NCBI GenBank assembly: GCA_045594045.1
Contig: JAZNXV010000034.1
Coordinates: forward strand, 1,075-65,074
Reading direction: 5' to 3'
Length of the DNA stretch: 64,000 nt
From: Clostridia bacterium
GTDB taxonomy: Bacteria; Bacillota; Clostridia; Christensenellales; QALW01
Below, piece after piece: positions 1 through 64,000 of this stretch (within the stretch, counting starts at the first letter, position 1; every line of letters starts with the position of its first letter). A program made the translations under genes and the position numbers. A model generated the notes under the pieces. It had not been told where the DNA came from. It was given only the letters and a program-made list of their open reading frames with translations, and did no database searches.

Positions 1-134
1 AAGCCTTTTAAGCTGTCACTTTCCTTTTTTAATTCCTCGTTGCCGTTTTTGTTGTTCAGCTTAAAAAGCAAAATAACGTTTAAAATAATCAATACGGCGC
101 AAAGTGCAAAAGTAGAAATAATTAAGTATTCCAT
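1..134 (-). CDS. hypothetical membrane-anchored protein, 5' end only (gene runs off the window start)
   Basis: ATG at 134-132 sits behind AGGAG. Hand translation MEYLIISTFALCAVLIILNVILLFKLNNKNGNEELKKESDSLKG shows one TM helix followed by a charged segment. It lies 17 bp downstream of the ABC gene on the same strand. Confidence 0.4.
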   Translation of the reverse strand, partial: MEYLIISTFALCAVLIILNVILLFKLNNKNGNEELKKESDSLKG

Positions 135-151
135 AGTTTCTCCTATTTGTT

Positions 152-1951
152 TTATTTGTTTATAAGAGCGTTATATTGGCTCATATTAAGCTCATAATAA
201 ATGCCCTTTTTATCCATTAATTCTTGATGTGTTCCTTCTTCTGCAATACCCTTATGGGCGATGCACATAATTTTATCGGCGCGCTTTATTGTAGAAAGCC
301 TATGGGCAATAACGAAGCTGGTACGACCTTCTAATAGAGTGTCAAGAGCTTTTTGAATTAAAAGCTCTGTTTTTGTGTCAATGCTTGAGGTGGCTTCGTC
401 TAAGATAAGAACTTTCGGGTTGGCTAAAACTGCACGGGCAAAGGATAAAAGCTGCCTTTCGCCTGTAGAAAGCCCCGCGCCGCGTTCAGATACCACTGTG
501 TTATATTGCTTCGGCAGTGCTTCTATAAATTCAGCGGCATAAACCTGCTTTGCCGCGGCAATGCATTCTTCATCGGTGGCATCGGGTCTGCCGTAACGAA
601 TGTTATCCATTATTGTGCCGGAAAACACAAAGGAATCCTGCATCATAACACCAACTTGAGTACGCAACGAGCGGGTTGTGACGTTGCGAACGTCGTGACC
701 GTCAATCTTTATGCTGCCGGCGGTGACGTCGTAAAAACGCGAAAGCAAGTTAACAACGGTAGTTTTTCCTGCGCCGGTAGGACCAACAAGGGCAATCATT
801 TCGCCGGGAGCTACACTGAAGGAAACGTTCTCTAAAACGTTTGTTTCACCATCGTAGGAAAAAGAAACGTTTTCGTAGTCGATTTTTCCTTTTATACAAG
901 GAAGTTCATAGGCATCGGGAGCGTCTTTGATTTCTGCCTCGGTATCCATTGTTTCAAAGATGCGTTCAATATTACCCGTCGCTTCGCAGAATTGGTTAAA
1001 AATGCCTACAAAGGAAGAAATAGGTTGCCAGAATCTTGTCATATAGGCGCAAAACGCAGTTAAAGCACCTAAGGAGAGAACGCCTTGGTCAATATAACCT
1101 ATCGCTACGAAATATACGCATAAGGTACCTATTGTTGAAAGAATATCAACTACAGGGCCCAAGGTTGAGGCTGAAAACGCAAATTTATAATAAGGCTTAT
1201 TTGTTTCTGCGTCAAGGCGTTTAAGCTCAAACACGTTGGCTTCTTGTCTGTTAAAGGCTTGAGATACCATAACGCCCATTATATTTTCGTTTATGTATGC
1301 TGTGCGGTTACTTGATTTCGTAAGCACCGCGCGATAAAATTTTGTGATTAATTGGCGAAGAAGTATTGCAAAAACACATAACGGAATAAGTGCGGCAAAG
1401 CTTATAAGTGAAAGGGTAAGATTGGTTGTTAAAAGAATTACAACGATACTTACCAAGGTGAAAACGTCCACTATAAGCTGAATAAGCGATTCGGAAAGCA
1501 AGGTGGCAAGACTATCGATATAGCTTGTAACTCTTACCATAATTTTGCCTGCAGGGCGGTCGTCAAAATACTTAAAGGCGAGAGTTTGAATGTGTTCAAA
1601 CAGCTCCTTACGGATATCGTAAATTGAGCTGTGACCTAAATTGGTGATTATGTACATTCTCTTTGCAGAGAGAAAAACGTTTAGTAAAAGCAGCAGCGCA
1701 ATGGAGGCTACGACAATTAGAAGGGCGGGAATACTGTTTTCAAAGCTACCGCCGTCAGTTAGAACAGCATCAATAATCCACTGTGTAAGGCGAGGCCAAA
1801 CAAGTGAGACCAATACGTTTAGAATTAACAAACCAAGCCCTTTAAAAAAGAGCTTTTTATGGGGAAGCATATACTTAAAAAGCCGTTTTAAAATACTTGT
1901 ATTTAACCTTAAAACCTGCTTTTCGTCGTCGGAATATCTGTTACGAGCCAT
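152..1951 (-). CDS. ABC exporter, fused permease/ATPase (heterodimer partner 2)
   Basis: Motifs seen: Walker A GPTGAGKTT, signature LSTGERQ, Walker B LILDEATS and H-loop IAHRLST, with an N-terminal six-TM region. The start is trimmed to MARNRYSDDEK (ATG at 1951) behind GGGGGGTGG, 13 nt after the upstream stop. The ORF-track extension to 2125 overlaps the upstream gene. Confidence 0.9.
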   Translation of the reverse strand: MARNRYSDDEKQVLRLNTSILKRLFKYMLPHKKLFFKGLGLLILNVLVSLVWPRLTQWIIDAVLTDGGSFENSIPALLIVVASIALLLLLNVFLSAKRMYIITNLGHSSIYDIRKELFEHIQTLAFKYFDDRPAGKIMVRVTSYIDSLATLLSESLIQLIVDVFTLVSIVVILLTTNLTLSLISFAALIPLCVFAILLRQLITKFYRAVLTKSSNRTAYINENIMGVMVSQAFNRQEANVFELKRLDAETNKPYYKFAFSASTLGPVVDILSTIGTLCVYFVAIGYIDQGVLSLGALTAFCAYMTRFWQPISSFVGIFNQFCEATGNIERIFETMDTEAEIKDAPDAYELPCIKGKIDYENVSFSYDGETNVLENVSFSVAPGEMIALVGPTGAGKTTVVNLLSRFYDVTAGSIKIDGHDVRNVTTRSLRTQVGVMMQDSFVFSGTIMDNIRYGRPDATDEECIAAAKQVYAAEFIEALPKQYNTVVSERGAGLSTGERQLLSFARAVLANPKVLILDEATSSIDTKTELLIQKALDTLLEGRTSFVIAHRLSTIKRADKIMCIAHKGIAEEGTHQELMDKKGIYYELNMSQYNALINK

Positions 1952-1964
1952 AAATCCACCCCCC

Positions 1965-3758
1965 TTAAATTGAATTGAGCACAGTTGAATACTGCTCTTT
2001 ATATATGTCAAAATAATGACCCTTAAGGGAAACAAGCTCATCGTGAGTACCGCGTTCGATAATTTCGCCGTTCTTAAGCACAAGGATTTCGTCGCAGGCT
2101 TTAACGGAAGAAATTCTGTGGGCAATGATTATTTTGCTGTTGTGAGAAAAATCTGTTTTTAAAGATGAATACAAGGCCTCTTCAGTTTGCATATCGAGAG
2201 CGCTTGTGGCATCGTCAAAAATCAAAACGGGGGAATTGTTAAGCAGAGCGCGGGCGATAGAAATTCGCTGTTTTTGGCCGCCTGAAAGACCCATTCCTCG
2301 CTCGCCGATAATAGTGTCGTATTCATCGGGAAGTTTTTCGATAAACTCGCTCGCACAGGCGGTTTTTGCGCATTTTTTAACGTCTGCAATTGTCGCGTCG
2401 CACTTGCCGTAAGCGATGTTTTTTGCAATGGTATCAGAGAATAAAAATACGTCTTGAAAAACGGTTGAAAAGCAACTGCGCAGGGAGGTAAGGTCGAGGT
2501 CGCGCACGTCTGTTCCGTTTATGGAAACAGAGCCTTTCGTAACGTCAAAAAAGCGCATCAATATGTTTATAAGCATTGATTTTCCGCTTCCTGTTGTACC
2601 TACGATGCCGAGAGTTTTTCCTTGGGGCAGCTCAAAGGAAATATCCTTTAAAATTTGATTGTTTCTTATTTTTAAGCTTACGTTTTTAACGCTTATATTT
2701 ACGCTATTCGTATCTATTTTTTTTGCGTTTTTCTTGGTTGATATAATGGAATTTGTGTGTAAAAAAGTAAAGAGCTTGTTACCGCTTGTAACGGAACGCT
2801 GGATAGCATTTATCCAGTTATTTGCTTGCTCAAAAGGCGTCAATATAAAGGTAAGATAGCCGCTTAAAGCAACAAATTCGGCTAATGTAAGCGCATTGGT
2901 ACTCGAAGGATTTAAATTGCCGTTAATAACGAAAATCGCAGATATTGCCGTAATAAAAACGTTTGGCAAAATGCTTATTATACCTACGGGAATATAGTTC
3001 TTTGCCCATATTTTCATATAGTTTACGGAACGGTCCCTGAAGGCTTCGTTTTTCTTGGTGAATTTTTTGATTTCGGCATTTTCTTGGGCGTATGCCTTAA
3101 CTATGCGTATGCCGCTTATGTTTTCTTGAGTTATTGTGCTTAAAGCTGCGCTTGCATCGCGCACAAGGTGATAATGCTCGGCAAAAACCCTACTTATTTT
3201 CTTCGAAACGAATAACAGCGGAAGGGCAAAGGCATATGCAACAAACACAAGCACCGGATTCATTTGCCAAATCATAATGCTGGCAAAAATGAAGCTGAAC
3301 AGAGATTCAATAATAACCGGAATTGTGCCTGTAAAAAACATTTTTACCGTTTCGGAATCGCCGTTTATAACGGTTAAAATATTACCGGTGGAATCTTGCT
3401 GTAAAAAGCTTTGCGATTGCCAAAGCAATTTTGAAAAGGCGTCTTGTCTGAGCTTGCAAACCGCTTGTGTGGAATAATAGGTCATTATGTAATTGCGAAC
3501 TACCGAAAGTAGCTGCTTGATTAAAATTACACCCAGCCACGAAAACGCGATGTATAAAAATACGGACGCTTTATTATCGGCTGACCACAGCCAAAAACTA
3601 AAAGAAGTGCCGTCGCTGATAATCAAATTAATAATGTGTTTTGTAAATTGCGGCACCAGCATAGACAGCAATGCAATCAACACACCCATAAAAAGATATA
3701 GAACGATGACACTTATGTAAGGCTTAAAATAGGAAAACAAGCACTTCAATGCTTTCAT
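1965..3758 (-). CDS. ABC exporter, fused permease/ATPase (heterodimer partner 1)
   Basis: Motifs seen: GTTGSGKSMLINIL, LSGGQKQRISIARAL, LIFDDATSALD and IAHRISS, with an N-terminal TM domain. GAGGTG RBS precedes the start. Confidence 0.9.
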   Translation of the reverse strand: MKALKCLFSYFKPYISVIVLYLFMGVLIALLSMLVPQFTKHIINLIISDGTSFSFWLWSADNKASVFLYIAFSWLGVILIKQLLSVVRNYIMTYYSTQAVCKLRQDAFSKLLWQSQSFLQQDSTGNILTVINGDSETVKMFFTGTIPVIIESLFSFIFASIMIWQMNPVLVFVAYAFALPLLFVSKKISRVFAEHYHLVRDASAALSTITQENISGIRIVKAYAQENAEIKKFTKKNEAFRDRSVNYMKIWAKNYIPVGIISILPNVFITAISAIFVINGNLNPSSTNALTLAEFVALSGYLTFILTPFEQANNWINAIQRSVTSGNKLFTFLHTNSIISTKKNAKKIDTNSVNISVKNVSLKIRNNQILKDISFELPQGKTLGIVGTTGSGKSMLINILMRFFDVTKGSVSINGTDVRDLDLTSLRSCFSTVFQDVFLFSDTIAKNIAYGKCDATIADVKKCAKTACASEFIEKLPDEYDTIIGERGMGLSGGQKQRISIARALLNNSPVLIFDDATSALDMQTEEALYSSLKTDFSHNSKIIIAHRISSVKACDEILVLKNGEIIERGTHDELVSLKGHYFDIYKEQYSTVLNSI

Positions 3759-4059
3759 AGGAGCACCTCGCTATTGAAGAAACGGAATACGTCGCCTTTT
3801 TTTTGTTAGCATACATTAAAAGAAACTGTTTGTCAATACCGTAAAAGCAAAAAAATAAAAATTTTTCAAAAATCAAAAACGAGGGAAAAGTACGAAGTAA
3901 TGCAGAATAAAATTTTTTGCAAAAAATTGTTAAAAATGTGTAGTGAAAAATGTAAAAAATTTATAAACTAATGCTAAATAAATATGAAAAAGCCCGTAAA
4001 TACTGCGTTTTTTAAAAAATAAAATTTTGTTAAAATTAAAAAAAATTGCGTATCGGATA

Positions 4060-4088
4060 TTGACTTTCCGAGTTGTTAGTGGTATGAT
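4060..4088 (+). promoter_or_regulatory. sigma-A-type promoter of the glycan-uptake operon
   Basis: TTGACT (4060-4065), a 17-nt spacer, then TGgTATGAT (extended -10, 4083-4088). It lies at the end of a ~440-bp very AT-rich intergenic region. Confidence 0.55.
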
Positions 4089-4202
4089 AGGGTAGATATC
4101 ATATATCAGTCTGCCTAAATAACACTCATTATATATATAAGGGGCAAAAAATGAGACGTTTTTTATGTGTCAGGACTTATTTTTGCATTCAGGAGGAACA
4201 AC

Positions 4203-7200
4203 ATGAAGTCTTTGCTTAACAAGATGCTTGTATTTGTTATTGCGCTCTCAGTTGTGTTTTCCGTGCTTTCCTGTGTGGCTTATGCTGCGCCTGCAAGTAC
4301 AGATAACACGAGCACTACAGTAACAAATCAAGGCGCAAGTGCAGATAATGCGGAAGTGTTAGATAATGCACCAAACGCACAAGCATTCAACAACAAGGTG
4401 TACGGAGAAGATAATTATGAAAAGTATTACAACTCGTACACTGACAAAACTGCACCCCAGGTTAATATCAGATTAAACGGTGCGGATGCGGTTGAATTTG
4501 ACGGCACAACGGGTGAGGTTATAGGCTCTTTGCCTATGGTTGAACGCGCATCTGCGAACAACCCTACAGATCTTCGCTCAGGTGCTTTATTCCTTGATGA
4601 AGGAATTGCCGGTTGGGTTGTAAACATTAAACAAACCGGTTGGTATAATATGACTTTCTCATATTTAGCTTACGATGAGATCGTTTATACTAAAGACGGA
4701 AATCAATATAGTGCAACAAGCAAGAGCTCTGCTGTACAGCGCAGGGTTTATATTGACTATAAAATTCCTTTTTACGAAGCCCGTCAGGTAAACTTTGAGC
4801 GCGTTTGGAAGGATGCGACTGTACTTAGCGTTAATTCTCAGAACGGTAACGAAAAGAGACCGTATCAGATAGAGACAGAGCAGTGGCAGACGGTTCCTGT
4901 GCGCGATTATATGGGCTATGAAGCCGAACCCTTTAAGTTCTATTTGGAAGAGGGTACTCATACCATCGCCTTTGAAGCAATTAAAGAGGGTATGCTGGTT
5001 GAGTATGTTGAGCTTCACCAAATTGATGCGGCACCTACCTATGCCGAATTATTAAAGCAGTATGAAAGCAACGGATATCAAAAGGTATCCGGGGTTGGCT
5101 CTGTTTACGTTCAGGCAGAAGGCTTACATGCACCTGAAACATATCTTGACGCACAAAAAGATATCTTCCTTAGCAGTGCAGTATATAATAAGTATGTGAA
5201 CTACATCGATCCTATCGATACCACTTCTTACGATGCTACTAAGGATCCTACTTATGATATATTAAAATCCGCCCCTACATTATATCCAATTATTGATAGG
5301 TCATCTTCTACGTCGGTACCTTACCATCACTGCAAAATCCGTTACAACACAATCGGTGCTGATAAGTGGATTAAGCCTAACGAATGGATCGAATGGACCG
5401 TTGACGTTGAAAAAGCAGGTCTTTATGCAATAAGCTTTAAGGCTCGCCAAAACATCTTAAGCGGTATGCATTCTACTCGCAAGCTTACCATTAACGGTGT
5501 ACAACCTTGTGCAGAGGTAGGGAACATTACCTTTGAGTACGGCAATGATTTCTTCAACTGCACGTTAGGTGACGAAACAAATGGCACGTATTATTTCTAT
5601 TTTAACGAAGGCAAAAACACCATCAGGCTCGAAACTACTTTGGGCGATTTGGGTGCTTTGCTCGATAAAGCAGAATCCAGTATGACACAGCTTAACGCTG
5701 CTTACAGACAGATTTTGATGATTACAAGTGCTTCGCCCGACGTTAACCGTGACTATCAGCTTAATATTATGGTGCCCGATGCACTTGCTAAATTAAAAGC
5801 TCAGCAAGCAGCTCTTGAGGCTCTTGAACAAGAATTTATTGACGTTTTCGGCTTGGGCGCAAGCGCACAGCTTTCAACGATTAAATCCGCAATTCTTCTT
5901 TTAGATAAGATGAATGCAGACCATACAAAGATTGCTGAAAACTTCACCAGCTTAAAGGATACCATTGCCGCAATGGGTACGTGGATTAACGAAATGAGCG
6001 AAAACCCCTTGGAGCTTGACTATTTTGTAATTACCACAGAGGAAAATATTAAAAATATTCCTGCTGCAAGCCCTGATTTCTTTGCCCGCTTTGTTCACGA
6101 AATCCGTTCGTTTATCGCTTCCTTTACTGAGGATTACGATAACATCGGCGGCACAGTTTCTGTTGACGGCAAGCAACCCGTTAAGGTTTGGCTTGAAACA
6201 GGCGCAGGTCTTACAGGCTCCCGTGATAACGCTACTATCTTAAAGCAGATTATTGACGATATGTTTACTGCTAACACAGGCGTTGTTGTTGAAACACGTC
6301 TTGTAGCCGGCGGTTCACTTCTTCCGTCAGTTCTTTCGGGCATCGGTCCTGAAGTTTGCTTATCGCGTTCAGCTACAGATGCTGTTAACTATGCCTTCCG
6401 TGGCGCTGTTATGAATCTTGCTGACGAAACGCTTTTCCCTGACTATAAAGATGTTCTCCTTAACGAAGAACGTTTTGCTGCAAGTGCTACCGTTCCATTT
6501 ACCTTCGGAACACAGATTTTCGCAATTCCCGAAACACAAGACTTTAGTATGACCTTCTATCGTACCGATATTCTTGAAGAGCTTGGATTAGAGCCTCCGG
6601 AGACTTGGGACGAGGTAAACAATATAATTGGTCATCTTCAACACAAGCAAATGACCTTTGCAATGCCCGTTCCCGTTGTAGGCGCTGTTGGTAGCGGCGA
6701 AGGTACGTTCGCAATGTTCTTATTCCAAAAGGGCGGTCAGTATTACACTGATGACCGCAGCAGTACCGACCTTGACAGTGATGAAGCACTTGATGCCTTC
6801 AAGGAATGGACAGCTTTCTATACGCAGCAAGATTTGCCCAATACTTATGACTTTGCTAACCGTTTCAGAACTGGTGAGGTTCCGATAGCTATTGCAGGCT
6901 ACAGCCAATACTCACAGCTTGCTGTTTTCGCACCTGAAATTCAAGGCCTTTGGGAGTTCTCGTTAGTTCCCGGCACACCTAAAACAGATGCTAACGGCAA
7001 TCCTATATTAGATGAAAACGGCAACCAGGTTATCGACCACTCATGCTCAAGCGGTGTTTCAGGCTGTATTATGCTTGGTATTGACACCTCCAATCCCGAA
7101 GGTGTTGAACGTGCACAGCGCGCTTGGCAGTTTATGTCTTGGTGGACCGGTGACGAAGCACAGTATCGCTTCGGTACTGAAATCGAAAGCTTGCTCGGTG

Positions 7201-7496
7201 CAGCCGCAAGATATCAGACGGCTAACCGTAAGGCTATGTCAAAGTTACCTTGGGACAAGAAATCCATGGAAATGATTCAGGAACAGTGGAAATACGTAAA
7301 GGCAATTCCTCAGGTTCCCGGCAGTTACTACACAGCTCGTAATATTGAGTTTGCGTGGAAAGAGGTTATCAATGATGCTACGGCAGAACCCAACACAACG
7401 TTCGTTGAATACGTTGGTATGATTGATGACGAAATCGCCCGTAAGCGCGAAGAATTTAAAGATAAAATTGCTATTATGATGGCAGGAAAGGAGTAA
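4203..7496 (+). CDS. giant extracellular solute-binding protein (N-terminal beta-sandwich/CBM-like modules fused to a family-1 sugar SBP domain)
   Basis: ATG at 4203 follows AGGAGG, and the signal peptide is MKSLLNKMLVFVIALSVVFSVLSCVAYA. The C-terminal ~450 aa resemble sugar-binding SBPs. It sits directly upstream of a MalF/MalG-type permease pair. The start is trimmed from the ORF-track 4167. Confidence 0.8.
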   Translation: MKSLLNKMLVFVIALSVVFSVLSCVAYAAPASTDNTSTTVTNQGASADNAEVLDNAPNAQAFNNKVYGEDNYEKYYNSYTDKTAPQVNIRLNGADAVEFDGTTGEVIGSLPMVERASANNPTDLRSGALFLDEGIAGWVVNIKQTGWYNMTFSYLAYDEIVYTKDGNQYSATSKSSAVQRRVYIDYKIPFYEARQVNFERVWKDATVLSVNSQNGNEKRPYQIETEQWQTVPVRDYMGYEAEPFKFYLEEGTHTIAFEAIKEGMLVEYVELHQIDAAPTYAELLKQYESNGYQKVSGVGSVYVQAEGLHAPETYLDAQKDIFLSSAVYNKYVNYIDPIDTTSYDATKDPTYDILKSAPTLYPIIDRSSSTSVPYHHCKIRYNTIGADKWIKPNEWIEWTVDVEKAGLYAISFKARQNILSGMHSTRKLTINGVQPCAEVGNITFEYGNDFFNCTLGDETNGTYYFYFNEGKNTIRLETTLGDLGALLDKAESSMTQLNAAYRQILMITSASPDVNRDYQLNIMVPDALAKLKAQQAALEALEQEFIDVFGLGASAQLSTIKSAILLLDKMNADHTKIAENFTSLKDTIAAMGTWINEMSENPLELDYFVITTEENIKNIPAASPDFFARFVHEIRSFIASFTEDYDNIGGTVSVDGKQPVKVWLETGAGLTGSRDNATILKQIIDDMFTANTGVVVETRLVAGGSLLPSVLSGIGPEVCLSRSATDAVNYAFRGAVMNLADETLFPDYKDVLLNEERFAASATVPFTFGTQIFAIPETQDFSMTFYRTDILEELGLEPPETWDEVNNIIGHLQHKQMTFAMPVPVVGAVGSGEGTFAMFLFQKGGQYYTDDRSSTDLDSDEALDAFKEWTAFYTQQDLPNTYDFANRFRTGEVPIAIAGYSQYSQLAVFAPEIQGLWEFSLVPGTPKTDANGNPILDENGNQVIDHSCSSGVSGCIMLGIDTSNPEGVERAQRAWQFMSWWTGDEAQYRFGTEIESLLGAAARYQTANRKAMSKLPWDKKSMEMIQEQWKYVKAIPQVPGSYYTARNIEFAWKEVINDATAEPNTTFVEYVGMIDDEIARKREEFKDKIAIMMAGKE

Positions 7497-7502
7497 AAGA
7501 GA

Positions 7503-8447
7503 ATGGCTGATTCAAGCGTCGCAAAGACAAAGGGAAAGAGCTTTTTCCGCGACTGGTTAAAATATCAGTTCAAGGAAATGCGTAAGAACGGCGCATTATA
7601 TCTCTTTATGCTCCCTTACTTACTTATATTCATTACTTTCACAGTGCTTCCTGTTTTCGTAGCAATTTATTTCAGCTTTACATACTTTAACGTTTTAGAG
7701 CCTCCGCAGTGGACCGGCTTTGATAACTACGTAAGGCTGTTTACTGCAGATGATTTGTTTATTACTGCGTTTAAGAACACAATCTTTTTTGCAACAATTA
7801 TCGGTCCCGGCGGCTATCTTTTATCCTTGCTCTTTGCTTGGCTTATTAACGAGCTTGGCAGAAGAACAAGAGCGATTATGACCTTGTTCTACTATGCACC
7901 TTCTCTTGCAAGTGCACTCCCCGTTTGGAAGATAATTTTCTCATCTGACCAATACGGTTTATTAAACGGCTTTTTAATGAATACGGGTATTACTTACAGT
8001 AACATTAAATGGCTTGAAGACGTTAACTATATCGTACCGTGTTGTATTATAGTTATTCTCTGGGGTTCTCTTGGAACAAGCTTCCTTACGTTTATTGCAG
8101 GCTTGCAGAACGTTGACAGAACGCTTTATGAGGCAGGCGCTATCGACGGCGTAAAGAACAGATGGCAGGAGCTTTGGTATATTACGTTACCTTATATGAA
8201 GCCGCAACTTATGTTCGGTGCCGTTATGAGTATTACGGGTGCTTTTACCGTAGGCGGACAAATTACGGCACTTGTAGGTTATCCCTCTCAGGACTACGTA
8301 GCCCATACGCTGATGCATCACCTTGAGGACTATGCTAACCAAAGAATGGAATTAGGCTATGCTTGTGCTATTGCCGTGCTTCTGTTCTTGTTGCAGCTTG
8401 GTACAAACAAGGTTATTAAAAAATTACTTTCGAAGGTGGGTGAGTAA
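7503..8447 (+). CDS. carbohydrate ABC transporter permease (MalF/UgpA-like), pair 1
   Basis: Six predicted TM segments and the EAA loop YEAGAIDGVKNRWQELWYITLPYMKP. Confidence 0.9.
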   Translation: MADSSVAKTKGKSFFRDWLKYQFKEMRKNGALYLFMLPYLLIFITFTVLPVFVAIYFSFTYFNVLEPPQWTGFDNYVRLFTADDLFITAFKNTIFFATIIGPGGYLLSLLFAWLINELGRRTRAIMTLFYYAPSLASALPVWKIIFSSDQYGLLNGFLMNTGITYSNIKWLEDVNYIVPCCIIVILWGSLGTSFLTFIAGLQNVDRTLYEAGAIDGVKNRWQELWYITLPYMKPQLMFGAVMSITGAFTVGGQITALVGYPSQDYVAHTLMHHLEDYANQRMELGYACAIAVLLFLLQLGTNKVIKKLLSKVGE

Positions 8448-8450
8448 GTT

Positions 8451-9296
8451 ATGGCAAAAAAACTCAACCGCTCCGGCGCGGGTAATTTTACAGGTATCTT
8501 CTTCCTTTGCTTTATAGCGATATTTATGGTAATACCGCTTGTATATGCAATAGGTAACTCCTTTAAGCCTATGGACGAACTTTTTAAGTTCCCTCCAACG
8601 TTGTTCCCTAACAGATGGATTACCACTAACTATACTGACCTGTTTGTTCTTATGGGTAACTCATGGGTACCGTTCTCAAGATATTTCTTTAATACCTTAT
8701 TTATAACGGTAGTAGGTACCTTCGGTCAGATTGTTTTCTGCTCACTTTGTGCATATCCTCTTGCTATGTATCAGTTCCCGGGCAGAAAGTTCATCTCCGG
8801 TATGATCGTTACCGCACTTATGTTCAACGGTACAGTTCTTTGGCTTCCCTTGTTCATTATCAAGGCAGGCTTAGGTATGATTGATACATACTATGCAATA
8901 ATCATTCCTACCTTCGGCTCTGCGATGGGTATGTATTTGATGCAGAACTTTATGTCACAGATACCGCGCTCATTGATTGAAGCCGCACGTATTGACGGTG
9001 CAAAAAACCTTAAAATTTTCTGGTCAATTGTTCTTCCTCAGGTTAAATCAGCATGGCTTACACTTATGATTTTCTCTGTTCAGGGCCTTTGGAACACGGG
9101 TGCATCGGTATTTATTCAAAGCGAATCGCTTAAGACCTTACCCTACGCACTTACGCAGATTGTTTCTACAGGTATTGCCCGTGCGGGTGTTTCCAACGCA
9201 ATTTCAGTTATTATGATGGCTGTTCCGATTACTACTTTCATTATTTCACAAAGTAACATTATCGAAACTATGGCTACATCAGGTATGAAGGATTAA
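8451..9296 (+). CDS. carbohydrate ABC transporter permease (MalG/UgpE-like), pair 1
   Basis: EAA loop IEAARIDGAKNLKIFWSIVLPQVKS. There is a 3-nt gap to the upstream permease. Confidence 0.9.
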   Translation: MAKKLNRSGAGNFTGIFFLCFIAIFMVIPLVYAIGNSFKPMDELFKFPPTLFPNRWITTNYTDLFVLMGNSWVPFSRYFFNTLFITVVGTFGQIVFCSLCAYPLAMYQFPGRKFISGMIVTALMFNGTVLWLPLFIIKAGLGMIDTYYAIIIPTFGSAMGMYLMQNFMSQIPRSLIEAARIDGAKNLKIFWSIVLPQVKSAWLTLMIFSVQGLWNTGASVFIQSESLKTLPYALTQIVSTGIARAGVSNAISVIMMAVPITTFIISQSNIIETMATSGMKD

Positions 9297-9310
9297 GGGG
9301 GTGCTGGATA

Positions 9311-11149
9311 ATGAAAATAAATAAAATCGTATGTCTGGTACTTACTTTAATACTGACTACCACAATTTCGGTAACTGCTTTTGCAGCTCCGTATCAAAAC
9401 TATACCGTAACTGAATCGGGCGTTTATCCTGAACCTCAGGCTTACGTTCCCGACCAGGTTATCAACAGCGGTCTTATCGGTCTTGAAAACCTTGGCGGCG
9501 TTGCAATCAGCTCGCCCCAGGATTTAACCTTGTATAAAAAGAACGGCTACGTTATTCTTTCCGATACCGGAAATAAGAGAGTTATCGTTCTTGACAGTGA
9601 TTTACGTACGGTTAAACAAATCATTTCAACGTGGACAAAGGATGGGGTAGAGGATACCTTTAAATATCCTAACGGTCTTTTTGTACACGAGGCACAAAAT
9701 CTGCTTTTTGTTTGCGATACCGATAACCAGCGTATAGTAAGCTTCTCATTTAGTGAAGAAACAGGGCTTTTCAGCTTTGTAAGAACTTATGATGACCCCG
9801 ATATTTCAAAATACTTTACCGAGGACGGTGAAGAAAACGTTACAGCAACCGTAACACCAGCACCTACAGAAGAGCCCACTCAGGACGATTCAACCGATGC
9901 AACAGAGGGTGAAGGTACTGCTGATGGCGAAATACCGGACGATGAAATCGAAATCGATAACAACACCTCTACAGAAGGCTCAACGGGTACGCAGGTATCA
10001 TATAAGCCTTTAAAGGTTGTTGTAGATAACGCAATGCGTATGTTTGTAGTTTCTAAAGACTGTTATCAAGGTCTTGTAGAATTAAATGACAACGGTGAAT
10101 TTACAAAGTTCTACGGTGCTACAAAAACAAAGCAATCACTTTCCGCATTGCTTAACCGCTTATTTACGGCTGATGCAAAAAGTAAACGTCAGCAAAACCT
10201 TTCCACAGAGTACAGTAATGTAACTATGGATGACCAAGGTTTTATTTACGGTACTATTTCACAGCTTAAGCTCGATGAGCTTACCGAGCATTTTGCCTCA
10301 TCGGCTGAAATCGGCGCAGCGCTTCGTAAATTGAACGCCGCAGGCTCTGACGTACTTAAGCGTACCGGCATTACTCCTCCTTCGGGAGATAAGGGTGACG
10401 AAAAGAACAGATCAAGCTATTCCTATTTGTGTGACGCAACAGTTTCCAAAAACGGCTTGACAAGTGTTCTCGACTCTCAAAAGGGTAGAGTATTTACCTA
10501 CACAAGCAACGGCGAGCTTCTTTATGTTTTCGGTGCTTTAGGTCAAAAACTCACTCAGGTTGGTGAAGATAAAACGTCATCAAGAGAGGAACAGGTTGGT
10601 TATACCATGGGTACAAACCTTTCGCCTGTTGCAATTCAGCTTCTTAACGATGATGAAACAATAGTTGTTCTTGACGCTCAAGGCGCACAGATGACTACTT
10701 ATAAGCCTACTGAATACGGTTTAATTCTTCGTGATGCTATTAACAGTCACGCAGAGCGCAGATATGACGATGCCTTAGAAGCTTGGAACAAGATTTTAGG
10801 TATGTCATCTAACTCTTCTCTTGCATATCGCGGTGTTGGTAAAATTTATTATCTTAATGCTTCTGTATTAAAGGTTGATGAAAACGCCGATATTGAGAAT
10901 ATTGAGAGTATCCGTATTGAGCAGCGCGAAGAGAAAAAGAAGGTTTTCCTTCAAGCTGCAGATTGCTTTATGAAGGGCTATTCACAAGATGAATACGGCA
11001 GAGCTTTCTATCAGTACAGAGATTTAGTTCTTGAAGACGTTATGCCTTATCTTATGTGGGGTATAATCCTTGTAGTTGCTGCAACTACAATTTTCGGCTG
11101 GGTTAAAAAATTCAAAAAATTTGTTAGGACGGGAGGAAGAGATATCTAA
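9311..11149 (+). CDS. secreted NHL-repeat-like beta-propeller protein with acidic linker, TPR-like segment and C-terminal TM anchor
   Basis: Signal peptide MKINKIVCLVLTLILTTTISVTAFA. Repeated segments of the type GYVILSDTGNKRVIVLD and LLFVCDTDNQRIVSF are present. Low-complexity linker TPAPTEEPTQDDSTDATEGEG and a C-terminal helix LMWGIILVVAATTIFGWVKKFKK. Confidence 0.6.
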   Translation: MKINKIVCLVLTLILTTTISVTAFAAPYQNYTVTESGVYPEPQAYVPDQVINSGLIGLENLGGVAISSPQDLTLYKKNGYVILSDTGNKRVIVLDSDLRTVKQIISTWTKDGVEDTFKYPNGLFVHEAQNLLFVCDTDNQRIVSFSFSEETGLFSFVRTYDDPDISKYFTEDGEENVTATVTPAPTEEPTQDDSTDATEGEGTADGEIPDDEIEIDNNTSTEGSTGTQVSYKPLKVVVDNAMRMFVVSKDCYQGLVELNDNGEFTKFYGATKTKQSLSALLNRLFTADAKSKRQQNLSTEYSNVTMDDQGFIYGTISQLKLDELTEHFASSAEIGAALRKLNAAGSDVLKRTGITPPSGDKGDEKNRSSYSYLCDATVSKNGLTSVLDSQKGRVFTYTSNGELLYVFGALGQKLTQVGEDKTSSREEQVGYTMGTNLSPVAIQLLNDDETIVVLDAQGAQMTTYKPTEYGLILRDAINSHAERRYDDALEAWNKILGMSSNSSLAYRGVGKIYYLNASVLKVDENADIENIESIRIEQREEKKKVFLQAADCFMKGYSQDEYGRAFYQYRDLVLEDVMPYLMWGIILVVAATTIFGWVKKFKKFVRTGGRDI

Positions 11150-11790
11150 TGGAAAAGCTTAAAAATTTCGGCAATGACCTTAAATATGCATTCCACGTTA
11201 TTACTCACCCGCTTGACGGATTTTGGGATTTGAAGCACGAAAAGCGCGGCAGAAGCTATATCGCCGTTCTCTTCCTTGTGCTGTACGTTATTACTGACAT
11301 TTTAAATAAACAGTTTAATAACTATACGTTTAATGCTTTTAAGGTAACACCTGAGGATATTAACATTATAGGTACGTTCGTTTCGGTAGCACTTATAGTT
11401 GTTATTTGGGTTGCTGCCAACTGGGGTCTTACAACCTTGTTTGATGGCGAAGGCAGTATGAAGGACGTGTTTATTTACACGGGATATTCAATGCTTCCCT
11501 TAGTGCTTTCACAAATTATTTTAATTCCCCTTACAAACGTGCTTACGGTTAACGAAGCCGTTATCGTGTCTCTTATTTCTACAATCGGTATCGGTTGGAC
11601 CGCAATCCTTCTTTATACCGGTACTATGACTACTCACCAGTACACCGGAGGCAAAACCTTCATTACGTTATTGGCAATTCTTCTCGGTATGGTTATCATT
11701 GTTTTCTTGAGCGTGTTGTTCTTCTTCCTTGTTCAAGAAATTTGGAACTTTGGCTTTACCATTTATCGAGAGCTTGAGTTACGTAGGTAA
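11149..11790 (+). CDS. Yip1-domain-like polytopic membrane protein
   Basis: The 213-aa protein has five hydrophobic helices and an N-terminus (FHVITHPLDGFWDLKHEKRG) typical of bacterial YIP1-family proteins. Its start overlaps the upstream stop (TAATG). Confidence 0.6.
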   Translation: MEKLKNFGNDLKYAFHVITHPLDGFWDLKHEKRGRSYIAVLFLVLYVITDILNKQFNNYTFNAFKVTPEDINIIGTFVSVALIVVIWVAANWGLTTLFDGEGSMKDVFIYTGYSMLPLVLSQIILIPLTNVLTVNEAVIVSLISTIGIGWTAILLYTGTMTTHQYTGGKTFITLLAILLGMVIIVFLSVLFFFLVQEIWNFGFTIYRELELRR

Positions 11791-11800
11791 CGGAGGTGGA

Positions 11801-14509
11801 ATGAACATGAAAAAAAGAATTATTTCCGCCTTGTTAATACTTTTATTGCTTCTTCCTATTATGGTAATGTTTACCGGTTGTGCAACAGAAGTAGAAGAAG
11901 GCTATATTACTCCAACAAACAATGAACCTGATTATCAGTTCAGCGCTAATGCTCCCACCTTCGTTCGTGAGGACAAAGATAAGGATACTATCTTCACTTT
12001 AATTGAAGAAAATGATAAGTACGAGTTCTACTTTAGCTCGGAAATTCTTGAAATTGCTTTAAAGAGCAAGGAAACAGGTGAAATTTGGTATTCAAATCCT
12101 GCGCCCTCTGATAGAAATATCGGCATCAAGAGTGAAATGAGTAGCCAGGTTTCCTTGTTTTATTTAAACAAGAAGGACGGCAGCCAAAGCACTCTCGAAA
12201 GCTATCTTGACTGTATTTTAAATAATAATGAAGAGTTGGGTATTGAACAGTACCATGTTGTTAATCACAACGGTAATCTGCGAGTTATCTATGTTTTAGG
12301 TCAAATAAAGCCTGATTATATTATTCCCACTTGTATTGAAGGCTCAGTAGCCGAACAGTACGCGGCGGCAATGAAGGCTGATCCTAAGCATTCAAGCCAG
12401 GCAAGAGCTATCACCACGGGTAGTGTGTATGCAAAAATTACACCTAACGTATGGAGCACATATACTACCGATATACAAAACGAATATTTGCAAATTGCAC
12501 CTAACATGGGTCAGTTTATTGCTGAAGGAAAAACGGTTTATATCATAAAGGACCAAACAAAGCTTTACAACGCAGAGCGTATGCAAAAGCTTCAGGCAGC
12601 CTTTGTTGAGGTTATTGGTATGGACCTTGAAGCCCGCGACAAAATAAACGAAGAGTTCGGTGTAGAAATCGAACCTGCAAAGACCTTCTGGATTCCGGTT
12701 GACTACGAGCTTACGTCGGGCGGTCTTAGCGTAACAATTCCCAACGAAGAAATTAAGTACGATACAAACACCTTTGCTATCGCATCAATTAACCTGCTTC
12801 AATATTTTGGCTCCGCTTCAAAAAGCGAAGAAGGTTATATGTTTGTTCCCGATGGCTCAGGCGCAATTATTAATTTCAATAACGGAAAAACAAACATTTC
12901 CAAGGATATTCGCGTGCAGCTTTACGGCCTTGACGACGGACGTGAACTGTTAACAAGACCCTATAGAAACGAGCAGGCATATCTCCCCGTTTTCGGTATC
13001 AAAAAGGCAAACAGTGCGCTTTTCGGTATTATTGAAAGCGGTGATACAAATGCTACGATAGTTGCAGATATTGCAGGCAAAAACGTTACTGCAGTTGATC
13101 GCAACAGATGCTATACAAGCTTTAAAATGTCTGAATATGAAGAAATTCAGTTCAAGAGCGCCGGTAAGGTTTCTCGTATTTATCAGAACGAGATGAACTC
13201 GGCTGACCTCTCAATCACCTATTCAATTCTTGACGGTGAAAAGGCTAATTACAGCGGTATGGCGGAGTATTATAGAAATTACCTTATTGATAAGGGCGTT
13301 TTAAGCAAAAAGAACTTTAAGGATATTCCGTTTAATATCGAGCTTGTTGGTGCTTATGACCATAAAACTGCTTTCTTAGGTGTTGGCTATACAGAGATGA
13401 AGGCTATCACAACCTTCGACCAATGCCAAGAGCTTATTAAAAAGCTTGCAGATAAGGGCGTTAAGAATATTTCGATCAACTATAAGGGTTGGGCGAACAA
13501 CGGCTTAAGAAACAGCGTGTTTAACAAGGCTCACGTGCTTGATGCATTAGGCGGCAAAAACGGTTTAACCAATTTGCTTAATTATGCCGAAGGCTTGGGT
13601 GTAAACGTGTTCTTTGAAACAGAGCTTGCTCTTGTTTATAAAACGGAGCTGTTCGGCGGATACAATACGCTTACACAGGCTTCAAGACTTGTAACACGTG
13701 ATATTGCATATCATTATCAGTATATTGATAACTGGAATACGGCTTCACCCGATAATAAGGCTACGATAGCCGCTCCCTCAAATATTTATAATATTGATAG
13801 CGAAGATAACAGCAGAAGCTTCTTAACAGGTCTTGTAAACGATATAAACAACCTTAATATTAAGGCAGTAAGTCTTGGTAGCCTTGCAAACAATCTTCCG
13901 GGCAACTATAAGGTTGACGATTTCTATGATAGAGACAAAACAGCCAAAACTTATGCTGCCGTTGCAAAGAAATTCAGCGAAGACAAGATTGTTATGGGTA
14001 AGAGTGCTAATAACTATATGCTTGCCTACGTTGATGAAATCTTTGAAATCAGCAACATAAGCAGTAAGTTTAACCTTGCTGACCAATCAGTTCCCTTCTA
14101 TCAGATGGTAATTCATGGTTGCATTGAGTATTCCGGTGAGCCTATTAACCTTAACGGCGATACCCGCAGAACCTTCCTTCAGGCTGTTGAAGCAGGCTCC
14201 GGCTTATATTACCGTTGGTGCTATGCTCCAAACACCGAAGTTCAGGACCTTTGGTTTGAGGGTATGTATTCATTGAATTACGAGGCTTGGCTTGATGAAG
14301 CTATTGCTATGTACAATGAATATAATAATATGCTTTCGGATACCGCAGATGCTTTCCTTGTAAATCACGAGGCTGTTGCCGAAAATGTAAACAAGATTAC
14401 ATACAGTAACGGTGTTGAGGTTTATATCAACTATAACTCTTATGATTACACTGCGGCAGACGGCACGCTTGTTAAAGCAGAATCTTTTGCAAAGGGGGGG
14501 AATAATTAA
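11801..14509 (+). CDS. large (~900 aa) lipoprotein of unknown function (from memory, resembles DUF5696-type proteins)
   Basis: The lipobox reads MVMFTGC. The start is ATG 11801 or ATG 11807, both behind GGAGGTGG. The ORF-track start at 11729 overlaps the Yip1 gene. No catalytic motif is recognisable by eye. Confidence 0.7.
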   Translation: MNMKKRIISALLILLLLLPIMVMFTGCATEVEEGYITPTNNEPDYQFSANAPTFVREDKDKDTIFTLIEENDKYEFYFSSEILEIALKSKETGEIWYSNPAPSDRNIGIKSEMSSQVSLFYLNKKDGSQSTLESYLDCILNNNEELGIEQYHVVNHNGNLRVIYVLGQIKPDYIIPTCIEGSVAEQYAAAMKADPKHSSQARAITTGSVYAKITPNVWSTYTTDIQNEYLQIAPNMGQFIAEGKTVYIIKDQTKLYNAERMQKLQAAFVEVIGMDLEARDKINEEFGVEIEPAKTFWIPVDYELTSGGLSVTIPNEEIKYDTNTFAIASINLLQYFGSASKSEEGYMFVPDGSGAIINFNNGKTNISKDIRVQLYGLDDGRELLTRPYRNEQAYLPVFGIKKANSALFGIIESGDTNATIVADIAGKNVTAVDRNRCYTSFKMSEYEEIQFKSAGKVSRIYQNEMNSADLSITYSILDGEKANYSGMAEYYRNYLIDKGVLSKKNFKDIPFNIELVGAYDHKTAFLGVGYTEMKAITTFDQCQELIKKLADKGVKNISINYKGWANNGLRNSVFNKAHVLDALGGKNGLTNLLNYAEGLGVNVFFETELALVYKTELFGGYNTLTQASRLVTRDIAYHYQYIDNWNTASPDNKATIAAPSNIYNIDSEDNSRSFLTGLVNDINNLNIKAVSLGSLANNLPGNYKVDDFYDRDKTAKTYAAVAKKFSEDKIVMGKSANNYMLAYVDEIFEISNISSKFNLADQSVPFYQMVIHGCIEYSGEPINLNGDTRRTFLQAVEAGSGLYYRWCYAPNTEVQDLWFEGMYSLNYEAWLDEAIAMYNEYNNMLSDTADAFLVNHEAVAENVNKITYSNGVEVYINYNSYDYTAADGTLVKAESFAKGGNN

Positions 14510-15402
14510 TGAAAAAACCAAAAACTTATAAATTGGGCTTAATGACAAGGCGCTCATTATCGGGTTGGTTATTTGTGCTTCCGTTTATTATCGGTTTGAT
14601 TTTCTTTGTATTATCTCCCTTATATACGGCATTAGTTCTTTCGTTTAACACACAGTCATTTAACAACGTTACGGGCATCACAAGCCTTATTCCTAACGGC
14701 TTTGATGCATACGTAAAATCTCTTTCCGATCAAGGCGATTTCATTGAAAGGTTGCTTAGCTCCGGATCAAACCTGTTGATTATGGTGCCTTCAACGTTGA
14801 TTTTCAGCTTTTTGATGGCTAACGTACTTAACCAAGATTTCCACGGCAGAACCTTTGCCCGTGCGGTACTGTTTATGCCTGTTATCACCTCAGCCGGTGT
14901 TGCGGCAACAATGCTTGCAGGCGAAACCGGTGTTGACTCAGGTCAAATGGCTTCCGTTGGCTCTCAGGCAATGAATATTGCAGGTAGTATTCAGGATTCT
15001 ATTGGCGGCTCCTTCGGTGCATTCATCGGAACTGCATTTGATAAGCTTACGGATATTATCAACGGTGCAGGTGTTCCCACGTTGATTTTCCTTGCAGGCT
15101 TGCAAACCATTTCACCGTCAATCTTTGAATCTTCAAAGGTTGAAGGTGCTACGGGTTGGGAAAACTTCTGGAAGATAACCTTCCCCATGATAAGTCCCAT
15201 GATTCTTGTTAATACCGTTTACATCTTAATCGAAGTGCTTTGCGGTATGAAAAGTCCTATGCTTTCCTATTTGTACGACAAAAATGCGGCTCTTCCTCAG
15301 GTTGAGTTAATGGCAATGAGCTGGATGTACTTCTTGTTTACAGCCGTTATTATAAGCGCTGTAGCAGGCATTATATCAAAGCTTGTTTACTATGAGAACT
15401 AA
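14509..15402 (+). CDS. carbohydrate ABC transporter permease (MalF/UgpA-like), pair 2
   Basis: EAA-like loop FESSKVEGATGWENFWKITFPMISP. The TAATG start overlaps the upstream stop. Confidence 0.85.
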   Translation: MKKPKTYKLGLMTRRSLSGWLFVLPFIIGLIFFVLSPLYTALVLSFNTQSFNNVTGITSLIPNGFDAYVKSLSDQGDFIERLLSSGSNLLIMVPSTLIFSFLMANVLNQDFHGRTFARAVLFMPVITSAGVAATMLAGETGVDSGQMASVGSQAMNIAGSIQDSIGGSFGAFIGTAFDKLTDIINGAGVPTLIFLAGLQTISPSIFESSKVEGATGWENFWKITFPMISPMILVNTVYILIEVLCGMKSPMLSYLYDKNAALPQVELMAMSWMYFLFTAVIISAVAGIISKLVYYEN

Positions 15403-15416
15403 GGGGGGTGTAGGAA

Positions 15417-16454
15417 ATGGAAAAATCTGAAAAGATAAAGGTAACTAATGAAGTAGGTGCCGAAGAGGTTGATAACTACGTTATACCTACACTTACAAGA
15501 TGGCAAAAATTTAAGCGCGCTTTGTTTGGCAAAAGAGCCTTTGGATTAGTTTGGGGTCTCATACGTTCCGTTCTGTTGATCGGTATTTGCTACCTTATTC
15601 TCTATCCAATGTTAATTACTGTTATTACCTCGTTTATGTCCTCGGCTGACGTTTACGACCCAACGGTAATTCTTATTCCCCGTTCAATTAACGTTAACAC
15701 GTACATTGCTATGTGGCGTTATGCGGAAATACCGAAGCTTTACTTAAATTCATTTTCATCAGCTCTCGTATTTGCATTGATGCAAATGTGTTCCTGTATG
15801 CTTGTTGCTTACGGCTTGGCAAGGTTCAAGTTTAAGGGTAATAACTTTATATTCCTTATGTGTATATTTACACTTATGGTTCCCGTTCAAATGCTTGCAA
15901 CGTCAATGTATTTCAGATATAAGGCATTTAACCCCTTATATATGTTTACCTTTGGCGAACAGCTTTCAATGGTGCCCAATATTGACCTTACACGCGGTTG
16001 GACGGCAATCGGCTTGCTGTCCGCAACGGCTACAATGTACCGCAACGGTTTATTCGTATTCTTGTTGCGTCAGTATTTTATCAACCAGCCTAAAGAGCTT
16101 GAAGAAGCTGCTTATATTGACGGCGCAGGACCTTTCAGAACCTTCTTACAGGTTATGCTTCCCAGCGCAACGCCAATGCTTGTAACAGTTTTCCTCTTTG
16201 CTTTCGTTTGGCAGTACAACGATATTTATTACGTTTCGATGCTTAACCCCGGTGCAGAGGTTATGGCTACAAGAATTCTTAATATGGGTCAAAGCTATGT
16301 TGGCTCGGTGCTCGACGTTACCGGTGACATTGTTCTTAACTCGCTGTATCAATCGGCTTGTACGGTTATGCACGTTGGACCTATCGTTGTTCTCTATTGC
16401 TTCTGTCAGAAATTCTTTGTACAGAGTATCGAGCGTTCCGGTATGGTTGGCTAA
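15417..16454 (+). CDS. carbohydrate ABC transporter permease (MalG/UgpE-like, N-terminally extended), pair 2
   Basis: EAA loop EEAAYIDGAGPFRTFLQVMLPSATP and a GGGGG RBS. Confidence 0.85.
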   Translation: MEKSEKIKVTNEVGAEEVDNYVIPTLTRWQKFKRALFGKRAFGLVWGLIRSVLLIGICYLILYPMLITVITSFMSSADVYDPTVILIPRSINVNTYIAMWRYAEIPKLYLNSFSSALVFALMQMCSCMLVAYGLARFKFKGNNFIFLMCIFTLMVPVQMLATSMYFRYKAFNPLYMFTFGEQLSMVPNIDLTRGWTAIGLLSATATMYRNGLFVFLLRQYFINQPKELEEAAYIDGAGPFRTFLQVMLPSATPMLVTVFLFAFVWQYNDIYYVSMLNPGAEVMATRILNMGQSYVGSVLDVTGDIVLNSLYQSACTVMHVGPIVVLYCFCQKFFVQSIERSGMVG

Positions 16455-16461
16455 TAAAAAT

Positions 16462-16497
16462 AAAAAAAGGACATTCATATGTCCTTTTTTCTTTTTT
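16462..16497 (+). terminator. intrinsic terminator of the 12-kb operon
   Basis: GGACAT (16469-74) pairs with ATGTCC (16479-84) around loop TCAT. The stem is extended by A/T pairs and followed by TTTTTTCTTTTTT. Confidence 0.85.
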
Positions 16498-16568
16498 GGA
16501 ACAAAATAAGAAGCAGTAAGGTTATCAGATAAAACCCAAACTAAACATTAAATGCATTGGCTGTGTGC

Positions 16569-16739
16569 TTAAAGCTCCTGCTGAGGAAAAAGCCTTTTTA
16601 ATTTTTCGGCACATCGTCTGTAGCCTGCTCTGTGGGCGTTAGCAGTTAAAATTTTCCATTCGCAATCGGCGCAAATATGTACGCCTAAAATCATTAAATT
16701 ATCTTTTTTTTCGTCTCCGCAAATACAACATTTTGCCAT
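16569..16739 (-). CDS. gin: sporulation anti-sigma-G factor Gin (CsfB)-like zinc-binding protein
   Basis: MAKCCICGDEKKDNLMILGVHICADCEWKILT... has two CxxC pairs spaced as in B. subtilis CsfB, plus a YxxxxEKLKRLF tail. The start is trimmed to ATG 16739 behind GAGGTG. Confidence 0.7.
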   Translation of the reverse strand: MAKCCICGDEKKDNLMILGVHICADCEWKILTANAHRAGYRRCAEKLKRLFPQQEL

Positions 16740-16811
16740 AAAAATCACCTCAAAACAATTATGAGCATTGTGATACATTATATTCATAAATTTTATTTTG
16801 GTGAAAGCGTT

Positions 16812-16851
16812 TTTTATAAAAAAATACGGAGTTAACTTCCATTAACTCCGT
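16812..16851 (-). terminator. intrinsic terminator closing the RRE-RmlA-kinase operon
   Basis: On the minus strand the hairpin ACGGAGTTAA/TTAACTCCGT (16826-16851) is followed by ATTTTTTTAT. Confidence 0.8.
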
Positions 16852-16866
16852 AGGATAAAACATAGG

Positions 16867-17571
16867 TTATTGGTCCGCAGACATTACCTTGTGCGCTAAA
16901 ACGGCCGCAGCCTCGTTAGGAAGGCAGGTAAGGCGGTAAAAGGGGATAGAGGCGATTAAAGCATCAAGCTCGTTTAAAAGCGCGTTAGAACGCTCTAAAC
17001 CTGCTCTGCGCATAGTTTGCGACAGCATTACCTGCAGTATTTCCACCGGCGACGTTAAACGCTCAATGGTATTTGCTTCGCCACGTTCAATAAAGCATAT
17101 TGCCTGCAGTGGAACCTTTGCGTTAACGTTTTTTGAGCTTGAACCGCTCCAAGGAGTACCGTAAACGTGATATTTCCCGTCTGTAAACCGCAACGCCGGC
17201 TTATCGTCATTAATAACGAATGCCTCAGGAAACACCTCAGTCCAAAGCGTAGTATGCGTAGATTTACCTACGCCCGATTCAGCAGAAAAGAGATAAGCCT
17301 TATTTTCGTAGGCTACAGCCGAAGCGTGCAGAACAAATCCGCCCTTTTCTAAAAGCTTTGCGGCAAATAGTTTGCTGTAAATATTGTATTGCACGTTTGA
17401 CGTGTTTAAATCGGGACGTTTTTCTAACTGCTTTAAAATAAAGGGCTCGCAATCCTCAAGAACAATATCGGGATTGTTGCAGTAGGGAACCAAATATTTT
17501 TCAGCGTGCTCTTGGGTGCGCCCAAAACAGTTCATATTAACTATGTAATCGGCAATAGAATATGATTTCAT
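16867..17571 (-). CDS. HPr-kinase-C-like P-loop protein (candidate peptide/precursor kinase)
   Basis: The motif HASAVAYENKAYLFSAESGVGKSTHTTLW resembles the HPr kinase/lasso-kinase P-loop (SGxGKS). Its ATG directly abuts the TAA of the upstream RmlA gene. Confidence 0.6.
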   Translation of the reverse strand: MKSYSIADYIVNMNCFGRTQEHAEKYLVPYCNNPDIVLEDCEPFILKQLEKRPDLNTSNVQYNIYSKLFAAKLLEKGGFVLHASAVAYENKAYLFSAESGVGKSTHTTLWTEVFPEAFVINDDKPALRFTDGKYHVYGTPWSGSSSKNVNAKVPLQAICFIERGEANTIERLTSPVEILQVMLSQTMRRAGLERSNALLNELDALIASIPFYRLTCLPNEAAAVLAHKVMSADQ

Positions 17572-18462
17572 TTAAAACTTTTTATTTCTTTCGGCAAGAC
17601 TGATAATGTATTTGCCGTAGTCAGTTGTTTTTGTGTCTTCGCCTAAAGCTCTGAGCTGCTCGGTAGTAATGAAGCCTCTGCGCCATGCAATTTCTTCAAT
17701 ACAGGAGATATAGAAGCCCTGGAGAGACTGTACTGCCTGCACGTAAGAAGAAGCGGTAAGCATACCGTCAGGAGTGCCCGTATCAAGCCAAGCCATACCT
17801 CTGCCCATCAAAATAACGTTAAGGTCCTTGTTTTTTAAATATTCGTTATTAACTGCGGTAATTTCAATTTCGCCGCGGGCAGAAGGCTTAACATTCTTTG
17901 CTATTTCAATTACGCGGTTATCATAGAAATATAAACCCGGTACGGCAAAATTGCTTTTGGGATTTTCGGGCTTTTCTTCAATGGAAATAACCTTGTGGTT
18001 TTCGTCAAATTCAACAACGCCGAAGGCTCTTGGGTCGGAAACGGGATAGCCGAAAATTGTAGCACCTGTTTCCACGGCTTTTGCGCGGAAAAGAAGTTGT
18101 GAGAAATTTTGACCGTAAAAAACGTTGTCGCCTAAAATAAGGCAAACGTTGTCATCACCTATAAAATCTTCACCGATAATAAAAGCATCGGCTAATCCGC
18201 GGGGAGTGTCCTGCACGGCATAAGAAATAGAAATGCCTAAATGCGAGCCGTCACCCAACAATGCGCGGTAAAGGGGTGTGTCGTTAGGTGTTGAAATAAT
18301 AAGTACCTCGTCAATACCTGCGAGTAAAAGCACAGATAAGGGGTAGTAAATAAGAGGCTTATCATAAATAGGCAATAATTGCTTCGATACAACCTTAGTC
18401 ATAGGATAAAGGCGAGTGCCTTTACCACCGGCAAGAATAATACCTTTTGTTTTTTTTGTCAT
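17572..18462 (-). CDS. rmlA: glucose-1-phosphate thymidylyltransferase (RmlA/RfbA type)
   Basis: N-terminus [38 protein letters not shown] and an RmlA-like C-terminus [15 protein letters not shown]. The start is trimmed to ATG 18462 behind GGAGGA. Confidence 0.85.
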
Positions 18463-18501
18463 TTTTTCTTCCTCCATATAAATTCGTTAAAACAGTAATT
18501 A

Positions 18502-18762
18502 TTATTCAAAAACGTCTATAGAGTTGAGTGTGCGCAGAAAATCGTCGGTATCAGCCTCGGCAATAGCACGGTCGATTTCATATTCGTTTGAAAGAGCAGT
18601 AATAACCTCTTCACGCGTTGCGCCCTTTACTAAAAGGTTCCATATAAAAACACCGGACTCATTCAAGGTAAGCATACCCGTAAAATCAGATTCGTCGTTT
18701 ACGGATATAACCGTATTGATGCCGGCAATGCTTTTTAGAATAAAGCACTCCTTAATTTTCAT
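18502..18762 (-). CDS. PqqD-family protein (RiPP recognition element-like)
   Basis: The 86-aa protein contains LNESGVFIWNLLVKGATREEVITALSNEYEIDRAIAEADTDDFLRTLNSIDV, the typical PqqD/RRE pattern. AAGGAG RBS. Confidence 0.75.
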   Translation of the reverse strand: MKIKECFILKSIAGINTVISVNDESDFTGMLTLNESGVFIWNLLVKGATREEVITALSNEYEIDRAIAEADTDDFLRTLNSIDVFE

Positions 18763-18791
18763 AGCAAATCACTCCTTGTAAGCATAAAAAT

Positions 18792-18821
18792 ATTATACAA
18801 TAAATATGCAATAAATGTCAA
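18792..18821 (-). promoter_or_regulatory. sigma-A-type promoter for the RRE-RmlA-kinase operon
   Basis: Minus strand reads TTGACA (18821-18816), an 18-nt spacer, then TATAAT (18797-18792). Confidence 0.6.
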
Positions 18822-18866
18822 GGATAACGCGAAGGCAAAAAAATATTAAATTATTAAAAAAACTTA

Positions 18867-18895
18867 TTGACAAGAAGATATGCTGGTGATATAAT
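18867..18895 (+). promoter_or_regulatory. sigma-A-type promoter for the small peptide gene
   Basis: TTGACA (18867-72), a 17-nt spacer, then TGaTATAAT (18887-95), a consensus extended -10. Confidence 0.7.
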
Positions 18896-18945
18896 TAGTG
18901 CGTATAGTAATATTGGCAATTTGTTTTGAGGAGATTGTGATATAT

Positions 18946-19068
18946 ATGAAGAAGATTTATTCAAAGCCAGAGGTTGAAGTTGTTGAACTTTTAAACGGTG
19001 CTGTATTTACTGATTTTGAAGACGGCGGCGACTTTGATGGTCCTGACGTTGTTGAGTCAGGAGCTTGA
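18946..19068 (+). CDS. 40-aa acidic peptide, candidate RiPP precursor (not in the supplied ORF track)
   Basis: Hand translation: MKKIYSKPEVEVVELLNGAVFTDFEDGGDFDGPDVVESGA*. GAGGAG lies 12 nt upstream. The gene has its own promoter and two downstream terminators. It carries a YxxPxV leader-like motif. Confidence 0.6.
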   Translation: MKKIYSKPEVEVVELLNGAVFTDFEDGGDFDGPDVVESGA

Positions 19069-19093
19069 TTAATTTACATCGCTATAAGCAATC

Positions 19094-19125
19094 AGCCGAC
19101 AAGAAATTTTGTCGGCTTTGTGTTT
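19094..19125 (+). terminator. intrinsic terminator after the peptide gene
   Basis: AGCCGACAA (19094-102) pairs with TTGTCGGCT (19109-17), followed by TTGTGTTTTT. Confidence 0.8.
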
Positions 19126-19131
19126 TTGGAG

Positions 19132-19162
19132 AAAAAAGCGGCTTTTCTTAAGCCGCTTTTTT
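19132..19162. terminator. bidirectional intrinsic terminator
   Basis: AAAAAAGCGGCTT pairs with AAGCCGCTTTTTT. The A-run and T-run let it serve both the peptide gene (+) and the pseudouridine synthase gene (-). Confidence 0.8.
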
Positions 19163-19171
19163 ATATAAAGA

Positions 19172-19864
19172 TTATTCAATATTTAATTTGAAGGCAGTCC
19201 AAGGTGCGATAGACGGGGGATAGCATATAAATTGCATGGAGTCCTTTTTAGTGGGGTGTATTAAACGAAGCTTTACAGCGTATAAGGCTAATTGCTGACC
19301 TTTTTTGTTTATACCGTATCCGTATCGTTGATCACCCCAAAGAGGGCAGCCCATATGTGCCATTTGAACTCGTATTTGATGAGAACGGCCTGTTTCGAGC
19401 TGAACTTGTAAAAGAGAAAGGGTGCCTTCGGGTGTTTCAAGCTTTTGCAGGAGCTTATAGTTTAATATTGCTTTTTTAGCACCTTCAACTGATTGGGGAA
19501 CAACCTCAACGGTGTTGGTGCTTTCGTTTTTCTTAAGGTAGTTAACGAGTCTGTCGGTAGTATTTTTAGGCTCACCTCTTACAACGCAATAGTACGTGCG
19601 CTTAAGCTCGTTTTCCTTGAGCTGTGTTGCAAGACGTGCCGCCGCTTTTGAGGTGCGTGCAAAAACTGCCAAGCCGCCTGCGGGGCGGTCAAGCCTGTGA
19701 ACAAGACCTAAAAATGCTTCGCCCGGCTTATTATATTTAACCCTTACGTATTCCTTTAAAACGGCATGCATGGATTCGTCGCCCGTCGCGTCGCCTGCAA
19801 TAATCATATTTTGTGGTTTTTCGGCAACTATAATATGGTTGTCTTCGTATAAAATTTCAAACAT
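19172..19864 (-). CDS. RluA-family pseudouridine synthase
   Basis: Catalytic motif HRLDRPAGG and GRSHQIRVQMAHMGCPLWGDQRYG. Confidence 0.9.
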   Translation of the reverse strand: MFEILYEDNHIIVAEKPQNMIIAGDATGDESMHAVLKEYVRVKYNKPGEAFLGLVHRLDRPAGGLAVFARTSKAAARLATQLKENELKRTYYCVVRGEPKNTTDRLVNYLKKNESTNTVEVVPQSVEGAKKAILNYKLLQKLETPEGTLSLLQVQLETGRSHQIRVQMAHMGCPLWGDQRYGYGINKKGQQLALYAVKLRLIHPTKKDSMQFICYPPSIAPWTAFKLNIE

Positions 19865-19867
19865 AAA

Positions 19868-20728
19868 TCACCTTTCCCATCTGCCCGAAGCACCGCAAGG
19901 AAGAATAATGTTGCCGCTTGTTGCCTTTAAGCCAACTTCCTTGGCATCAACACTTCCGCCAAAACGGGAGCAAATGGTCTTTTCAATAACGTTTTTAAGT
20001 ACAAGAGGCTGCAAACCCGTTGTGTAGCTGTTAAGTAATAAGAATAATGGCTCATCGGAAAGCAGTTGCGCTAAATTTTCCATAAAGGGATAGAGCATTT
20101 CTTCTAAATGCCACAACTCACCGCCCGGACCGCGCCCGTAACTTGGGGGATCGAGAATTATTCCGTCATACTTGTTGCCGCGGCGGATTTCGCGTTGAAC
20201 GAACTTTAAACAGTCGTCAACAATCCATCTTACAGGTGCGTCAGATAAGTTTGATGCGGCTAAATTTTCCTTGCCGATAGCAATCATATTTTTTGCAGCG
20301 TCAACGTGGCAAACCTTTGCTCCTGCAGAAGCACAGGCAACGGTAGCACCGCCGGTGTAACCAAAAAGGTTAAGCACGTTTATGGGACGGTTGGCGTTTT
20401 TTATAAGATTGCGCATCCAATCCCAATTAACCGCTTGTTCAGGGAAAAGTCCTGTGTGCTTAAAGCCCATAGGACGCACTGTAAAGGTAAGGTCACGCCA
20501 AGCGATATTCCATTTTTCAGGCACCTTTTTGTTAAATTCCCAAGCGCCTCCGCCTGAGGAAGAACGCCTATAGGTTGCGTGAATAGTTTTTTTGTTTAAA
20601 GGGAGCGAATAAGGCCAAATAACCTGCGGATCGGGGCGCAGAAGAACGATATCCTTCCAGCGCTCAAGCTTCATACCGTCACCGCAGTCAAGCAGCTCAT
20701 AATCAACCCAAGAATCTGTAACAAACAT
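19868..20728 (-). CDS. class I SAM-dependent (rRNA) methyltransferase, RlmI/RlmK-like
   Basis: SAM motif VLNLFGYTGGATVA and motif IV IILDPPSYGRG. The start is trimmed to ATG 20728, which overlaps the ileS stop by 1 nt (TAATG). Confidence 0.8.
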   Translation of the reverse strand: MFVTDSWVDYELLDCGDGMKLERWKDIVLLRPDPQVIWPYSLPLNKKTIHATYRRSSSGGGAWEFNKKVPEKWNIAWRDLTFTVRPMGFKHTGLFPEQAVNWDWMRNLIKNANRPINVLNLFGYTGGATVACASAGAKVCHVDAAKNMIAIGKENLAASNLSDAPVRWIVDDCLKFVQREIRRGNKYDGIILDPPSYGRGPGGELWHLEEMLYPFMENLAQLLSDEPLFLLLNSYTTGLQPLVLKNVIEKTICSRFGGSVDAKEVGLKATSGNIILPCGASGRWER

Positions 20729-23700
20729 TAAATCTTTTCCATAGATATAACGCATTTAAGGTCGTTAATATCCCATTCTTTATTATTTTGTAATGGCGCA
20801 CCGACACTTACCGAATCGGCAAGGCAATCACCTGCAATATCATCAGCATACTGCTCTACAACGTTTTTAAGAGTACCGTCTGTAGTAATAACGAGCTTAA
20901 TATGGTCAGTAACTTCGAAGCCGGTTTCCTTGCGCATTGTTTGAACTTTGGAAACAAGCTCGCGCATATAGCCTTCTTCAATAAGCTCTTGATTTAAGTT
21001 GTTATCAAGAACAACGGTAATTTCGGAATCGCTTTGTGCAGTAAAGCCTGATTTGTTGGCAGGGGTAATTAAAAGGTCATCTGCGGTTAAAACAACGTCA
21101 GTGCCGTTAATATTAAACTTAATTGAGCCTTCAGCATTTAATTGCTTCATTAAAGCAGAGCCGTCACTTGCAGAAAGTTCTTTTCCGATTAAACCTACAA
21201 GCTTGCCGTATTTAGGGCCGACTGTGCGAAGCTGTGGCTTGAAGGTGTAGGTGATAAAGTCACTTGAATCGTCGGTAAACTTAACTTCTTTAACGTTAAG
21301 CTCGTCTTCAATCTCTTTACAGAACATTTCGGGCAGTACCTTTGCGCCGCTTATAAACAAGGACTGAAGGGGCTGACGGTTTTTGATATTGGCGTCGTTT
21401 CTGCAAGCTCTGCCCAAGGCAACAGCCTTTAACAGATACTCCATATTATCCTCAAGTTCTTTGTCAATCCAAGCTGTGTTAGCTTTGGGGAAAGCACAAA
21501 GATGTACGCTTTCGGGTGCAGAGCTATCTACTGAACAAACAATGTTGCGATAAATTTCTTCCGCAATAAAAGGTGTGTAAGGAGCAGTTAACTGAGTAAG
21601 AGTTTTAAGCACAGTGTAGAGAGTCATATAAGCGTTAATCTTATCCTGAGTCATTTCGCTTCCCCAATAACGCTCTCTGCCACGACGGATATACCAGTTA
21701 GAAAGCTCATCAACAAAATCGTTCATAGCTCTTGCAGTTTCGGTTATGCGATAATTTTCAAGACCCTCGTCAACGAAAGCAATAAGGCTTTGTAAACGTG
21801 ATAAAATCCATTTATCCATAACGGAAAGCTTATCGTAATCAAGTGAATATTTAGTGGGATCAAAATTATCGATATTTGCGTACATTACGTAGAAAGCGTA
21901 GGTGTTCCAAAGAGTACCCATATACTTTCTTTGAGCTTCGCTTACAGCCTCACCGTAGAAGCGTGAAGGCAACCATGGAGATGAGCCTGTGTAGAAATAC
22001 CAACGAACAGCATCAGAGCCTTGCTTATCCAAAATTGACCAAGGGTCAACAACGTTACCCTTATGCTTGCTCATTTTAATGCCGTCTTTATCGTTAACGT
22101 GACCTAAAACGATACAGTTTTTAAAGGGAGCCTTATCAAACAGGAGAGTAGAAATAGCTAAAAGCGTATAGAACCAACCACGAGTCTGGTCGATAGCTTC
22201 GCTGATGAAATCAGCAGGGAAAAGCTTCTCAAAGAGCTCTTTGTTTTCAAAGGGGTAGTGGAGCTGAGCAAAGGGCATAGAACCGCTATCGAACCAACAG
22301 TCAATAACTTCGGGAGCTCTGTGCATATCCTTGCCGCACTTTGGACATTTAATTGTAAGGGGGTCAAGGAAGGGCTTATGAAGCTCAACGTTTTCGTCAC
22401 AGCCTGTGAGCTCCACTAATTCTTTTCTTGAACCAATTGTGTGGAAATGACCGCATTCACATTCCCAAACGGGCAGGGGAGTACCCCAATAACGTTCGCG
22501 GGAAAGTCCCCAGTCAATAACGTTTTCAAGGAAGTTACCCATTCTGCCTTCCTTGATGCTTTCGGGAATCCAATTAACAGAACGGTTGTTTTTAATAAGC
22601 TGATCTCTAACAGCAGTCATTTTAATAAACCAGGTGGAACGGGCATAGTAAATCAAAGGAGTATCACAACGCCAGCAGAAAGGATAGCTGTGAGTAAATT
22701 CAACTGCGCGAACTAATCTGCCTGCTTTGTCTAAATCCTCAATAATAACCTTGTCGGCATCTTTAATAAACATACCGGCATAAGGAGTAGCTTCTTCAAC
22801 AAAAAGACCTTGTGCGTTAATAAGCTGAACAAAAGGAAGGTCGTTTTCTCTGCCTACACGAGCGTCGTCTTCACCAAAGGCAGGGGCGATATGAACGATA
22901 CCGGAGCCGGCGTCAAGAGTAACGTAATCGTCAGCAACAACGTACCAAGCGCGCTTTGTAACCTTTGCAAAGTCGAACAAAGGCTCATAGTCCATACCGC
23001 AAAGGTCAGCACCCTTGACGGTTTTGATAACTTCAGCATCTTCGCTTAAAGCAGAAGCTAAAAGCTCTTTGGCGCAAATATATGTTTTGCCTTCAAAAGA
23101 AGCATAAACGTATTCTTCGTTAGCGTTTACGCAAAGGGCAACGTTTGAAGGCAACGTCCAAGGTGTAGTAGTCCAAGCAAGAAGATAAGTATTATCCTCG
23201 CCTTTAGCCTTGAATGAAACGAAAACACTTGTTTCTTTAACATCTTTATAGCCTTGAGCAACCTCGTGAGAAGAAAGTGCAGTGCCGCAACGGGGGCAGT
23301 AAGGAACTACTTTGTGACCCTTGTAGAGCAAACCCTTTTCGGCGATGGTTTTAAGAGCCCACCATTCGCTTTCAATATAGTTATCTTCATAGGTTACGTA
23401 AGGGTGGTCCATATCAACCCAATAACCTACGCGGTCACTCATTTTTTCCCATTCACCCTTATATTTCCAAACGCTCTCTTTGCAACGCTGAATAAAGGGT
23501 TCAATACCAAAATCTTCGATTTGAGGCTTGCCGCTGATGCCAAGTTGTTTTTCAACTTCAAGTTCAACGGGAAGGCCATGGGTGTCCCAACCTGCCTTGC
23601 GAAGCACGTGGTATCCCTTCATAGTGCGGTAACGGGGAATAATATCCTTAATAACACGGGTTAAAATATGACCGATGTGGGGCTTGCCGTTAGCAGTAGG

Positions 23701-23841
23701 GGGGCCATCGTAAAAGGTGAATTCAGGGTTACCCTCATTCATCTTTGTACTACGCTCAAAAACGTCATTTTCCTTCCAAAATTCAAGAATTTCTTTTTCG
23801 CGGTCAACGAAATTAAGACCGGTATCAACTTTCTTGTACAT
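20728..23841 (-). CDS. ileS: isoleucine--tRNA ligase (long, type-2-like form, 1037 aa)
   Basis: Motifs FYDGPPTANGKPHIGH (HIGH) and IKMSKHKGN (KMSKS). The start is trimmed to MYKKVDTGLNF (ATG 23841) behind GGAGG. The ORF-track extension to 24006 covers the T-box leader. Confidence 0.95.
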   Translation of the reverse strand: MYKKVDTGLNFVDREKEILEFWKENDVFERSTKMNEGNPEFTFYDGPPTANGKPHIGHILTRVIKDIIPRYRTMKGYHVLRKAGWDTHGLPVELEVEKQLGISGKPQIEDFGIEPFIQRCKESVWKYKGEWEKMSDRVGYWVDMDHPYVTYEDNYIESEWWALKTIAEKGLLYKGHKVVPYCPRCGTALSSHEVAQGYKDVKETSVFVSFKAKGEDNTYLLAWTTTPWTLPSNVALCVNANEEYVYASFEGKTYICAKELLASALSEDAEVIKTVKGADLCGMDYEPLFDFAKVTKRAWYVVADDYVTLDAGSGIVHIAPAFGEDDARVGRENDLPFVQLINAQGLFVEEATPYAGMFIKDADKVIIEDLDKAGRLVRAVEFTHSYPFCWRCDTPLIYYARSTWFIKMTAVRDQLIKNNRSVNWIPESIKEGRMGNFLENVIDWGLSRERYWGTPLPVWECECGHFHTIGSRKELVELTGCDENVELHKPFLDPLTIKCPKCGKDMHRAPEVIDCWFDSGSMPFAQLHYPFENKELFEKLFPADFISEAIDQTRGWFYTLLAISTLLFDKAPFKNCIVLGHVNDKDGIKMSKHKGNVVDPWSILDKQGSDAVRWYFYTGSSPWLPSRFYGEAVSEAQRKYMGTLWNTYAFYVMYANIDNFDPTKYSLDYDKLSVMDKWILSRLQSLIAFVDEGLENYRITETARAMNDFVDELSNWYIRRGRERYWGSEMTQDKINAYMTLYTVLKTLTQLTAPYTPFIAEEIYRNIVCSVDSSAPESVHLCAFPKANTAWIDKELEDNMEYLLKAVALGRACRNDANIKNRQPLQSLFISGAKVLPEMFCKEIEDELNVKEVKFTDDSSDFITYTFKPQLRTVGPKYGKLVGLIGKELSASDGSALMKQLNAEGSIKFNINGTDVVLTADDLLITPANKSGFTAQSDSEITVVLDNNLNQELIEEGYMRELVSKVQTMRKETGFEVTDHIKLVITTDGTLKNVVEQYADDIAGDCLADSVSVGAPLQNNKEWDINDLKCVISMEKI

Positions 23842-24092
23842 AAAAACCTCCAAATAAAAAATAAAACCCTGTGCATTTTGAAAAAAGCACAAGGCAAACC
23901 ACCAAAACGCGCGTACTAACATACGGTGTTGCGTAATGTGCAACTGACATCGGAAATTACTAAAAATTCGTCTCCGCCTCTGACAGGTGATATCTCCTAA
24001 AACCAAGCTGCGCGCTTACACCCACCGCACGCTCTCTGAAAGCTTAAAATAAAAGGAAACGTGTCCTGATAAACGAGTTTATTTATTCAGCA
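23842..24092 (-). promoter_or_regulatory. T-box leader (Ile specifier) controlling ileS
   Basis: The minus-strand transcript carries AGAGAG and GGUGGGUG stem-I elements. It has GAU-AUC-A with the AUC specifier at 23991-23989 followed by A. The T-box UUGGUGGUUUGCC overlaps the terminator CCUUGUGC/GCACAGGG (23894-23867) plus a U-run. Confidence 0.8.
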
Positions 24093-24097
24093 CACAT

Positions 24098-24126
24098 ATT
24101 ATATATAATAAATAAATTTTTGTAAA
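24098..24126 (-). promoter_or_regulatory. sigma-A-type promoter for the ileS leader
   Basis: Minus strand reads TTTACA (24126-21), a 17-nt spacer, then TATAAT (24103-24098). Confidence 0.5.
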
Positions 24127-24196
24127 GTAAAATATTAAAAAAAGCTAAATTGGGTTTTCAAAATTCTTTAAAAACGGCTTTTGTTGCTTAAATGTA

Positions 24197-24225
24197 TTGA
24201 CATCTGCCGTGTTGTGTGATAGAAT
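24197..24225 (+). promoter_or_regulatory. sigma-A-type promoter for the riboswitch-controlled unit
   Basis: TTGACA (24197-202), a 17-nt spacer, then TGaTAGAAT (24217-25). Confidence 0.6.
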
Positions 24226-24231
24226 CTTAAC

Positions 24232-24476
24232 GAATAAAAAGATACTCACAGTTCATCAAGTGAAAGCTTGTAGCCGCAAGCAAAATGCTCTAAAGGCGTT
24301 TTGCCCGGGGATAAGGGAACGTCGGTGAAAGTCCGAGACAACAGCCATTACCGTAAAGTCGGAATGCTTATCGTTCTGTGATGCACGAAAAGGTCCTTGG
24401 GCAAAAGAAGGATGCGTTTTAAGGCATAGCTTATTAAGGCGTTCTTCTAAAAAAAGAAGGGCGTTTTTCTTTTTTC
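24232..24476 (+). promoter_or_regulatory. cobalamin riboswitch with expression-platform terminator
   Basis: AAGGGAACGUCGGUGAAAGUCCGAG...CAGCCAUUACCGUAAAGUCGGAAUGC matches the GGGAA/GGUGAAAnUCC/ACnGUAA core and a B12-box-like segment. The terminator CGTTCTTCT/AGAAGGGCG plus a T-run lies at 24440-24476. The downstream genes fit B12 uptake. Confidence 0.7.
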
Positions 24477-24506
24477 TTTTTATCAAAAGAAAAGGAGTGA
24501 ATTTTT

Positions 24507-24995
24507 ATGAGAAAAACAATTTCAAAAATCGTATCAACGTTACTTATTGCTTTATTGGTGCTTTGCTTTAGTGCATGCACACCCAATACGCCCCCCGAAA
24601 CCCCCGGCGATTTAGGTGCTACGGCAACCGCAACGGTAGCGCCAAGTGCAGATCAGGGACCTTGGGCAAATGCTAAATATAAGGAAGATACTTCTTTGGG
24701 CGAAGGGGCTAACCAAATTATTCTTACCGTTAAGGTGGAAGAAAATAGCGTTAAGTTTACTATTAACAGCGATAAAACAAAATTAGGAGAAATTCTTCTT
24801 GATAACGAGCTTGTTCAAGGTGAACAGGGCGCATACGGTCTGTATATTAAATACGTTAACGGTATTCGTGCCGACTATGAGCTTGACAAGGCTTATTGGG
24901 AGATTACAAAAGATGGAGAAATGGTAAATTCCGGTGCGGATTCTATTGAAATTTTAAGCGGCGATAAGTATGAGCTTACGTACAAGAAGGCTTAA
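24507..24995 (+). CDS. DUF4430-like lipoprotein (transcobalamin-like beta-domain; candidate surface B12 binder)
   Basis: Lipobox LCFSAC. The C-terminus YIKYVNGIRADYELDKAYWEITKDGEMVNSGADSIEILSGDKYELTY follows the DUF4430 pattern (W..NG.....GA....L..GD). Confidence 0.7.
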   Translation: MRKTISKIVSTLLIALLVLCFSACTPNTPPETPGDLGATATATVAPSADQGPWANAKYKEDTSLGEGANQIILTVKVEENSVKFTINSDKTKLGEILLDNELVQGEQGAYGLYIKYVNGIRADYELDKAYWEITKDGEMVNSGADSIEILSGDKYELTYKKA

Positions 24996-25506
24996 AATTT
25001 CCGTTTTTGAGCTAACGCTGTTTGCCTTGCTGGCGGCGGTACTGTTTTTAGGAAAAAGATTATTTGAGTTTGTGCCCGACCCAAATATTCATCCTCTTGC
25101 TATGCTGATAACGGCATATACCGTTGCCTTTAGGAAAAAGGCTTTACTGCCAATATATACCTACGTGTTGCTCGAAGGCGTTTTTAGCGGATTTTCACTT
25201 TGGTGGGTTCCGTACCTTTATATTTGGACGGTTCTTTGGGGGATGACTATGCTATTACCTCCAATGAAGGAAAAGATAGGGGCGTTTGTGTACCCGTTAG
25301 TATGTGCGTTGCATGGACTGCTTTTCGGTATTCTGTACGCGCCTGCGCAGGCGATTTTGTTTGGGCTTGATTTTGAAGGGACGGTTGCTTGGATAATAGC
25401 AGGCTTGCCCTTTGACGTATCTCACGCAATAGGAAATCTTATTATAGGTACGCTTGCCTTACCGCTTTCAATGCTTCTAAAGAAGCTTGTTAAAAAAACA
25501 AATTAA
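24970..25506 (+). CDS. small polytopic membrane protein, candidate ECF-type S component for cobalamin
   Basis: The 178-aa protein has 5-6 hydrophobic helices and overlaps the upstream gene by 26 nt. It sits under the B12 riboswitch. The family assignment is an inference. Confidence 0.5.
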   Translation: MSLRTRRLKISVFELTLFALLAAVLFLGKRLFEFVPDPNIHPLAMLITAYTVAFRKKALLPIYTYVLLEGVFSGFSLWWVPYLYIWTVLWGMTMLLPPMKEKIGAFVYPLVCALHGLLFGILYAPAQAILFGLDFEGTVAWIIAGLPFDVSHAIGNLIIGTLALPLSMLLKKLVKKTN

Positions 25507-25510
25507 AAAA

Positions 25511-25548
25511 TACACCTTGATGCATTATGCTTCAGGGTGCATTTTTTA
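25511..25548 (+). terminator. intrinsic terminator
   Basis: An imperfect 13-bp stem, TACACCTTGATGC with GCTTCAGGGTGCA, is followed by TTTTTT. Confidence 0.6.
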
Positions 25549-25626
25549 TTTGATGTGCTACTTAAAAAGAGTGAAAAAACGACAAAGTTGTTTTCTTAAA
25601 AAATTACTGTTGGCAGTTCAATGTAA

Positions 25627-25655
25627 TTGACACGCAGATTATAAAATGTTATAAT
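25627..25655 (+). promoter_or_regulatory. sigma-A-type promoter
   Basis: TTGACA (25627-32), a 17-nt spacer, then TATAAT (25650-55). Confidence 0.6.
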
Positions 25656-25727
25656 CAAATTGTATTTTATGAATAGCCAAAGCGCGTTCAATTTGCAATG
25701 CTGCGGTTAATTTAAGGTTGTGTTTTT

Positions 25728-26321
25728 ATGGATATTAAAGAGGAAAATATACAAAGAGTAGATAATAAGCCGGCGTCAATATATTCTATTTTTGTATTCG
25801 CCATTGTCTTTTTTGTCTGCTATATGTTCTATCCTCAAATTTCAATGCTCGTGCCGTTTTTGGGTGAAAACGTTACTGTAAAAACAAGCTACTCAAAATT
25901 ACAGCCTGCAGATATGAAAAATGCCGCCTACGTGGTAGTTGGCGTTGCGGGCGAAAGAAGCGATACCGTAGCAACGGTTGAAGCTGGTGAGCCTGACGTA
26001 TATTGCTTGGTAGACTTTGAATGTGTTGACGTTTTAAAGGGCAATATAGCCAAAGGTGAAAGTTTAAGGATTGCTGAGTTAGGCGGTAGTGCGTTAATCA
26101 GAAATCCCAAAACCGACCGTCAGGAAAAATACAACGTTTCATATGAGAATGCGGCAAAGCTCGGAAAAGAAACGTATTTACTGTTTGTTGACAGTGGAAT
26201 GAATATCATGGGCGGTAAGTTTGGCATATATACTCAGCAGGCAAACGGAACGTTTAAGGATATTGACGGTTATATTTATTCAAAAGAGGATATATTAGGT
26301 CTTATTGCGGAGGCGCAGTAG
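25728..26321 (+). CDS. hypothetical membrane-anchored protein
   Basis: One N-terminal TM helix (IYSIFVFAIVFFVCYMF). Its stop overlaps the start of the downstream PBP gene. Confidence 0.6.
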   Translation: MDIKEENIQRVDNKPASIYSIFVFAIVFFVCYMFYPQISMLVPFLGENVTVKTSYSKLQPADMKNAAYVVVGVAGERSDTVATVEAGEPDVYCLVDFECVDVLKGNIAKGESLRIAELGGSALIRNPKTDRQEKYNVSYENAAKLGKETYLLFVDSGMNIMGGKFGIYTQQANGTFKDIDGYIYSKEDILGLIAEAQ

Positions 26322-28420
26322 TGAAACGGTTATTCTTAAAACTTATTATTCTAACCGTAAGCATATGCTCAATCGTGCTTTTGTGTACGTCGTGCGCAGG
26401 TCATTCCTACGACGGCGTTGCCACAGCGTATCTGAATGCTTTTACTCGGTTTGATTACAAGGCTATGTACGATATGCTTACACCCGGTTCTCAAGGACGC
26501 GTTGATTATGATGAATTTGTGGAATATCATAAAAAGGTATATGACTTATTAAAGATTAAATCCGTTACGGTTCAAAGAGGGAACAGCGTCGATAACGGAA
26601 ACTCCGTATCATTTGATTACACGGCGAACTTTGTTTCCGCTGAATACGGTGAATTTTCTTATGATATGCAGCTTGAGGTCTATAAAAAGACAAAGTTTTA
26701 CCTTGTAGCGTGGACTCCTGCTAACGTCGTTCCTCAAATGAACTGGTACGATAGGATTTTTGCTTCTGAAATTCAAGGCAAGCGCGGTGAGATTTTTGAC
26801 CGCGACGGCAGGGTAATTGTGCAAAATGATTATGCGGTCACCGTCTATGCGGATAAGACTAAGGTTGGCGATAATGCCGAAAGCACCGCTGCGTTGGTAG
26901 CAAGCGCCCTAAAGCTTGATAAAGAAGAGGTGCTTGGAAAATACAATAAAACGTCAGGGAATACGGGTATTTTTGCTACGTTCTTTAAGGGGGAGCTGTC
27001 GGTTGAACAGGAAGAGGCTCTTAAAGGCATTGAAAACGTTTACGTTGACCGCGATTCCATAACGCCTATCAGGTATTATCCTTATAAGGAGGCTCTTGCA
27101 CAAACTTTAGGGTATTCAACACCTATAACACCGGAGGACAGAGAAAAAGAAGAGTATAAATTCCTGGCGGAAGGCACGCGCATAGGCAGAAGTGGATTGG
27201 AAGCTGCTTTTGATTCCTATTTGCAGGCGGAATCGGGCTTGCAGATTTATCTTCTTTCAGATGACAGTAAAACAAAGACCGTTCTTTATGAAAAGCCTGC
27301 CAGAAACGGCTATGATTTGAAATTGACGGTAGATATTCTCCTGCAAAAGAACGTTACAGATTATATGGCAGAAAAATACGGTAAGGACTGTTCGGGTACT
27401 GCAACCGTTATTGTGCCAACAAGCGGTGCCGTAACGGCTATGGTAAGCTATCCCAGCTATGACGCAAATATTTTTGCGTATGATAAAGCCACAAATTACG
27501 GCGACTTGTTTGAAAACAAATTAACTCCCTTGCTTAACAGAAATATTCAGGGTACGTACCCACCGGGCTCAATATTTAAGTCGATGATGGCTTTAATAGG
27601 GTTAGATTCGCAAAAGGTGGCAGTTTCAACTGTATTTCCTTATGAAGACGAGATTCAATATTATACTAACGAAAAAGAGCGTTGGCGTCCTAAGGGAAGT
27701 AATTGGTCAAATTATATTGTTCGTCAGTCTTTCCCAAATGCAGGGTATAAGGGAAAACTGGATATGAACAGAGGTCTGATTTGGTCAGATAATATTTATT
27801 TTGGTTGGCTTGCTATGCAGGTGGGGAAGACTAATATGTTGTCCTACGCATCAAAGATTGGTATAGGCGACGATTTTCCCTTTGAACTTAACGTAAAAAA
27901 ATCTCAAATGTACGGAAAAGAAGAAACCTTGAACAGTTTAAAGCTTCTCGCCGATACGGGTTTCGGTCAGGCAGAAATGCTTTTTACTCCGTTGCAATTA
28001 TGCAGTTCGTTTTCTTTGTTTGGAAATTCGGGCACGATAATGCAACCGTATATAGTGCAAAGTGTTTGCACAACGAATGAATTAGGGGAGCTTGTTCCCC
28101 AAAACATCACCGAAACAAAGGTCTTTAAGAAGGCCTTCGGTGAAACCGTCACTTTAACGGTGCGCTCAATACTTGAAAAAACTGCAACTCAGGGTACAGG
28201 CAAAAGCGGTGTTACAGGATTAACTAACACAATGCGAATTGCCGCCAAAACGGGTACTGCACAGACGAGCGCAAATGAGACAGGTGAGGTTGGCTGGTAC
28301 GCCGGCATTGTTATTGAAGGTGGAGAAAAATCCGCCGTGCTTGTAAGCGCTGATATCAGTGACTTAAAGTTTGCTTGCGTAAATTATGTTTTCAGTCAAC
28401 TTAAGGACGGAAACGTTTAA
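26321..28420 (+). CDS. class B penicillin-binding protein (PBP2a/MecA-like N-terminal domain + transpeptidase)
   Basis: Motifs SxxK (PPGSIFK), SxN (WSDNIYF) and KTG (AAKTGTAQ). The N-terminal ~120 aa are NTF2-like. GTG start. Confidence 0.85.
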   Translation: MKRLFLKLIILTVSICSIVLLCTSCAGHSYDGVATAYLNAFTRFDYKAMYDMLTPGSQGRVDYDEFVEYHKKVYDLLKIKSVTVQRGNSVDNGNSVSFDYTANFVSAEYGEFSYDMQLEVYKKTKFYLVAWTPANVVPQMNWYDRIFASEIQGKRGEIFDRDGRVIVQNDYAVTVYADKTKVGDNAESTAALVASALKLDKEEVLGKYNKTSGNTGIFATFFKGELSVEQEEALKGIENVYVDRDSITPIRYYPYKEALAQTLGYSTPITPEDREKEEYKFLAEGTRIGRSGLEAAFDSYLQAESGLQIYLLSDDSKTKTVLYEKPARNGYDLKLTVDILLQKNVTDYMAEKYGKDCSGTATVIVPTSGAVTAMVSYPSYDANIFAYDKATNYGDLFENKLTPLLNRNIQGTYPPGSIFKSMMALIGLDSQKVAVSTVFPYEDEIQYYTNEKERWRPKGSNWSNYIVRQSFPNAGYKGKLDMNRGLIWSDNIYFGWLAMQVGKTNMLSYASKIGIGDDFPFELNVKKSQMYGKEETLNSLKLLADTGFGQAEMLFTPLQLCSSFSLFGNSGTIMQPYIVQSVCTTNELGELVPQNITETKVFKKAFGETVTLTVRSILEKTATQGTGKSGVTGLTNTMRIAAKTGTAQTSANETGEVGWYAGIVIEGGEKSAVLVSADISDLKFACVNYVFSQLKDGNV

Positions 28421-28434
28421 ATGGAGGTCTCATT

Positions 28435-29487
28435 ATGGGAAAAAAAGACGGTAACTTTATTACTAACTTGTTGCGCAGATGGTTTTTAGATGCGTTTAGT
28501 GCAATGGCTTTAGGCGTTTTTGCAACGCTCTTGATCGGAACTATTTTAGGTCAGATTGGCATTTGGACGAAGCTTGAAATCTTTTCTACCTTTGCAAGCT
28601 ATGCCAAAAACGGTCTTGTTGTAGGCGCGGCAATCGGTGCAGCTGTTGCCAACGGCTTAAAAACAAAACCATTGGTTATGCTTTCGGCAACCGTATGCGG
28701 TGCTATTGCATATCAGGAGGGCGGCGGTCCGTTAGGGGCATATATTGCGGCATTAGTTGGAAGCGAACTTTCAAATTTAGTTGCAGGTAAAACACGCTTT
28801 GATATTTTACTCGTACCAAGTGTAAGCATCTTGTCGGGCGGCACTGTGGGAATTTTTACAGGTCCGTATATTGATAGCTTCTGCGATTGGATTGGTGAGC
28901 AAATAAGCATTTCAATGGCGCTTCAACCTGCACTTATGGGCTTGGTTGTTGCGGTAGTAATGGGCCTTGCTTTGACAGCTCCCATTTCAAGTGCGGCAAT
29001 ATCCGTAGTAGTTTTTAGAAGCGAGCTGTTTACAGACGATTCTGCTATTGCTCTTGCGGCAGGCGCGGCAACAGTAGGTTGTTGTTGTCAAATGGTGGGC
29101 TTTGCAGTATCTTCCTGGAGAGAAAACGGCTTCGGCGGTTTCCTTGCTCAAGGCTTAGGCACTTCAATGCTTCAGGTTCCCAACATTATAAAGCATCCGC
29201 TTATTCTTATACCCCCAACACTTGCGTCTGCAATTTTAGGTCCTGTTGCGGCAACGCTTTTGCCCGTTGAAAACGGTGCAGGCGTTTATGGAGGAATGGG
29301 TACTTGCGGTCTTGTGGGCCCTGCAGGAATGTGGGGGCAAATGATGGCAGGCGGCTTCGATTGGTTTGCTTTAGTAAAAATCTTATTGCTGTGCGTTATC
29401 TTACCTGCGGCACTTTCCTTGGCTATCTCCGAGGTTATGCGCAAGGCAGGTTGGATTAAGCAGGGCGATATGAAATTAGATTTATAA
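28435..29487 (+). CDS. PTS EIIC_2-family membrane protein (orphan EIIC-like)
   Basis: The N-terminus LLRRWFLDAFSAMALGVFATLLIGTILGQIG is typical of PF13303-type EIIC proteins. No EIIA, EIIB, HPr or EI gene is nearby. Confidence 0.6.
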   Translation: MGKKDGNFITNLLRRWFLDAFSAMALGVFATLLIGTILGQIGIWTKLEIFSTFASYAKNGLVVGAAIGAAVANGLKTKPLVMLSATVCGAIAYQEGGGPLGAYIAALVGSELSNLVAGKTRFDILLVPSVSILSGGTVGIFTGPYIDSFCDWIGEQISISMALQPALMGLVVAVVMGLALTAPISSAAISVVVFRSELFTDDSAIALAAGAATVGCCCQMVGFAVSSWRENGFGGFLAQGLGTSMLQVPNIIKHPLILIPPTLASAILGPVAATLLPVENGAGVYGGMGTCGLVGPAGMWGQMMAGGFDWFALVKILLLCVILPAALSLAISEVMRKAGWIKQGDMKLDL

Positions 29488-29493
29488 AAAATT

Positions 29494-29523
29494 GCGGGCA
29501 CTTTGTGTGCTCGCTTTTTTTGT
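29494..29523 (+). terminator. intrinsic terminator
   Basis: GCGGGCAC pairs with GTGCTCGC, followed by TTTTTTTTG. Confidence 0.8.
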
Positions 29524-29635
29524 TTTGCACGATTTTTAACCGAGTTTTTATAAAAAATAAAAATATGCTTTATTTTAACGGAAAAGTGTTGTATAATGTA
29601 TGTAGTTATTATGTATAAGACTATGGGAGAAATTT

Positions 29636-30235
29636 ATGAAAAAATTTATTACAGTATTAATTTCGGTATTATTATGTCTTTGCTTGGGTGCTTGTTCTAC
29701 AGGAACACAAGAACTTGAGTTCTTCGGCTTGTTTAACAAAGATATAGTTTTGAATAGAATGATGATTATTAACGAAAAATGCGGAGAGAAATTTGCTGTT
29801 GAAAATACTACCGTTTTGCCTATGGAAGAAGATACAAGCGTATGGGAAATAAAAGCAACGGAATTTACGGTAAGATATTTGTTTGACGGCACTCAGGTAG
29901 AAGCTTTTTTTGAAGATGTGGAAGCAAACAATAAGAGTGAAGCGGTTAAAACCCTTAGCAATATTTTAAAAATTTTCACAAAAGATTATAACGATAACAG
30001 CTTTGCGAATAACGTAAATACTCAAGAGGGTTTTGAAGAGAGTAAATATAATCTGCTGGACCGCCTCGAAAACAATCCTCAACGCATAATAAATTTAATA
30101 GGAAACGGCACAAGTGAGTTCGTTGTAAAAAACTTTAATTCGCAAGGTTTTAATATAAGCTTTGAGCAAAGAACCCGCTCTTATGAAGACGGTACGGTTA
30201 AATACGATTTTTATTTTGTTGGAGAGAAAGCTTAA
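29636..30235 (+). CDS. hypothetical lipoprotein
   Basis: Signal peptide and lipobox MKKFITVLISVLLCLCLGAC. Confidence 0.7.
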   Translation: MKKFITVLISVLLCLCLGACSTGTQELEFFGLFNKDIVLNRMMIINEKCGEKFAVENTTVLPMEEDTSVWEIKATEFTVRYLFDGTQVEAFFEDVEANNKSEAVKTLSNILKIFTKDYNDNSFANNVNTQEGFEESKYNLLDRLENNPQRIINLIGNGTSEFVVKNFNSQGFNISFEQRTRSYEDGTVKYDFYFVGEKA

Positions 30236-30236
30236 T

Positions 30237-30773
30237 ATGATAAATATTACTGAACAAGCAAAAAAAGCAACTGAAGAACTTTTAGAAGCAGCACAATTAA
30301 AAAGTGGAGATTTATTTGTGGTAGGCTGTTCGTCAAGTGAAATTATCGGTGGCCATATTGGCAAAGAATCAAGCATTGAAGCTGCACAAGCAGCATTTAA
30401 CGGCATCTATTCAGTTCTTAATAAAAAAGGTGTGTATTTGGCGGCTCAATGCTGTGAGCATCTTAACAGAGCAATCATTCTTGAAAAAGAAGCGGCTGAA
30501 AAGTTCGGATACGAAATCGTTTCGGTTGTTCCGCAACCCAAAGCAGGTGGTTCTTTTGCAACAACTGCTTACAAAAATTTTAAAGAACCTGTTGCAGTTG
30601 AAACGGTAAAAGCAAGTGCGGGAATGGATATAGGCGGTACTCTTATAGGAATGCACTTAAAAGCAGTTGCCGTTCCCGTTAGGCTTTCCATCGATAAGAT
30701 TGGCGAAGCAATTTTGCTGTGTGCACGTACAAGACCCAAGTATATCGGCGGTGAAAGAGCAAAATATAATTAA
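30237..30773 (+). CDS. UPF0340/TIGR01440-family protein (YwlG-like)
   Basis: MINITEQAKKATEELLEAAQLKSGDLFVVGCSSSEIIGGHIG matches the YwlG-family N-terminus. The start is trimmed to ATG 30237, 1 nt after the upstream stop. Confidence 0.75.
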   Translation: MINITEQAKKATEELLEAAQLKSGDLFVVGCSSSEIIGGHIGKESSIEAAQAAFNGIYSVLNKKGVYLAAQCCEHLNRAIILEKEAAEKFGYEIVSVVPQPKAGGSFATTAYKNFKEPVAVETVKASAGMDIGGTLIGMHLKAVAVPVRLSIDKIGEAILLCARTRPKYIGGERAKYN

Positions 30774-30783
30774 GGGGTAAAAA

Positions 30784-32691
30784 ATGATTGGTGCAGGCTT
30801 CGGCGGACCTATGGGACCGCCATCAAACAAAATTAACGATAAAAATAAAGAGCCGTTGCCTAAAAACATAAAAGAAGTTCCAAGATATTTAAAGAACACC
30901 TTTAAATCGTTTTTTTCGCGGCTTTTTTATATTTTTAAGCTTGTGTGGGAAACAAGCCCTTGGATTTTAATCGTTATGATGATAATAGCCCTTTTAAACG
31001 GTGTGCTGCCCGTTTTCGGCACGTACATTACTGCTCGGATAATTAACGAGCTGTCTGTAACGGTTAAAGGGGTTGACGTTGCTGCAAGCACGATTATTTC
31101 CTTGTTTGTGGTACAGTTCGTGTATCTTTTCTTAACAAGAGTTACGGCAAACGTAAATAACGTTTTATCTAATTTGTCCGGTGAAATGGTAACTAACCAT
31201 ATTCGCCGTAAAATTATGAAAAAAACAAAGGACATAGATATTGCGTGCTTCGACTTGCCCGATTTTTACGAAAAGCTTGAAAATGCCAATAGGGAAGCAG
31301 GTATGCGTCCCATACAAATATTAAACAGCTCGTTTAACGTAATAAGCACTACGGTAAGTATGATAAGCTTTATTGCTATTTTAGTTTCCGTAAGCTTTTG
31401 GGCGCCGCTTTTGGTGGGATTGTTGGCTTTGCCGTCAACAATAGTCAGCTTTGTGTTCAGAAAAAAGCGTGTTAACTATATGCGCAGGCGTTCTAAGGCA
31501 AGGCATCAAATGAACTATTATTCTTCTACCATAGTAAACAAGGATATGGTAAAGGAAATGCGCCTTTTAGGCTTGAACGAGGATTTTGAAAACAGATACG
31601 ATAAAGTATTTAATGATTATTTCAAAGGCTTAAAGAATATAATATTATCGGAGGGCTTCTGGAATATAACGTTAGGCCTGTTGAGGATAGTTGCAAGCAG
31701 TGTTCTGTTTTATTTTATTGCAACATTAGTTCTTCAAAAACAGATACAAATAGGCGATTATTCCTTCTATACAGGCGCTTTGACTGCTATCGGCGAAGGT
31801 ATAAGCACGCTTATAGTAGGCACGTCTGCAGTTTATGAGGGTACACTGTTTATTGATAACCTTATTTCGTTTATGAAGCAAAAAAGCAATATCGTGCCTG
31901 TGGGCGAGCCGATTATGCCTAAAACAAACACAGGACATACCATTGAGTTTAAGAACGTAAGCTTTAAATATCCGGGTACTGATAAATACGTGCTTAAGGA
32001 TTTTAATTTTACGTTAAACAGCGGCGAAACCGTTGCACTTGTGGGCCTTAACGGTGCAGGTAAAACAACGATTATTAAATTACTTACAAGGCTTTATGAC
32101 GTAACGGACGGCGTTGTGCTCCTTGACGGAATTGACATTCGTTCATATGACGTGCGCGCACTTTACGATTTGTTCGGAATAGTATTTCAGGATTTCGGCA
32201 GATATGCGGTAACGGTTGAGGAAAATATCAGGTTTGGCAGAATAAATAAAAACGCAGATTTTTCAACAGTTATCGATTCTGCAGAAAAAAGTGACGCCGA
32301 AGAGTACATAAACAAGTTACCTAGAGGATTCGAAACACCTCTTATGCGATTCTTTGAAGACGACGGTATTGAACTTTCAACGGGTCAATGGCAAAAGCTT
32401 GCGGTGGCAAGAGCCTTTTACGCCGATTCCGATATTTTGATTTTAGACGAGCCTACTGCTTCCTTGGACGCGTTGGCAGAGCAGGCAATTTTTAGGCAGT
32501 TTGATTTGCTTCGTAAGGGAAAAACAACTTTGTTTGTATCTCATAGGCTTTCAAGCGCGGTAATGGCAGACAGAATTGTTGTAGTAAAGAACGGAAGCTT
32601 GCTTGAGGAAGGTACTCACAAGGAATTAATGGCAAAGAAGGGTGAATATTTCACTATGTTTGAGGCTCAAGCGGAAAAATACAGAGAATAA
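30784..32691 (+). CDS. ABC exporter, fused permease/ATPase
   Basis: Motifs GLNGAGKTTIIKLL, LSTGQWQKLAVARAF and LILDEPTASLD, with a six-TM N-terminal domain and a Gly/Pro-rich N-terminal tail. Confidence 0.85.
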   Translation: MIGAGFGGPMGPPSNKINDKNKEPLPKNIKEVPRYLKNTFKSFFSRLFYIFKLVWETSPWILIVMMIIALLNGVLPVFGTYITARIINELSVTVKGVDVAASTIISLFVVQFVYLFLTRVTANVNNVLSNLSGEMVTNHIRRKIMKKTKDIDIACFDLPDFYEKLENANREAGMRPIQILNSSFNVISTTVSMISFIAILVSVSFWAPLLVGLLALPSTIVSFVFRKKRVNYMRRRSKARHQMNYYSSTIVNKDMVKEMRLLGLNEDFENRYDKVFNDYFKGLKNIILSEGFWNITLGLLRIVASSVLFYFIATLVLQKQIQIGDYSFYTGALTAIGEGISTLIVGTSAVYEGTLFIDNLISFMKQKSNIVPVGEPIMPKTNTGHTIEFKNVSFKYPGTDKYVLKDFNFTLNSGETVALVGLNGAGKTTIIKLLTRLYDVTDGVVLLDGIDIRSYDVRALYDLFGIVFQDFGRYAVTVEENIRFGRINKNADFSTVIDSAEKSDAEEYINKLPRGFETPLMRFFEDDGIELSTGQWQKLAVARAFYADSDILILDEPTASLDALAEQAIFRQFDLLRKGKTTLFVSHRLSSAVMADRIVVVKNGSLLEEGTHKELMAKKGEYFTMFEAQAEKYRE

Positions 32692-32722
32692 TTAAACATT
32701 TTATAAAAATATTAAAAAAAGT

Positions 32723-32751
32723 TTGACTATTGTGTGTAAAAGTGATATTAT
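32723..32751 (+). promoter_or_regulatory. sigma-A-type promoter of the sortase locus
   Basis: TTGACT (32723-28), a 17-nt spacer, then TGaTATTAT (32743-51). Confidence 0.55.
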
Positions 32752-32804
32752 AGTGTATGAATAGAATATGTATCCGATAAAAATGATTTAAGGAGATAGA
32801 TATT

Positions 32805-33341
32805 ATGAAAAAGATTTTAGTTATGCTTATGATTGTTGCTCTTTTAGTTTGCAGTGCAATTTCAGTTTCTGCTGCAACAGAGGACGATTTAATTGCAAAG
32901 CTCAAGGAAATTCCTGCTGCTAATAATGCTTCGTTTTTAAACGGTGCAATTAAGCTTATTAAGGAACAGGATTTTACAGAGGGAGAAATCGATCAGCTTA
33001 TTCTTATTCTTGATCGTGCAAAGGCAATTTTGCCCGAAAACAAGGGTGCTGCTGCAAGAAACTATACACCTCAGCAAATTCAAGGTATCATCGCATTGCT
33101 TGATGAAGCTTGTACTGTTACAAATTACAGCTATAAGTTTGAAGTGCTTCCCAGCAGAGACACCACAGTTGATTTCTTCAATGACAAGGGCGAGCTTATT
33201 CTTGAGTATAATGACGGTAAGGTTAATGCAACCGGTGTTGAAGAAACCTTAGGCAACGGATATATTTATCTTGCTGCAGGGTTAGCAGTTCTTGTTGCTG
33301 CAGGCGCTTTCATCGTAATACGCAAAAGAGAAAACGCATAA
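32805..33341 (+). CDS. secreted protein with C-terminal sorting-signal-like tail (candidate sortase substrate)
   Basis: Signal peptide MKKILVMLMIVALLVCSAISVSA. The C-terminus reads VNATGVEETLGNGYIYLAAGLAVLVAAGAFIVIRKRENA, a hydrophobic helix followed by a basic tail. Confidence 0.65.
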   Translation: MKKILVMLMIVALLVCSAISVSAATEDDLIAKLKEIPAANNASFLNGAIKLIKEQDFTEGEIDQLILILDRAKAILPENKGAAARNYTPQQIQGIIALLDEACTVTNYSYKFEVLPSRDTTVDFFNDKGELILEYNDGKVNATGVEETLGNGYIYLAAGLAVLVAAGAFIVIRKRENA

Positions 33342-33353
33342 TTAGGTAATTTT

Positions 33354-34043
33354 ATGAAGAACAATGGCGTTATAAAGCAGTTTACTATGCTTTGTACGCC
33401 TTTTCTTTTATATATAATAGCCGTGGGACTCTTATGTATGTTTGTGTTTTCAACGTTTATCGAGCCTTCTGCTGTTTGGAGTGTTGTTATGCGCGGCGGT
33501 GATGTTACGTATCAGGAAAGCGGTATTGATCATAATATCGATTACGTTCAGCCAAAGCCGATTGTTGACGACATAAAAGAAGAGACGTACTATGATATTA
33601 ACGAATTCCCGACAATTAAATGGGGCAAAAAATGGGCAACCATTTCAGTTGCTTACTTAGGTGCAAAGGATATACCTGTTTATGAGGGCGATTCTAAAAA
33701 AATGTTGGATTACGGGGTAGCTCATTACTTTTTTTCAAGAATGCCGGGACAAGGTGGTAACTGCGTTTTATCCTTTCACGTAAACAGACAACGCGAGCTG
33801 TATTATTTGGAGGATCTGCCTATAGGCGAGCTGATAGAAATAAATACGTCCTACGGAAAATACGTTTACGAGGTTTCCTCTAAGGATGTTTTTGAAGCAA
33901 ATGATGAAAGCTATATAGTTCGCGATGGCGAAGATATGCTTACAATTTATACCTGTTATCCCAAACAGGGTCCGTACCGTAAAAAGCGCATAGCAATTAC
34001 TGCGATTCTTGATAAAGACCTTAGTGACCCGTCGTGGAGGTAA
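33354..34043 (+). CDS. sortase-family transpeptidase
   Basis: N-terminal TM anchor, His region VLSFHVNR, catalytic Cys in LTIYTCYP and a downstream Arg (RKKRIAITA). Confidence 0.8.
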   Translation: MKNNGVIKQFTMLCTPFLLYIIAVGLLCMFVFSTFIEPSAVWSVVMRGGDVTYQESGIDHNIDYVQPKPIVDDIKEETYYDINEFPTIKWGKKWATISVAYLGAKDIPVYEGDSKKMLDYGVAHYFFSRMPGQGGNCVLSFHVNRQRELYYLEDLPIGELIEINTSYGKYVYEVSSKDVFEANDESYIVRDGEDMLTIYTCYPKQGPYRKKRIAITAILDKDLSDPSWR

Positions 34044-34045
34044 GT

Positions 34046-34978
34046 ATGAAAGAAAAAATCTATTACAAGCCGCGACTGTGGAAAAAATTTGTGCGTTTTA
34101 TTTTAGACGTGCTGGCATCAGTGCTCGTTATAAGCTCGGTACTGTGCTCGTTGGTATCTAATTTCTTAATAAATCCCGAAGCATACAGAGATTGCATCAT
34201 TACAAGCGAATTCGACAGTGAAGTTATTGCAAGTGTCAGAGATTCGGTGCGTGCATCAAGCTCGGTAGCAGAATTGAATGCAGATGCAGTTGTTGCTGCG
34301 GTGGGTGAAGATAGGCTTATTGCTTATTCACACGAATATACAATAGCTTTCCTTGATTCTCTTTTTAACGGAACTGATTTTGAATTTAAGCAATTTGAAG
34401 CCAACGGACTAAAGGCAGAGATTGTTCGCCAGATGGATAATTATGATGAGGTTGACGTTGTTACAGATAAAGAAATTGACGAATTGTACGAATACACCTT
34501 GAAAAATATCCGCACAGCCCTTACATACATTCCTAATTTAATACTTTCGCTTACACCGAAGCTTGCAGGTGTATTTGGGGTGCTTAAGAATCTTGTTAAG
34601 ATGGAAATTCCTTTATACCTGATAAGTTTTGCGGTAATTACATGCAACTTTTTGTTTGGCGGAAAAAGGCATGTGTTTGATGTGCTCTTCGGCACGGTAA
34701 GTGGCATTTGGGTTGCTGCTTGCACGGTTGAGGTGCCGCTTGCTATGGCGGCGATATATAATATTCCTTCAAGGCTTGCTTTAAGTAAAACCACTTTTTA
34801 TTATTTAATAAAAGGTATGACGGATACACTTATAACAAAATCAGCTACTGTGCTTGGTATAATGTTTTCTGTTATAACGATGGCACTTATTGCCGTATGC
34901 ATAGTATGCGTAAAGGTAAAAATGAAAAGAAAAAATACCGAGCAATCTTTTTATAGAGCTGAATTTGATGAAAATTAA
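34046..34978 (+). CDS. hypothetical polytopic membrane protein
   Basis: ATG at 34046 follows GGAGG, 2 nt after the sortase stop. Several TM helices flank a soluble loop. Confidence 0.6.
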   Translation: MKEKIYYKPRLWKKFVRFILDVLASVLVISSVLCSLVSNFLINPEAYRDCIITSEFDSEVIASVRDSVRASSSVAELNADAVVAAVGEDRLIAYSHEYTIAFLDSLFNGTDFEFKQFEANGLKAEIVRQMDNYDEVDVVTDKEIDELYEYTLKNIRTALTYIPNLILSLTPKLAGVFGVLKNLVKMEIPLYLISFAVITCNFLFGGKRHVFDVLFGTVSGIWVAACTVEVPLAMAAIYNIPSRLALSKTTFYYLIKGMTDTLITKSATVLGIMFSVITMALIAVCIVCVKVKMKRKNTEQSFYRAEFDEN

Positions 34979-34986
34979 AAAAGTTG

Positions 34987-35015
34987 TTGACAAAAACATT
35001 TAACAGTAGTATTAT
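34987..35015 (+). promoter_or_regulatory. sigma-A-type promoter of infC-rpmI-rplT
   Basis: TTGACA (34987-92), a 17-nt spacer, then TATTAT (35010-15). Confidence 0.55.
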
Positions 35016-35019
35016 AATC

Positions 35020-35128
35020 AAGCAAAGTAGGAGCTGCCCGCTTCTCACCTGTCAGTAATTGCGCTGCACACGGTTATTTTTAGGCTGATATTTATGCGGG
35101 TAGTTTGTGCTGCCCGCATTATTTTTTT
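35020..35128 (+). promoter_or_regulatory. L20-leader-like attenuator upstream of infC
   Basis: The terminator ATGCGGG (35094-100) / CCCGCAT (35113-19) plus TATTTTTTT lies just before the infC RBS. An upstream GCTGCCCGC copy (35052-61) offers alternative pairing to GCGGG. The position matches Firmicute L20 autoregulation. Confidence 0.6.
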
Positions 35129-35141
35129 GGAGGTGTTCAAT

Positions 35142-35645
35142 ATTACAGAATTAGCGATTAATGATGAAATAAGAGAAAAAGAGGTTCGTCTTATTAGTGC
35201 CGAAGGTGCACAGCTTGGTATTGTACCTATTGAGCAAGCTATGCGTATGGCTGATCAGGAGAATTTAGACCTTTGTTTGATTTCACCTAAAGCTGTTCCG
35301 CCGGTTTGCAAGATTATGGATTACGGTAAGTACCGCTTTGAAACTCAAAAGAGAGAAAAGGAAAACCGTAAGAACCAAAAGGTTATTGCTTTGCACGAAA
35401 TACAGCTTTCTGCAACCATTGAAAAGCACGATATGGAAGTTAAAGCAAAGAAGGCACGTGAGTTTATAAAGGCCGGCGACAAGGTTAAGGTTTCTATCAG
35501 ATTCCGCGCTCGCCAAATTACTCATCCGGAAATCGGTCATCAAATTATGTCGCTTTTTTGCGAAATGTTGAAGGATGAAGCCAAAGTTGAGAAGAAGCCC
35601 GCGTTAGAGGGAAGAAATCTCATAATGATAATGTCTGCATTATAA
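35142..35645 (+). CDS. infC: translation initiation factor IF-3
   Basis: ITELAINDEIREKEVRLISAEGAQLGIV... The start is assigned to ATT at 35142, 6 nt after GGAGGTG. The ORF-track ATG at 35094 lies inside the leader terminator hairpin. Confidence 0.85.
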   Translation: MTELAINDEIREKEVRLISAEGAQLGIVPIEQAMRMADQENLDLCLISPKAVPPVCKIMDYGKYRFETQKREKENRKNQKVIALHEIQLSATIEKHDMEVKAKKAREFIKAGDKVKVSIRFRARQITHPEIGHQIMSLFCEMLKDEAKVEKKPALEGRNLIMIMSAL

Positions 35646-35667
35646 ATCTTTTAGGAGGTAAAATACT

Positions 35668-35865
35668 ATGCCAAAAATGAAAACCCACAGAGGTGCGGCA
35701 AAAAGATTTGCTCTTACCGCATCAGGAAAAATTAAGAGAGGTAAGGCTTACAGAAGCCATATCTTAACAAAGAAGTCAACAAAGAGAAAAAGAAATTTGC
35801 GTCAGGGCGGCTATATTGCCGAGTGCGAAGCAAAGAACGTTCGCAACCTTATCCCTTACAAGTAA
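35668..35865 (+). CDS. rpmI: 50S ribosomal protein L35
   Basis: [14 protein letters not shown]... and an AGGAGG RBS. Confidence 0.95.
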
Positions 35866-35884
35866 GCTTTAGGAGGAAAAAGAA

Positions 35885-36235
35885 ATGAGAGTTAAAAGAG
35901 CTTTAAATACAAAAAAGAATCATAAGAAAGTCCTTAAGCTTGCAAAAGGCTATTTTGGTGCAAAGAGCAGACAGTTCCGTGTAGCAAACCAAGCTGTAAT
36001 GAAATCACAAGCTTACGCTTATGTTGGCCGTAAGCTTAAGAAGAGAGATTTCCGTGCTCTTTGGATTACACGTATCAACGCTGCAGCAAGAATGAACGGT
36101 CTTAACTACAGCAAGCTTATTAACGGTCTTAAGAAGGCAGGCATTGAAATTAACCGTAAAATGCTTGCGGAATTAGCTGTTTATAACGCTGAAGCTTTTG
36201 CACAGCTTGCCGAAGTTGCTAAAAAGAACATTTAA
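35885..36235 (+). CDS. rplT: 50S ribosomal protein L20
   Basis: [29 protein letters not shown]... Confidence 0.95.
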
Positions 36236-36244
36236 TTAAAAGTT

Positions 36245-36276
36245 GTGCGCAATTAAATATTGCGCACTTTTTATTT
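36245..36276 (+). terminator. intrinsic terminator
   Basis: GTGCGCAAT pairs with ATTGCGCAC, followed by TTTTTATTT. Confidence 0.85.
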
Positions 36277-36311
36277 AAGAAAAAAATGTTATATTGCACT
36301 AAGGTGGAAAT

Positions 36312-37073
36312 ATGCAAAAAATAACAAGTACGTCTAACGAAAGAATTAAATTCTTAAAAAGCTTAAAAAATAAAAAGGCGAGAGAAGAAAGCGGTACTTA
36401 TCTGTTGGAAGGTAAGCGCGCAGTGCTTGATGCGCTAAATCATAACGTCAGGTTTAAGTGTCTTGTTGTTCAAGAAGGATATGAGCTTGATATAAAAGTT
36501 GAGTGTGACGTTATTTGCGTTCCGCGCCATATTATAGAAGCGCTTTCGTCTTGCTCAAGTCCCGAGGGCATAATTGCTCAGGCTATTATGAGCGATTTGA
36601 GCTTTGATGCAGAAAAATTACAGGGGTTAACGGTCTTTGTTGACCGACTGCAAGATGCAGGTAATTTAGGCACAATTATCCGTACCGCAGACGCGTTAGG
36701 TGCAGGGGCGGTGGTGCTCTCAAAGGACTGCGTTGAACTTTACAACCCCAAAACAATCAGGGCTACAATGAGCTCTGTTTTCAACATTCCCATAATGGTG
36801 GTAGAAGACAGTATTAAGGCTTTAGGGAAAATGAAAGCCCAAGGCTACAAAATATATTCTGCCGCATTAAACGGCAAGGATTTTTCTTTAGTAGGCGGTA
36901 TTGACAGTAATAAAAGCTGTATCATAATAGGTAACGAGGGCAACGGAATTTGCAAAGAAATTCTTGATTTTTCAGATGAAATAGTTACCTTGCAAATGCG
37001 CGGTGGTGCAGAATCGCTTAACGCGGGAATTGCCGCAGGTATCCTTATTTACAGTTTTATTTTTCAAAAATAG
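36312..37073 (+). CDS. TrmH/SpoU-family RNA 2'-O-methyltransferase (YsgA/RlmB-like)
   Basis: SpoU motifs [10 protein letters not shown] and [14 protein letters not shown]. It sits after rplT, as in Bacillus. Confidence 0.85.
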
Positions 37074-37084
37074 GAGGAAATATT

Positions 37085-37831
37085 ATGTCAGGACATTCCA
37101 AATGGGCAAATATTAAAAATAAAAAAGCAAAAACAGACGCTCAAAAGGGTAAGATTTTTACAAAAATAGGTAGAGAATTGGCTGTTGCCGTTAAATCTGG
37201 CGGACCTGATCCTACAGTTAACTCAAAGCTTGCTGACGTAATTGCAAAAGCAAAGGCAAACAATATGCCTAACGATACCATTACCCGTAGCATCAAAAAG
37301 GCTTCGGGCGAGGGTGACGGTGCAAACTACGAAGAGCTTACATACGAAGGATATGGTCCTGCGGGCGTAGCAGTAATCGTTGAAATAGTTACCGATAACC
37401 GTAACCGTACCGCAGGTGAAATTCGTCATATCTTTGATAAAGCAGGCGGTTCAATGGGCGCAACAGGCTGTGTTTCATGGATGTTTGATAAAAAAGGCGT
37501 TATCGTTATTGAAAACGACGGCAAAATTGACGAAGAAACACTTATGATGAGCGCACTTGATGCAGGCGCAGAGGATTTTATTCCCGAAGGTGACACTTTT
37601 GAAATCTATACTGCACCTGAAGATTTTTCTGCTGTCAGACAAGCGCTTGAAAATGAAGGTTATGAGTTCCTTGAAGCGCAAACGGATATGGTGCCCCAAA
37701 ATACTGCGGCAGTATCAGGCGATGACGTGCTTAAAAAGATTTATTGGATGCTTGACCAATTTGATGAGCATGACGACGTTCAAAACGTTTATCATAATGC
37801 GGAGCTTCCTGAAGAAGACGAGGAAGAGTAA
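37085..37831 (+). CDS. yebC: YebC/PmpR-family DNA-binding regulator
   Basis: [27 protein letters not shown]... Confidence 0.9.
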
Positions 37832-37986
37832 TTTACAAAAGAATTTTTGCTTTTCTTATTAATTTAGTTTACAGTGCTTCGAACATAAAATCTGTATAAT
37901 TAAATTTTGTAACGGCAAAATAAGGGCAGAGGAAGACAAAAAAGTTTACCTCTGCCTATTTTATAGGAGTATGTTTATTTAACACA

Positions 37987-38928
37987 ATGACAACGTTTAT
38001 TATTATTTTAGCAAGCGTCTTAATACTGTTGTTTTTATGCTTGTTTGCTATATATTACAAGGCGTTTTACAATTCCAAATGGCGTATCCATATTACAAAA
38101 TACGTTGATGATGAAAAAGGTCAGTATAAAGAATATAAAGAACAACTGAAGGCTACAACCAAGGCAGTAGCACAGGAAGAAAACTTTGAGTGCGTAGAAA
38201 TTAAGTCCTTTGACGGTATAACGCTGTACGGCAGATACTATCACTACAATGATAATGCACCTACGGACATTATTTTCCACGGGTATCGCAGTAGTGCACT
38301 TCACGATTGCGGTGGCGGCTTTTTATTAGCTCGTGAGCTTGGCCACAACGTGCTTTTGCCGGACCAAAGGGCGCACGGTAAAAGTGGCGGTTGTACCATA
38401 ACCTTCGGCATTAAAGAAAGATACGACTGCTTGGCTTGGTGTAATTATATCAGCGAAAGAAGCTGCGGTGCGCCGATTATAATATCAGGCGTTTCTATGG
38501 GTGCTTCGACAGTTTTAATGGCAAGCGAGCTGCAGTTGCCCAAAAACGTTTTAGGGGTAATCGGGGACTGCGGGTTTTCTTCGCCAAAGGAAATCATTTT
38601 AAGCGAATGCGAAAAAATGGGCATCGCCCCCCGTATTGCAGAGCCCTTTATTAAGCTTGCCGCAAGGCTTTTTGGCGGTTTTAATTTGGAAGAAGCTGAC
38701 TGTATGCGCGCTGTAAAAAACACAAAATTGCCTATTCTTATCGTTCACGGTAAGGAAGACGGCTTCGTGCCTTGCTATATGGCAGAAAAGATTTTCGAAG
38801 CGGCAACGGGTGATAAAAAGCTGCTTGTGGTAGAAAAGGCTGACCACGGAATGAGCTTTTTGGTTGATGCGAAGGCTTACCGTAATGAAATTAACGATTT
38901 TAAAATTCGTGTTTTAAACAACAACTAA
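37987..38928 (+). CDS. membrane-anchored alpha/beta hydrolase
   Basis: N-terminal TM helix, nucleophile elbow GVSMGAS and a C-terminal HG region (VVEKADHGMSF). Confidence 0.75.
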   Translation: MTTFIIILASVLILLFLCLFAIYYKAFYNSKWRIHITKYVDDEKGQYKEYKEQLKATTKAVAQEENFECVEIKSFDGITLYGRYYHYNDNAPTDIIFHGYRSSALHDCGGGFLLARELGHNVLLPDQRAHGKSGGCTITFGIKERYDCLAWCNYISERSCGAPIIISGVSMGASTVLMASELQLPKNVLGVIGDCGFSSPKEIILSECEKMGIAPRIAEPFIKLAARLFGGFNLEEADCMRAVKNTKLPILIVHGKEDGFVPCYMAEKIFEAATGDKKLLVVEKADHGMSFLVDAKAYRNEINDFKIRVLNNN

Positions 38929-38970
38929 ATTGTATAAATTCTCTTAAAAAGTACATAATTAACATAAAGA

Positions 38971-39004
38971 AAACAAGGCTAAACCAAAGGTTTAGCCTTG
39001 TTTT
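38971..39004 (+). terminator. intrinsic terminator
   Basis: CAAGGCTAAACC pairs with GGTTTAGCCTTG, followed by TTTT. Confidence 0.8.
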
Positions 39005-39032
39005 GAAAAGTTAATTGAAAAGGGGAATTGTT

Positions 39033-39128
39033 GTGGGCTTTGTTTGGTTTATTGCAGGTTTGCTTTTGGGTGGATTTTTAGGGGCTACGGCACTGTGTAT
39101 CGTGCAAATTAACGCACTTAGAAAATAG
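39033..39128 (+). CDS. 31-aa small hydrophobic protein (from memory, DUF3789-like pattern)
   Basis: A GTG start follows AAGGGGAA. Translation: (M)GFVWFIAGLLLGGFLGATALCIVQINALRK*. A terminator follows at 39187-39218. This ORF is not in the ORF track. Confidence 0.3.
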   Translation: MGFVWFIAGLLLGGFLGATALCIVQINALRK

Positions 39129-39186
39129 GAACAAGTACGAAGATTACTTGGTTTTAGTAAAAAGGTATAACGATATTTTTTATGAA

Positions 39187-39218
39187 GCGGCATAATTTAA
39201 TTTATGCCGTTTTCTTTT
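39187..39218 (+). terminator. intrinsic terminator
   Basis: GCGGCATAA pairs with TTATGCCGT, followed by TTTCTTTT. Confidence 0.7.
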
Positions 39219-39297
39219 ATTTTTGCAAGAGCTATCGAAATATTTAAAGAAAGGCTTTATAACTGCAAAATTAAGGCAGATTATAATAACTTGTTAT

Positions 39298-39762
39298 CTA
39301 CATAAAAACTTTTGTGTTGTTATTTTTTCCTGTAACCTGTTGTTTCTTCTTTAATAACTCATTAATTTTTTTTGTGTTTCGCTTTATTATGGAATAGATA
39401 ATCAGCCATATAGCTAAATAACCAACAATAAAAATACCGGAAAAAACCAAAATTGGAATCGGGCTCCATTTTAACCAGTCGTTAAACAAATAAGTGGCTA
39501 AATAGCTGATGTATAGAATAACACCGTGAATTAAAACAGCAACCATCAATGGCAGTTGTTCAATTTGATAGATAGCGTTCATTGCGCCTGCGATGAACGC
39601 AAGGGCGGTTAATGAGAATATTCCGACACAAACTTGGTTAACGGTTAAAACTTCTATAATGCCTTGGCTTTGCAAAATCAGATATAATACGGACAAAACA
39701 ACGGGACCAATACCGCAGGCAATTATGCCGCGCCGTAAAAATTCAAAAACAAATTTTTTCAT
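39298..39762 (-). CDS. DUF3021-like membrane protein
   Basis: A four-TM protein of 154 aa. It overlaps the upstream LytTR gene by 4 nt, a common pairing. Confidence 0.65.
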   Translation of the reverse strand: MKKFVFEFLRRGIIACGIGPVVLSVLYLILQSQGIIEVLTVNQVCVGIFSLTALAFIAGAMNAIYQIEQLPLMVAVLIHGVILYISYLATYLFNDWLKWSPIPILVFSGIFIVGYLAIWLIIYSIIKRNTKKINELLKKKQQVTGKNNNTKVFM

Positions 39763-40202
39763 TTTGATTCATACCTCCTTTTGATTTCAGCAAAGCAACG
39801 TCTGGAAACGTATTCTCGGTATCCACATTGAAACACAGCGTCTACACCACCGCTGAATACAGCATTAAAACGCTTGATGCGATGCTCGTTGGCAAGAGTA
39901 GATTTATTGATGCGAATAAAATATGACGGTAAAATGTTTTCTAAATCTCGTAGCCTGTCTTGAACGCGGTAACGGTTGGATTCAGAGTCAATAGCGATTA
40001 CTTTTCTGTCAATAACGGTAATGCACTCTATTTCTTCAAAAGGTAGTTTACACAGTCCTTCATCTTTAAAACCCATAATACTGTCTGTGCCCGAGAAACT
40101 GCACACAAGATTTTCAATCTGTTGAGTCAGGGCAGACGGAGCGTGAACCTTTGCAATTATTTCTTCTTCTGCATTTTTGTCAATAATGAGTTTATATTTC
40201 AT
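39759..40202 (-). CDS. LytTR-domain DNA-binding protein
   Basis: The C-terminal FIRINKSTLANEHRIKRF...YVSRR is typical of the LytTR domain. No receiver domain is present. Confidence 0.75.
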   Translation of the reverse strand: MKYKLIIDKNAEEEIIAKVHAPSALTQQIENLVCSFSGTDSIMGFKDEGLCKLPFEEIECITVIDRKVIAIDSESNRYRVQDRLRDLENILPSYFIRINKSTLANEHRIKRFNAVFSGGVDAVFQCGYREYVSRRCFAEIKRRYESK

Positions 40203-40214
40203 ATTTTCAAATCC

Positions 40215-40946
40215 TTACTGTTTTTTCATTTGCCTAAGAAAACATAATACAGCTATAGTAGTTATAAGCGAGCAGTAAATAAAAATAGGCAAAATGTGTG
40301 AAAATGCAAGTTCAAAATTTCCGTTTAACAATGCTTTTTCAGTTTCCACTGCGTGCACAAAAGGTAGTATACGGGCCAATTTTTCGAAAAAACCACCTAC
40401 AAGCTTTAAATCAAACCACACTCCTGAAAACCAAGCGGAAAGGTTTGTAAACAGTGCGCCGCAGATACCGCCAACCTGTTTAACGCCTAAAATACTGCCG
40501 CATAACAGTCCTAAAGCAATATTGAAAATAGCCATAGGTATTATACCTATAACGGCATAAACAATATTGATACTGAAAGTCAAGCCTAAAGGTATTGCGA
40601 ACAGGTAACAGATAATTGTTTGTCCAAGCGCTATAGGCAAAATTGGGAGCATATATCCTATGATAAAGTCAAGGGCAGTAAGTGGGGTGGTGTATAATCT
40701 TTGAGTGAACGAGCTCTCTCGGTCTTTGGCAATTAAGGTTGCAGAGAAAAGCGTCATAAAAGACAGACCAAATACGGTAATACCAGGGGTTAAAGCATTA
40801 ATTTCGAATAAATGCACAGGAATATTTGCCTGCAGGCTACTTAAAAGTAATAATAACACAATAGGAAACCCTAATCCAAAACAGAGATTAATTGGGTCGC
40901 GCAGGATTTCTTTTGCGCATCTTTTGGCGAAGGTAAACATTTTCAT
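40215..40946 (-). CDS. ABC-2-type transporter permease
   Basis: A six-TM protein of 243 aa. It overlaps the upstream ATPase gene by 4 nt. Confidence 0.8.
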   Translation of the reverse strand: MKMFTFAKRCAKEILRDPINLCFGLGFPIVLLLLLSSLQANIPVHLFEINALTPGITVFGLSFMTLFSATLIAKDRESSFTQRLYTTPLTALDFIIGYMLPILPIALGQTIICYLFAIPLGLTFSINIVYAVIGIIPMAIFNIALGLLCGSILGVKQVGGICGALFTNLSAWFSGVWFDLKLVGGFFEKLARILPFVHAVETEKALLNGNFELAFSHILPIFIYCSLITTIAVLCFLRQMKKQ

Positions 40947-41671
40947 ACTGTAGCCTCCCCTGCAATAGAAACGAAGGCGGCTTCAAAATCGTTTGTTTGA
41001 GCAAAAGCATTTAACTCTTCTGCTGTACCTACTGCAAGAAGACAGCCGTTTTTCATAATGCCGATTCGGTCGGAAAGAGCTTCCGCTTCGTTCATATAAT
41101 GAGTAGTGAGTATAATAGTTATTTTGCCTTTTAAACTGCAAATTATATTCCAAAGCTCATGCCGTGCAATAACGTCTAAGCCAAGAGTAGGTTCATCTAA
41201 AAAAAGAATTTTAGGCTCACTGATAAGCGCCATAGCGATGCTTACACGGCGCTGAAAGCCGCCGGATAATTTACTCGCTTTTTTATTTAAAACGTCACCT
41301 AGACAAAATTGCTCGGAAAGCTCACATATTTTGCACTTTGTTTTTTCTTTTGAAAAACCGTGAATACCGCAAATCAATTCAAGGTTTTCTTTTACAGACA
41401 GGTTTGTTGCTATTGCAGTTTCTTGGGGTGACACTCCGATAAACTGTTTCACCAGTTCCGGCTGTTTGATTATACTATAACCACCCACAAAAGCATCACC
41501 GTCAGATGGTTTTGTTAAGCAGGTTAGCATTTTTATTGTTGTAGTTTTTCCTGCGCCATTAACACCTAATAAAGAAAACAGTTCGCCCTGCTTAATTTCT
41601 AAATTGAGCTTGTTTACGGCTATCAACTTTTTGTACTGCTTAGCAAGCTCTACTGTTTTAATAGTATACAT
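40943..41671 (-). CDS. ABC transporter ATP-binding protein
   Basis: Motifs GVNGAGKTTT, LSGGFQRRVSIAMAL and LFLDEPTLGLD. Confidence 0.9.
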   Translation of the reverse strand: MYTIKTVELAKQYKKLIAVNKLNLEIKQGELFSLLGVNGAGKTTTIKMLTCLTKPSDGDAFVGGYSIIKQPELVKQFIGVSPQETAIATNLSVKENLELICGIHGFSKEKTKCKICELSEQFCLGDVLNKKASKLSGGFQRRVSIAMALISEPKILFLDEPTLGLDVIARHELWNIICSLKGKITIILTTHYMNEAEALSDRIGIMKNGCLLAVGTAEELNAFAQTNDFEAAFVSIAGEATV

Positions 41672-41847
41672 TTAGCATATTCTCCCTTCTGTTTATAAAA
41701 TTATTATATCAAATAAAAAAGGAGAAATGTAGGCTTTTGTCTGTTCGGTCGTTTTTAGAGCCTCATCGGCTTTATAATCTGGCATTGATAACTTTATTTG
41801 ATGCTTGCTTGCATAAAAACTGCTCTATATTAGTGTTTTGATTGTTT

Positions 41848-41876
41848 AAAAAAGCACCCATAAAGGTGCTTTTTTT
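41848..41876. terminator. bidirectional intrinsic terminator
   Basis: AAAAAAGCACC-CATAAA-GGTGCTTTTTTT. Confidence 0.75.
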
Positions 41877-41878
41877 GT

Positions 41879-42291
41879 TTAACACATATTATTTTCATAT
41901 TTAAGTTTTACGTAACCTACACCGTTAACGCCGTCTTGTTCAAACCAATAGGTAAGTAAAAGCGTATAATCACTCCACCAATTCTCGCCGGGCACATCAA
42001 TATCTACTGCCATACCTGCAACGCTTATTCTACCGTCATCGGTGTTGCGAACGGAAACAAAAATGCAAAGCTTACCAATGTATTCGGGCTAAAGAGGGCG
42101 CGGCTCACCCCAAGAAAAACCGTCGTCGGAGTATGAAGCCATGGGAACAAAATCATTTGTGCCGGGGCGCGATTCTTTGTTGAATACACAAATATATTTT
42201 CCGTCAGGCAGCAAAGCGGTGCGCGATCCGGAAAAAAGGTGTTTTTTTCACTTGTCGAATAAACAACACCTTCCTCAATAACTTTAAGCAT
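41879..42291 (-). pseudogene. decayed BNR/Asp-box (sialidase-like) gene fragment
   Basis: ATG at 42291 follows AAGAGG and gives MLKVIEEGVVYSTSEK. After the A7 run (42248-42242) the protein-like reading continues in another frame as KHLFSGSRTALLPDGKYICVFNKESRPGTNDFVPMASYSDDGFSWGEPRPL. An in-frame TAG follows, then PEYIGKLCIFVSVRNTDDGRISVAGM...KLKYENNMC*. The SxDxGxxW Asp-box is visible. Confidence 0.55.
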
Positions 42292-42486
42292 AACAATACC
42301 TCTTTGTTCTACAATTACGGATATTATGTAATATTTACTATCAAAAGTCAAGAAAAATATGCGCTGCATTAAAAATTAGTTGCAGATGAGTAGCTTGAAA
42401 TTTTTAGCGCAATAAAAATAATGTATAGCAAAAAATAAAGAAATATGGTAAAATATAAGCACTTAAAAATATGTACGGAGGTAAAA

Positions 42487-43392
42487 ATGGAACTGCTGTA
42501 TTTTCTTGAAAGCATACGCAACAGCATTTTAGATTTTTTCTTTTTAGCCGTAACAACTTTAGGCGAAGAAGTTTTGTTCATTGTAGTAGGTTTAATATTC
42601 TTGTGGTGCGTAAACAAAAAGGAAGGTTATTATTTGCTTATAATGGGCTTATTCGGCACCGTAATAAATCAGTTCTTGAAAATTGCATTCAGAATACCGC
42701 GTCCTTGGGTGATTGATAGTAAATTTACCGTTGTTGAAGGCGCAAAGGAAGCTGCTACAGGGTATTCGTTTCCCAGTGGTCACACACAGGTGGGCGTAGG
42801 AATGTACGGCGGTCTTGCAAGGTGGAACAAAAACAAATGGGCGAGAATTATAACAATAATAATTGCCGTTTTAATTCCGCTTTCGAGAATGTATTTAGGA
42901 GTACACACACCTTTAGACGTAGGCGTATCTATTTTAATTGCATTAGCGCTTATTTTTGTTTTGCATCCCATAATAAATTCTGAAAAACAAAGCTATATGC
43001 ACATTTTGTTTGGTGTTATACTTTTGATAGGCGTTGGATTTTTGTGTTACGTAAACTTTTATAATTTTCCTCAGGAAACCGATTTTAGTGAAATTGCGCA
43101 CAGCTTGGAAAACGCCTGCAAAATGCTCGGCTGTGTAAGCGGTGTATGGCTTTCGTATGCAGTTGATACAAGGTTTATTAAGTACGAAACAAAGGCGAAG
43201 CTCTTTAAACAAATTTTAAAGGTGTTTATAGGCATACTTCCTATAATAGCAATAAAAACGTTTTTAAAGGAACCGCTTTATATGCTCGTAGGCAACCAGA
43301 ATATCGCTGATTTTATCAGATATTTTCTGTTTACCGTTTTCGGCGGTTGTGTTTGGCCGCTGACGTTTAAGTTTTTCAGCAAGAATAAATAA
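42487..43392 (+). CDS. PAP2-family phosphatase with extra C-terminal TM domain
   Basis: Motifs KIAFRIPRP, PSGHT and SRMYLGVHTPLDV. The start is trimmed to ATG 42487 behind GGAGG. Confidence 0.85.
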   Translation: MELLYFLESIRNSILDFFFLAVTTLGEEVLFIVVGLIFLWCVNKKEGYYLLIMGLFGTVINQFLKIAFRIPRPWVIDSKFTVVEGAKEAATGYSFPSGHTQVGVGMYGGLARWNKNKWARIITIIIAVLIPLSRMYLGVHTPLDVGVSILIALALIFVLHPIINSEKQSYMHILFGVILLIGVGFLCYVNFYNFPQETDFSEIAHSLENACKMLGCVSGVWLSYAVDTRFIKYETKAKLFKQILKVFIGILPIIAIKTFLKEPLYMLVGNQNIADFIRYFLFTVFGGCVWPLTFKFFSKNK

Positions 43393-43395
43393 TAT

Positions 43396-43424
43396 AAAGA
43401 GCTCTGCAGTGCAGAGCTTTTTTA
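43396..43424. terminator. bidirectional intrinsic terminator
   Basis: AAAGAGCTCTGC-AGT-GCAGAGCTTTTTT lies between convergent genes. Confidence 0.75.
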
Positions 43425-43430
43425 GTTATA

Positions 43431-43958
43431 TTATTCTAACCCATAACGGTTAGTGGTTGGATCTTTGAAAATAGGTATCTCGGGGGTAGCAAAGGTAAAA
43501 AGCACAAAAGCGAGGGCAATAATACATAAAACAATAAAAGATGCCGCTTGTGCAAGAGGAGAGGAATCCTTTTTGTTAAATGTGCGGGTTTCGTAAATAT
43601 AGGTGATTGCCGCGGCAATATAAAAAATGCTTATATTGATCCAATCGGGTGTTTTACCAAATACGCCGTTAAAGGTGTAAAACAAAACGGGAATAACAAT
43701 CAGCCCCAACAAAATACCTTTAAGCTTTACGCACCAAAAATTTGAAACGTCCTTCTTAATAAAAAAACTTTCGAAGATTGCAAAGGCGAACATAGGAAAG
43801 AAAAGTATTTTCATATGCTCCCAGGTGGATTCGTTAACTGCTGTAAACGGTGCTAATATAAGGCTATTTGTCCAATCGAACAAAAAGTGGGAAAGTGTAC
43901 CTAAAAAGGCTGTAATTGCGAAGCCTGCAAACTGCCATAGTGAAAGATTTTTTCTCAT
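43431..43958 (-). CDS. hypothetical polytopic membrane protein
   Basis: The 175-aa protein has 5 TM helices and a conserved-looking NESTWEHMK segment. Confidence 0.6.
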   Translation of the reverse strand: MRKNLSLWQFAGFAITAFLGTLSHFLFDWTNSLILAPFTAVNESTWEHMKILFFPMFAFAIFESFFIKKDVSNFWCVKLKGILLGLIVIPVLFYTFNGVFGKTPDWINISIFYIAAAITYIYETRTFNKKDSSPLAQAASFIVLCIIALAFVLFTFATPEIPIFKDPTTNRYGLE

Positions 43959-44129
43959 ATTCTACGTCCTAACAAAATTTTTAAAATAATCTTTATATAG
44001 TTTATTACGAAAAGTGTTTGTTTATGCGAGTTTATTATACATAAAAATGTGCGTAATGTTTTAACCAATAAAATTTTATATTCATACAATATATTAGGTG
44101 TTTTATTTCACCTAAAAGGAGAATTTAAT

Positions 44130-44894
44130 ATGGCTGAGGTTGTGAGGCTTGAAAGCATAAGCAAATTTTATCACACAAAAAGCGGAGAAACCGAAGCGTT
44201 AAGAAATATAAGTTTTTCCGTAAACGAAAAAGAATTTGTTTCTATAATAGGGCCGTCGGGATGCGGTAAATCTACCGTACTGTCCATTATTGCAGGGCTC
44301 GAAAAGAATTCCGCCGGCAATATTTATATACATTCAAAAAAACAAACCGATAAAAGCGGTCATATAGGATATATGCTGCAGCAGGACCATCTTTTTCCGT
44401 GGCTTACCGTTAAGCAAAATGCTTTGTTAGGGCTGGATATTCGTCACGAAAAAACTCCTGAAGCCCAAAGGAGAGTTGATAAGCTTTTGAAGCAATATGA
44501 GCTTGAAGGCTTTGCAAATGCCTATCCAAAGCAGCTCTCGGGCGGTATGCGGCAAAGGGTAGCGTTAATACGAACTCTTGCCATAGACCCCGCCGTATTG
44601 CTTTTAGACGAACCCTTTTCGGCGCTTGATTACCAAACGAGGTTGGCAGTATCTGATGATATACATTCTATTATTAAAATGCAAGGGAAAACGGCGATAT
44701 TGGTAACGCATGATATATCGGAAGCTATTAGTATGAGTGATAGGGTAATTGTGCTTTCAAAAAGACCTGCCGTAGTTAAAAATATAGTTGAAATTAAGCT
44801 TTCGGGGGAACAAACGCCTATTGCGCGGCGTAAAGCACCTGAATTTTCAAGCTATTTTCAGCTTTTGTGGGAGGAGCTGCACGAAAATGACTGA
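44130..44894 (+). CDS. ABC importer ATP-binding protein (NitT/TauT family)
   Basis: Motifs GPSGCGKST, LSGGMRQRVALIRTL and LLLDEPFSALD. The start is trimmed to ATG 44130 behind AAGGAG. Confidence 0.9.
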   Translation: MAEVVRLESISKFYHTKSGETEALRNISFSVNEKEFVSIIGPSGCGKSTVLSIIAGLEKNSAGNIYIHSKKQTDKSGHIGYMLQQDHLFPWLTVKQNALLGLDIRHEKTPEAQRRVDKLLKQYELEGFANAYPKQLSGGMRQRVALIRTLAIDPAVLLLDEPFSALDYQTRLAVSDDIHSIIKMQGKTAILVTHDISEAISMSDRVIVLSKRPAVVKNIVEIKLSGEQTPIARRKAPEFSSYFQLLWEELHEND

Positions 44895-45684
44895 ATATTC
44901 TCTTGAACATAGGCTTTTTTTAAAAAACGAAAAAAAGCAAAAGATAATTAAGGTTTCCCTGCAAATTGCGATTCTTGTGATGTTTTTCGTGCTTTGGGAG
45001 CTGCTTACACAGTTTAAAATAATCAATCCCTTTATATTTTCTTCGCCCTCAAGGTGTGCAAAAATGCTTGGGACTCTGCTTGGAACGGGGCTTATGGAGC
45101 ATATAGGGATAACTCTTTTTGAAACTCTTGCCGGCTTCTTTTTAGGCAGTGTATTAGGCTTCTTTATTGCGGTCGTTCTGTGGTGGTCGCCTATGACGCG
45201 CGCAGTTCTTGACCCGTATTTAGTCGTTATAAACAGCTTGCCTAAAATAGCGCTCGGGCCGATTATTATTGTTTGGGTGGGTGCGGGAATAAGCTCTATA
45301 ATAACGGTTACGCTGTTAATTTCAATAGTCGTTGCCATAATAGGAGTTTTAAACGGCTTTAGCGAGGTTGAAGATGCAAAGCTAACCCTCTTAAAAACCT
45401 TTGGGGCAACAAAAAGACAGCTGTTTTTTAAGGTTGTGTTTCCGGCAAGCATTCCTACAACGGTTTCGGTGTTAAAGCTTAATATCGGTATGTCCTGGGT
45501 AGGTGTTATAGTGGGCGAATTTCTAAATTCCAAAGCAGGCCTAGGTTATTTAATTGTTTACGGCGGTCAAGTATTCAAAATGGATATTGTTATGACCGCA
45601 ACGTTAATACTGTGCTTGCTTTCTGCGGTTATGTATTTTCTTGTGGTAGCGTTAGAAAGGGCTGTGCTAAAAAAGCGCGGATAG
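44887..45684 (+). CDS. ABC importer permease (NitT/TauT family)
   Basis: ATG at 44887 overlaps the upstream stop (ATGACTGA). The permease core reads LPKIALGPIIIVWVG...TFGATKRQLFFKVVFPASIP. Confidence 0.85.
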   Translation: MTEYSLEHRLFLKNEKKQKIIKVSLQIAILVMFFVLWELLTQFKIINPFIFSSPSRCAKMLGTLLGTGLMEHIGITLFETLAGFFLGSVLGFFIAVVLWWSPMTRAVLDPYLVVINSLPKIALGPIIIVWVGAGISSIITVTLLISIVVAIIGVLNGFSEVEDAKLTLLKTFGATKRQLFFKVVFPASIPTTVSVLKLNIGMSWVGVIVGEFLNSKAGLGYLIVYGGQVFKMDIVMTATLILCLLSAVMYFLVVALERAVLKKRG

Positions 45685-45827
45685 CCTAAAATAGACACTA
45701 CGGTTAATTATACCCCAAAAATCTATAATTTTTTGTTGTGCGAATGTGAAGGTGATACCGTCTTTGCATTCGCATAAATTTTTAAAAGAATAGTAAGAAT
45801 GCATTTTAAAATTGAATAAAAAAGTAG

Positions 45828-45856
45828 TTGCAAAAAAAACAAGACTGTTGTATAAT
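45828..45856 (+). promoter_or_regulatory. sigma-A-type promoter of tRNA-Thr
   Basis: TTGCAA (45828-33), a 17-nt spacer, then TATAAT (45851-56). Confidence 0.6.
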
Positions 45857-45874
45857 AAGCACGTTATGAATAGT

Positions 45875-45951
45875 GCTGATGTAGCTCAGTAGGTAGAGCG
45901 CATCCTTGGTAAGGATGAGGTTCACGAGTTCGACTCTCGTCATCAGCTCCA
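45875..45951 (+). tRNA. tRNA-Thr (anticodon GGT), CCA encoded
   Basis: Folded by hand. Acceptor GCTGATG/CATCAGC, D arm GCTC/GAGC and anticodon stem CATCC/GGATG with loop TTGGTAA. T arm ACGAG-TTCGACT-CTCGT and a 3' TCCA. Confidence 0.85.
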
Positions 45952-45954
45952 ACA

Positions 45955-45980
45955 CCCCTGGTAATCCAGGGGTATTTTTT
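45955..45980 (+). terminator. intrinsic terminator
   Basis: CCCCTGG-TAAT-CCAGGGG followed by TATTTTTT. Confidence 0.85.
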
Positions 45981-45995
45981 CAGTAGGAGTTAGAA

Positions 45996-46970
45996 ATGAT
46001 AAATACTTTATCACTTTTTATTTCGGTTTTTTCGCTGTTTTGTTTTATGATTCCCGGCTTTATTCTGCGTAAAACAAAGCTTATTGATGAAAAGTTTTCT
46101 AAAGCATTATCGGTTTTAACTATATACGTTGCCCAAGGCGCTATGTTTTTACACAGCTTTATTATGCCCTTTGATTCAACTGTTTTTAACGGTGTTTGCG
46201 CAACCTTTATAATCTCATTTTTTGTGCACGCCGCGTTTTATCTTATAGCAGGTCAGTTGTTTAAAAAATCGCCCGAAGCCATAAAAAGAGTTTTGCGCTT
46301 TGCGCTTATCTTTTCTAATGCAGGGTATATGGGTATTCCTGTAATTAGCGACGTTTTGGGTGCGCAGTTTACAATTTACGTATCAATATATATCATTTGG
46401 TTTAACGTGTTTGCTTATTCTGCGGGCAGATATATTTACACTGAAGATAAAAAATATATGTCAATTAAGGAAGCTATAGTTAACCCAGCGGTAATACCTA
46501 TTATTATAGGGCTAATTGTATATTTGACGGGTCTTGGCGGTGTGATAATCGATTTTATAAAAACACCCACATTCGCAGGTTCGTTGGCGAATGCGGCATA
46601 TGGGGTATTAACAGCACTTAAAAATCTTGTTTCACCCCTTACGATGCTCGTAGTTGGTATGCGCCTTGCTGATATTTCTGTAAAAGATATTTTTGCTGAT
46701 AAATACACGTACTTTTATTTACTGTTAAGGCTTTTTGCATTTCCCGCACTTGTATGGGCGGTATTGCGTGCCATTAGCTTGTTTGGAATAATTGACCAAA
46801 CGGTTTTGGCTGTAACACTTATCGTGGCTTCAACGCCTGCCGCCGCAATGACAATAATGTTTACCGAAATTTACGGTGGTGATTCTCATTATGCAGGTAA
46901 GCTTGTAGCAGTAAGCACAGCGCTTTCTGTTGTTTCGATGCCAATAGTGGCTCTGTTACTCTATATTTAA
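45996..46970 (+). CDS. AEC-family (auxin efflux carrier / malate permease-like) transporter
   Basis: The 324-aa protein has about 10 TM helices and a two-halves architecture typical of the AEC family. Confidence 0.7.
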   Translation: MINTLSLFISVFSLFCFMIPGFILRKTKLIDEKFSKALSVLTIYVAQGAMFLHSFIMPFDSTVFNGVCATFIISFFVHAAFYLIAGQLFKKSPEAIKRVLRFALIFSNAGYMGIPVISDVLGAQFTIYVSIYIIWFNVFAYSAGRYIYTEDKKYMSIKEAIVNPAVIPIIIGLIVYLTGLGGVIIDFIKTPTFAGSLANAAYGVLTALKNLVSPLTMLVVGMRLADISVKDIFADKYTYFYLLLRLFAFPALVWAVLRAISLFGIIDQTVLAVTLIVASTPAAAMTIMFTEIYGGDSHYAGKLVAVSTALSVVSMPIVALLLYI

Positions 46971-46979
46971 TTGTTTTAA

Positions 46980-47008
46980 TTGACAAAATTATGTTTCTAC
47001 AATAGAAT
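46980..47008 (+). promoter_or_regulatory. sigma-A-type promoter of tRNA-Arg
   Basis: TTGACA (46980-85), a 17-nt spacer, then TAGAAT (47003-08). Confidence 0.6.
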
Positions 47009-47031
47009 ACTTACATAAAAGTTAAAACAAT

Positions 47032-47106
47032 GCTTCCTTAGTTAAATGGATATAACAAGCCCCTCCTAAGGGCTAGTTGTGGGTTCGATTCCCGCAGGGA
47101 GTACCA
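47032..47106 (+). tRNA. tRNA-Arg (anticodon CCT), CCA encoded
   Basis: Folded by hand. Acceptor GCTTCCT/AGGGAGT (two G-U pairs), D arm GTTA/TAAC and anticodon stem AGCCC/GGGCT with loop CTCCTAA. T arm GTGGG-TTCGATT-CCCGC. Confidence 0.85.
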
Positions 47107-47114
47107 AACGAAAA

Positions 47115-47144
47115 TCCGTTCACGAAAGTGAGCGGAGTTTTTTG
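47115..47144 (+). terminator. intrinsic terminator
   Basis: TCCGTTCAC-GAAA-GTGAGCGGA followed by GTTTTTTG. Confidence 0.8.
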
Positions 47145-47277
47145 TTTGTATTAGTCACTATTCGTTATTCATTAAACGAAAACGGATTTTCAAATGAAAA
47201 ATGAAGTCGCACGGCTAATGAATAATTATTGCATTTTTATTGCCGCTATGTTATAATACATCCAAGGCGGTGATTGA

Positions 47278-47706
47278 ATGAAAAAAATATTAACTTTACT
47301 ATTTGTGTTTGCTTTAGCTATATCTGTTTGCGGTTGTGGTATTTTGACAACAGAACAAGGTCCGTCTGCTACACCAACAGAACTCGCTATGCCAACGGAA
47401 CTCGCTACACCAACAACACCAACAACACCAACAGAACTTCCTACACCAACGAATACGCCTTCGGGAAATTCAAAAATTACCGAGGAGGAAGCTATTGAAA
47501 TTGCGTCACAGTATTGGGGCATTAAAACCGGAGATATAGACGAATTAACGGGCTTTAGATTTCTCATTATGCCGGTGGATAGTTCAAACGATAATATTAA
47601 AATAGCACTTCAATGGTTTGTTGATAATCACCACTATTCAACTGTTGACTTTGTTGAAATTGACCCCTATACAGGCGAAATTGTAGGCGGTAACCTTGAA
47701 GAGTAG
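47278..47706 (+). CDS. lipoprotein with Pro/Thr-rich linker and PepSY-like C-terminal domain
   Basis: Lipobox LAISVCGC, linker PTELAMPTELATPTTPTTPTELPTPTNTP, then ITEEEAIEIASQYWGIK... Confidence 0.75.
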   Translation: MKKILTLLFVFALAISVCGCGILTTEQGPSATPTELAMPTELATPTTPTTPTELPTPTNTPSGNSKITEEEAIEIASQYWGIKTGDIDELTGFRFLIMPVDSSNDNIKIALQWFVDNHHYSTVDFVEIDPYTGEIVGGNLEE

Positions 47707-47802
47707 CATACTTGACAAGGAAATAACAAACATTTGGATGTTTTATAAAAAATACAGATAATTAGCTTTTTGAACTTGTTTCATTTAGTGCTTCGTGAAC
47801 AG

Positions 47803-47832
47803 AAAAAAGACGGTTTTTACCGTCTTTTTTTT
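47803..47832. terminator. bidirectional intrinsic terminator
   Basis: AAAAAAGACGG-TTTTTA-CCGTCTTTTTTTT. Confidence 0.8.
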
Positions 47833-47859
47833 ATATCGTATTATAAATCTTATAAGCAA

Positions 47860-48702
47860 TCAATTATCATTTTCGGCAGCAATAAAAATGTATCCAAAGG
47901 CGTTGGGACCCCAATGACAAGCTATGGCAGGGTCAAGATTGTCAAACTCGTCCATAATGGGCGCATAACGCTCGTCGGTCATTGAAATAAGCTGTTCGAG
48001 ATTTTTTTCATCAAATGTATAGGAAGGAATAATCTTGTGGTCAAAATCACACTTTGTAGCATCTAAATAGTCGACAAGTGCCTGCATTGCGCGTCTTTTG
48101 CCGATGGCTTTTCCTATAACCTCAACCTTACCTGAATGACTGTTGAGCGAAATTAACGGTTTAATATGTGCAATACTTCCCGCAATCCAGGCAGAACGGC
48201 TCAAACGGCCACCCTTTTGAAGATAATCAAGAGTTTCGGGTATAGCGATAACTCTTATACGGGGAATAAGCGAAGCAATTTTCTCTTCTACAAAATCAAG
48301 GTCCTTATCAACGTGCTTTAAAGCTTCATATACGAGTAATCTTATACCGCCTACGGCAGATTTTGTATCAATAACACGAACGTTTTTTTCTTCGTTAAAA
48401 AGCATTTTTAAGGTGTTATACGTACCTGAAATACCTGATGAAATTGCTAAAATTATAACCTGGTCGCCGTTATCTAAATATTTTTGAACCCTGCATCTCG
48501 CTTCCTCAAGGCAGGGGAGCGATGTTTGAGGGAAGAGTCCTTTATTTATAAGGGCATCGTAAAACGTGTCGAAGGATAGATCTACTCCGTCACAGTATTC
48601 TTTATCACCGAGAATAATTTTAAGCGGAAGAATTTCCACGCCTAAGCTTTCTTTTTCACAGGACTTTATGCTGCTTCCTGAATCTACAAAAATTTTAATC
48701 AT
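47860..48702 (-). CDS. DegV-family fatty-acid-binding protein
   Basis: MIKIFVDSGSSI... The 280-aa length and overall pattern fit the DegV family. Confidence 0.85.
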   Translation of the reverse strand: MIKIFVDSGSSIKSCEKESLGVEILPLKIILGDKEYCDGVDLSFDTFYDALINKGLFPQTSLPCLEEARCRVQKYLDNGDQVIILAISSGISGTYNTLKMLFNEEKNVRVIDTKSAVGGIRLLVYEALKHVDKDLDFVEEKIASLIPRIRVIAIPETLDYLQKGGRLSRSAWIAGSIAHIKPLISLNSHSGKVEVIGKAIGKRRAMQALVDYLDATKCDFDHKIIPSYTFDEKNLEQLISMTDERYAPIMDEFDNLDPAIACHWGPNAFGYIFIAAENDN

Positions 48703-48723
48703 AGTGTTCGCTTTCTTTCTAAA

Positions 48724-49182
48724 TTACTCTTCATTATTATTAGCTTTAGTACTGAGTTCATTAAGCTTTTGTGTTATTTTATCTAAAATTGAATAAAAAA
48801 TTTCGCGGTCATCGTCGGATATTTCGCGACCTGCAAATTCAACAGCGCGGCTTGCACAGTCTTGCACGTTGTTTGCCGCATCAAAACCCTCTTTAGTTAA
48901 AAAAAGCAGAGTGCGGTAGTGTACATTATTAATATCGTCCTTGTAAATCAAGCCTTTTGCTTCCAAATTAGATAACATTCGGGATACGTCGGCCTTATCC
49001 TTACCGCATATGTCGGAAAGCTCTGCGGCGGTTATTCCGTCTGTGCGCCGAAGCATTGTAATAAGTATGGTTGCGCAAGCACCTTTTAAACCATATTTTT
49101 TCATTTCGGCAGAAGCAATTTTTCTCCAACACCGAGAAATTTCCAAAATATCGTACGTGAATTTTGTAAAACGGCTTATCAA
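48724..49182 (-). CDS. MarR-family transcriptional regulator
   Basis: The winged-helix region reads ITAAELSDICGKDKADVSRMLSNLEAKGLI. The start is assigned to TTG 49182 behind GAGGTG. The ORF-track extension to 49272 covers the operator palindromes. Confidence 0.75.
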   Translation of the reverse strand: MISRFTKFTYDILEISRCWRKIASAEMKKYGLKGACATILITMLRRTDGITAAELSDICGKDKADVSRMLSNLEAKGLIYKDDINNVHYRTLLFLTKEGFDAANNVQDCASRAVEFAGREISDDDREIFYSILDKITQKLNELSTKANNNEE

Positions 49183-49200
49183 AAAAAACACCTCACAACT

Positions 49201-49260
49201 AACTTGTTGATTTGTCAACAAGTTTATTGTACGGCAGAGTTGTTGTTTTGTCAACAAGTT
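49201..49260. promoter_or_regulatory. two palindromic operator-like sites upstream of marR
   Basis: AACTTGTTGA-tttg-TCAACAAGTT (49201-24) is a perfect 10-bp inverted repeat. A second, half-degenerate copy GAGTTGTTGttttgTCAACAAGTT lies at 49238-60. Confidence 0.55.
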
Positions 49261-49267
49261 TTTGAAA

Positions 49268-49307
49268 AACAAAAAACCCTTTTACCTGATAAGCTCAAGT
49301 AAAAGGG
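49268..49307 (-). terminator. intrinsic terminator of the aryl-acid operon
   Basis: The minus strand reads CCCTTTTAC...GTAAAAGGG followed by TTTTTTG. Confidence 0.8.
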
Positions 49308-49360
49308 CATAAATAAAGAAAATAAAAAGTTTGTAAAGCGAATATTTAATTTAAAATTTT

Positions 49361-49435
49361 CTTCCGAGAGAAGCTCAACGTTGTTTTCCACAATTAAATA
49401 TTGCCTTCGGAGAGAAGCTCAACGTTGTTTGCCAA
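49361..49435. repeat. 44-bp-offset tandem duplication spanning the 3' end of the ACT gene
   Basis: GAGAGAAGCTCAACGTTGTTT occurs at 49366-86 and again at 49410-30, with related flanks. The second copy encodes the gene's C-terminus and the first lies just past the stop. Confidence 0.8.
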
Positions 49436-49816
49436 AAGAATTTTTTCAGCCTTTTTTTCGTCACCGGTACGAACAACTGCATAGGCTTTATCAACGCTTG
49501 TGGTAACAAGGGCATACATATATATCAAATCAATATTGTTAGCTTCTAATATGCTAAGCACCTTTGCAAGCCCACCGGGCTGGTCGGGAACGGCAAAAGC
49601 AGTAACGTCTGTAATTTTGGCTGTATGTCCTGCGTTGGTAAGCAATTCCTTTGCCTTTTCGGGATCGTTGGCGATAATACGTACAATGCCGTATTCGCTT
49701 GAATCGGCAATGCACATTGAACGCAGGTCAATGTTACCCTTGGCAAGTACGTCGGTAATTTCGTGAAGAGTACCTTGTTTGTTTTCTAAAAAAACGGAAA
49801 GCTGTCTGATAGCCAT
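49394..49816 (-). CDS. ACT-domain protein (tandem ACT)
   Basis: MAIRQLSVFLENKQGTLHEITDVLAKGNIDLRSM... plus a second ACT-like half. This is the usual companion of PaaK-type ligases. Confidence 0.8.
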   Translation of the reverse strand: MAIRQLSVFLENKQGTLHEITDVLAKGNIDLRSMCIADSSEYGIVRIIANDPEKAKELLTNAGHTAKITDVTAFAVPDQPGGLAKVLSILEANNIDLIYMYALVTTSVDKAYAVVRTGDEKKAEKILLANNVELLSEGNI

Positions 49817-49832
49817 AATAATTCCTCCTTAA

Positions 49833-51146
49833 TTAATCGTGAAGCTTGCGTTCGTCAATAATACGAACCGCCTTGCCTTCGCTGCGGGCAATAGTTTTAG
49901 GCGGTACAAGATGTACTGCAGGACCGATGCCGAGCATATTGCGCAATGCATTTTTAAGTGAAGCTTCTTTAGCGGCAATAGTTTTAACGGAATCGTCAAA
50001 TTGCTCGGGGGGAAGCTCAACGTAAACGTCAAAGGTATCGTTGTTATTAACTCTTGAAAGCTTAATCTGATAGTTGGGGGAGAAGCCCTCGGTAAGAAGA
50101 ACTGCTTCAATCTGTGAGGGGAATACGTTAACACCGCGAATAATCATCATATCGTCGCTTCTGCCCATAGGCTTGCTCATACGGATATGAGTTCTGCCGC
50201 AAGAGCAGGGCTTGCGTGAAAGCACGCAAATATCTCTTGTGCGATAGCGTAAAAGCGGGAAAGCTTCTTTATCAAGGCAGGTAAATACTAATTCGCCCTT
50301 TTCGCCCTCGGGAAGAGGCTCACCCGTTTCGGGATTGATGATTTCGGCAATGAAGTGGTCCTCGTTAACGTGCATGCCGCCCTGCTCGGAGCATTCAAAG
50401 GAAACGCCGGGGCCTGAAATTTCTGTTAAGCCGTAAATATCGTAAGCCTTGATGCCTAATGTTTTTTCGATGTTTTCACGAATCTCTTGGGTCCAAGGCT
50501 CTGCACCGAAGATACCTGCTTTAAGCGGAATGGTTTCGGGTGTGTAACCCTGCTCCTTTAAGGATTCGCCTAAATAGGCGGCGTAGGAGGGGGTACAGCA
50601 AAGAACTGTTGATTTAAGGTCAATCATAAACTGAATTTGACGCTCTGTGTTACCTGAAGACATAGGAATTGTTAAGCTTCCAACCTTATGGGAGCCACCG
50701 TTAAGACCGGGACCACCGGTGAACAAGCCGTAGCCGTAGCTTACGTGCACAACGTCGTCCTTGTCGGCACCTGCGGCGATTAAAGCTCTTGCACAGCAAT
50801 CTTCCCAAAGGTCGATATCGTGCTGTGTATAATATGCTATAACACGCTTACCCGTTGTGCCTGAGGTGGATTGAATACGAACACAGTCTTCGAGCGGAAC
50901 AGCTAACATTCCGTAGGGGTAGGTTTCTCTTAAATCTGATTTTTCGATAAAAGGAAGCTTGTGCAAATCTTCAATACCGTGGATATCTTCGGGCTTAACG
51001 CCTTTTTTATCCATAAGCGCGCGGTAATAAGGAACGTTTGCATAAACGTGTTGTACCTGCTTAACAAGCTTTTCCGATTGAAGCTTCTTAATTTCTTCTA
51101 CAGGCATGGTTTCGATTTCCGGCTGAAAGTATTTTCTTTTTTCCAT
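49833..51146 (-). CDS. paaK: phenylacetate-CoA ligase family protein (PaaK-like)
   Basis: AMP-binding P-loop IQSTSGTTGKRVI. The 437-aa length and the C-terminal VHLVPPKTIARSEGKAVRIID are typical of PaaK. Confidence 0.85.
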   Translation of the reverse strand: MEKRKYFQPEIETMPVEEIKKLQSEKLVKQVQHVYANVPYYRALMDKKGVKPEDIHGIEDLHKLPFIEKSDLRETYPYGMLAVPLEDCVRIQSTSGTTGKRVIAYYTQHDIDLWEDCCARALIAAGADKDDVVHVSYGYGLFTGGPGLNGGSHKVGSLTIPMSSGNTERQIQFMIDLKSTVLCCTPSYAAYLGESLKEQGYTPETIPLKAGIFGAEPWTQEIRENIEKTLGIKAYDIYGLTEISGPGVSFECSEQGGMHVNEDHFIAEIINPETGEPLPEGEKGELVFTCLDKEAFPLLRYRTRDICVLSRKPCSCGRTHIRMSKPMGRSDDMMIIRGVNVFPSQIEAVLLTEGFSPNYQIKLSRVNNNDTFDVYVELPPEQFDDSVKTIAAKEASLKNALRNMLGIGPAVHLVPPKTIARSEGKAVRIIDERKLHD

Positions 51147-51186
51147 AGCAGTGATTTCCTTTCTTTAATTTAACTGAAATTTATTT

Positions 51187-51756
51187 TTATGCTCTGCCAA
51201 GCTTGAATGCTTTAATATTCATTTCATTAAATTTAGGTGCAACTGTTTGTTCGATAGCTTCAAGCCATTTTTCTTCCGGAATAGAAAGATATTTTGAAAG
51301 CTTACCCATAAGCACGATATTTACAGCCTTTGAACTGCCTGCTTCAAGTGCGGGGGAAAGTGCATCAACACATTCTATATCAACACCCTTGTTCTGAAGC
51401 TGCTCAATAACATCGTGAGGATATTCAGCGGCACCTGTTATAACGGGCATAGGGTCAATTTCTTGAGAATTAACAATGATTTTACCGTTCTTTGCCAAAT
51501 AAGAAACGTATCTTGCGGCTTCGAGCTTTTCAAAGGAAACAATGAAATCAGCTTCGCCTTTATCAATAATAGGTGAATATACCTTTTTTCCTGCACGTAC
51601 GTAAGTTACAACGCTTCCGCCGCGCTGACTCATACCGTGAACTTCGGATACCTTAACGTCCAAACCTCCGTTTACTAAAAGCTTGCCTAAAAGCTTACTT
51701 GCAAGCAGTGAACCTTGACCACCTACTCCAACAATCATAATATTTAACTTTTCCAT
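51187..51756 (-). CDS. iorB: indolepyruvate:ferredoxin oxidoreductase subunit beta
   Basis: MEKLNIMIVGVGGQGSLLASK... The ATG at 51756 overlaps the iorA stop by 1 nt. Confidence 0.85.
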   Translation of the reverse strand: MEKLNIMIVGVGGQGSLLASKLLGKLLVNGGLDVKVSEVHGMSQRGGSVVTYVRAGKKVYSPIIDKGEADFIVSFEKLEAARYVSYLAKNGKIIVNSQEIDPMPVITGAAEYPHDVIEQLQNKGVDIECVDALSPALEAGSSKAVNIVLMGKLSKYLSIPEEKWLEAIEQTVAPKFNEMNIKAFKLGRA

Positions 51757-53492
51757 TAGTTTTCGCCTCCTATTGCGCCAAATGCGCACATTTGCTCGCA
51801 AACACCACAGCCTACGCAAAGAGTTTCGTCAATAACTGCTTTAGAATTTTTAAAGCTTATAGCAGGGCAACCGATTTTCATACAAGCTCTGCAGCTACGG
51901 CATTTTTCAGCATCAATTTTAAGTGATGGTTTTGCTTTTACATATTTAAGTAAGGCACAAGGTCTGCGCGAAATGATAACGGAGGGTTCATCTATTGCGG
52001 TTTCTTCCTTAATAACGGCTTCTGTGGCTTTTAAGTCGTAAGGGTCAACTACACGAACACGGTTAATGCCAAGAGCCTTGCAAAGTGCCTCTAAATCGAT
52101 TTTAGTAGCAGGTTCGCCTTTTATGTTATATCCTGTTGTGGGGTTTTGCTGATGGCCTGTCATACCTGTAATAGAGTTATCAACGATAATTACTGTTGAA
52201 TTTGTATTGTTATATGCAATATTGGCGAGTCCCGTCATACCTGAATGCATAAAGGTGGAATCACCGATAACACAAACTGTTTTGTTTGCAGACGCGTTAT
52301 TATCAGCCTTATTAAAACCGTGAATACCAGATACAGATGCGCCCATACAAAGCACGGAGTCTACTGCGTTAAGGGGTGCGGCTGAGCCTAAGGTGTAACA
52401 GCCGATATCTGCTAAAACAGTATATTTGTTCTTAGATAAAACGTAGAACAAGCCTCTGTGAGGACAGCCCGCGCACATAACCGGGGGGCGTACGGGAATT
52501 GCGCTTTCGCTTGAGGTAAAGGCTTTGCCTTCGATACCGAAAGCATCGGCAATAAGCTTTTGAGAAAATTCACCGCAAATGGGGAAAATGTTTTTGCCTT
52601 CTACGTTAAGCCCCATAGCTTTGCAATGGGTTTCAATAACGGGGTCAAGCTCTTCGATAACAACAAGGCGATTAACCTTTGATGCAAAGTTTTTAATTAA
52701 ATCAACAGGAAGAGGATTTACAAGACCTAATTTTAAAACAGAAGCGGTGTTGCCAAAAACTTCTTTAACGTAGTCGTAACAGGTACCAGAGGTAATAATA
52801 CCTAAATCATTATTATCAGCAAGTTCTATGCGATTTAATTCTGAAGTTTCAGCAAAAGCTATTAAATCAGCCATACGCTTTTCAACAATAGGATGGCGGC
52901 GAATTGCATTGGCAGGTGCCATAATAAATTTCTGAGGATTCTTTTCATAAGGTTTCTTTTTAAATGCAATAGGCTCGTTTAATTCTACCGCGCATTGTGA
53001 GTGTGCAATACGGGTGCACATTCTTAAAAGCACGGGTGTGTCAAATTTTTCTGAAAGCTCAAAGGCTAATTTTGCAAATTCTTTTGCTTCGGAAGAATCG
53101 GCGGGCTCAAGCATAGGCAATTTTGCACCGATTGCATAGTGGCGGGAGTCCTGCTCATTTTGTGAAGAGTGCATACCGGGGTCATCAGCAACACAAATAA
53201 CTAAACCACCGTTTACACCTGTATATGAAAGAGTAAATAACGGGTCAGCCGCAACGTTAAGACCAACGTGTTTCATACAGCAAGCTGTTCTTGCTCCTGC
53301 CAAGGAAGCGCCAAAGGCTACTTCGCAAGCAACCTTTTCGTTGGGAGCCCATTCACAGTAAATTTCGTCATATTTAGCGGCATATTCCGTAATTTCTGTT
53401 GAAGGAGTACCGGGATAACTTGAAACGACACTGCAACCTGCTTCTAAAAAACCGCGGGCAACAGCTTCGTTACCTAACATAAGCTTTTTCAT
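51756..53492 (-). CDS. iorA: indolepyruvate:ferredoxin oxidoreductase subunit alpha
   Basis: TPP motif GDSTFMHSG and two ferredoxin-type clusters, CRSCRACMKIGCP and CVGCGVCEQMC. Confidence 0.9.
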   Translation of the reverse strand: MKKLMLGNEAVARGFLEAGCSVVSSYPGTPSTEITEYAAKYDEIYCEWAPNEKVACEVAFGASLAGARTACCMKHVGLNVAADPLFTLSYTGVNGGLVICVADDPGMHSSQNEQDSRHYAIGAKLPMLEPADSSEAKEFAKLAFELSEKFDTPVLLRMCTRIAHSQCAVELNEPIAFKKKPYEKNPQKFIMAPANAIRRHPIVEKRMADLIAFAETSELNRIELADNNDLGIITSGTCYDYVKEVFGNTASVLKLGLVNPLPVDLIKNFASKVNRLVVIEELDPVIETHCKAMGLNVEGKNIFPICGEFSQKLIADAFGIEGKAFTSSESAIPVRPPVMCAGCPHRGLFYVLSKNKYTVLADIGCYTLGSAAPLNAVDSVLCMGASVSGIHGFNKADNNASANKTVCVIGDSTFMHSGMTGLANIAYNNTNSTVIIVDNSITGMTGHQQNPTTGYNIKGEPATKIDLEALCKALGINRVRVVDPYDLKATEAVIKEETAIDEPSVIISRRPCALLKYVKAKPSLKIDAEKCRSCRACMKIGCPAISFKNSKAVIDETLCVGCGVCEQMCAFGAIGGEN

Positions 53493-53508
53493 TGAAATAC
53501 CACCTAAA

Positions 53509-55035
53509 TTAAAGATTTTTGTTTTTATAACAACTGAAAATTTCGTCTGTAGCTTCAGTTGATTGTTTCTTTGTAAAGATACTTACCAGAGGCACGATAA
53601 TTAAGTTGAGCAACATTGTAAATGCGCCTGAATAAAGTGAATTTTTGAAAATAAAGTTCAAAACGTCTGACGAAAATACAAGAACCTTTGTTGAAACCAA
53701 TAATTGAACAGTCATTAAGCCTACACCTAATACAAAAGAAACCCAAACGGCAGCTTTTGTAGTCTTTTTGCAGTAAAGACCGTATAAGAAAGGTGCAAGG
53801 AATGAGCCTGCCAGCGCGCCCCAGGAAACACCCATCATTTGAGCAATAAATACAAAGTCAGCCCAAACGGTGTCTTTTAAAATGGCGAGGACAGCAGAAA
53901 CTAAAATAAAGAATACAATAAATGCCCGCATTATAAAGAGCTTTTTCTTTTCACTCAGTTCTTTCTTGTTAGCAGGAACAATAACGTCTAAAGTTAAAGT
54001 AGAAGAAGACGTTAACACAAGAGAAGAAAGCGTTGACATTGATGCTGATAAAACGAGAACAATAACTATTGCAACTATATAAGGAGATAAGTTAGAAAGC
54101 ATTTGAGGTATTATGTAGTCATAGCCATTGGACGCGACGTCACTTTGGCTAACGAACAGTCTGCCAAAACCTCCGAGGAAATAACAGCCACCGGCAACGA
54201 TAACTGCAAAAACTGTTGAAATTATTGTACCCTTTTTAATTGCGGCTTCATTTTTAATGGCATAGAATTTACCAACCATTTGAGGAAGACCCCAAGTGCC
54301 AAGGGAAGTAAGAAGCACAACGGAGATAAGTGATACGGGGTCAGGACCGCCAAGAGAAACAAAATCACCGTTATTAAAAGCAGAAAGCAAATTGATTGAT
54401 TCGCCAAGACCGCCGTGGTAATTAAGGGTTGCGATAACAACAACCACGATACCTACAAGCATTATCAAGCCTTGAATAAAATCATTAATGGCAGTTGCCA
54501 TATATCCGCCAAAAACCACGTAAACGCCTGTTAAAACTGCCATTACTAAAATGCATGCCCAATAAGGCACGTCAAAAGCAATACCAAACAAGCTTGAAAG
54601 GCCGTTGTAAAGGGAAGCGGTGTAGGGAATCAAAAATACAAAAATAATAATTGATGCCGCAATTTTTAAAGCATTTGAGGAATAGCGCTTTTGAAAAAAG
54701 TCGGGCATAGTTTTGGAGTTTAGGTGTTGGGTCATAATTCTTGTGCGCTTGCCTAAAATAAGCCACGCAAGAAGCGAGCCGATAAAGGCGTTACCCAGGC
54801 CTATCCAAGTAGATGCGATACCAAAGTTCCAACCAAACTGACCTGCATACCCTACAAAGATAACTGCAGAGAAATAAGAAGTACCAAAGGCAAAGGCTGT
54901 AAGCCAGGGACCTACGGCTCTGCCGCCTAAAACAAAGCTGTCAACGTTAGTTGCAGATTTGCGGCAATATAAACCTACACCAACCATAAGTGCGAAGAAA
55001 CATACGATAAGCGCAACAGAAAAAAACACAGTCAT
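53509..55035 (-). CDS. sodium:solute symporter (SSS) family transporter
   Basis: The 508-aa protein has about 13 TM helices and a PutP/PanF-like organisation. Confidence 0.8.
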   Translation of the reverse strand: MTVFFSVALIVCFFALMVGVGLYCRKSATNVDSFVLGGRAVGPWLTAFAFGTSYFSAVIFVGYAGQFGWNFGIASTWIGLGNAFIGSLLAWLILGKRTRIMTQHLNSKTMPDFFQKRYSSNALKIAASIIIFVFLIPYTASLYNGLSSLFGIAFDVPYWACILVMAVLTGVYVVFGGYMATAINDFIQGLIMLVGIVVVVIATLNYHGGLGESINLLSAFNNGDFVSLGGPDPVSLISVVLLTSLGTWGLPQMVGKFYAIKNEAAIKKGTIISTVFAVIVAGGCYFLGGFGRLFVSQSDVASNGYDYIIPQMLSNLSPYIVAIVIVLVLSASMSTLSSLVLTSSSTLTLDVIVPANKKELSEKKKLFIMRAFIVFFILVSAVLAILKDTVWADFVFIAQMMGVSWGALAGSFLAPFLYGLYCKKTTKAAVWVSFVLGVGLMTVQLLVSTKVLVFSSDVLNFIFKNSLYSGAFTMLLNLIIVPLVSIFTKKQSTEATDEIFSCYKNKNL

Positions 55036-55050
55036 AACGTAAAAATCTCC

Positions 55051-56694
55051 TTAGCCGGTAATTTGTGCTTCTACAAGACTACCTCCGCAATACATTTGAC
55101 GGAGCTTCGGTTTTTCAATTTTACCCGTGGGGTTACGAGGAACAGAAGCAAATATAATTTCCCTTGGACGCTTATATTTAGGGAGGGAAAGACAGAATTT
55201 TTCGATTTCTTCTTTTGTGCAAGTAATGCCATCTTTTATTTCAATTATGGCAGCGGCAATTTCACCTAAGCGCTTGTCCGGCAAGCCGATAACCGCAACG
55301 TCTTTGATTTTGTCAAAGGAACGTAAAAAGTCTTCAATCTGTACGGGATATAAGTTTTCACCGCCGCTGATAATAACGTCTTTTTTGCGGTCAACAAGAT
55401 AGATAAAACCTTCTTCGTCTTCCTTTGCCATATCACCTGTTAAAAGCCAACCGTCTTTTAAAATTTCGTCGGTCGCTTTTTGGTTTTTGTAATAACACTT
55501 CATAACGCCTGCGCCTTTAACTGCAAGCTCGCCAACTTCGCCTTTTTTAACGGGAACAAGATTTTCGTCAACAATTTTTGTTTTCCAAAGGTGACCTGCT
55601 TTACCGATGGCACCAACTTTATGTATGTTTTCAACGCCCAAATGAACGCAACCGGGACCGATAGACTCGGACAAGCCGTAGTTGGTATCGTATTCGTGCT
55701 CGGGAAAACGCTCTTTCCAACGCTTAATAAGAGATGGGGGGACGGGTTGCGCACCTACGTGCATTAAACGCCATTGTGAAAGGGTGAAATCGCTTAAATC
55801 AAGCTCACCGCGGTCAATGCAATCTAAAATATCCTGAACCCACGGAACTAACAACCAAACAATAGTCGCTTTTTCATCAGAAACCGTCTGTAAAACCCAT
55901 TGGGGCTTTACGCCACGAAGCAGAACTGCCTTACTACCAGATAAAAGAGAACCGAACCAATGCATTTTAGCGCCCGTATGATAAAGGGGCGGAATGCACA
56001 AGAAAACGTCTTCTTTTTTCTGGCTATGATGGTTTTGTTCTGTTAAACAAGCGGAAACAAGCGCTTCGTGCCTATGTAAAATAGCTTTTGGGAAGCCTGT
56101 TGTACCTGAAGAAAAATAAATTGCGGCATCGTCACTATCCTTTAATTCTACGGGTGGAACGGTAGTTGAACAGTAGTATACCATTTCGTCATAATTGTCG
56201 GTATATTCGGGAGTAATATTTTTATCGCCGACGAAAAAGAAATTGCGCACATCAGGAATTTCGTCAACGATGCAATTAATACGTTCAATAAATTCAGGGC
56301 CGAATACAAGCATTTTAACGTCTGCCAAATCAAGACAATACTTAATTTCGTCAGAGGAGTAGCGATAGTTCATAGGTACAACTAATGCACCTGCTTTCAA
56401 AATACCAAAATAAATAGGTAACCATTCCAAACAGTTCATCAGAAGTATAGCAACCTTGTCACCACGCTTAATACCCTTTGTAAAAAGCAGATTGGCAAAG
56501 CGGTTTGCTTTAATATCAAATTCGCGCCAAGTAATTTCTCGACGGTATTTTTCTGAATTTGATGCGGTATCAATTAAATTAAATTCACGCCACGTCATAT
56601 CGGCGTGGGGTTGCATTTCAGGATTAATTTCTACAAGAGCGGTATCGTTAGGATAAATCTTTGCATTGCGCTCTAAAAAATCTGTAATGGGCAT
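55051..56694 (-). CDS. AMP-dependent acyl-CoA synthetase/ligase
   Basis: Motifs YFSSGTTGFPKAI, GDMAKEDEEGFIYLVDRKKD and PRNPTGKIEK. The start is trimmed to MPITDFLERN (ATG 56694) behind AGAGG. Confidence 0.85.
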   Translation of the reverse strand: MPITDFLERNAKIYPNDTALVEINPEMQPHADMTWREFNLIDTASNSEKYRREITWREFDIKANRFANLLFTKGIKRGDKVAILLMNCLEWLPIYFGILKAGALVVPMNYRYSSDEIKYCLDLADVKMLVFGPEFIERINCIVDEIPDVRNFFFVGDKNITPEYTDNYDEMVYYCSTTVPPVELKDSDDAAIYFSSGTTGFPKAILHRHEALVSACLTEQNHHSQKKEDVFLCIPPLYHTGAKMHWFGSLLSGSKAVLLRGVKPQWVLQTVSDEKATIVWLLVPWVQDILDCIDRGELDLSDFTLSQWRLMHVGAQPVPPSLIKRWKERFPEHEYDTNYGLSESIGPGCVHLGVENIHKVGAIGKAGHLWKTKIVDENLVPVKKGEVGELAVKGAGVMKCYYKNQKATDEILKDGWLLTGDMAKEDEEGFIYLVDRKKDVIISGGENLYPVQIEDFLRSFDKIKDVAVIGLPDKRLGEIAAAIIEIKDGITCTKEEIEKFCLSLPKYKRPREIIFASVPRNPTGKIEKPKLRQMYCGGSLVEAQITG

Positions 56695-57122
56695 AGCGAA
56701 AACCTCTTTGCTGTTTATTAAATTTGAATATAAAAAGTATAGCATAATATATTGTGTTTGTCGAGCATTTTATGTATATTTATATATTATATTGCATATT
56801 ATGCCAAGCCCTTTTGCCAAGTTCTTTTAAACATTTTCTTCGTAAATTGTGAAAAAACGAGGAATTCAAAAAGCGTACAGACTAGATGAGCGTTAAATGT
56901 TCCGAAAATAAAACAAAACAGATGTACACTGTTTTTTGTTTTGAAACAAAAGCTTTTCCATAAATTGAAGTCACTTGTTTGCCGTCAAAAAGACAATGCG
57001 TTGATATTGAAATACCAAAAGCTTTTTTTGAAATTATTTTCTTTCAAGGTATAATATACATTGACTTTTTTTGCTTTAAATGATATACTTTTTCCTGTAA
57101 AAATTTAGTCGAGGTCTTTTTT

Positions 57123-58130
57123 ATGAATCGCGTAATATTACCTGAAAAATACGTTGAAAAGCTTGATATCTATCAAACACAGCTTGCCATAGGCATTTTA
57201 AGACAGTATTTTCAGAATATTTTAGCTGAAAGGCTTAATTTAAAACGTGTTACGGCACCTTTGTTCGTTCAGCCGGAAACAGGTCTTAATGACGATTTGA
57301 ACGGAGTTGAAAGAGCAGTTGCCTTTGATGTAAAGGCAACGGGCACAAACGTACAAATTGTACATTCACTTGCAAAGTGGAAGCGTATGGCGCTTTATGA
57401 GTATAAATTTTCTGCAGGCTGCGGGCTTTACACAGATATGAATGCTATCCGCAGAGATGAAGAATTGGATAATTTTCATTCAATTTACGTTGACCAATGG
57501 GATTGGGAAAAGGTTATTACCCGTGCAGAGAGGACCCGTGAATATTTAGAGCAAACCGTTCAAGCAATTGTTGATACGATTGTTGACGTGGCTGAAATGA
57601 TTAAAAAGGAATTCCCTGCAATCGACGTTAAGCTGAACAGAAACGTTAAGTTTATAACCACTCAAGAACTTGAGAATATGTATCCGAGCTTGTCTTCAAA
57701 GGAGCGTGAAAACGCCATTACCAAGGAATTCGGCACAGTTTTTCTGATGCAGATTGGTGATAAATTAGCCTCAGGCAAGCCCCACGACGGTAGAGCACCC
57801 GATTATGACGATTGGAGCTTGAACGGCGATATTCTTTTCTGGAACGAGGTTATGGGTTGTGCGCTTGAAATTTCTTCAATGGGCATTAGAGTAGACGAAA
57901 AGTCTTTGGACGAGCAACTTACCAAAACCGACTGTAATTACCGCCGTGTAATGCCCTTCCACAAGATGCTTCTCGCGGGTGAGCTTCCGCTCACCATAGG
58001 CGGCGGCATAGGGCAATCAAGGCTTTGTATGCTTATTTTACAAAAGGCGCATATCGGTCAGGTGCAGGTTTCCGTTTGGGATAAGGAAACAAAGAGAATT
58101 TGCCGCGAAAACGGTATAACGTTACTTTAA
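57123..58130 (+). CDS. asnA: aspartate--ammonia ligase (asparagine synthetase A)
   Basis: The 335-aa protein reads ...QTQLAIGILRQYFQNILAERLNLKRVTAPLF... and SIYVDQWDWEKVI, the AsnA pattern. Confidence 0.9.
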   Translation: MNRVILPEKYVEKLDIYQTQLAIGILRQYFQNILAERLNLKRVTAPLFVQPETGLNDDLNGVERAVAFDVKATGTNVQIVHSLAKWKRMALYEYKFSAGCGLYTDMNAIRRDEELDNFHSIYVDQWDWEKVITRAERTREYLEQTVQAIVDTIVDVAEMIKKEFPAIDVKLNRNVKFITTQELENMYPSLSSKERENAITKEFGTVFLMQIGDKLASGKPHDGRAPDYDDWSLNGDILFWNEVMGCALEISSMGIRVDEKSLDEQLTKTDCNYRRVMPFHKMLLAGELPLTIGGGIGQSRLCMLILQKAHIGQVQVSVWDKETKRICRENGITLL

Positions 58131-58151
58131 ACGGTAAAAGGAGATAAAAAA

Positions 58152-58406
58152 ATGCGTTATAGCTATAAAACAAAAGGTACTTGCTCTTCAGTAATCGATT
58201 TTGATATTGAAGGCGATGTAATCAAAAATGTAAAGTTCACCGGCGGCTGCAACGGTAACCTAAAGGCGATTTCTTCTCTTGTTGAAGGTATGCGTGTAGA
58301 AGACATAGAAAAAAAGCTTAAGGGAATTACCTGCGGCTTTAAAGGCACAAGCTGCTCCGACCAGCTTTCTCAAGCTGTTCGCAAGGCTTATGACGAAAAT
58401 AAATAA
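58152..58406 (+). CDS. TSCPD-domain small protein (TIGR03905-like, 4 Cys)
   Basis: The protein contains GTCSS...KFTGGCNGNLKAISSLVEGM...GITCGFKGTSCSDQL. Confidence 0.8.
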   Translation: MRYSYKTKGTCSSVIDFDIEGDVIKNVKFTGGCNGNLKAISSLVEGMRVEDIEKKLKGITCGFKGTSCSDQLSQAVRKAYDENK

Positions 58407-58418
58407 AGGAGATTTGTT

Positions 58419-58736
58419 ATGGAAAGATATGCATGGAAGGCAATCGTTAAAGAGGGTTGCAAGGAAGAATACGTTCGCAGGCACAATGAAATTTGGCCCG
58501 AGCTTGTAGCACTTTTAAAGGAAGCAGGTATTTGTAATTACAGCATTTGGAACGTTGGAAATGAGCTTTTTGGTTATTACGAATGTGAAAAAGGCGTAGA
58601 TTTTGCCGCAAAAACTCAGGCAGATAGTCCTATTGTAGACAAATGGAACGAGTATATGAAGGACGTTATGATTATGGAAATGGACCCTGAAACAGGCGCT
58701 CAGCCGATGCTTGAGGAAGTTTTTAGGTTAGATTAA
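58419..58736 (+). CDS. rhaM: L-rhamnose mutarotase family protein
   Basis: MERYAWKAIVKEGCKEEYVRRHNEIWPEL...NYSIW. The 105-aa length fits. Confidence 0.8.
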   Translation: MERYAWKAIVKEGCKEEYVRRHNEIWPELVALLKEAGICNYSIWNVGNELFGYYECEKGVDFAAKTQADSPIVDKWNEYMKDVMIMEMDPETGAQPMLEEVFRLD

Positions 58737-58742
58737 AAATTT

Positions 58743-58767
58743 GGACAGCCATAGGCTGTCCTTTTTT
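58743..58767 (+). terminator. intrinsic terminator
   Basis: GGACAGCC-ATA-GGCTGTCC followed by TTTTTT. Confidence 0.85.
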
Positions 58768-58880
58768 AGTTCGGTGCAAAAAAATTTATAAATAATATCA
58801 AAAAATGTTATATAAATAATTGCGAAAAAAAGAAAATTCGTGTATAATAATTTATCATAAATGTTTACGGAGGAAATATT

Positions 58881-59861
58881 ATGGAGTTAGTTAGACGCCC
58901 TGATACCATGGAAAGAATTACAACTAAAGAGCTTGCGGATACTTTTATTGATGAGCAAATTAAGGAAATTCAAGCTCAGGTTGGAGATAAAAAGGTTTTG
59001 CTTGCACTTTCCGGCGGTGTAGATTCTTCTGTCGTTGCAGCTTTACTTATTAAAGCAATAGGAAAACAACTTGTTTGTGTTCACGTAAATCACGGTCTTA
59101 TGCGCAAGGGTGAAAGTGAGCAGGTTATAGAGGTGTTCAGAAATCAGCTTGATGCAAATCTTATTTATATTGATGCTACCGACCGCTTCTTAGATTTGCT
59201 TAAGGACGTAGCAGAGCCCGAGAAAAAGCGTAAAATTATCGGCGGTGAGTTTATTAAGGTGTTTGATGAGGAAGCCGGCAAGCTTGAAGGCATTTCTTTC
59301 CTTGCACAAGGCACTATCTATCCTGATATTTTAGAAAGTGACGGTGTAAAAGCTCACCATAACGTAGGCGGACTTCCCGAAGATATGCAGTTTGAGCTTG
59401 TTGAACCCGTTAAGCTTCTTTATAAAGACGAGGTTCGCGTTGTCGGCAAGGCTTTAGGTCTTCCTGCTTCAATGGTTGACCGTCAGCCCTTCCCCGGCCC
59501 CGGTCTGGGTGTTCGTTGCCTTGGAGCAATTACCCGCGACAGACTTGAGGCACTTCGTGAAGCTGATGCAATTCTTCGCGAAGAATTTGATAAAAACGGT
59601 CTTAATTTAAAGGTTTGGCAGTATTTTATCGCCGTACCCGACTTTAAGAGCGTAGGCGTTCGTGACAACAAGCGCTATGAAGGTTGGCCTGCAATTATCC
59701 GCGCGGTGAACACCACAGACGCTATGACTGCCACAATTGAAGAAATTCCTTACGAGCTTCTTCACCATATTACCAACAGAATCACAAGCGAGGTTGAAGG
59801 CATTAACCGCGTGCTTTTAGACCTTACACCCAAGCCTGTTGGCACAATCGAGTGGGAATAA
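58881..59861 (+). CDS. guaA: GMP synthase, ATP-pyrophosphatase/dimerisation part only (no GATase domain)
   Basis: PP-loop LALSGGVDSSV and C-terminal ...LLDLTPKPVGTIEWE. ATG at 58881 follows GGAGG. The upstream 140 bp is AT-rich and non-coding. Confidence 0.85.
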   Translation: MELVRRPDTMERITTKELADTFIDEQIKEIQAQVGDKKVLLALSGGVDSSVVAALLIKAIGKQLVCVHVNHGLMRKGESEQVIEVFRNQLDANLIYIDATDRFLDLLKDVAEPEKKRKIIGGEFIKVFDEEAGKLEGISFLAQGTIYPDILESDGVKAHHNVGGLPEDMQFELVEPVKLLYKDEVRVVGKALGLPASMVDRQPFPGPGLGVRCLGAITRDRLEALREADAILREEFDKNGLNLKVWQYFIAVPDFKSVGVRDNKRYEGWPAIIRAVNTTDAMTATIEEIPYELLHHITNRITSEVEGINRVLLDLTPKPVGTIEWE

Positions 59862-59879
59862 TATCGAATGGCTAACAAG

Positions 59880-59920
59880 TGCCCGAAAACCCTTGCAGAT
59901 AAAGGGCTTTCGGGCATTTA
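59880..59920 (+). terminator. intrinsic terminator (long stem, weak T-run)
   Basis: TGCCCGAAAACCCTT pairs with AAGGGCTTTCGGGCA, followed by TTTA. Confidence 0.6.
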
Positions 59921-60028
59921 TGCAATTTAGAAAAACACCGTTGCAACACTTTTGCAACACGGAATGAGAAATTTGCAAAAAAGAATAGTTTCAGGTGGCT
60001 ATGATGTTTATAGAAAGGAGAAAAAAGT

Positions 60029-60727
60029 ATGTATGCAATAATCCGTGAAGGTGATGGCAATTTTTATACGTCCATGGTTTTCGGGTATTATAAAACATCT
60101 GATGATTCTGACTATAAAAATAGGTTTTGGATCGTTTTGAATAAGTCAAAAACTGCTTTGATTAAACAACATGTTTTACAGCAAAACACCAAATACTTAA
60201 TTCCAATGGTTTTAATAACAGATGCAGATGAAAGTGGATGGAATAAAATCAATGAGAACGAGGAAAGTGTAGATTTCTTGCCTACAGATAAATTGTTATC
60301 CATGATTGATAGCAACACCGTCCCGAGTGTTTTGACACAAAAATGCATCGAGATGGATAATGCATATAAGTTTGAATCTATCCGTACTATAAACACAACC
60401 GATGATATTCGTGACTTGGAACGGGTATCCGGTGGTTTTCACGATGCGTTTATCGCAGAGAAAAAAGAAAGCGGAAATTCCCTCTACCTTCTTTTTGACG
60501 GAACTTGGGGATGTAAAATCGAGGTTTGGTTTGAGGGTGAGATTTCTTATGATACCTCAAGCAGAGATCCTGAAAAATTTGATCCTTATTGGTTTGGTAG
60601 TACGGTAAAAATTGACAACGGATTTATATACCTCATCGATGATGAAGATATTTCGGTTAACGATATCAACTCGAGTTACTGCTGGTTCAAGGCAAGAACA
60701 ATGAAATACAGAGTCATTCCGGATTGA
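60029..60727 (+). CDS. hypothetical cytoplasmic protein (no family recognised)
   Basis: Strong RBS AAAGGAGAAAAAAGT before the ATG. The 232-aa protein is acidic and has no TM segment or signal peptide. Confidence 0.65.
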   Translation: MYAIIREGDGNFYTSMVFGYYKTSDDSDYKNRFWIVLNKSKTALIKQHVLQQNTKYLIPMVLITDADESGWNKINENEESVDFLPTDKLLSMIDSNTVPSVLTQKCIEMDNAYKFESIRTINTTDDIRDLERVSGGFHDAFIAEKKESGNSLYLLFDGTWGCKIEVWFEGEISYDTSSRDPEKFDPYWFGSTVKIDNGFIYLIDDEDISVNDINSSYCWFKARTMKYRVIPD

Positions 60728-61084
60728 CACCCCACAACCACCCGCTACCATTTCGCAGGCAATTTTGCAACTTTTTCTGCAACAAAAATTTTGATAAATA
60801 AAATAATGGGCGGAAAATCGGTGTCAAAATTGCCGTTTAGAATAATATTTAGGGCATAAATAATCCAAAGAAGATTCCCCAAAAAGAGTGGGAATAATAC
60901 CATAATGCTTTTAAGTGGCCTGGAAGCCTTATTCCAAGCCACTTTTTATTCGATTCGATTGGCGGTCAATAAACGCGAGAGGGTCGCAGAAGATGGTTTG
61001 CGTTAAGAGTGTATCTTCAAAAACCTGCAAAATCGGTGAATTTCTTGTCTTTACTGTGGTTTTTGCGTTGCGTTATAAAAAGCA

Positions 61085-61113
61085 TTGAAAACAGAGTAAA
61101 AATATGGTATTAT
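61085..61113 (+). promoter_or_regulatory. sigma-A-type promoter
   Basis: TTGAAA (61085-90), a 17-nt spacer, then TGgTATTAT (61105-13). Confidence 0.5.
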
Positions 61114-61146
61114 ATACTAAAGAATTTAAAGGTATTGGAAGATTGT

Positions 61147-63306
61147 ATGTCGTTAACACCAACGAAAATAAGAAACAAGATGTTTAAATTAAAGCCATTG
61201 CTCGAAAATACCTCTGTTGAACAGCAGCGCAAGGGGCAAAGCATGATTGGCGAATTGATGGAATTCAAACACCGTAAGGATGTAATGATAAAGGAACATT
61301 CCTTTGAAAACTTTTTGGGCGCATGGGTTATGCCTAAAGAGGAAAGACGCCACGGGGTGCTGTTGTATTTGCACGGTGGCGGCTTCGTTTGCGGAGATTT
61401 AAAATATGCTAAAGGCGTGGCATCTACGCTTTCTGTGATGTGCGGCGTACGGACGTTTTGTATTTCTTATCGTCTTGCACCGGAAAATCCTTTTCCTGCG
61501 GCGGTGGAAGATGCTCTTGAAGCGTATAAATATCTGTTAAAAAAGGGATATAGCCCCGAAAACATATGCTTGTGCGGCGAGAGTGCAGGCGGTGGTCTTT
61601 GCTATAGCTTATGCGCAAGGCTAAAGGAAGAAAATCTGCAATTGCCCTGTGGAATTATTGCAATTTCACCGTGGGTTGACTTGACCTCATCAGGAGAATC
61701 CTATATAAACAATGCTGAAAACGACCCTTCGCTTTCAAAGGGAATGATTGATTTATTCAGGTCGCTTTACGCCAAAAATTTAGCAGATCCGCTTGTTTCA
61801 CCATTGTTTTTGGATTTGCAGGGAATGCCTCCGTCTATCATTTTTGCGGCGCAAGAAGAAATTTTGCTTAGTGATTCCCAAAGCTTAAACGCAAAGCTAC
61901 AGCAAAACGGTAATATTTGTAAGCTGTTTGTTAAGGCTGAACGCTGGCACGCATATCTTTTGTACGGCTTTAAAGAAGATGATGACGATTATGCAAAAAT
62001 AAATCAATTTTTAAACAAGGTGATGTCGCCGGAGAAAAAGCTTCGTTGGTTGCGCCTTGACAATGCGGCAAAGATTTATCCTGCGGCGCGCAGTCAAACC
62101 TGGAGTAACGTTTTCAGGGTTTCCATTAGCTTGAAGGAGCCCATTGATAAGGCAGTTTTGCAATCCGCACTTGACGTTACTGTGCGTAGGTTTCCGTCAA
62201 TCTGTGTGCGTCTGCGCAGAGGCACGTTTTGGTATTATTTGGAGCAGCTTCCTCAAGCACCGCGAGTTAGGGATGAAAATAGCTATCCCATAACACGCAT
62301 GAGCAATAGGGAAATGCGCAAATGCGCTTTCAGAGTAATCGTATATAAAAACAGAATTGCTGTAGAGTTCTTTCACGCCCTTACTGACGGTACGGGTGGT
62401 TTGATATTCTTAAAAACCTTGGCGGCAGAATACATACAACAAATGTATGGAACTTCCGTTCCTGCCGATAATGGTGTTTTGGGCAGGTTGGAGGAGCCGT
62501 TGCCGAAGGAACTTGAAGACAGCTTTCAAAAATATGCGGGTCCCGTTCAGGCAAGCCGAAAGGAAACAGATGCCTTTCACGTGGTGGGCACTCCCGAAGC
62601 AAACGGTGTTTTAAATATCACCTGCTTCAAAATTCCCGTTAAGGATATTCTTGATGAAGCACATAAGCTTAACGTTAGCTTAACGGTTTATTTAGCCTCC
62701 GCAATTATGCTTGCACTTCAGAATATTCAGGCAAGAGAATGTCCCAACAGAAAGAAGCGTAAAGCGGTAAAAGCCTTGCTGCCTGTTAATCTGCGCAAAA
62801 TTTTCAAAAGTGAATCTTTGCGTAACTTTGCGTTGTATACCATACCTGAAATTGATCCCCGTCACGGCGATTATGATTTTGAAGAAATCTGTAAAATAGT
62901 TAATTTGTGGATGAACTTGGATATAACACCTAAAAAGATGGCGGCAAAAATTGCTACCAATATTTTTTCGGAGCATATTTTAATAGTGCGCCTAATGCCT
63001 TTGTTTATTAAAAATTTAATAATGAAGGCGGTTTATAAAGCCGTAGGAGAACGCAAATCAAGCCTTTCGGTATCGAATCTCGGCAATATAGCCGTTCCCG
63101 AAGAAATGAAGCCTTATATCGAACGGTTTGACTTTGTATTAGGTGTTCAAGCTACAACTTCAAATAACTGCGGGGTTCTTTCTTTTGGCGATACTCTTTA
63201 CGTAAACTTTATACGCGATATAAAGGAGCCCAAGCTTGAAATGGAATTTTTTAAGGTGTTGCAAAAAAGAGGACTTTCTTTAGAAGTAGAAAGTAACCAT
63301 GTGTGA
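61147..63306 (+). CDS. fusion protein: alpha/beta-hydrolase-fold-3 esterase + HxxxDG acyltransferase/condensation-like domain
   Basis: The N-terminal half has LYLHGGGFVCGD (oxyanion hole) and GESAGG (nucleophile). The C-terminal half has FFHALTDGTGG (HxxxDG). The start is trimmed to MSLTPTKIRN (ATG 61147). Confidence 0.75.
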   Translation: MSLTPTKIRNKMFKLKPLLENTSVEQQRKGQSMIGELMEFKHRKDVMIKEHSFENFLGAWVMPKEERRHGVLLYLHGGGFVCGDLKYAKGVASTLSVMCGVRTFCISYRLAPENPFPAAVEDALEAYKYLLKKGYSPENICLCGESAGGGLCYSLCARLKEENLQLPCGIIAISPWVDLTSSGESYINNAENDPSLSKGMIDLFRSLYAKNLADPLVSPLFLDLQGMPPSIIFAAQEEILLSDSQSLNAKLQQNGNICKLFVKAERWHAYLLYGFKEDDDDYAKINQFLNKVMSPEKKLRWLRLDNAAKIYPAARSQTWSNVFRVSISLKEPIDKAVLQSALDVTVRRFPSICVRLRRGTFWYYLEQLPQAPRVRDENSYPITRMSNREMRKCAFRVIVYKNRIAVEFFHALTDGTGGLIFLKTLAAEYIQQMYGTSVPADNGVLGRLEEPLPKELEDSFQKYAGPVQASRKETDAFHVVGTPEANGVLNITCFKIPVKDILDEAHKLNVSLTVYLASAIMLALQNIQARECPNRKKRKAVKALLPVNLRKIFKSESLRNFALYTIPEIDPRHGDYDFEEICKIVNLWMNLDITPKKMAAKIATNIFSEHILIVRLMPLFIKNLIMKAVYKAVGERKSSLSVSNLGNIAVPEEMKPYIERFDFVLGVQATTSNNCGVLSFGDTLYVNFIRDIKEPKLEMEFFKVLQKRGLSLEVESNHV

Positions 63307-63319
63307 AAGGAGATAAATT

Positions 63320-64000
63320 ATGTATTGTGTTAATTGCGGCGTAAAGCTTTCTGCATCAGAAACGGTATGCCCACTGTGCGAAACAAAGGTTATTAGGCAC
63401 CCTGAAATACAATATGATGTTGCTGAAAAACCGTATCCGTCAAACCGATACCCAAAACTTGAATTACGCCCTTCGGCATGGATTTTTATTGCAACTGTGC
63501 TTGTGTTGATGGTAGCTTCAATTGTTTTTGTGTGTGATTATAAAATAAACGGGTCGATTACCTGGGCAGGTATAGTTATAGGCGCTCTGACCCTGATATA
63601 TTCGTGCGTCGTATTGCCGTGCTGGTTCAGAAAGCCAAATCCCGTTATTTTTGTTCCTATAGATTTTGCGGTGCTTGGTGCGTATCTGTTTTATTTGAAT
63701 TTTTTAACTGACGGAAATTGGTTTTTAACCTTAGCACTTCCTATTGTTGCGGCATTAGGCGTTATTACAACGGCGGTAGTTACTCTGCTCAAATACATAC
63801 GTAAGGGTAGGTTTTTCGTGTTTGGCGGCGGAAGTATCGCTCTCGGCTTAATGGTACCGTTACTTGAGCTTTTACTTAATGTAACCTTCGGTCAGCCCAT
63901 AATATTATGGTCGCTTTTTCCTCTCGGCGTACTGTTCTTGTTCGGTATGTTTTTGATTATAGTGGCAATCTGCCGCCCTGCGAGAGAAGCTCTTGAGAAA
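63320..64000 (+). CDS. zinc-ribbon membrane protein, 3' end outside window
   Basis: AAAGGAG RBS. MYCVNCGVKLSASETVCPLCETKV forms a CxxC...CxxC zinc ribbon, followed by at least 5 TM helices. The frame stays open to the window end and the ORF is absent from the ORF track. Confidence 0.7.
   Translation, partial: MYCVNCGVKLSASETVCPLCETKVIRHPEIQYDVAEKPYPSNRYPKLELRPSAWIFIATVLVLMVASIVFVCDYKINGSITWAGIVIGALTLIYSCVVLPCWFRKPNPVIFVPIDFAVLGAYLFYLNFLTDGNWFLTLALPIVAALGVITTAVVTLLKYIRKGRFFVFGGGSIALGLMVPLLELLLNVTFGQPIILWSLFPLGVLFLFGMFLIIVAICRPAREALEK

Follow-up and report, generated by a model that had tools for sequence, protein, structure and literature searches.

A peptide gene divergent from a pqqD-rmlA-scmC operon in Clostridia: a candidate reduced member of a leader-guided maturation family

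Organization of the locus and the peptide gene

The analysed stretch of DNA, referred to below as the window (64 kb from a Clostridia bacterium contig), carries an operon of three genes on the minus strand. These encode (i) an 86-aa PqqD-type RiPP recognition element (RRE; PF05402; positions 18502–18762), (ii) a canonical RmlA (TIGR01207; 17572–18462), and (iii) a 234-aa P-loop protein of the ScmC family (PF27840; 16867–17571). The ATG of scmC (17569–17571) abuts the TAA of rmlA (17572–17574), and the two genes are predicted to be translationally coupled. An alternative ATG of rmlA lies upstream at 18477; the start at 18462 was favoured because of its ribosome binding site (RBS), GGAGGAAG. The operon is preceded by a sigma-A promoter matching the consensus at 12/12 positions (TTGACA-18-TATAAT; 18792–18821, minus strand) and is closed by an intrinsic terminator (16825–16852, minus strand) with a 12-bp stem, a 4-nt loop and a T-run, located between the stop of scmC (16867) and gin.

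A 40-codon ORF encoding a precursor-like peptide (18946–19068) is transcribed divergently, on the plus strand. It is preceded by an extended −10 sigma-A promoter, again with a 12/12 match to the consensus (TTGACA-17-TG-n-TATAAT; 18867–18895, plus strand), and by the sequence GAGGAG 11 nt upstream of the ORF. An intrinsic terminator (19094–19117, plus strand; 10-bp stem and T-run) ends this monocistronic gene. A second hairpin, formed by inverted repeat I1 (19125–19169) and bordered by an A-run on one side and a T-run on the other, is likely a bidirectional terminator serving both the peptide side and the convergent rluA. Only three perfect TTGACA-N16-18-TATAAT sites were found in the 64-kb window, compared to 0.07 expected from shuffled sequences, and two of the three form the back-to-back pair in the spacer between the pqqD and peptide genes. 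The neighbours of the module are gin (PF10764), an RluA-family gene and a methyltransferase gene, all assigned with Pfam, and an ileS-type tRNA-synthetase gene, whose Pfam assignment (tRNA-synt_1) was taken from syntenic relatives. The ORFs, coordinates, promoters and operon-closing hairpin listed in an earlier note on this DNA were all found to be present.

The ORF encodes MKKIYSKPEVEVVELLNGAVFTDFEDGGDFDGPDVVESGA, an acidic peptide of 40 aa with a net charge of −7, and is absent from the supplied gene track. Among the sequences of the window, this peptide scored best with a leader HMM (E 0.002, residues 1–14); the database peptides behind that model had been collected with a profile in which the window peptide was itself included. 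The leader consensus of the family, which comprises at least 234 called peptides, is MKKxYxxPE[IV]E[IV]xxFxxED[IV][IL]TxS. Only its N-terminal half (MKKxYxxPE[IV]E[IV]) is kept in the window peptide, which departs from the consensus at four highly conserved positions, with L, G, A and F in place of F+7, E+10, D+11 and S+16, respectively; among 119 peptides, F(+7) was conserved in 119, D(+11) in 114 and S(+16) in 111. Family peptides are 32–68 aa long, free of Cys, and rich in Gly, Thr, Asp and Ser. Two of the 119 end in Ser and the window peptide ends in ...ESGA. These endings argue against a target like that of PadeK, which phosphorylates a C-terminal Ser, and the PadeK rule is therefore not expected to hold for this family.

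That the ORF arose by chance in a promoter-rich spacer, with the plus-strand promoter driving a non-coding RNA or nothing, is scarcely credible. The shortness of the ORF, its omission from the gene track and a family similarity confined to 14 residues at E 0.002 would fit this explanation. It is contradicted by the perfect extended −10 promoter, the RBS and the terminator, by the lack of any Rfam family match in the peptide-gene region, and by two related loci, L104 and L007, in which gene, promoter and terminator are laid out alike and the peptides are recognisably related; the peptides of these divergent loci are reciprocally each other's best cross-locus tblastn matches. We consider the window gene real because of its expression signals and its equivalents in L104 and L007, and the proposal that it encodes a precursor-like peptide is upheld, placing it in a conserved family.

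Predicted functions of the operon proteins

The 86-aa protein is a genuine PF05402 protein (E 3e-15), as had been proposed. Its nearest NCBIfam models are those of lasso B1 chaperones, both of which scored below their cutoffs (35.7 versus 70 and 29.7 versus 80).

The 234-aa protein, which carries LFSAESGVGKSTHT, had been described as HPr-kinase-like. This description was borne out at the level of fold and motifs, but not for the HPr kinase family itself, as PF07475 gave no Pfam match at E ≤ 0.1. Identity with an HPr kinase of the paeninodin type was rejected, and the precomputed Pfam assignment of the protein and its homologues is PF27840 (ScmC). With TIGR04249 (SynChlorMet ScmC) the protein scored 34.5 bits against a cutoff of 125 (E 1.3e-8), which makes it a member of the ScmC family and not an equivalog; scores with the NCBIfam models HprK_rel_A/B were weak. 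The top Foldseek matches of its AF2 model (pLDDT 94.7) were PEPCK and HprK/P (E 3e-5), TM-scores against fold relatives ranged from 0.3 to 0.55, and no sequence match was found in the PDB. In an hhalign comparison with bona fide HprK (E 6e-5), the His, GxSGxGKS P-loop and DD motifs were aligned. All 24 family-invariant residues occur in the window protein, by construction, as it is one of the 27 rows of the alignment. Judged by sequence and model, ScmC is a remote HprK/PEPCK-fold relative in which the His, P-loop and DD motifs persist, and it is a putative NTP-dependent peptide-modifying enzyme. HprK/P and ATP-dependent PEPCK share its fold and the alignable motifs, whereas ScmC is very remote from them in sequence, has a different N-terminal domain, and shows nothing that ties it to HPr.

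The SynChlorMet cassette is defined by two radical SAM/SPASM enzyme partners. Its ScmC and that of the window belong to one Pfam family, have a PqqD homologue as partner (a weak ScmD-like match in the window), and are both defined bioinformatically. In contrast to the cassette, no radical SAM protein was found among the window ORFs scanned, nor was there a recurrent radical SAM neighbour cluster in the related loci, and the TIGR04249 score of the window protein is below cutoff. A literature search yielded no relevant paper on ScmC-family proteins.

RmlA scored 460.7 bits with TIGR01207 (cutoff 360.65), and its best solved-structure match was 1LVW (441 bits, E 1.4e-131, residues 5–293), with about two-thirds of the residues identical by eye. 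It is assigned, on these matches, as a canonical glucose-1-phosphate thymidylyltransferase. In its full-length equivalog-level match and high similarity to solved RmlAs it resembles the enzymes of dTDP-L-rhamnose operons. Unlike these, it is an orphan set between the RRE and scmC genes, and no tblastn match to rmlB, rmlC or rmlD was found anywhere in the 64-kb window.

There is a precedent among lasso peptides, whose precursors receive a phosphate from HprK homologues, to which PsmN attaches a hexose. The pseudomycoidin paper calls PsmN an uncharacterised nucleotidyltransferase whose structural homology to aminoglycoside nucleotidyltransferases is limited. The likening of the window nucleotidyltransferase to the pseudomycoidin type does not agree with its identity as a canonical RmlA. 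RmlA was rejected as a PsmN analogue; the PsmN-like partner in the wider family is NTP_transf_5, which does not occur in the window.

Related loci

The window was compared with 87 related loci, giving a main set of 88 loci (1.3 Mb), and with five further loci anchored on the peptide. In the clade of the window, all 11 loci have rmlA placed between pqqD and scmC, and the ScmC proteins accompanying this triad are monophyletic (in a tree containing 9 of the 11 members). At least three different gene contexts were found upstream of the triad, which speaks for its moving and being retained as one block. Three of the 11 loci (the window, L007 and L104) have a monocistronic peptide gene in divergent orientation, and the ScmC proteins of these divergent-peptide members are only ∼46–48% identical to that of the window. 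In L104 and L007 the peptide gene likewise has a perfect promoter before it and a terminator after it; L104 also has the same perfect sigma-A promoter arrangement for the pqqD-rmlA-scmC operon as the window. The four genes had been presented as a single module, and these comparisons confirm a real conserved unit. Of the clade members, L007 alone has the leader half with D(+11) and S(+16), and it alone has a SipW-like peptidase; the window and L104 lack both.

In the other eight clade loci no peptide gene was detectable in flanks of up to 8–10 kb per side, with much less available on some short contigs. Five triads (L005, L006, L009, L011 and L012) lie 12–136 nt after rluA on the same strand, within an ileS-methyltransferase-rluA string where this is covered, and such rluA-linked triads without a peptide look like housekeeping genes, unlike a dedicated biosynthetic cluster. 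These loci bear on a possible, if rather unlikely, explanation in which the triad is independent of the peptide or acts on a substrate encoded elsewhere, is tied to envelope sugars, and is accompanied in the window by a small ORF that is a divergent leftover or a regulator. The loss of four near-invariant leader positions from the window peptide is consistent with this explanation, as are some ScmC sub-clades that adjoin dnaE and have neither PqqD nor peptide. It is further favoured by cps, SLH and secreted giant surface-protein genes, which are frequent neighbours of the family. However, PqqD-type RREs have, to our knowledge, no role besides peptide binding, and a divergent peptide gene equipped with a promoter and terminator has been kept in three clade members at the ScmC divergence given above. 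Moreover, the peptide is essentially always found beside ScmC across the family: matches to the leader HMM lie ∼0.4–2 kb from scmC with one exception (9.8 kb, in L086), and in the peptide-anchored look-ups the peptide was directly upstream of ScmC in 5/5 cases.

The wider family is large, with 3976 ScmC homologues at E ≤ 1e-3; a collection holding one genome per species gave at least 598 matching stretches. Its typical make-up was read from about 100 related loci, none of which showed a lasso cyclase. The hosts of the peptide-ScmC family are gut, rumen and cellulolytic Clostridia. In their fullest common form, the loci contain an acidic peptide, ScmC, a PqqD-type RRE, a soluble SipW-like signal-peptidase homologue (S24-like), an ABC exporter and NTP_transf_5, with ScmC>PqqD>S24-like>ABC>NTP_transf_5 as a recurrent gene order. 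Searches of the literature found no description of the peptide-ScmC-PqqD family; the loci of the full form are unnamed and are defined in the present analysis. Six-frame HMM searches detected neither an S24-like protein nor NTP_transf_5 in the 64-kb window, and the nearest ABC exporters are 12–13 kb away from the module. By sequence comparison, the window set would be a reduced derivative of the fuller one and not an ancestral minimal system, as relatives carry the peptidase, the exporter and NTP_transf_5.

The earlier note had found no lasso cyclase, leader protease or dedicated exporter near the module. This was corroborated: among ORFs of at least 120 aa within ∼15 kb on each side, Pfam showed no Asn-synthase-like (PF00733) or transglutaminase-like (PF13471) protein, no exporter adjoins the module, and the sole PP-loop SGGxDS motif of the window belongs to a GuaA-like gene at 58.9 kb. 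That the window holds only the tailoring genes of a conventional lasso cluster that has been split, with the cyclase and B2 elsewhere in the genome, is very unlikely. The family does share several traits with the paeninodin (pade) and pseudomycoidin (psm) clusters of Firmicutes, including a PqqD-type RRE, an HprK-fold P-loop enzyme, an ABC exporter and a partner nucleotidyltransferase, which in the wider family is NTP_transf_5. The nearest curated models of the window PqqD are B1 chaperones. Their leaders are also alike in the Y-x-x-P-x-[LIV] motif and in a Thr two residues before a small residue; in the family, this T(+14)-x-S(+16) junction resembles the lasso Thr(−2) rule, and the window peptide has YSKPEV and Thr22, but F at the S(+16) position.

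Against these likenesses, no Asn-synthase PP-loop protein occurs in the 88 loci (1.3 Mb), where only ThiI and GuaA types were found, a transglutaminase-like B2 is likewise missing throughout the family loci, and both cyclase and B2 are absent from the five peptide-anchored loci. The recurrent neighbours of 500–700 aa are confined to the ABC exporter, a fused Wzz/BY-kinase (four loci) and a beta-helix protein (four loci). A SipW-like S24/S26 Ser-protease homologue takes the place of B2 in the relatives, many cores lack Asp/Glu at core positions 7–9, the PqqD scores are below both lasso B1 cutoffs, and the P-loop enzyme belongs to PF27840 and not PF07475. The near-absence of Ser-ending peptides also sets the family apart from pade and psm. 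The window differs from these clusters further, since it has a canonical RmlA and lacks the peptidase, the exporter and NTP_transf_5. Because a lasso cyclase adjoins the homologous modules in 0/88 main-set and 0/5 peptide-anchored loci, a cyclase-independent system acting on a linear acidic peptide is favoured over a cyclase acting in trans. Of the two options raised earlier, the latter is accordingly disfavoured, and the former, an RRE-guided system, stands in outline without the notion that its minimal gene set is ancestral.

Proposed working of the locus

With a probability of about 50%, we interpret the locus as a reduced member of a large leader-peptide-guided maturation family of Clostridia in which no macrolactam cyclase takes part. 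The cyclase-independent, leader-guided nature of the system is supported in outline, and we infer phosphorylation or sugar-phosphate chemistry at the locus. In the proposed working, the peptide gene would form a separate, highly transcribed unit, as its promoter, RBS and terminator suggest. PqqD would then bind the conserved N-terminal YSKPEVEV segment, which is proposed because the YxxPx[LIV] motif is lasso-like and because this is the only part of the leader retained in the window. PqqD would hand the acidic tail of the peptide to ScmC which, with a nucleotide in its intact P-loop/His/DD site, may phosphorylate or otherwise phospho-activate a peptide residue; this chemistry is suggested by the fold and motifs.

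The nature of the ScmC reaction bears on another explanation, which we consider improbable, namely that ScmC is a class-defining ATP-dependent enzyme of other chemistry on an Asp/Gly/Thr-rich core (e.g., carboxylate activation leading to an ester, amide or imide, or phosphorylation followed by elimination), is no Ser/Thr kinase of the PadeK/PsmK type, and has RmlA as a passenger. Its fold is as near to PEPCK as to HprK, and ScmC is the constant member of the family, in which PqqD, the peptidase, the exporter and NTP_transf_5 come and go; ScmC is at times fused to the peptidase. G, T, D and S abound in the cores, four of the 119 have no Ser, Thr or Tyr at all, and the C-terminal Ser targeted by PadeK is, as noted above, rare. 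On the other hand, ScmC aligns with HprK/P in its catalytic core (His, P-loop and DD), it occurs together with NTP_transf_5 just as PsmK does with PsmN, and RmlA is invariant and apparently translationally coupled in 11/11 clade loci.

In the preferred, leader-guided interpretation, RmlA makes dTDP-glucose, a function well supported by its database matches. This product might serve a sugar-phosphate decoration of the peptide, as with PsmK and PsmN in pseudomycoidin, or an envelope polysaccharide. The transferase would probably be NTP_transf_5 which, like the leader peptidase and the exporter, is not in the window. It should be noted that several observations were counted against this interpretation: the peptide match is limited to 14 residues and four highly conserved leader positions are lost, eight of the 11 clade loci have no detectable peptide gene in the flanks covered and five of these have the housekeeping-like position after rluA, a peptide of this family occurs at only 13 of 52 well-flanked ScmC loci, whole ScmC sub-clades have the peptidase and lack PqqD, RmlA could reflect envelope-sugar metabolism only, and the window has no transferase, protease or adjacent exporter.

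A link to sugars, counted in favour of this interpretation, is seen beside related modules as well. Genes for cps regulators or LCP proteins adjoin 15 of 85 loci, and the L093 cluster continues straight into a cps locus. In L061, which has two peptides, rmlA-B-D-C lies directly upstream of NTP_transf_5-PqqD-ScmC. In L007, the neighbours of the peptide encode an APH-family kinase, a GlmU-N-like nucleotidyltransferase, a PglF-like dehydratase, NTP_transf_5 and a phosphoglucomutase.

The window locus and its three proteins

All features listed by the earlier note were recovered where it had placed them. Three minus-strand genes encode an 86-aa PqqD protein (18502-18762), RmlA (17572-18462) and the 234-aa P-loop protein ScmC (16867-17571), whose ATG directly abuts the RmlA TAA; the operon is closed, before gin, by a minus-strand terminator consisting of a 12-bp hairpin and a T-run (16825-16852). 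An alternative in-frame RmlA ATG at 18477 is a less likely start than that at 18462, because GGAGGAAG precedes the latter. The adjoining spacer (18763-18945) carries the two back-to-back sigma-A promoters described previously, one on each strand, both matching TTGACA-N17/18-TATAAT at 12/12 positions, and the plus-strand promoter has an extended -10 TG in addition. Three perfect TTGACA-TATAAT sites were observed in the 64 kb, compared with 0.07 expected from shuffled sequences, and two of the three are these. The third (25627-25655, plus strand; TTGACA-N17-TATAAT) is located upstream of an ORF without a Pfam match (25728-26321), which precedes a PBP transpeptidase gene.

Downstream of the plus-strand promoter lies a 40-codon ORF (18946-19068, plus strand) encoding MKKIYSKPEVEVVELLNGAVFTDFEDGGDFDGPDVVESGA, with a net charge of -7. 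It has GAGGAG 11 nt upstream and is followed by its own terminator, a hairpin with a T-run (19094-19117, plus strand); a second hairpin beyond this is common to the convergent rluA and probably bidirectional. No Rfam family was matched in this region. That this is a chance ORF is disfavoured by these expression signals and by the existence of orthologous peptide genes. An 85-aa ORF opposite PqqD (18524-18781, plus strand) is a mirror-frame artefact.

RmlA scored 460.7 bits against TIGR01207 (cutoff 360.65), gave a full-length alignment to 1LVW, a glucose-1-phosphate thymidylyltransferase of solved structure (441 bits), and is the canonical enzyme that it had been taken for. No rmlB, rmlC or rmlD was found in the window, where RmlA is an orphan. 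The PqqD assignment was confirmed by a PF05402 match (E 3e-15); the best curated matches of this protein were two lasso B1 chaperone models (PqqD-type chaperones of lasso clusters), both under cutoff.

The P-loop protein, described in the earlier note as HPr-kinase-like, did not match PF07475 (Hpr_kinase_C) or any other model of the Pfam copy searched. In precomputed annotation, this protein and its homologues are assigned to Pfam PF27840 'ScmC'; in NCBIfam it scored 34.5 bits against TIGR04249 (ScmC; cutoff 125), and its HprK_rel_A/B matches were faint. The AF2 model is confident (pLDDT 94.7), and its best PDB matches were ATP-dependent PEP carboxykinases and HprK/P (E 3e-5, TM 0.3-0.55). The ScmC profile also aligned with a bona fide HprK from L003, one of the related loci (E 6e-5), pairing LHASAV...SGVGKST...INDDKP with RHGVLV...SGVGKSE...IADDAV, i.e., the His, P-loop and DD motifs. 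Searching PDB sequences with the profile of ScmC gave no meaningful match; the fold search and hhalign are the sole sources of the link to HprK and PEPCK. The earlier description thus holds at the level of the fold and of the active site, which is of HprK type and intact, but the protein is not a member of the paeninodin-type kinase family.

Two further elements were noted in the window. A T-box leader (23917-24082, minus strand) precedes ileS, at 64.5 bits against an Rfam gathering threshold of 93 (E 1.3e-13); because the ileS ORF as listed, starting with TTG at 24006, runs into this leader, the true start is probably further downstream. A near-threshold AdoCbl-II riboswitch-like match (24302-24377, plus strand; 33.6 against 36.5 bits, E 6e-6) is located just upstream of a DUF4430 gene (24507-24995).

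The ScmC family and its precursor-like peptides

ScmC homologues numbered 3976 at E ≤ 1e-3 in a 90%-clustered protein collection, with at least 598 matching stretches in a one-genome-per-species collection. Their hosts are almost all Clostridia (Oscillospiraceae, Acutalibacteraceae, Faecousia, Acetivibrio, Herbivorax and others), and a metagenome scan yielded no closer relatives of the window ScmC. The main set of 88 loci, in which sequence extended at most 8-10 kb around each relative and covered 64 kb for the source genome, was analyzed by our own ORF calling, clustering and HMMs; gene calling was crude (longest ORF plus six-frame HMMs), and the HMMs were applied to the loci from which they had been built.

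A recurrent gene order was identified, exemplified by Acetivibrio cellulolyticus: ScmC, PqqD, a ~150-aa S24/S26-like protein, a half-size ABC exporter, and NTP_transf_5 (PF14907), the family to which we take the pseudomycoidin enzyme PsmN to be assigned. In the 52 loci that have ≥3 kb of sequence on each side, PqqD was present in 38, the S24-like peptidase in 34, the ABC exporter in 17, NTP_transf_5 in 14, a leader-family peptide in 13 and RmlA in seven. The S24-like protein has, by eye, GxSMxP and HR[IV] boxes, its best NCBIfam matches (under cutoff) are to archaeal-type and SipW-type signal peptidase I, and in some genomes it is fused to ScmC. In one sub-clade (L003, 10001-11137; L004, L023, L029 and L042) ScmC is fused to or adjoins such a SipW-like domain, P0055 and P0048 being fusions; these genes lie directly after dnaE in a housekeeping-looking context, with no PqqD and no detectable peptide.

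Genes for the cell surface recur among the neighbours of these loci. Capsule-locus genes (CpsB, Wzz, BY-kinase, LCP) neighbour ScmC in 15/85 loci and SLH-domain proteins in 9/85. ScmC clusters continue into or adjoin capsule-type loci in L093 (8001-16123), L037, L049, L057, L060, L067 and L086, with genes for Wzz, BY-kinase, CpsB phosphatase, LCP, a PglF-like dehydratase and a DegT aminotransferase. In another locus (L061, 4822-13085), rmlA-rmlB-rmlD-rmlC are located directly upstream of NTP_transf_5-PqqD-ScmC. This locus also has an ABC exporter and two peptide genes of the leader family, and in it dTDP-sugar genes are coupled to the ScmC system a second time, independently. In two loci (L101, L102) RmlA lies 3 kb from a distant ScmC.

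The small ORF ahead of ScmC in A. cellulolyticus encodes MKNKKHYEAPEIEIQQFEVEDIIASSGLIPDSDEITM. A loose regular expression for the leader (the conserved N-terminal part of such peptides) gave mostly noise, and HMMs were used instead. These detected related ORFs in 20/88 loci, a count based on one leader family, which other precursors may have escaped. With one exception, these ORFs lie at distances of 0.4-2.2 kb from ScmC, mostly on its strand and ~0.5 kb upstream of it. When the protein collection was searched with a profile, 234 called peptides were obtained; those listed have no Pfam domains and, if the source names them at all, are called 'hypothetical protein', and NCBIfam contains no model for them. 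Conservation was counted on 119 of the 234, with positions relative to P/A = 0: Y at -3 (114/119), P or A at 0 (119/119), E or D at +1 (116/119), F at +7 (119/119), E at +10 (98/119), D at +11 (114/119), T at +14 (83/119) and S at +16 (111/119). The tail that follows is variable, Cys-free and rich in G, T, D and S, with a terminal Ser in 2/119.

Five look-ups anchored on peptides revealed one common layout. In six loci the peptide gene begins 5-38 nt past the stop of a large Sec-signal surface or repeat protein (Flg_new, LRR_5, Big_2, MBG_2 or unannotated): L001 (A. cellulolyticus; 7094-9820), L088 (8116-10129), L089 (8490-10162), L092 (5768-8177), L093 (1-8123) and L091 (6474-7762). In five of the six, ScmC is the next gene after the peptide; in L091 it lies ~1.2 kb downstream. 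The other family genes come after ScmC, and the L093 cluster runs straight into a cps locus. No shared C-terminal motif was seen in the large upstream proteins, and the window has no such protein.

The RmlA-containing clade

In a neighbour-joining ScmC tree, the window and eight fetched relatives formed one clade, to which L103 and L104 were added by common architecture. The strict PqqD-RmlA-ScmC triad was found in 11/11 of these loci. Its upstream neighbour may be rluA, yajC (L103) or an SNF transporter (L104), and the triad thus moves and is kept as a unit. A large conserved block adjoining the window locus (4167-16454, plus strand) is syntenic in clade relatives; it encodes a 1109-aa solute-binding-domain protein, four BPD_transp_1 permeases, an NHL-repeat protein, a Yip1 protein and a 926-aa DUF5696 protein.

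A family peptide was identified in 3/11 clade loci: the window, L104 (MKKKYLNPEIDIVEIKNNVSLQDESAILEEDFTD) and L007 (MKSYVKPEVKVIKLESTDALLLSTTIDQDQIP). Each of these peptide genes is transcribed away from PqqD, from a perfect sigma-A promoter, and ends in a terminator of its own; the PqqD operons of the window and of L104 also have a 12/12 promoter. The conserved unit is a strongly promoted monocistronic peptide gene beside an RRE-RmlA-ScmC operon (RRE, RiPP recognition element). In the eight remaining members no peptide was detected within up to 8-10 kb per side (less on short contigs). In five of the eight, the triad lies 12-136 nt after rluA on the same strand. Neither peptide remnants nor alternative small ORFs were found upstream of PqqD in clade members or in canonical loci lacking a peptide.

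The peptide-less members, together with the ScmC sub-clades without PqqD, favour a rival explanation in which the triad has an envelope-related function, either independent of any peptide or on a substrate in trans, with only a marginal place for the window ORF. Against it stand the promoter-gene-terminator layout conserved in three divergent species and the RRE itself, for which we know of no role other than peptide binding.

L007, nested inside the clade, is its fullest version, and the window is therefore best read as a reduced derivative. L007 has a SipW-like peptidase between PqqD and RmlA, with NTP_transf_5, an APH-family kinase, a GlmU-N-like nucleotidyltransferase, a PglF-like 4,6-dehydratase and phosphoglucomutase nearby. 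Its peptide gene does not head an operon with the sugar genes, as it has its own terminator.

The window peptide matches the family over residues 1-14 only. An HMM made from database peptides ranked it first in the window (E 0.002), a test only partly independent because those peptides had been retrieved with a profile that included it. Like the L104 peptide, it lacks F+7, E+10, D+11 and S+16, and both loci lack the peptidase, while L007, with the peptidase, keeps D+11 and S+16. This co-variation across three loci suggests that the N-terminal half of the leader may be the RRE-binding part and its second half the part for peptidase recognition or cleavage.

Relation to lasso clusters and proposed function

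Among known systems, the phosphorylated and phosphoglycosylated Firmicute lasso clusters come closest. In lasso leaders the conserved residues are Y-17, P-14, L-12 and T-2; the Y...P...T-x-S spacing of the present family resembles this rule, with a gap two residues longer. This spacing, along with the B1-like RRE, kinase-fold enzyme, NTP_transf_5 and ABC exporter, suggests that the family may share ancestry with Firmicute lasso clusters. It differs from lasso clusters in having no cyclase and no B2 (leader protease), and in a P-loop enzyme that does not match PF07475. A lasso cyclase was absent from every related locus examined, no recurrent neighbour in the 88 loci resembles one, a PP-loop (SGGxDS) scan of all 1.3 Mb returned only ThiI- and GuaA-type genes, and the five peptide-anchored loci contained neither cyclase nor B2. 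The split lasso cluster considered in the earlier note is thus disfavoured, since about 100 related loci yielded no cyclase or B2 gene and neither the PF07475 nor the lasso-B1 thresholds were reached. The only named relative of the enzyme is the uncharacterised ScmC of the SynChlorMet cassette, from which these loci differ in having no radical SAM partners (a defining feature of that cassette) and in scoring below the equivalog cutoff.

In the mechanism we propose, PqqD binds the peptide at its YSKPEVEV segment, offering the acidic tail to ScmC, which would transfer a nucleotide phosphate to the peptide or activate a residue through phosphate. More tentatively, dTDP-glucose made by RmlA might feed a sugar-phosphate decoration, by analogy with pseudomycoidin, in which an HprK homologue (PsmK) phosphorylates Ser and an uncharacterised nucleotidyltransferase (PsmN) is required for adding one or two hexoses to the Ser phosphate. 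The rml set of L061, the sugar genes of L007 and the cps adjacency in many loci support a sugar-nucleotide link. The window has no NTP_transf_5, peptidase or adjacent exporter, so later steps would be absent or supplied in trans. Two distant ABC exporters (152-3758, 30784-32691), 12-13 kb away, were not adopted as part of the system; no exporter was called within 8 kb either side of ScmC in the syntenic relatives L005-L007. A rival to phosphorylation is that ScmC defines the class by some other chemistry: it alone is constant across the family, some cores have no hydroxyl residue, and the ScmC fold is as close to PEPCK as to HprK.

As a kind, these loci belong to RRE-dependent peptide maturation; the family is large and well defined, the window copy is reduced and its chemistry unproven. 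We give a probability of about 30% to the joint reading that ScmC loci of gut Clostridia make a new class of ribosomal peptide natural products, or surface-associated modified peptides. On this reading the loci would be evolutionary relatives of Firmicute lasso clusters in which a SipW-like peptidase replaces the cyclase and B2 protease; HprK-fold ScmC would be class-defining, and the products would be linear acidic peptides, either phosphorylated or sugar-phosphorylated, with a link to the biology of the capsule or of surface proteins. The window clade would be a distinct minimal subtype with a dedicated RmlA hard-wired between RRE and ScmC, a placement that would make dTDP-glucose a co-substrate for decorating the peptide.

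If so, thousands of genomes of gut and rumen Clostridia hold a peptide pathway that depends on an RRE, and neither its key enzyme nor its product has ever been characterised; the RmlA-coupled triad would be unusual in fixing a sugar-nucleotide enzyme of primary metabolism within an operon for peptide maturation. Capsule loci, SLH proteins and secreted giant proteins recur next to the family, which hints at a cell-surface role rather than a classical bacteriocin. The question is directly testable, since the leader is precisely defined, the enzyme set is compact and a cultured representative, A. cellulolyticus, exists. Our literature search found no paper on the Clostridial peptide-ScmC-PqqD-peptidase family or on the RmlA-containing triad, only papers on lasso peptides. 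To genome-mining tools such loci would probably register only under the generic label 'RRE-containing', a category that as a whole was counted 153 times in the Hungate1000 survey.

Follow-up and report, generated by a model that had tools for sequence, protein, structure and literature searches.

Linear polyphosphorylated peptides (LPPs) have been known only since 2026, chiefly from Bacilli, and the lppAKBSDN cluster of Paenibacillus alginolyticus is the closest described system for the locus analysed here (Popov et al., Nat Commun 2026; PMC13381572). In that system, the HprK-like kinase LppK adds up to four phosphates to a serine at core position 3 and refuses threonine and tyrosine, and the SipW-like peptidase LppS cleaves after Thr-1 only when the leader is presented by the RiPP recognition element (RRE) LppB (PMC13381572). 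In LppB, Asp70 holds the leader Tyr, Asn33 fixes the Pro kink and Phe74 divides the two pockets, while the structure of the final product and its function are still unknown (PMC13381572). The study centred on Bacilli, and its Supplementary Data 1 also contains SpI peptidases from Clostridia (SSN cluster 4), for which the RREs were marked "other" and not analysed and the precursors were given as "ND" (PMC13381572). HprK-like kinases with a His, a Lys and two Asp (PadeK, ThcoK, PsmK) also tailor lasso peptides of the paeninodin and pseudomycoidin type, acting on the linear precursor with the assistance of B1/RRE proteins, and the His-Lys-Asp-Asp motif is essential in these lasso-tailoring kinases (PMC9266682).

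Here, we analysed a 64-kb stretch of clostridial DNA (the window), in which a 40-codon gene had been flagged in an initial annotation as a possible lasso peptide precursor. The locus consists of the gene for this peptide and of genes for a PqqD-type protein, the glucose-1-phosphate thymidylyltransferase RmlA and an HprK-like kinase, with the precursor gene lying divergently and carrying its own promoter (Table 1). The rmlA gene is placed between the RRE and kinase genes, its stop codon abutting the kinase start codon, and the flanks of the operon are housekeeping genes (Gin, a pseudouridine synthase, an RNA methyltransferase and IleRS).

Table 1. Features of the peptide gene and the divergent operon (positions are those of the window)
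Feature	Position	Strand	Evidence
Terminator closing the three-gene operon	16825..16852	-	12-pair stem and T-run
HprK-like P-loop kinase, 234 aa (PF27840 "ScmC" family; LppK-like)	16867..17571	-	PF27840 in precomputed annotations
Glucose-1-phosphate thymidylyltransferase RmlA, 301 aa	17572..18477	-	TIGR01207, 460.7 bits vs cutoff 360.65
Discrete RiPP recognition element, PqqD family, 86 aa	18502..18762	-	PF05402, 3e-15
Divergent promoter of the PqqD-RmlA-kinase operon	18792..18821	-	12/12 consensus match
Peptide-gene promoter, TTGACA, 17 nt, TATAAT, extended TG	18867..18895	+	12/12 sigma-70 consensus match
Shine-Dalgarno sequence GAGGAG	18928..18933	+	12 nt to ATG, read directly
Precursor-type peptide gene, 40 codons (lppA-like)	18946..19068	+	Translation, leave-one-out leader HMM, family alignment
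Leader, about residues 1-22	18946-19011	+	Y5-x-x-P8-E-V-E-V and T22
Acidic tail, residues 23-40	19012-19065	+	F24 at the family Ser column; S38 the sole tail Ser
Intrinsic terminator of the peptide transcript	19094..19127	+	Hairpin 19094-19117 and T-run; -17.8 kcal/mol, z -5.6
Bidirectional hairpin, T-runs on both sides	~19132..19162	.	-17.9 kcal/mol (+), -16.9 kcal/mol (-)

The product of the peptide gene reads exactly MKKIYSKPEVEVVELLNGAVFTDFEDGGDFDGPDVVESGA, in full agreement with the translation made by hand in the initial annotation. T22 is the sole Thr of the peptide, and the 17-residue core that had been delimited has the composition given for it, with six Asp/Glu and neither Lys, Arg nor Cys. 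The dedicated consensus promoter and the GAGGAG element were also found as described. Although a spacing of 12 nt between this element and the ATG is rather long, the start codon is supported by all family members beginning with MKK-x-Y. Two consecutive terminators had been claimed as well, and both hairpins do exist on the plus strand; the second, however, is equally good on the minus strand and has T-runs on both sides, and is therefore not a dedicated terminator of the peptide transcript. It provides the peptide transcript with backup termination and likely also ends the convergent pseudouridine-synthase gene (stop at 19172); in relatives, a hairpin is found immediately 3' of the same pseudouridine-synthase gene. 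No Rfam family scored above threshold at the peptide locus, where only sub-threshold, terminator-like matches were obtained.

Whether the frame belongs to a precursor family was assessed with a leader HMM trained on 21 related peptides, the window peptide itself being left out. Applied to all 911 small ORFs in the window, this model gave a single significant match, the window peptide (E 1.1e-5, 20.8 bits), and the runner-up had E 4.6. The frame is thus a real, separately transcribed precursor-type gene and more than a chance ORF, as the initial annotation had proposed.

The family itself was drawn from 80 genome loci fetched with the kinase, in which the precursors are small same-strand ORFs directly upstream of the kinase gene; a profile search (E ≤ 10) yielded 168 related predicted proteins that have neither a name nor a Pfam domain. 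The 133 unique related peptides share the pattern [Y/F]xxPE-h-E-h..F..[D/E]hh[A/T]xS, followed by a variable, acidic and nearly Cys-free tail with a median charge of -5. Counted from the aromatic residue, conservation over these 133 peptides is 100% for P4, 92% for E5, 95% for F11, 92% for [D/E]15, 82% for [A/T]18 and 62% for S20. About 38% of the family thus have no Ser in the S20 column, while all 133 carry at least one Ser beyond position 18. In the alignment, T22 of the window peptide falls on the [A/T] column that ends the leader, and a G-D-F-D motif in the tail lines up without gaps with that of P0129 (MKKKYIAPEIEIQQFEVEDIIALSDGLGDFDETGDFD) and similar precursors. The peptide differs from the family pattern in having L at F11, A at D15 and F at S20, and as these are three of the most conserved positions outside the RRE-binding motif, it may be a poor substrate or none at all.

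The sole match of a peptide-only search in 5.8 billion proteins was the peptide itself, no Pfam or NCBIfam model matched it, and a degenerate-DNA pattern of the leader matched 119 metagenome contigs, none of which held a window-like tail or a close homologue; with no close homologue of the peptide, purifying selection on the frame cannot be shown. Many peptides matching the leader pattern, of the type ending in LLAGS, lie in contexts without kinase or RRE genes, where the ten neighbours scanned were GH115, BspA-type LRR or DUF6377 proteins or gave nothing, and these contexts are therefore uninformative for the window locus. Family peptides distant from any kinase or RRE gene also exist as orphans (L206-L208). 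The usual order of the family loci is precursor, HprK-like kinase (K), PqqD (B), SpI-like Peptidase_S24/S26 (S), ABC exporter (D) and PF14907 nucleotidyltransferase (N), as seen in the Acetivibrio cellulolyticus cluster.

The leader had been suggested to carry a YxxPxL-type motif, and Y5-S-K-P8-E-V10 does match what discrete PqqD-type RREs bind; a YxxPx[V/L] motif of this kind is one of the features by which LPP systems are recognized. The 86-aa PqqD-family protein has the corresponding residues, as N34, W41, Y61, D71 and F75 align with N33, W40, Y60, D70 and F74 of LppB. It therefore has the three residues typical of LPP RREs (Asp for binding Tyr, Asn for fixing Pro and Phe for dividing the pockets), and it retains those by which LppB and lasso B1 proteins secure Tyr and Pro in their crystal structures. 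Among solved structures its best match was the lasso B1 protein TbiB1 (2.7e-7), compared to 0.06 for LppB (9x8z_B). In phmmer comparisons it was closest to the "other" RREs found beside clostridial SpI peptidases (2e-19 to 1e-14), while values of 1e-7 to 2e-4 were obtained with the RREs of Bacilli LPP systems and about 7e-8 with lasso RREs. It is weakly similar to LppB, no closer to the Bacilli LPP RREs than to lasso RREs, and falls outside the Bacilli LPP clade. Leader and RRE also co-vary: a leader Tyr is accompanied by an Asp at the D71 position in five of six loci, and a leader Phe by Cys, Ser, Ser or Phe in four of four (only loci with both partners known; one-sided Fisher p ~0.024, calculated by hand). 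The window pair, Y5 and D71, conforms to this co-variation.

An HprK-like kinase adjoining the RRE is another recognized feature of LPP systems, and it is present at the window locus. The 234-aa protein had no match in the Pfam release that we scanned, and it scored 1.3e-8 (34.5 bits, cutoff 125) with TIGR04249 (ScmC) and 0.0066 (15.6 bits, cutoff 200) with TIGR04352 (HprK-related kinase A). Around 4,000 homologues were found (E ≤ 0.001, clusters at 90% identity), nearly all from Clostridia; PF27840, a new Pfam domain, is present in them, in some cases with a fused Peptidase_S24/S26 domain. With the kinase of the A. cellulolyticus cluster, the window kinase shares 43-44% identity. A sequence profile of the family had no match among solved structures, and the kinase was placed by fold comparison only, using an AlphaFold2 model built from 49 homologues (pLDDT 94.3, pTM 0.90). 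Foldseek returned 64 PDB matches at E ≤ 0.001, and all of the 50 listed were either ATP-dependent PEP carboxykinase or HprK/P. PEP carboxykinase and HPr kinase/phosphorylase are two branches of one fold. Residues H82, K103, D122 and D123 are invariant in the 49 homologues and, judged by residue order, would correspond to the essential His-Lys-Asp-Asp motif of the lasso-tailoring kinases.

Other genes of the usual family locus were then sought in the window. No ORF in the 64 kb matched an HMM of 39 family peptidases, which covers the SipW-like SpI leader peptidase (LppS), and a family-built HMM found no PF14907 nucleotidyltransferase (LppN) in the same 64 kb. ABC exporters are encoded at 152-3758 and 30784-32691, but they lie at least 12 kb away and are unlinked to the operon. 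RmlA was considered as a stand-in for LppN, but homology between the two was rejected, since RmlA qualifies as a true equivalog of TIGR01207 and was not matched by the HMM based on PF14907.

The surroundings of the operon could be compared with eight syntenic loci from related gut MAGs. All eight keep PqqD-RmlA-kinase behind a consensus promoter, with TTGACA and TATAAT ahead of the PqqD gene as in the window, while the intergenic gap is 15-302 nt, compared to 412 nt in the window. No peptide gene or remnant of one was detected in these relatives by six-frame reading, blastn or tblastn. A conserved frame at the equivalent position of operon-bearing relatives, which the initial annotation had named as a check on its gene call, is thus absent from the eight loci; the gene call is instead rescued by homologous peptides lying beside homologous kinase and RRE genes elsewhere. 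It also follows that the operon does not need the peptide gene.

Among the syntenic genomes, median amino acid identity was 89% for the pseudouridine synthase, 88% for RmlA (85-98%), 56% for PqqD and 55% for the kinase, showing a much faster in-place divergence of the RRE and the kinase than of RmlA. Where an intact RRE-kinase pair evolves fast and has no precursor next to it, its target must be encoded elsewhere, and taken together with the orphan family peptides, this makes the B-RmlA-K operon look like a trans-acting module. In the genome of the window, it looks as if one precursor-type gene has landed next to that module.

The place of RmlA in the operon can be read in two ways. Genes for dTDP-sugars have been joined to such systems twice independently, in the B-RmlA-K clade and in a further locus (L069), where rmlA-B-D-C lie directly upstream of N-B-a-K-a. 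This association, fixed in one clade and recurring once independently, is suggestive only; RmlA may supply a dTDP-sugar. Alternatively, RmlA may be a mere housekeeping gene within the operon, since it is conserved as strongly as the housekeeping genes flanking it.

Taken together, these results suggest that the peptide is probably the precursor of an LPP-like, linear phosphorylated RiPP system of gut or rumen Clostridia, and not a lasso precursor. In the mechanism we propose, Y5-S-K-P8-E-V-E-V of the leader would lie as a β-strand in the cleft of the 86-aa RRE, where the Tyr hydroxyl would bond to Asp71 and Asn34 would fix the Pro kink. The RRE would thereby present the acidic tail to the HprK-like kinase of the divergent operon, and the kinase would move one or more phosphates onto a Ser. 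That the kinase might act on a tail Ser had been suggested before, and it appears to be the most plausible chemistry here; as Phe occupies the usual acceptor position, S38, third from the C-terminus, is the only candidate acceptor. With no cyclase acting, the product would stay linear. Removal of the leader and export, if any, would depend on genes elsewhere, given that the locus has no peptidase, exporter or PF14907 protein. The interleaved RmlA may supply a dTDP-sugar for a further, phospho-linked modification.

The main rival explanation is that the peptide is expressed and bound by the RRE but not phosphorylated, being a degenerate or repurposed precursor whose acceptor Ser was lost. It would then be a decoy or regulator, competing for the RRE-kinase pair with precursors from other parts of the genome, or a relic in the course of being lost. 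The Phe in the column that is Ser in 62% of the family is encoded by TTT, one transition away from the Ser codon TCT, and the replacements at F11 and [D/E]15 point in the same direction. So does the presence of an intact RRE and kinase without a peptide gene in the eight syntenic relatives, and the orphan family peptides far from kinases indicate that acting in trans is nothing unusual for such peptides. However, the family members that lack the column Ser have a later one, as the window peptide does in S38, a perfect promoter and terminator speak against decay, and no decoy precursor is known in the family. We consider this explanation unlikely, although it is the strongest of the competitors.

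A wider reading, in which several such elements are combined, is that PqqD-RmlA-kinase is a trans-acting module in the core genome of a gut lineage of Clostridia that makes a phospho-sugar linear product, the peptide being a newly recruited substrate or a regulatory ligand. The RRE and the kinase would then diverge approximately 4-fold faster than rmlA as a consequence of co-evolution with precursors scattered in the genome, many of them located immediately behind genes of large secreted proteins. A dTDP-sugar from RmlA would extend the phosphoserine to a phospho-sugar, e.g., phospho-rhamnose, and either the acceptor would have moved to the near-C-terminal Ser or the peptide would regulate the module as an RRE ligand that cannot be phosphorylated. 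This reading is rather improbable, somewhat more so than the decoy or relic.

It is also conceivable that the frame is a chance ORF, carried by a small non-coding RNA or by DNA inserted between the genes, with the function lying in the RNA or in the promoter-terminator pair. The segment is unique to the window genome among the syntenic relatives, the whole peptide has no homologue in the 5.8 billion proteins searched, and the Shine-Dalgarno spacing is long. Against this stand the significance and uniqueness of the leader match within the window, the position of the ORF next to the one RRE gene of the window, the in-register G-D-F-D of the core and the failure of all Rfam families to reach threshold, and we regard a chance ORF as very unlikely.

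The lasso identity put forward in the initial annotation requires enzymes that were looked for directly. We scanned 37 ORFs of the window against Pfam, a set that takes in each ORF of 150 aa or more between 4167 and 34043 plus seven larger ones located past 49 kb, and found no Asn-synthase-like lasso cyclase among them; AsnA, at 57123-58130, is an aspartate-ammonia ligase unrelated to lasso cyclases. A transglutaminase-like B2 protein was present neither in the operon nor among the ORFs of at least 150 aa at 4167-34043, so that its absence extends to ~15 kb from the locus. Outside the scan were 13 ORFs of at least 150 aa at 34034-48702 (154-324 aa), two short ones at 48724-49272 and 51187-51819, and just three of the ORFs with 430 aa or more, namely a pair of ABC exporters (152-3758) and a DUF5696-type protein (11729-14509). 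The unscanned ORFs at 34034-51819 are too short for a cyclase, while a B2-sized protein is possible there. Nor was a recurrent cyclase-sized protein seen in approximately 80 related loci, where the 44 unlabelled ORFs with lengths of 480-760 aa fell into 37 unrelated groups, the largest with five members, and Asn_synthase was not among the 25 strongest Pfam families of the ORFs in this size range.

A YxxPxV leader together with a discrete PqqD-type RRE is common to lasso systems, the best structural match of the RRE is a lasso B1 protein, and HprK-like kinases do tailor lasso peptides of the paeninodin type. A lasso precursor would be expected to have Thr at leader position -2, Gly/Ala/Ser/Cys as first core residue and Asp/Glu at core positions 7-9; in the window peptide, T22 is present and Asp is available at several positions, and the core would start with Phe (or Asp), which is atypical of lasso peptides. 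T22, which had been suggested as the conserved Thr at -2, sits on the family [A/T] column, corresponding to the Thr at -1 of the signal peptidase-type cleavage site in the characterized Bacilli system, and for the isopeptide ring that had been envisaged there is no enzyme among the scanned ORFs. Moreover, a terminator ends the operon right behind the kinase gene, and the related peptides lie in LPP-type clusters with a signal peptidase-type leader peptidase instead of B2. With no cyclase or B2 among the scanned ORFs and no recurrent cyclase-sized protein, a lasso precursor, cut by B2 after residue 23 and closed through a core Asp, is unsupported and extremely improbable, and a YxxP leader beside a PqqD gene is evidently insufficient to call a lasso peptide.

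The window locus is, then, most likely a reduced clostridial form of an LPP-type system with an atypical precursor. It belongs to a large sister family in anaerobic gut and rumen Clostridia, with ~4,000 kinase homologues and at least 133 distinct precursors, and shows that an RRE-kinase pair can persist without peptidase, exporter or nucleotidyltransferase and has twice been joined to dTDP-sugar genes. With only four genes (peptide, RRE, RmlA and kinase), it offers a tractable case in which to ask what the kinase needs of its substrate and whether sugar nucleotides are a missing ingredient of these pathways.

Compared with known systems, the window kinase carries the PF27840 "ScmC" domain and scores far below both the ScmC and the HprK-related kinase A cutoffs. 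The systems of TIGR04249 and TIGR04352 also pair a kinase-like protein with a PqqD-family protein. Both the SynChlorMet and the HprK-related kinase A cassettes are uncharacterized and come from other phyla, and the SynChlorMet cassette has the radical SAM/SPASM partners ScmE and ScmF, whereas the window operon has no radical SAM gene. Lasso peptides of the paeninodin and pseudomycoidin type resemble the window peptide in their acidic cores and in a Ser near the C-terminus, which is the acceptor in those systems. There, however, the acceptor is the very last residue, whereas Ser38 is followed by Gly-Ala, and maturation proceeds by B2 cleavage and then a cyclase, neither of which was found among the scanned window ORFs. 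In pseudomycoidin, hexoses are added to the phosphoserine, which would fit the link to RmlA, although PsmN is a PF14907-type protein with a fold unrelated to that of RmlA.

The LPP system of P. alginolyticus differs from the window locus in several respects. The window has neither an SpI-like peptidase nor a PF14907 protein in its 64 kb, its operon is without a linked exporter, and RmlA is present instead; the precursor gene is divergent, with its own promoter, and the RRE groups with the "other" clostridial RREs and not with the Bacilli LPP clade. The spacing P-x9-F-x-[T/A] of the published LPP leader, YxxPxVLxHQxIxFETxxS, corresponds to P-x6-F...[A/T]-x-S in the clostridial family; in the window peptide, from which the family Phe and Ser are missing, it is P8-x12-F21-T22 followed by D-F-E. 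The acceptor Ser at core position 3 of LPPs also contrasts with S38, which is position 16 of the 18-residue tail. Nevertheless, the usual order of the clostridial family, precursor-K-B-S-D-N, is that of lppAKBSDN, and the window locus has in common with LPP clusters a small precursor with an N-terminal YxxPxV motif, a T/A at the leader end and a variable tail, a discrete PqqD-type RRE with matching Tyr- and Pro-binding residues, an HprK-like kinase and, as far as its ORFs were scanned, no macrolactam cyclase.

We found that the leader motif of the precursor peptides co-varied with one position of the RRE, the discrete PqqD-family recognition protein, in the column corresponding to D71 of the window protein (loci compared: L003, L014, L041, L044, L053, L069, L071, L072, and L075). 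Motifs starting with Tyr were paired with Asp (once His) at this position, which in LppB, the RRE of the linear polyphosphorylated peptide (LPP) clusters, hydrogen-bonds the Tyr, whereas the residue there was Cys, Ser, or Phe when the motif began with Phe. Such co-variation between aligned sequences supports the view that the leader would touch the RRE directly.

When positions 16867-18762 of the window were compared with the syntenic relatives (L001, L002, and L007-L012), PqqD and the kinase were just 37 to 88% identical, with medians of 56% and 55%, respectively. In the same set, identities were 84 to 98% for rmlA, which lies between the two genes, and for the flanking pseudouridine synthase. 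The RRE-kinase pair is thus diverging rapidly in place, around a conserved rmlA. Locus L069 represents a second, independent association of dTDP-rhamnose genes with the kinase-RRE-precursor system; here, a full rmlA-rmlB-rmlD-rmlC set is located immediately upstream of the genes of this system and on their strand, and these run in the order PF14907, PqqD, first precursor, kinase, second precursor, and ABC-2 transporter.

At the majority of the related loci, the precursor gene starts 9 to 45 nt past the stop codon of a large gene (446 to 1905 aa). Many of the encoded proteins have an N-terminal signal peptide, Pfam domains in them were few or none (Flg_new_2, Beta_helix), and four have in common a C-terminal motif of the form ..RG[F/Y]V[I/V][Y/I]... 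and then ..T[V/I]Y[S/T].. or something closely similar. No link between big secreted proteins and precursor peptides was found in the available parts of the LPP paper (Popov et al. 2026, PMC13381572). At three loci (L206-L208), a family peptide, directly 3' of a gene whose product is 353 to 3454 aa long, had no kinase or RRE inside 6 kb. Such isolated peptides imply that modification of precursors in trans is possible.

Many small ORFs of the type MKKxYxKPE[I/V/M]E[I/V/M]...LLAGS or ...LLAAS were also observed on rumen and gut metagenome contigs (L087-L205; L095, L163, and L112 are examples), with the same Tyr-to-Ser spacing as the family peptides. No kinase or RRE gene was found beside them on the contig stretches examined, and ten neighboring proteins scanned had GH115, BspA-type LRR, DUF6377, or chitobiase-type domains, or no match.

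Coordinates of features at the related loci
Feature	Locus	Positions
Large gene with adjoining precursor	L003	2094-4694
Large gene with adjoining precursor	L014	3503-5707
Large gene with adjoining precursor	L020	2837-5710
Large gene with adjoining precursor	L070	2622-5645
Large gene with adjoining precursor	L028	29-5746
Large gene with adjoining precursor	L041	529-5703
Large gene with adjoining precursor	L063	386-5704
Large gene with adjoining precursor	L206	2806-5982
Family peptide far from kinase/RRE	L206	6001-6129
Family peptide far from kinase/RRE	L207	6001-6129
Family peptide far from kinase/RRE	L208	6001-6129
LLAGS/LLAAS-type ORF	L095	4610-4789
LLAGS/LLAAS-type ORF	L163	2980-3120
LLAGS/LLAAS-type ORF	L112	4987-5151
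rml set with adjoining RRE-kinase cluster	L069	829-8252
Kinase/signal-peptidase-like fusion	L005	5001-6137
Kinase/signal-peptidase-like fusion	L006	4232-5368
Wzz/AAA_31 type protein (plus four related ORFs at other loci)	L036	3060-4691

The kinase domain was fused to a signal-peptidase-like domain in one protein at L005, L006, L027, L032, and L047. In L005 and L006, the fusion gene adjoins dnaE amid housekeeping genes, and no RRE or precursor was detected nearby. Outside the cluster genes, the only recurrent large neighbor of the kinase loci was a chain-length-determinant protein of the Wzz/AAA_31 type; this echoes the capsular-polysaccharide setting reported for the LPP clusters of Bacilli.
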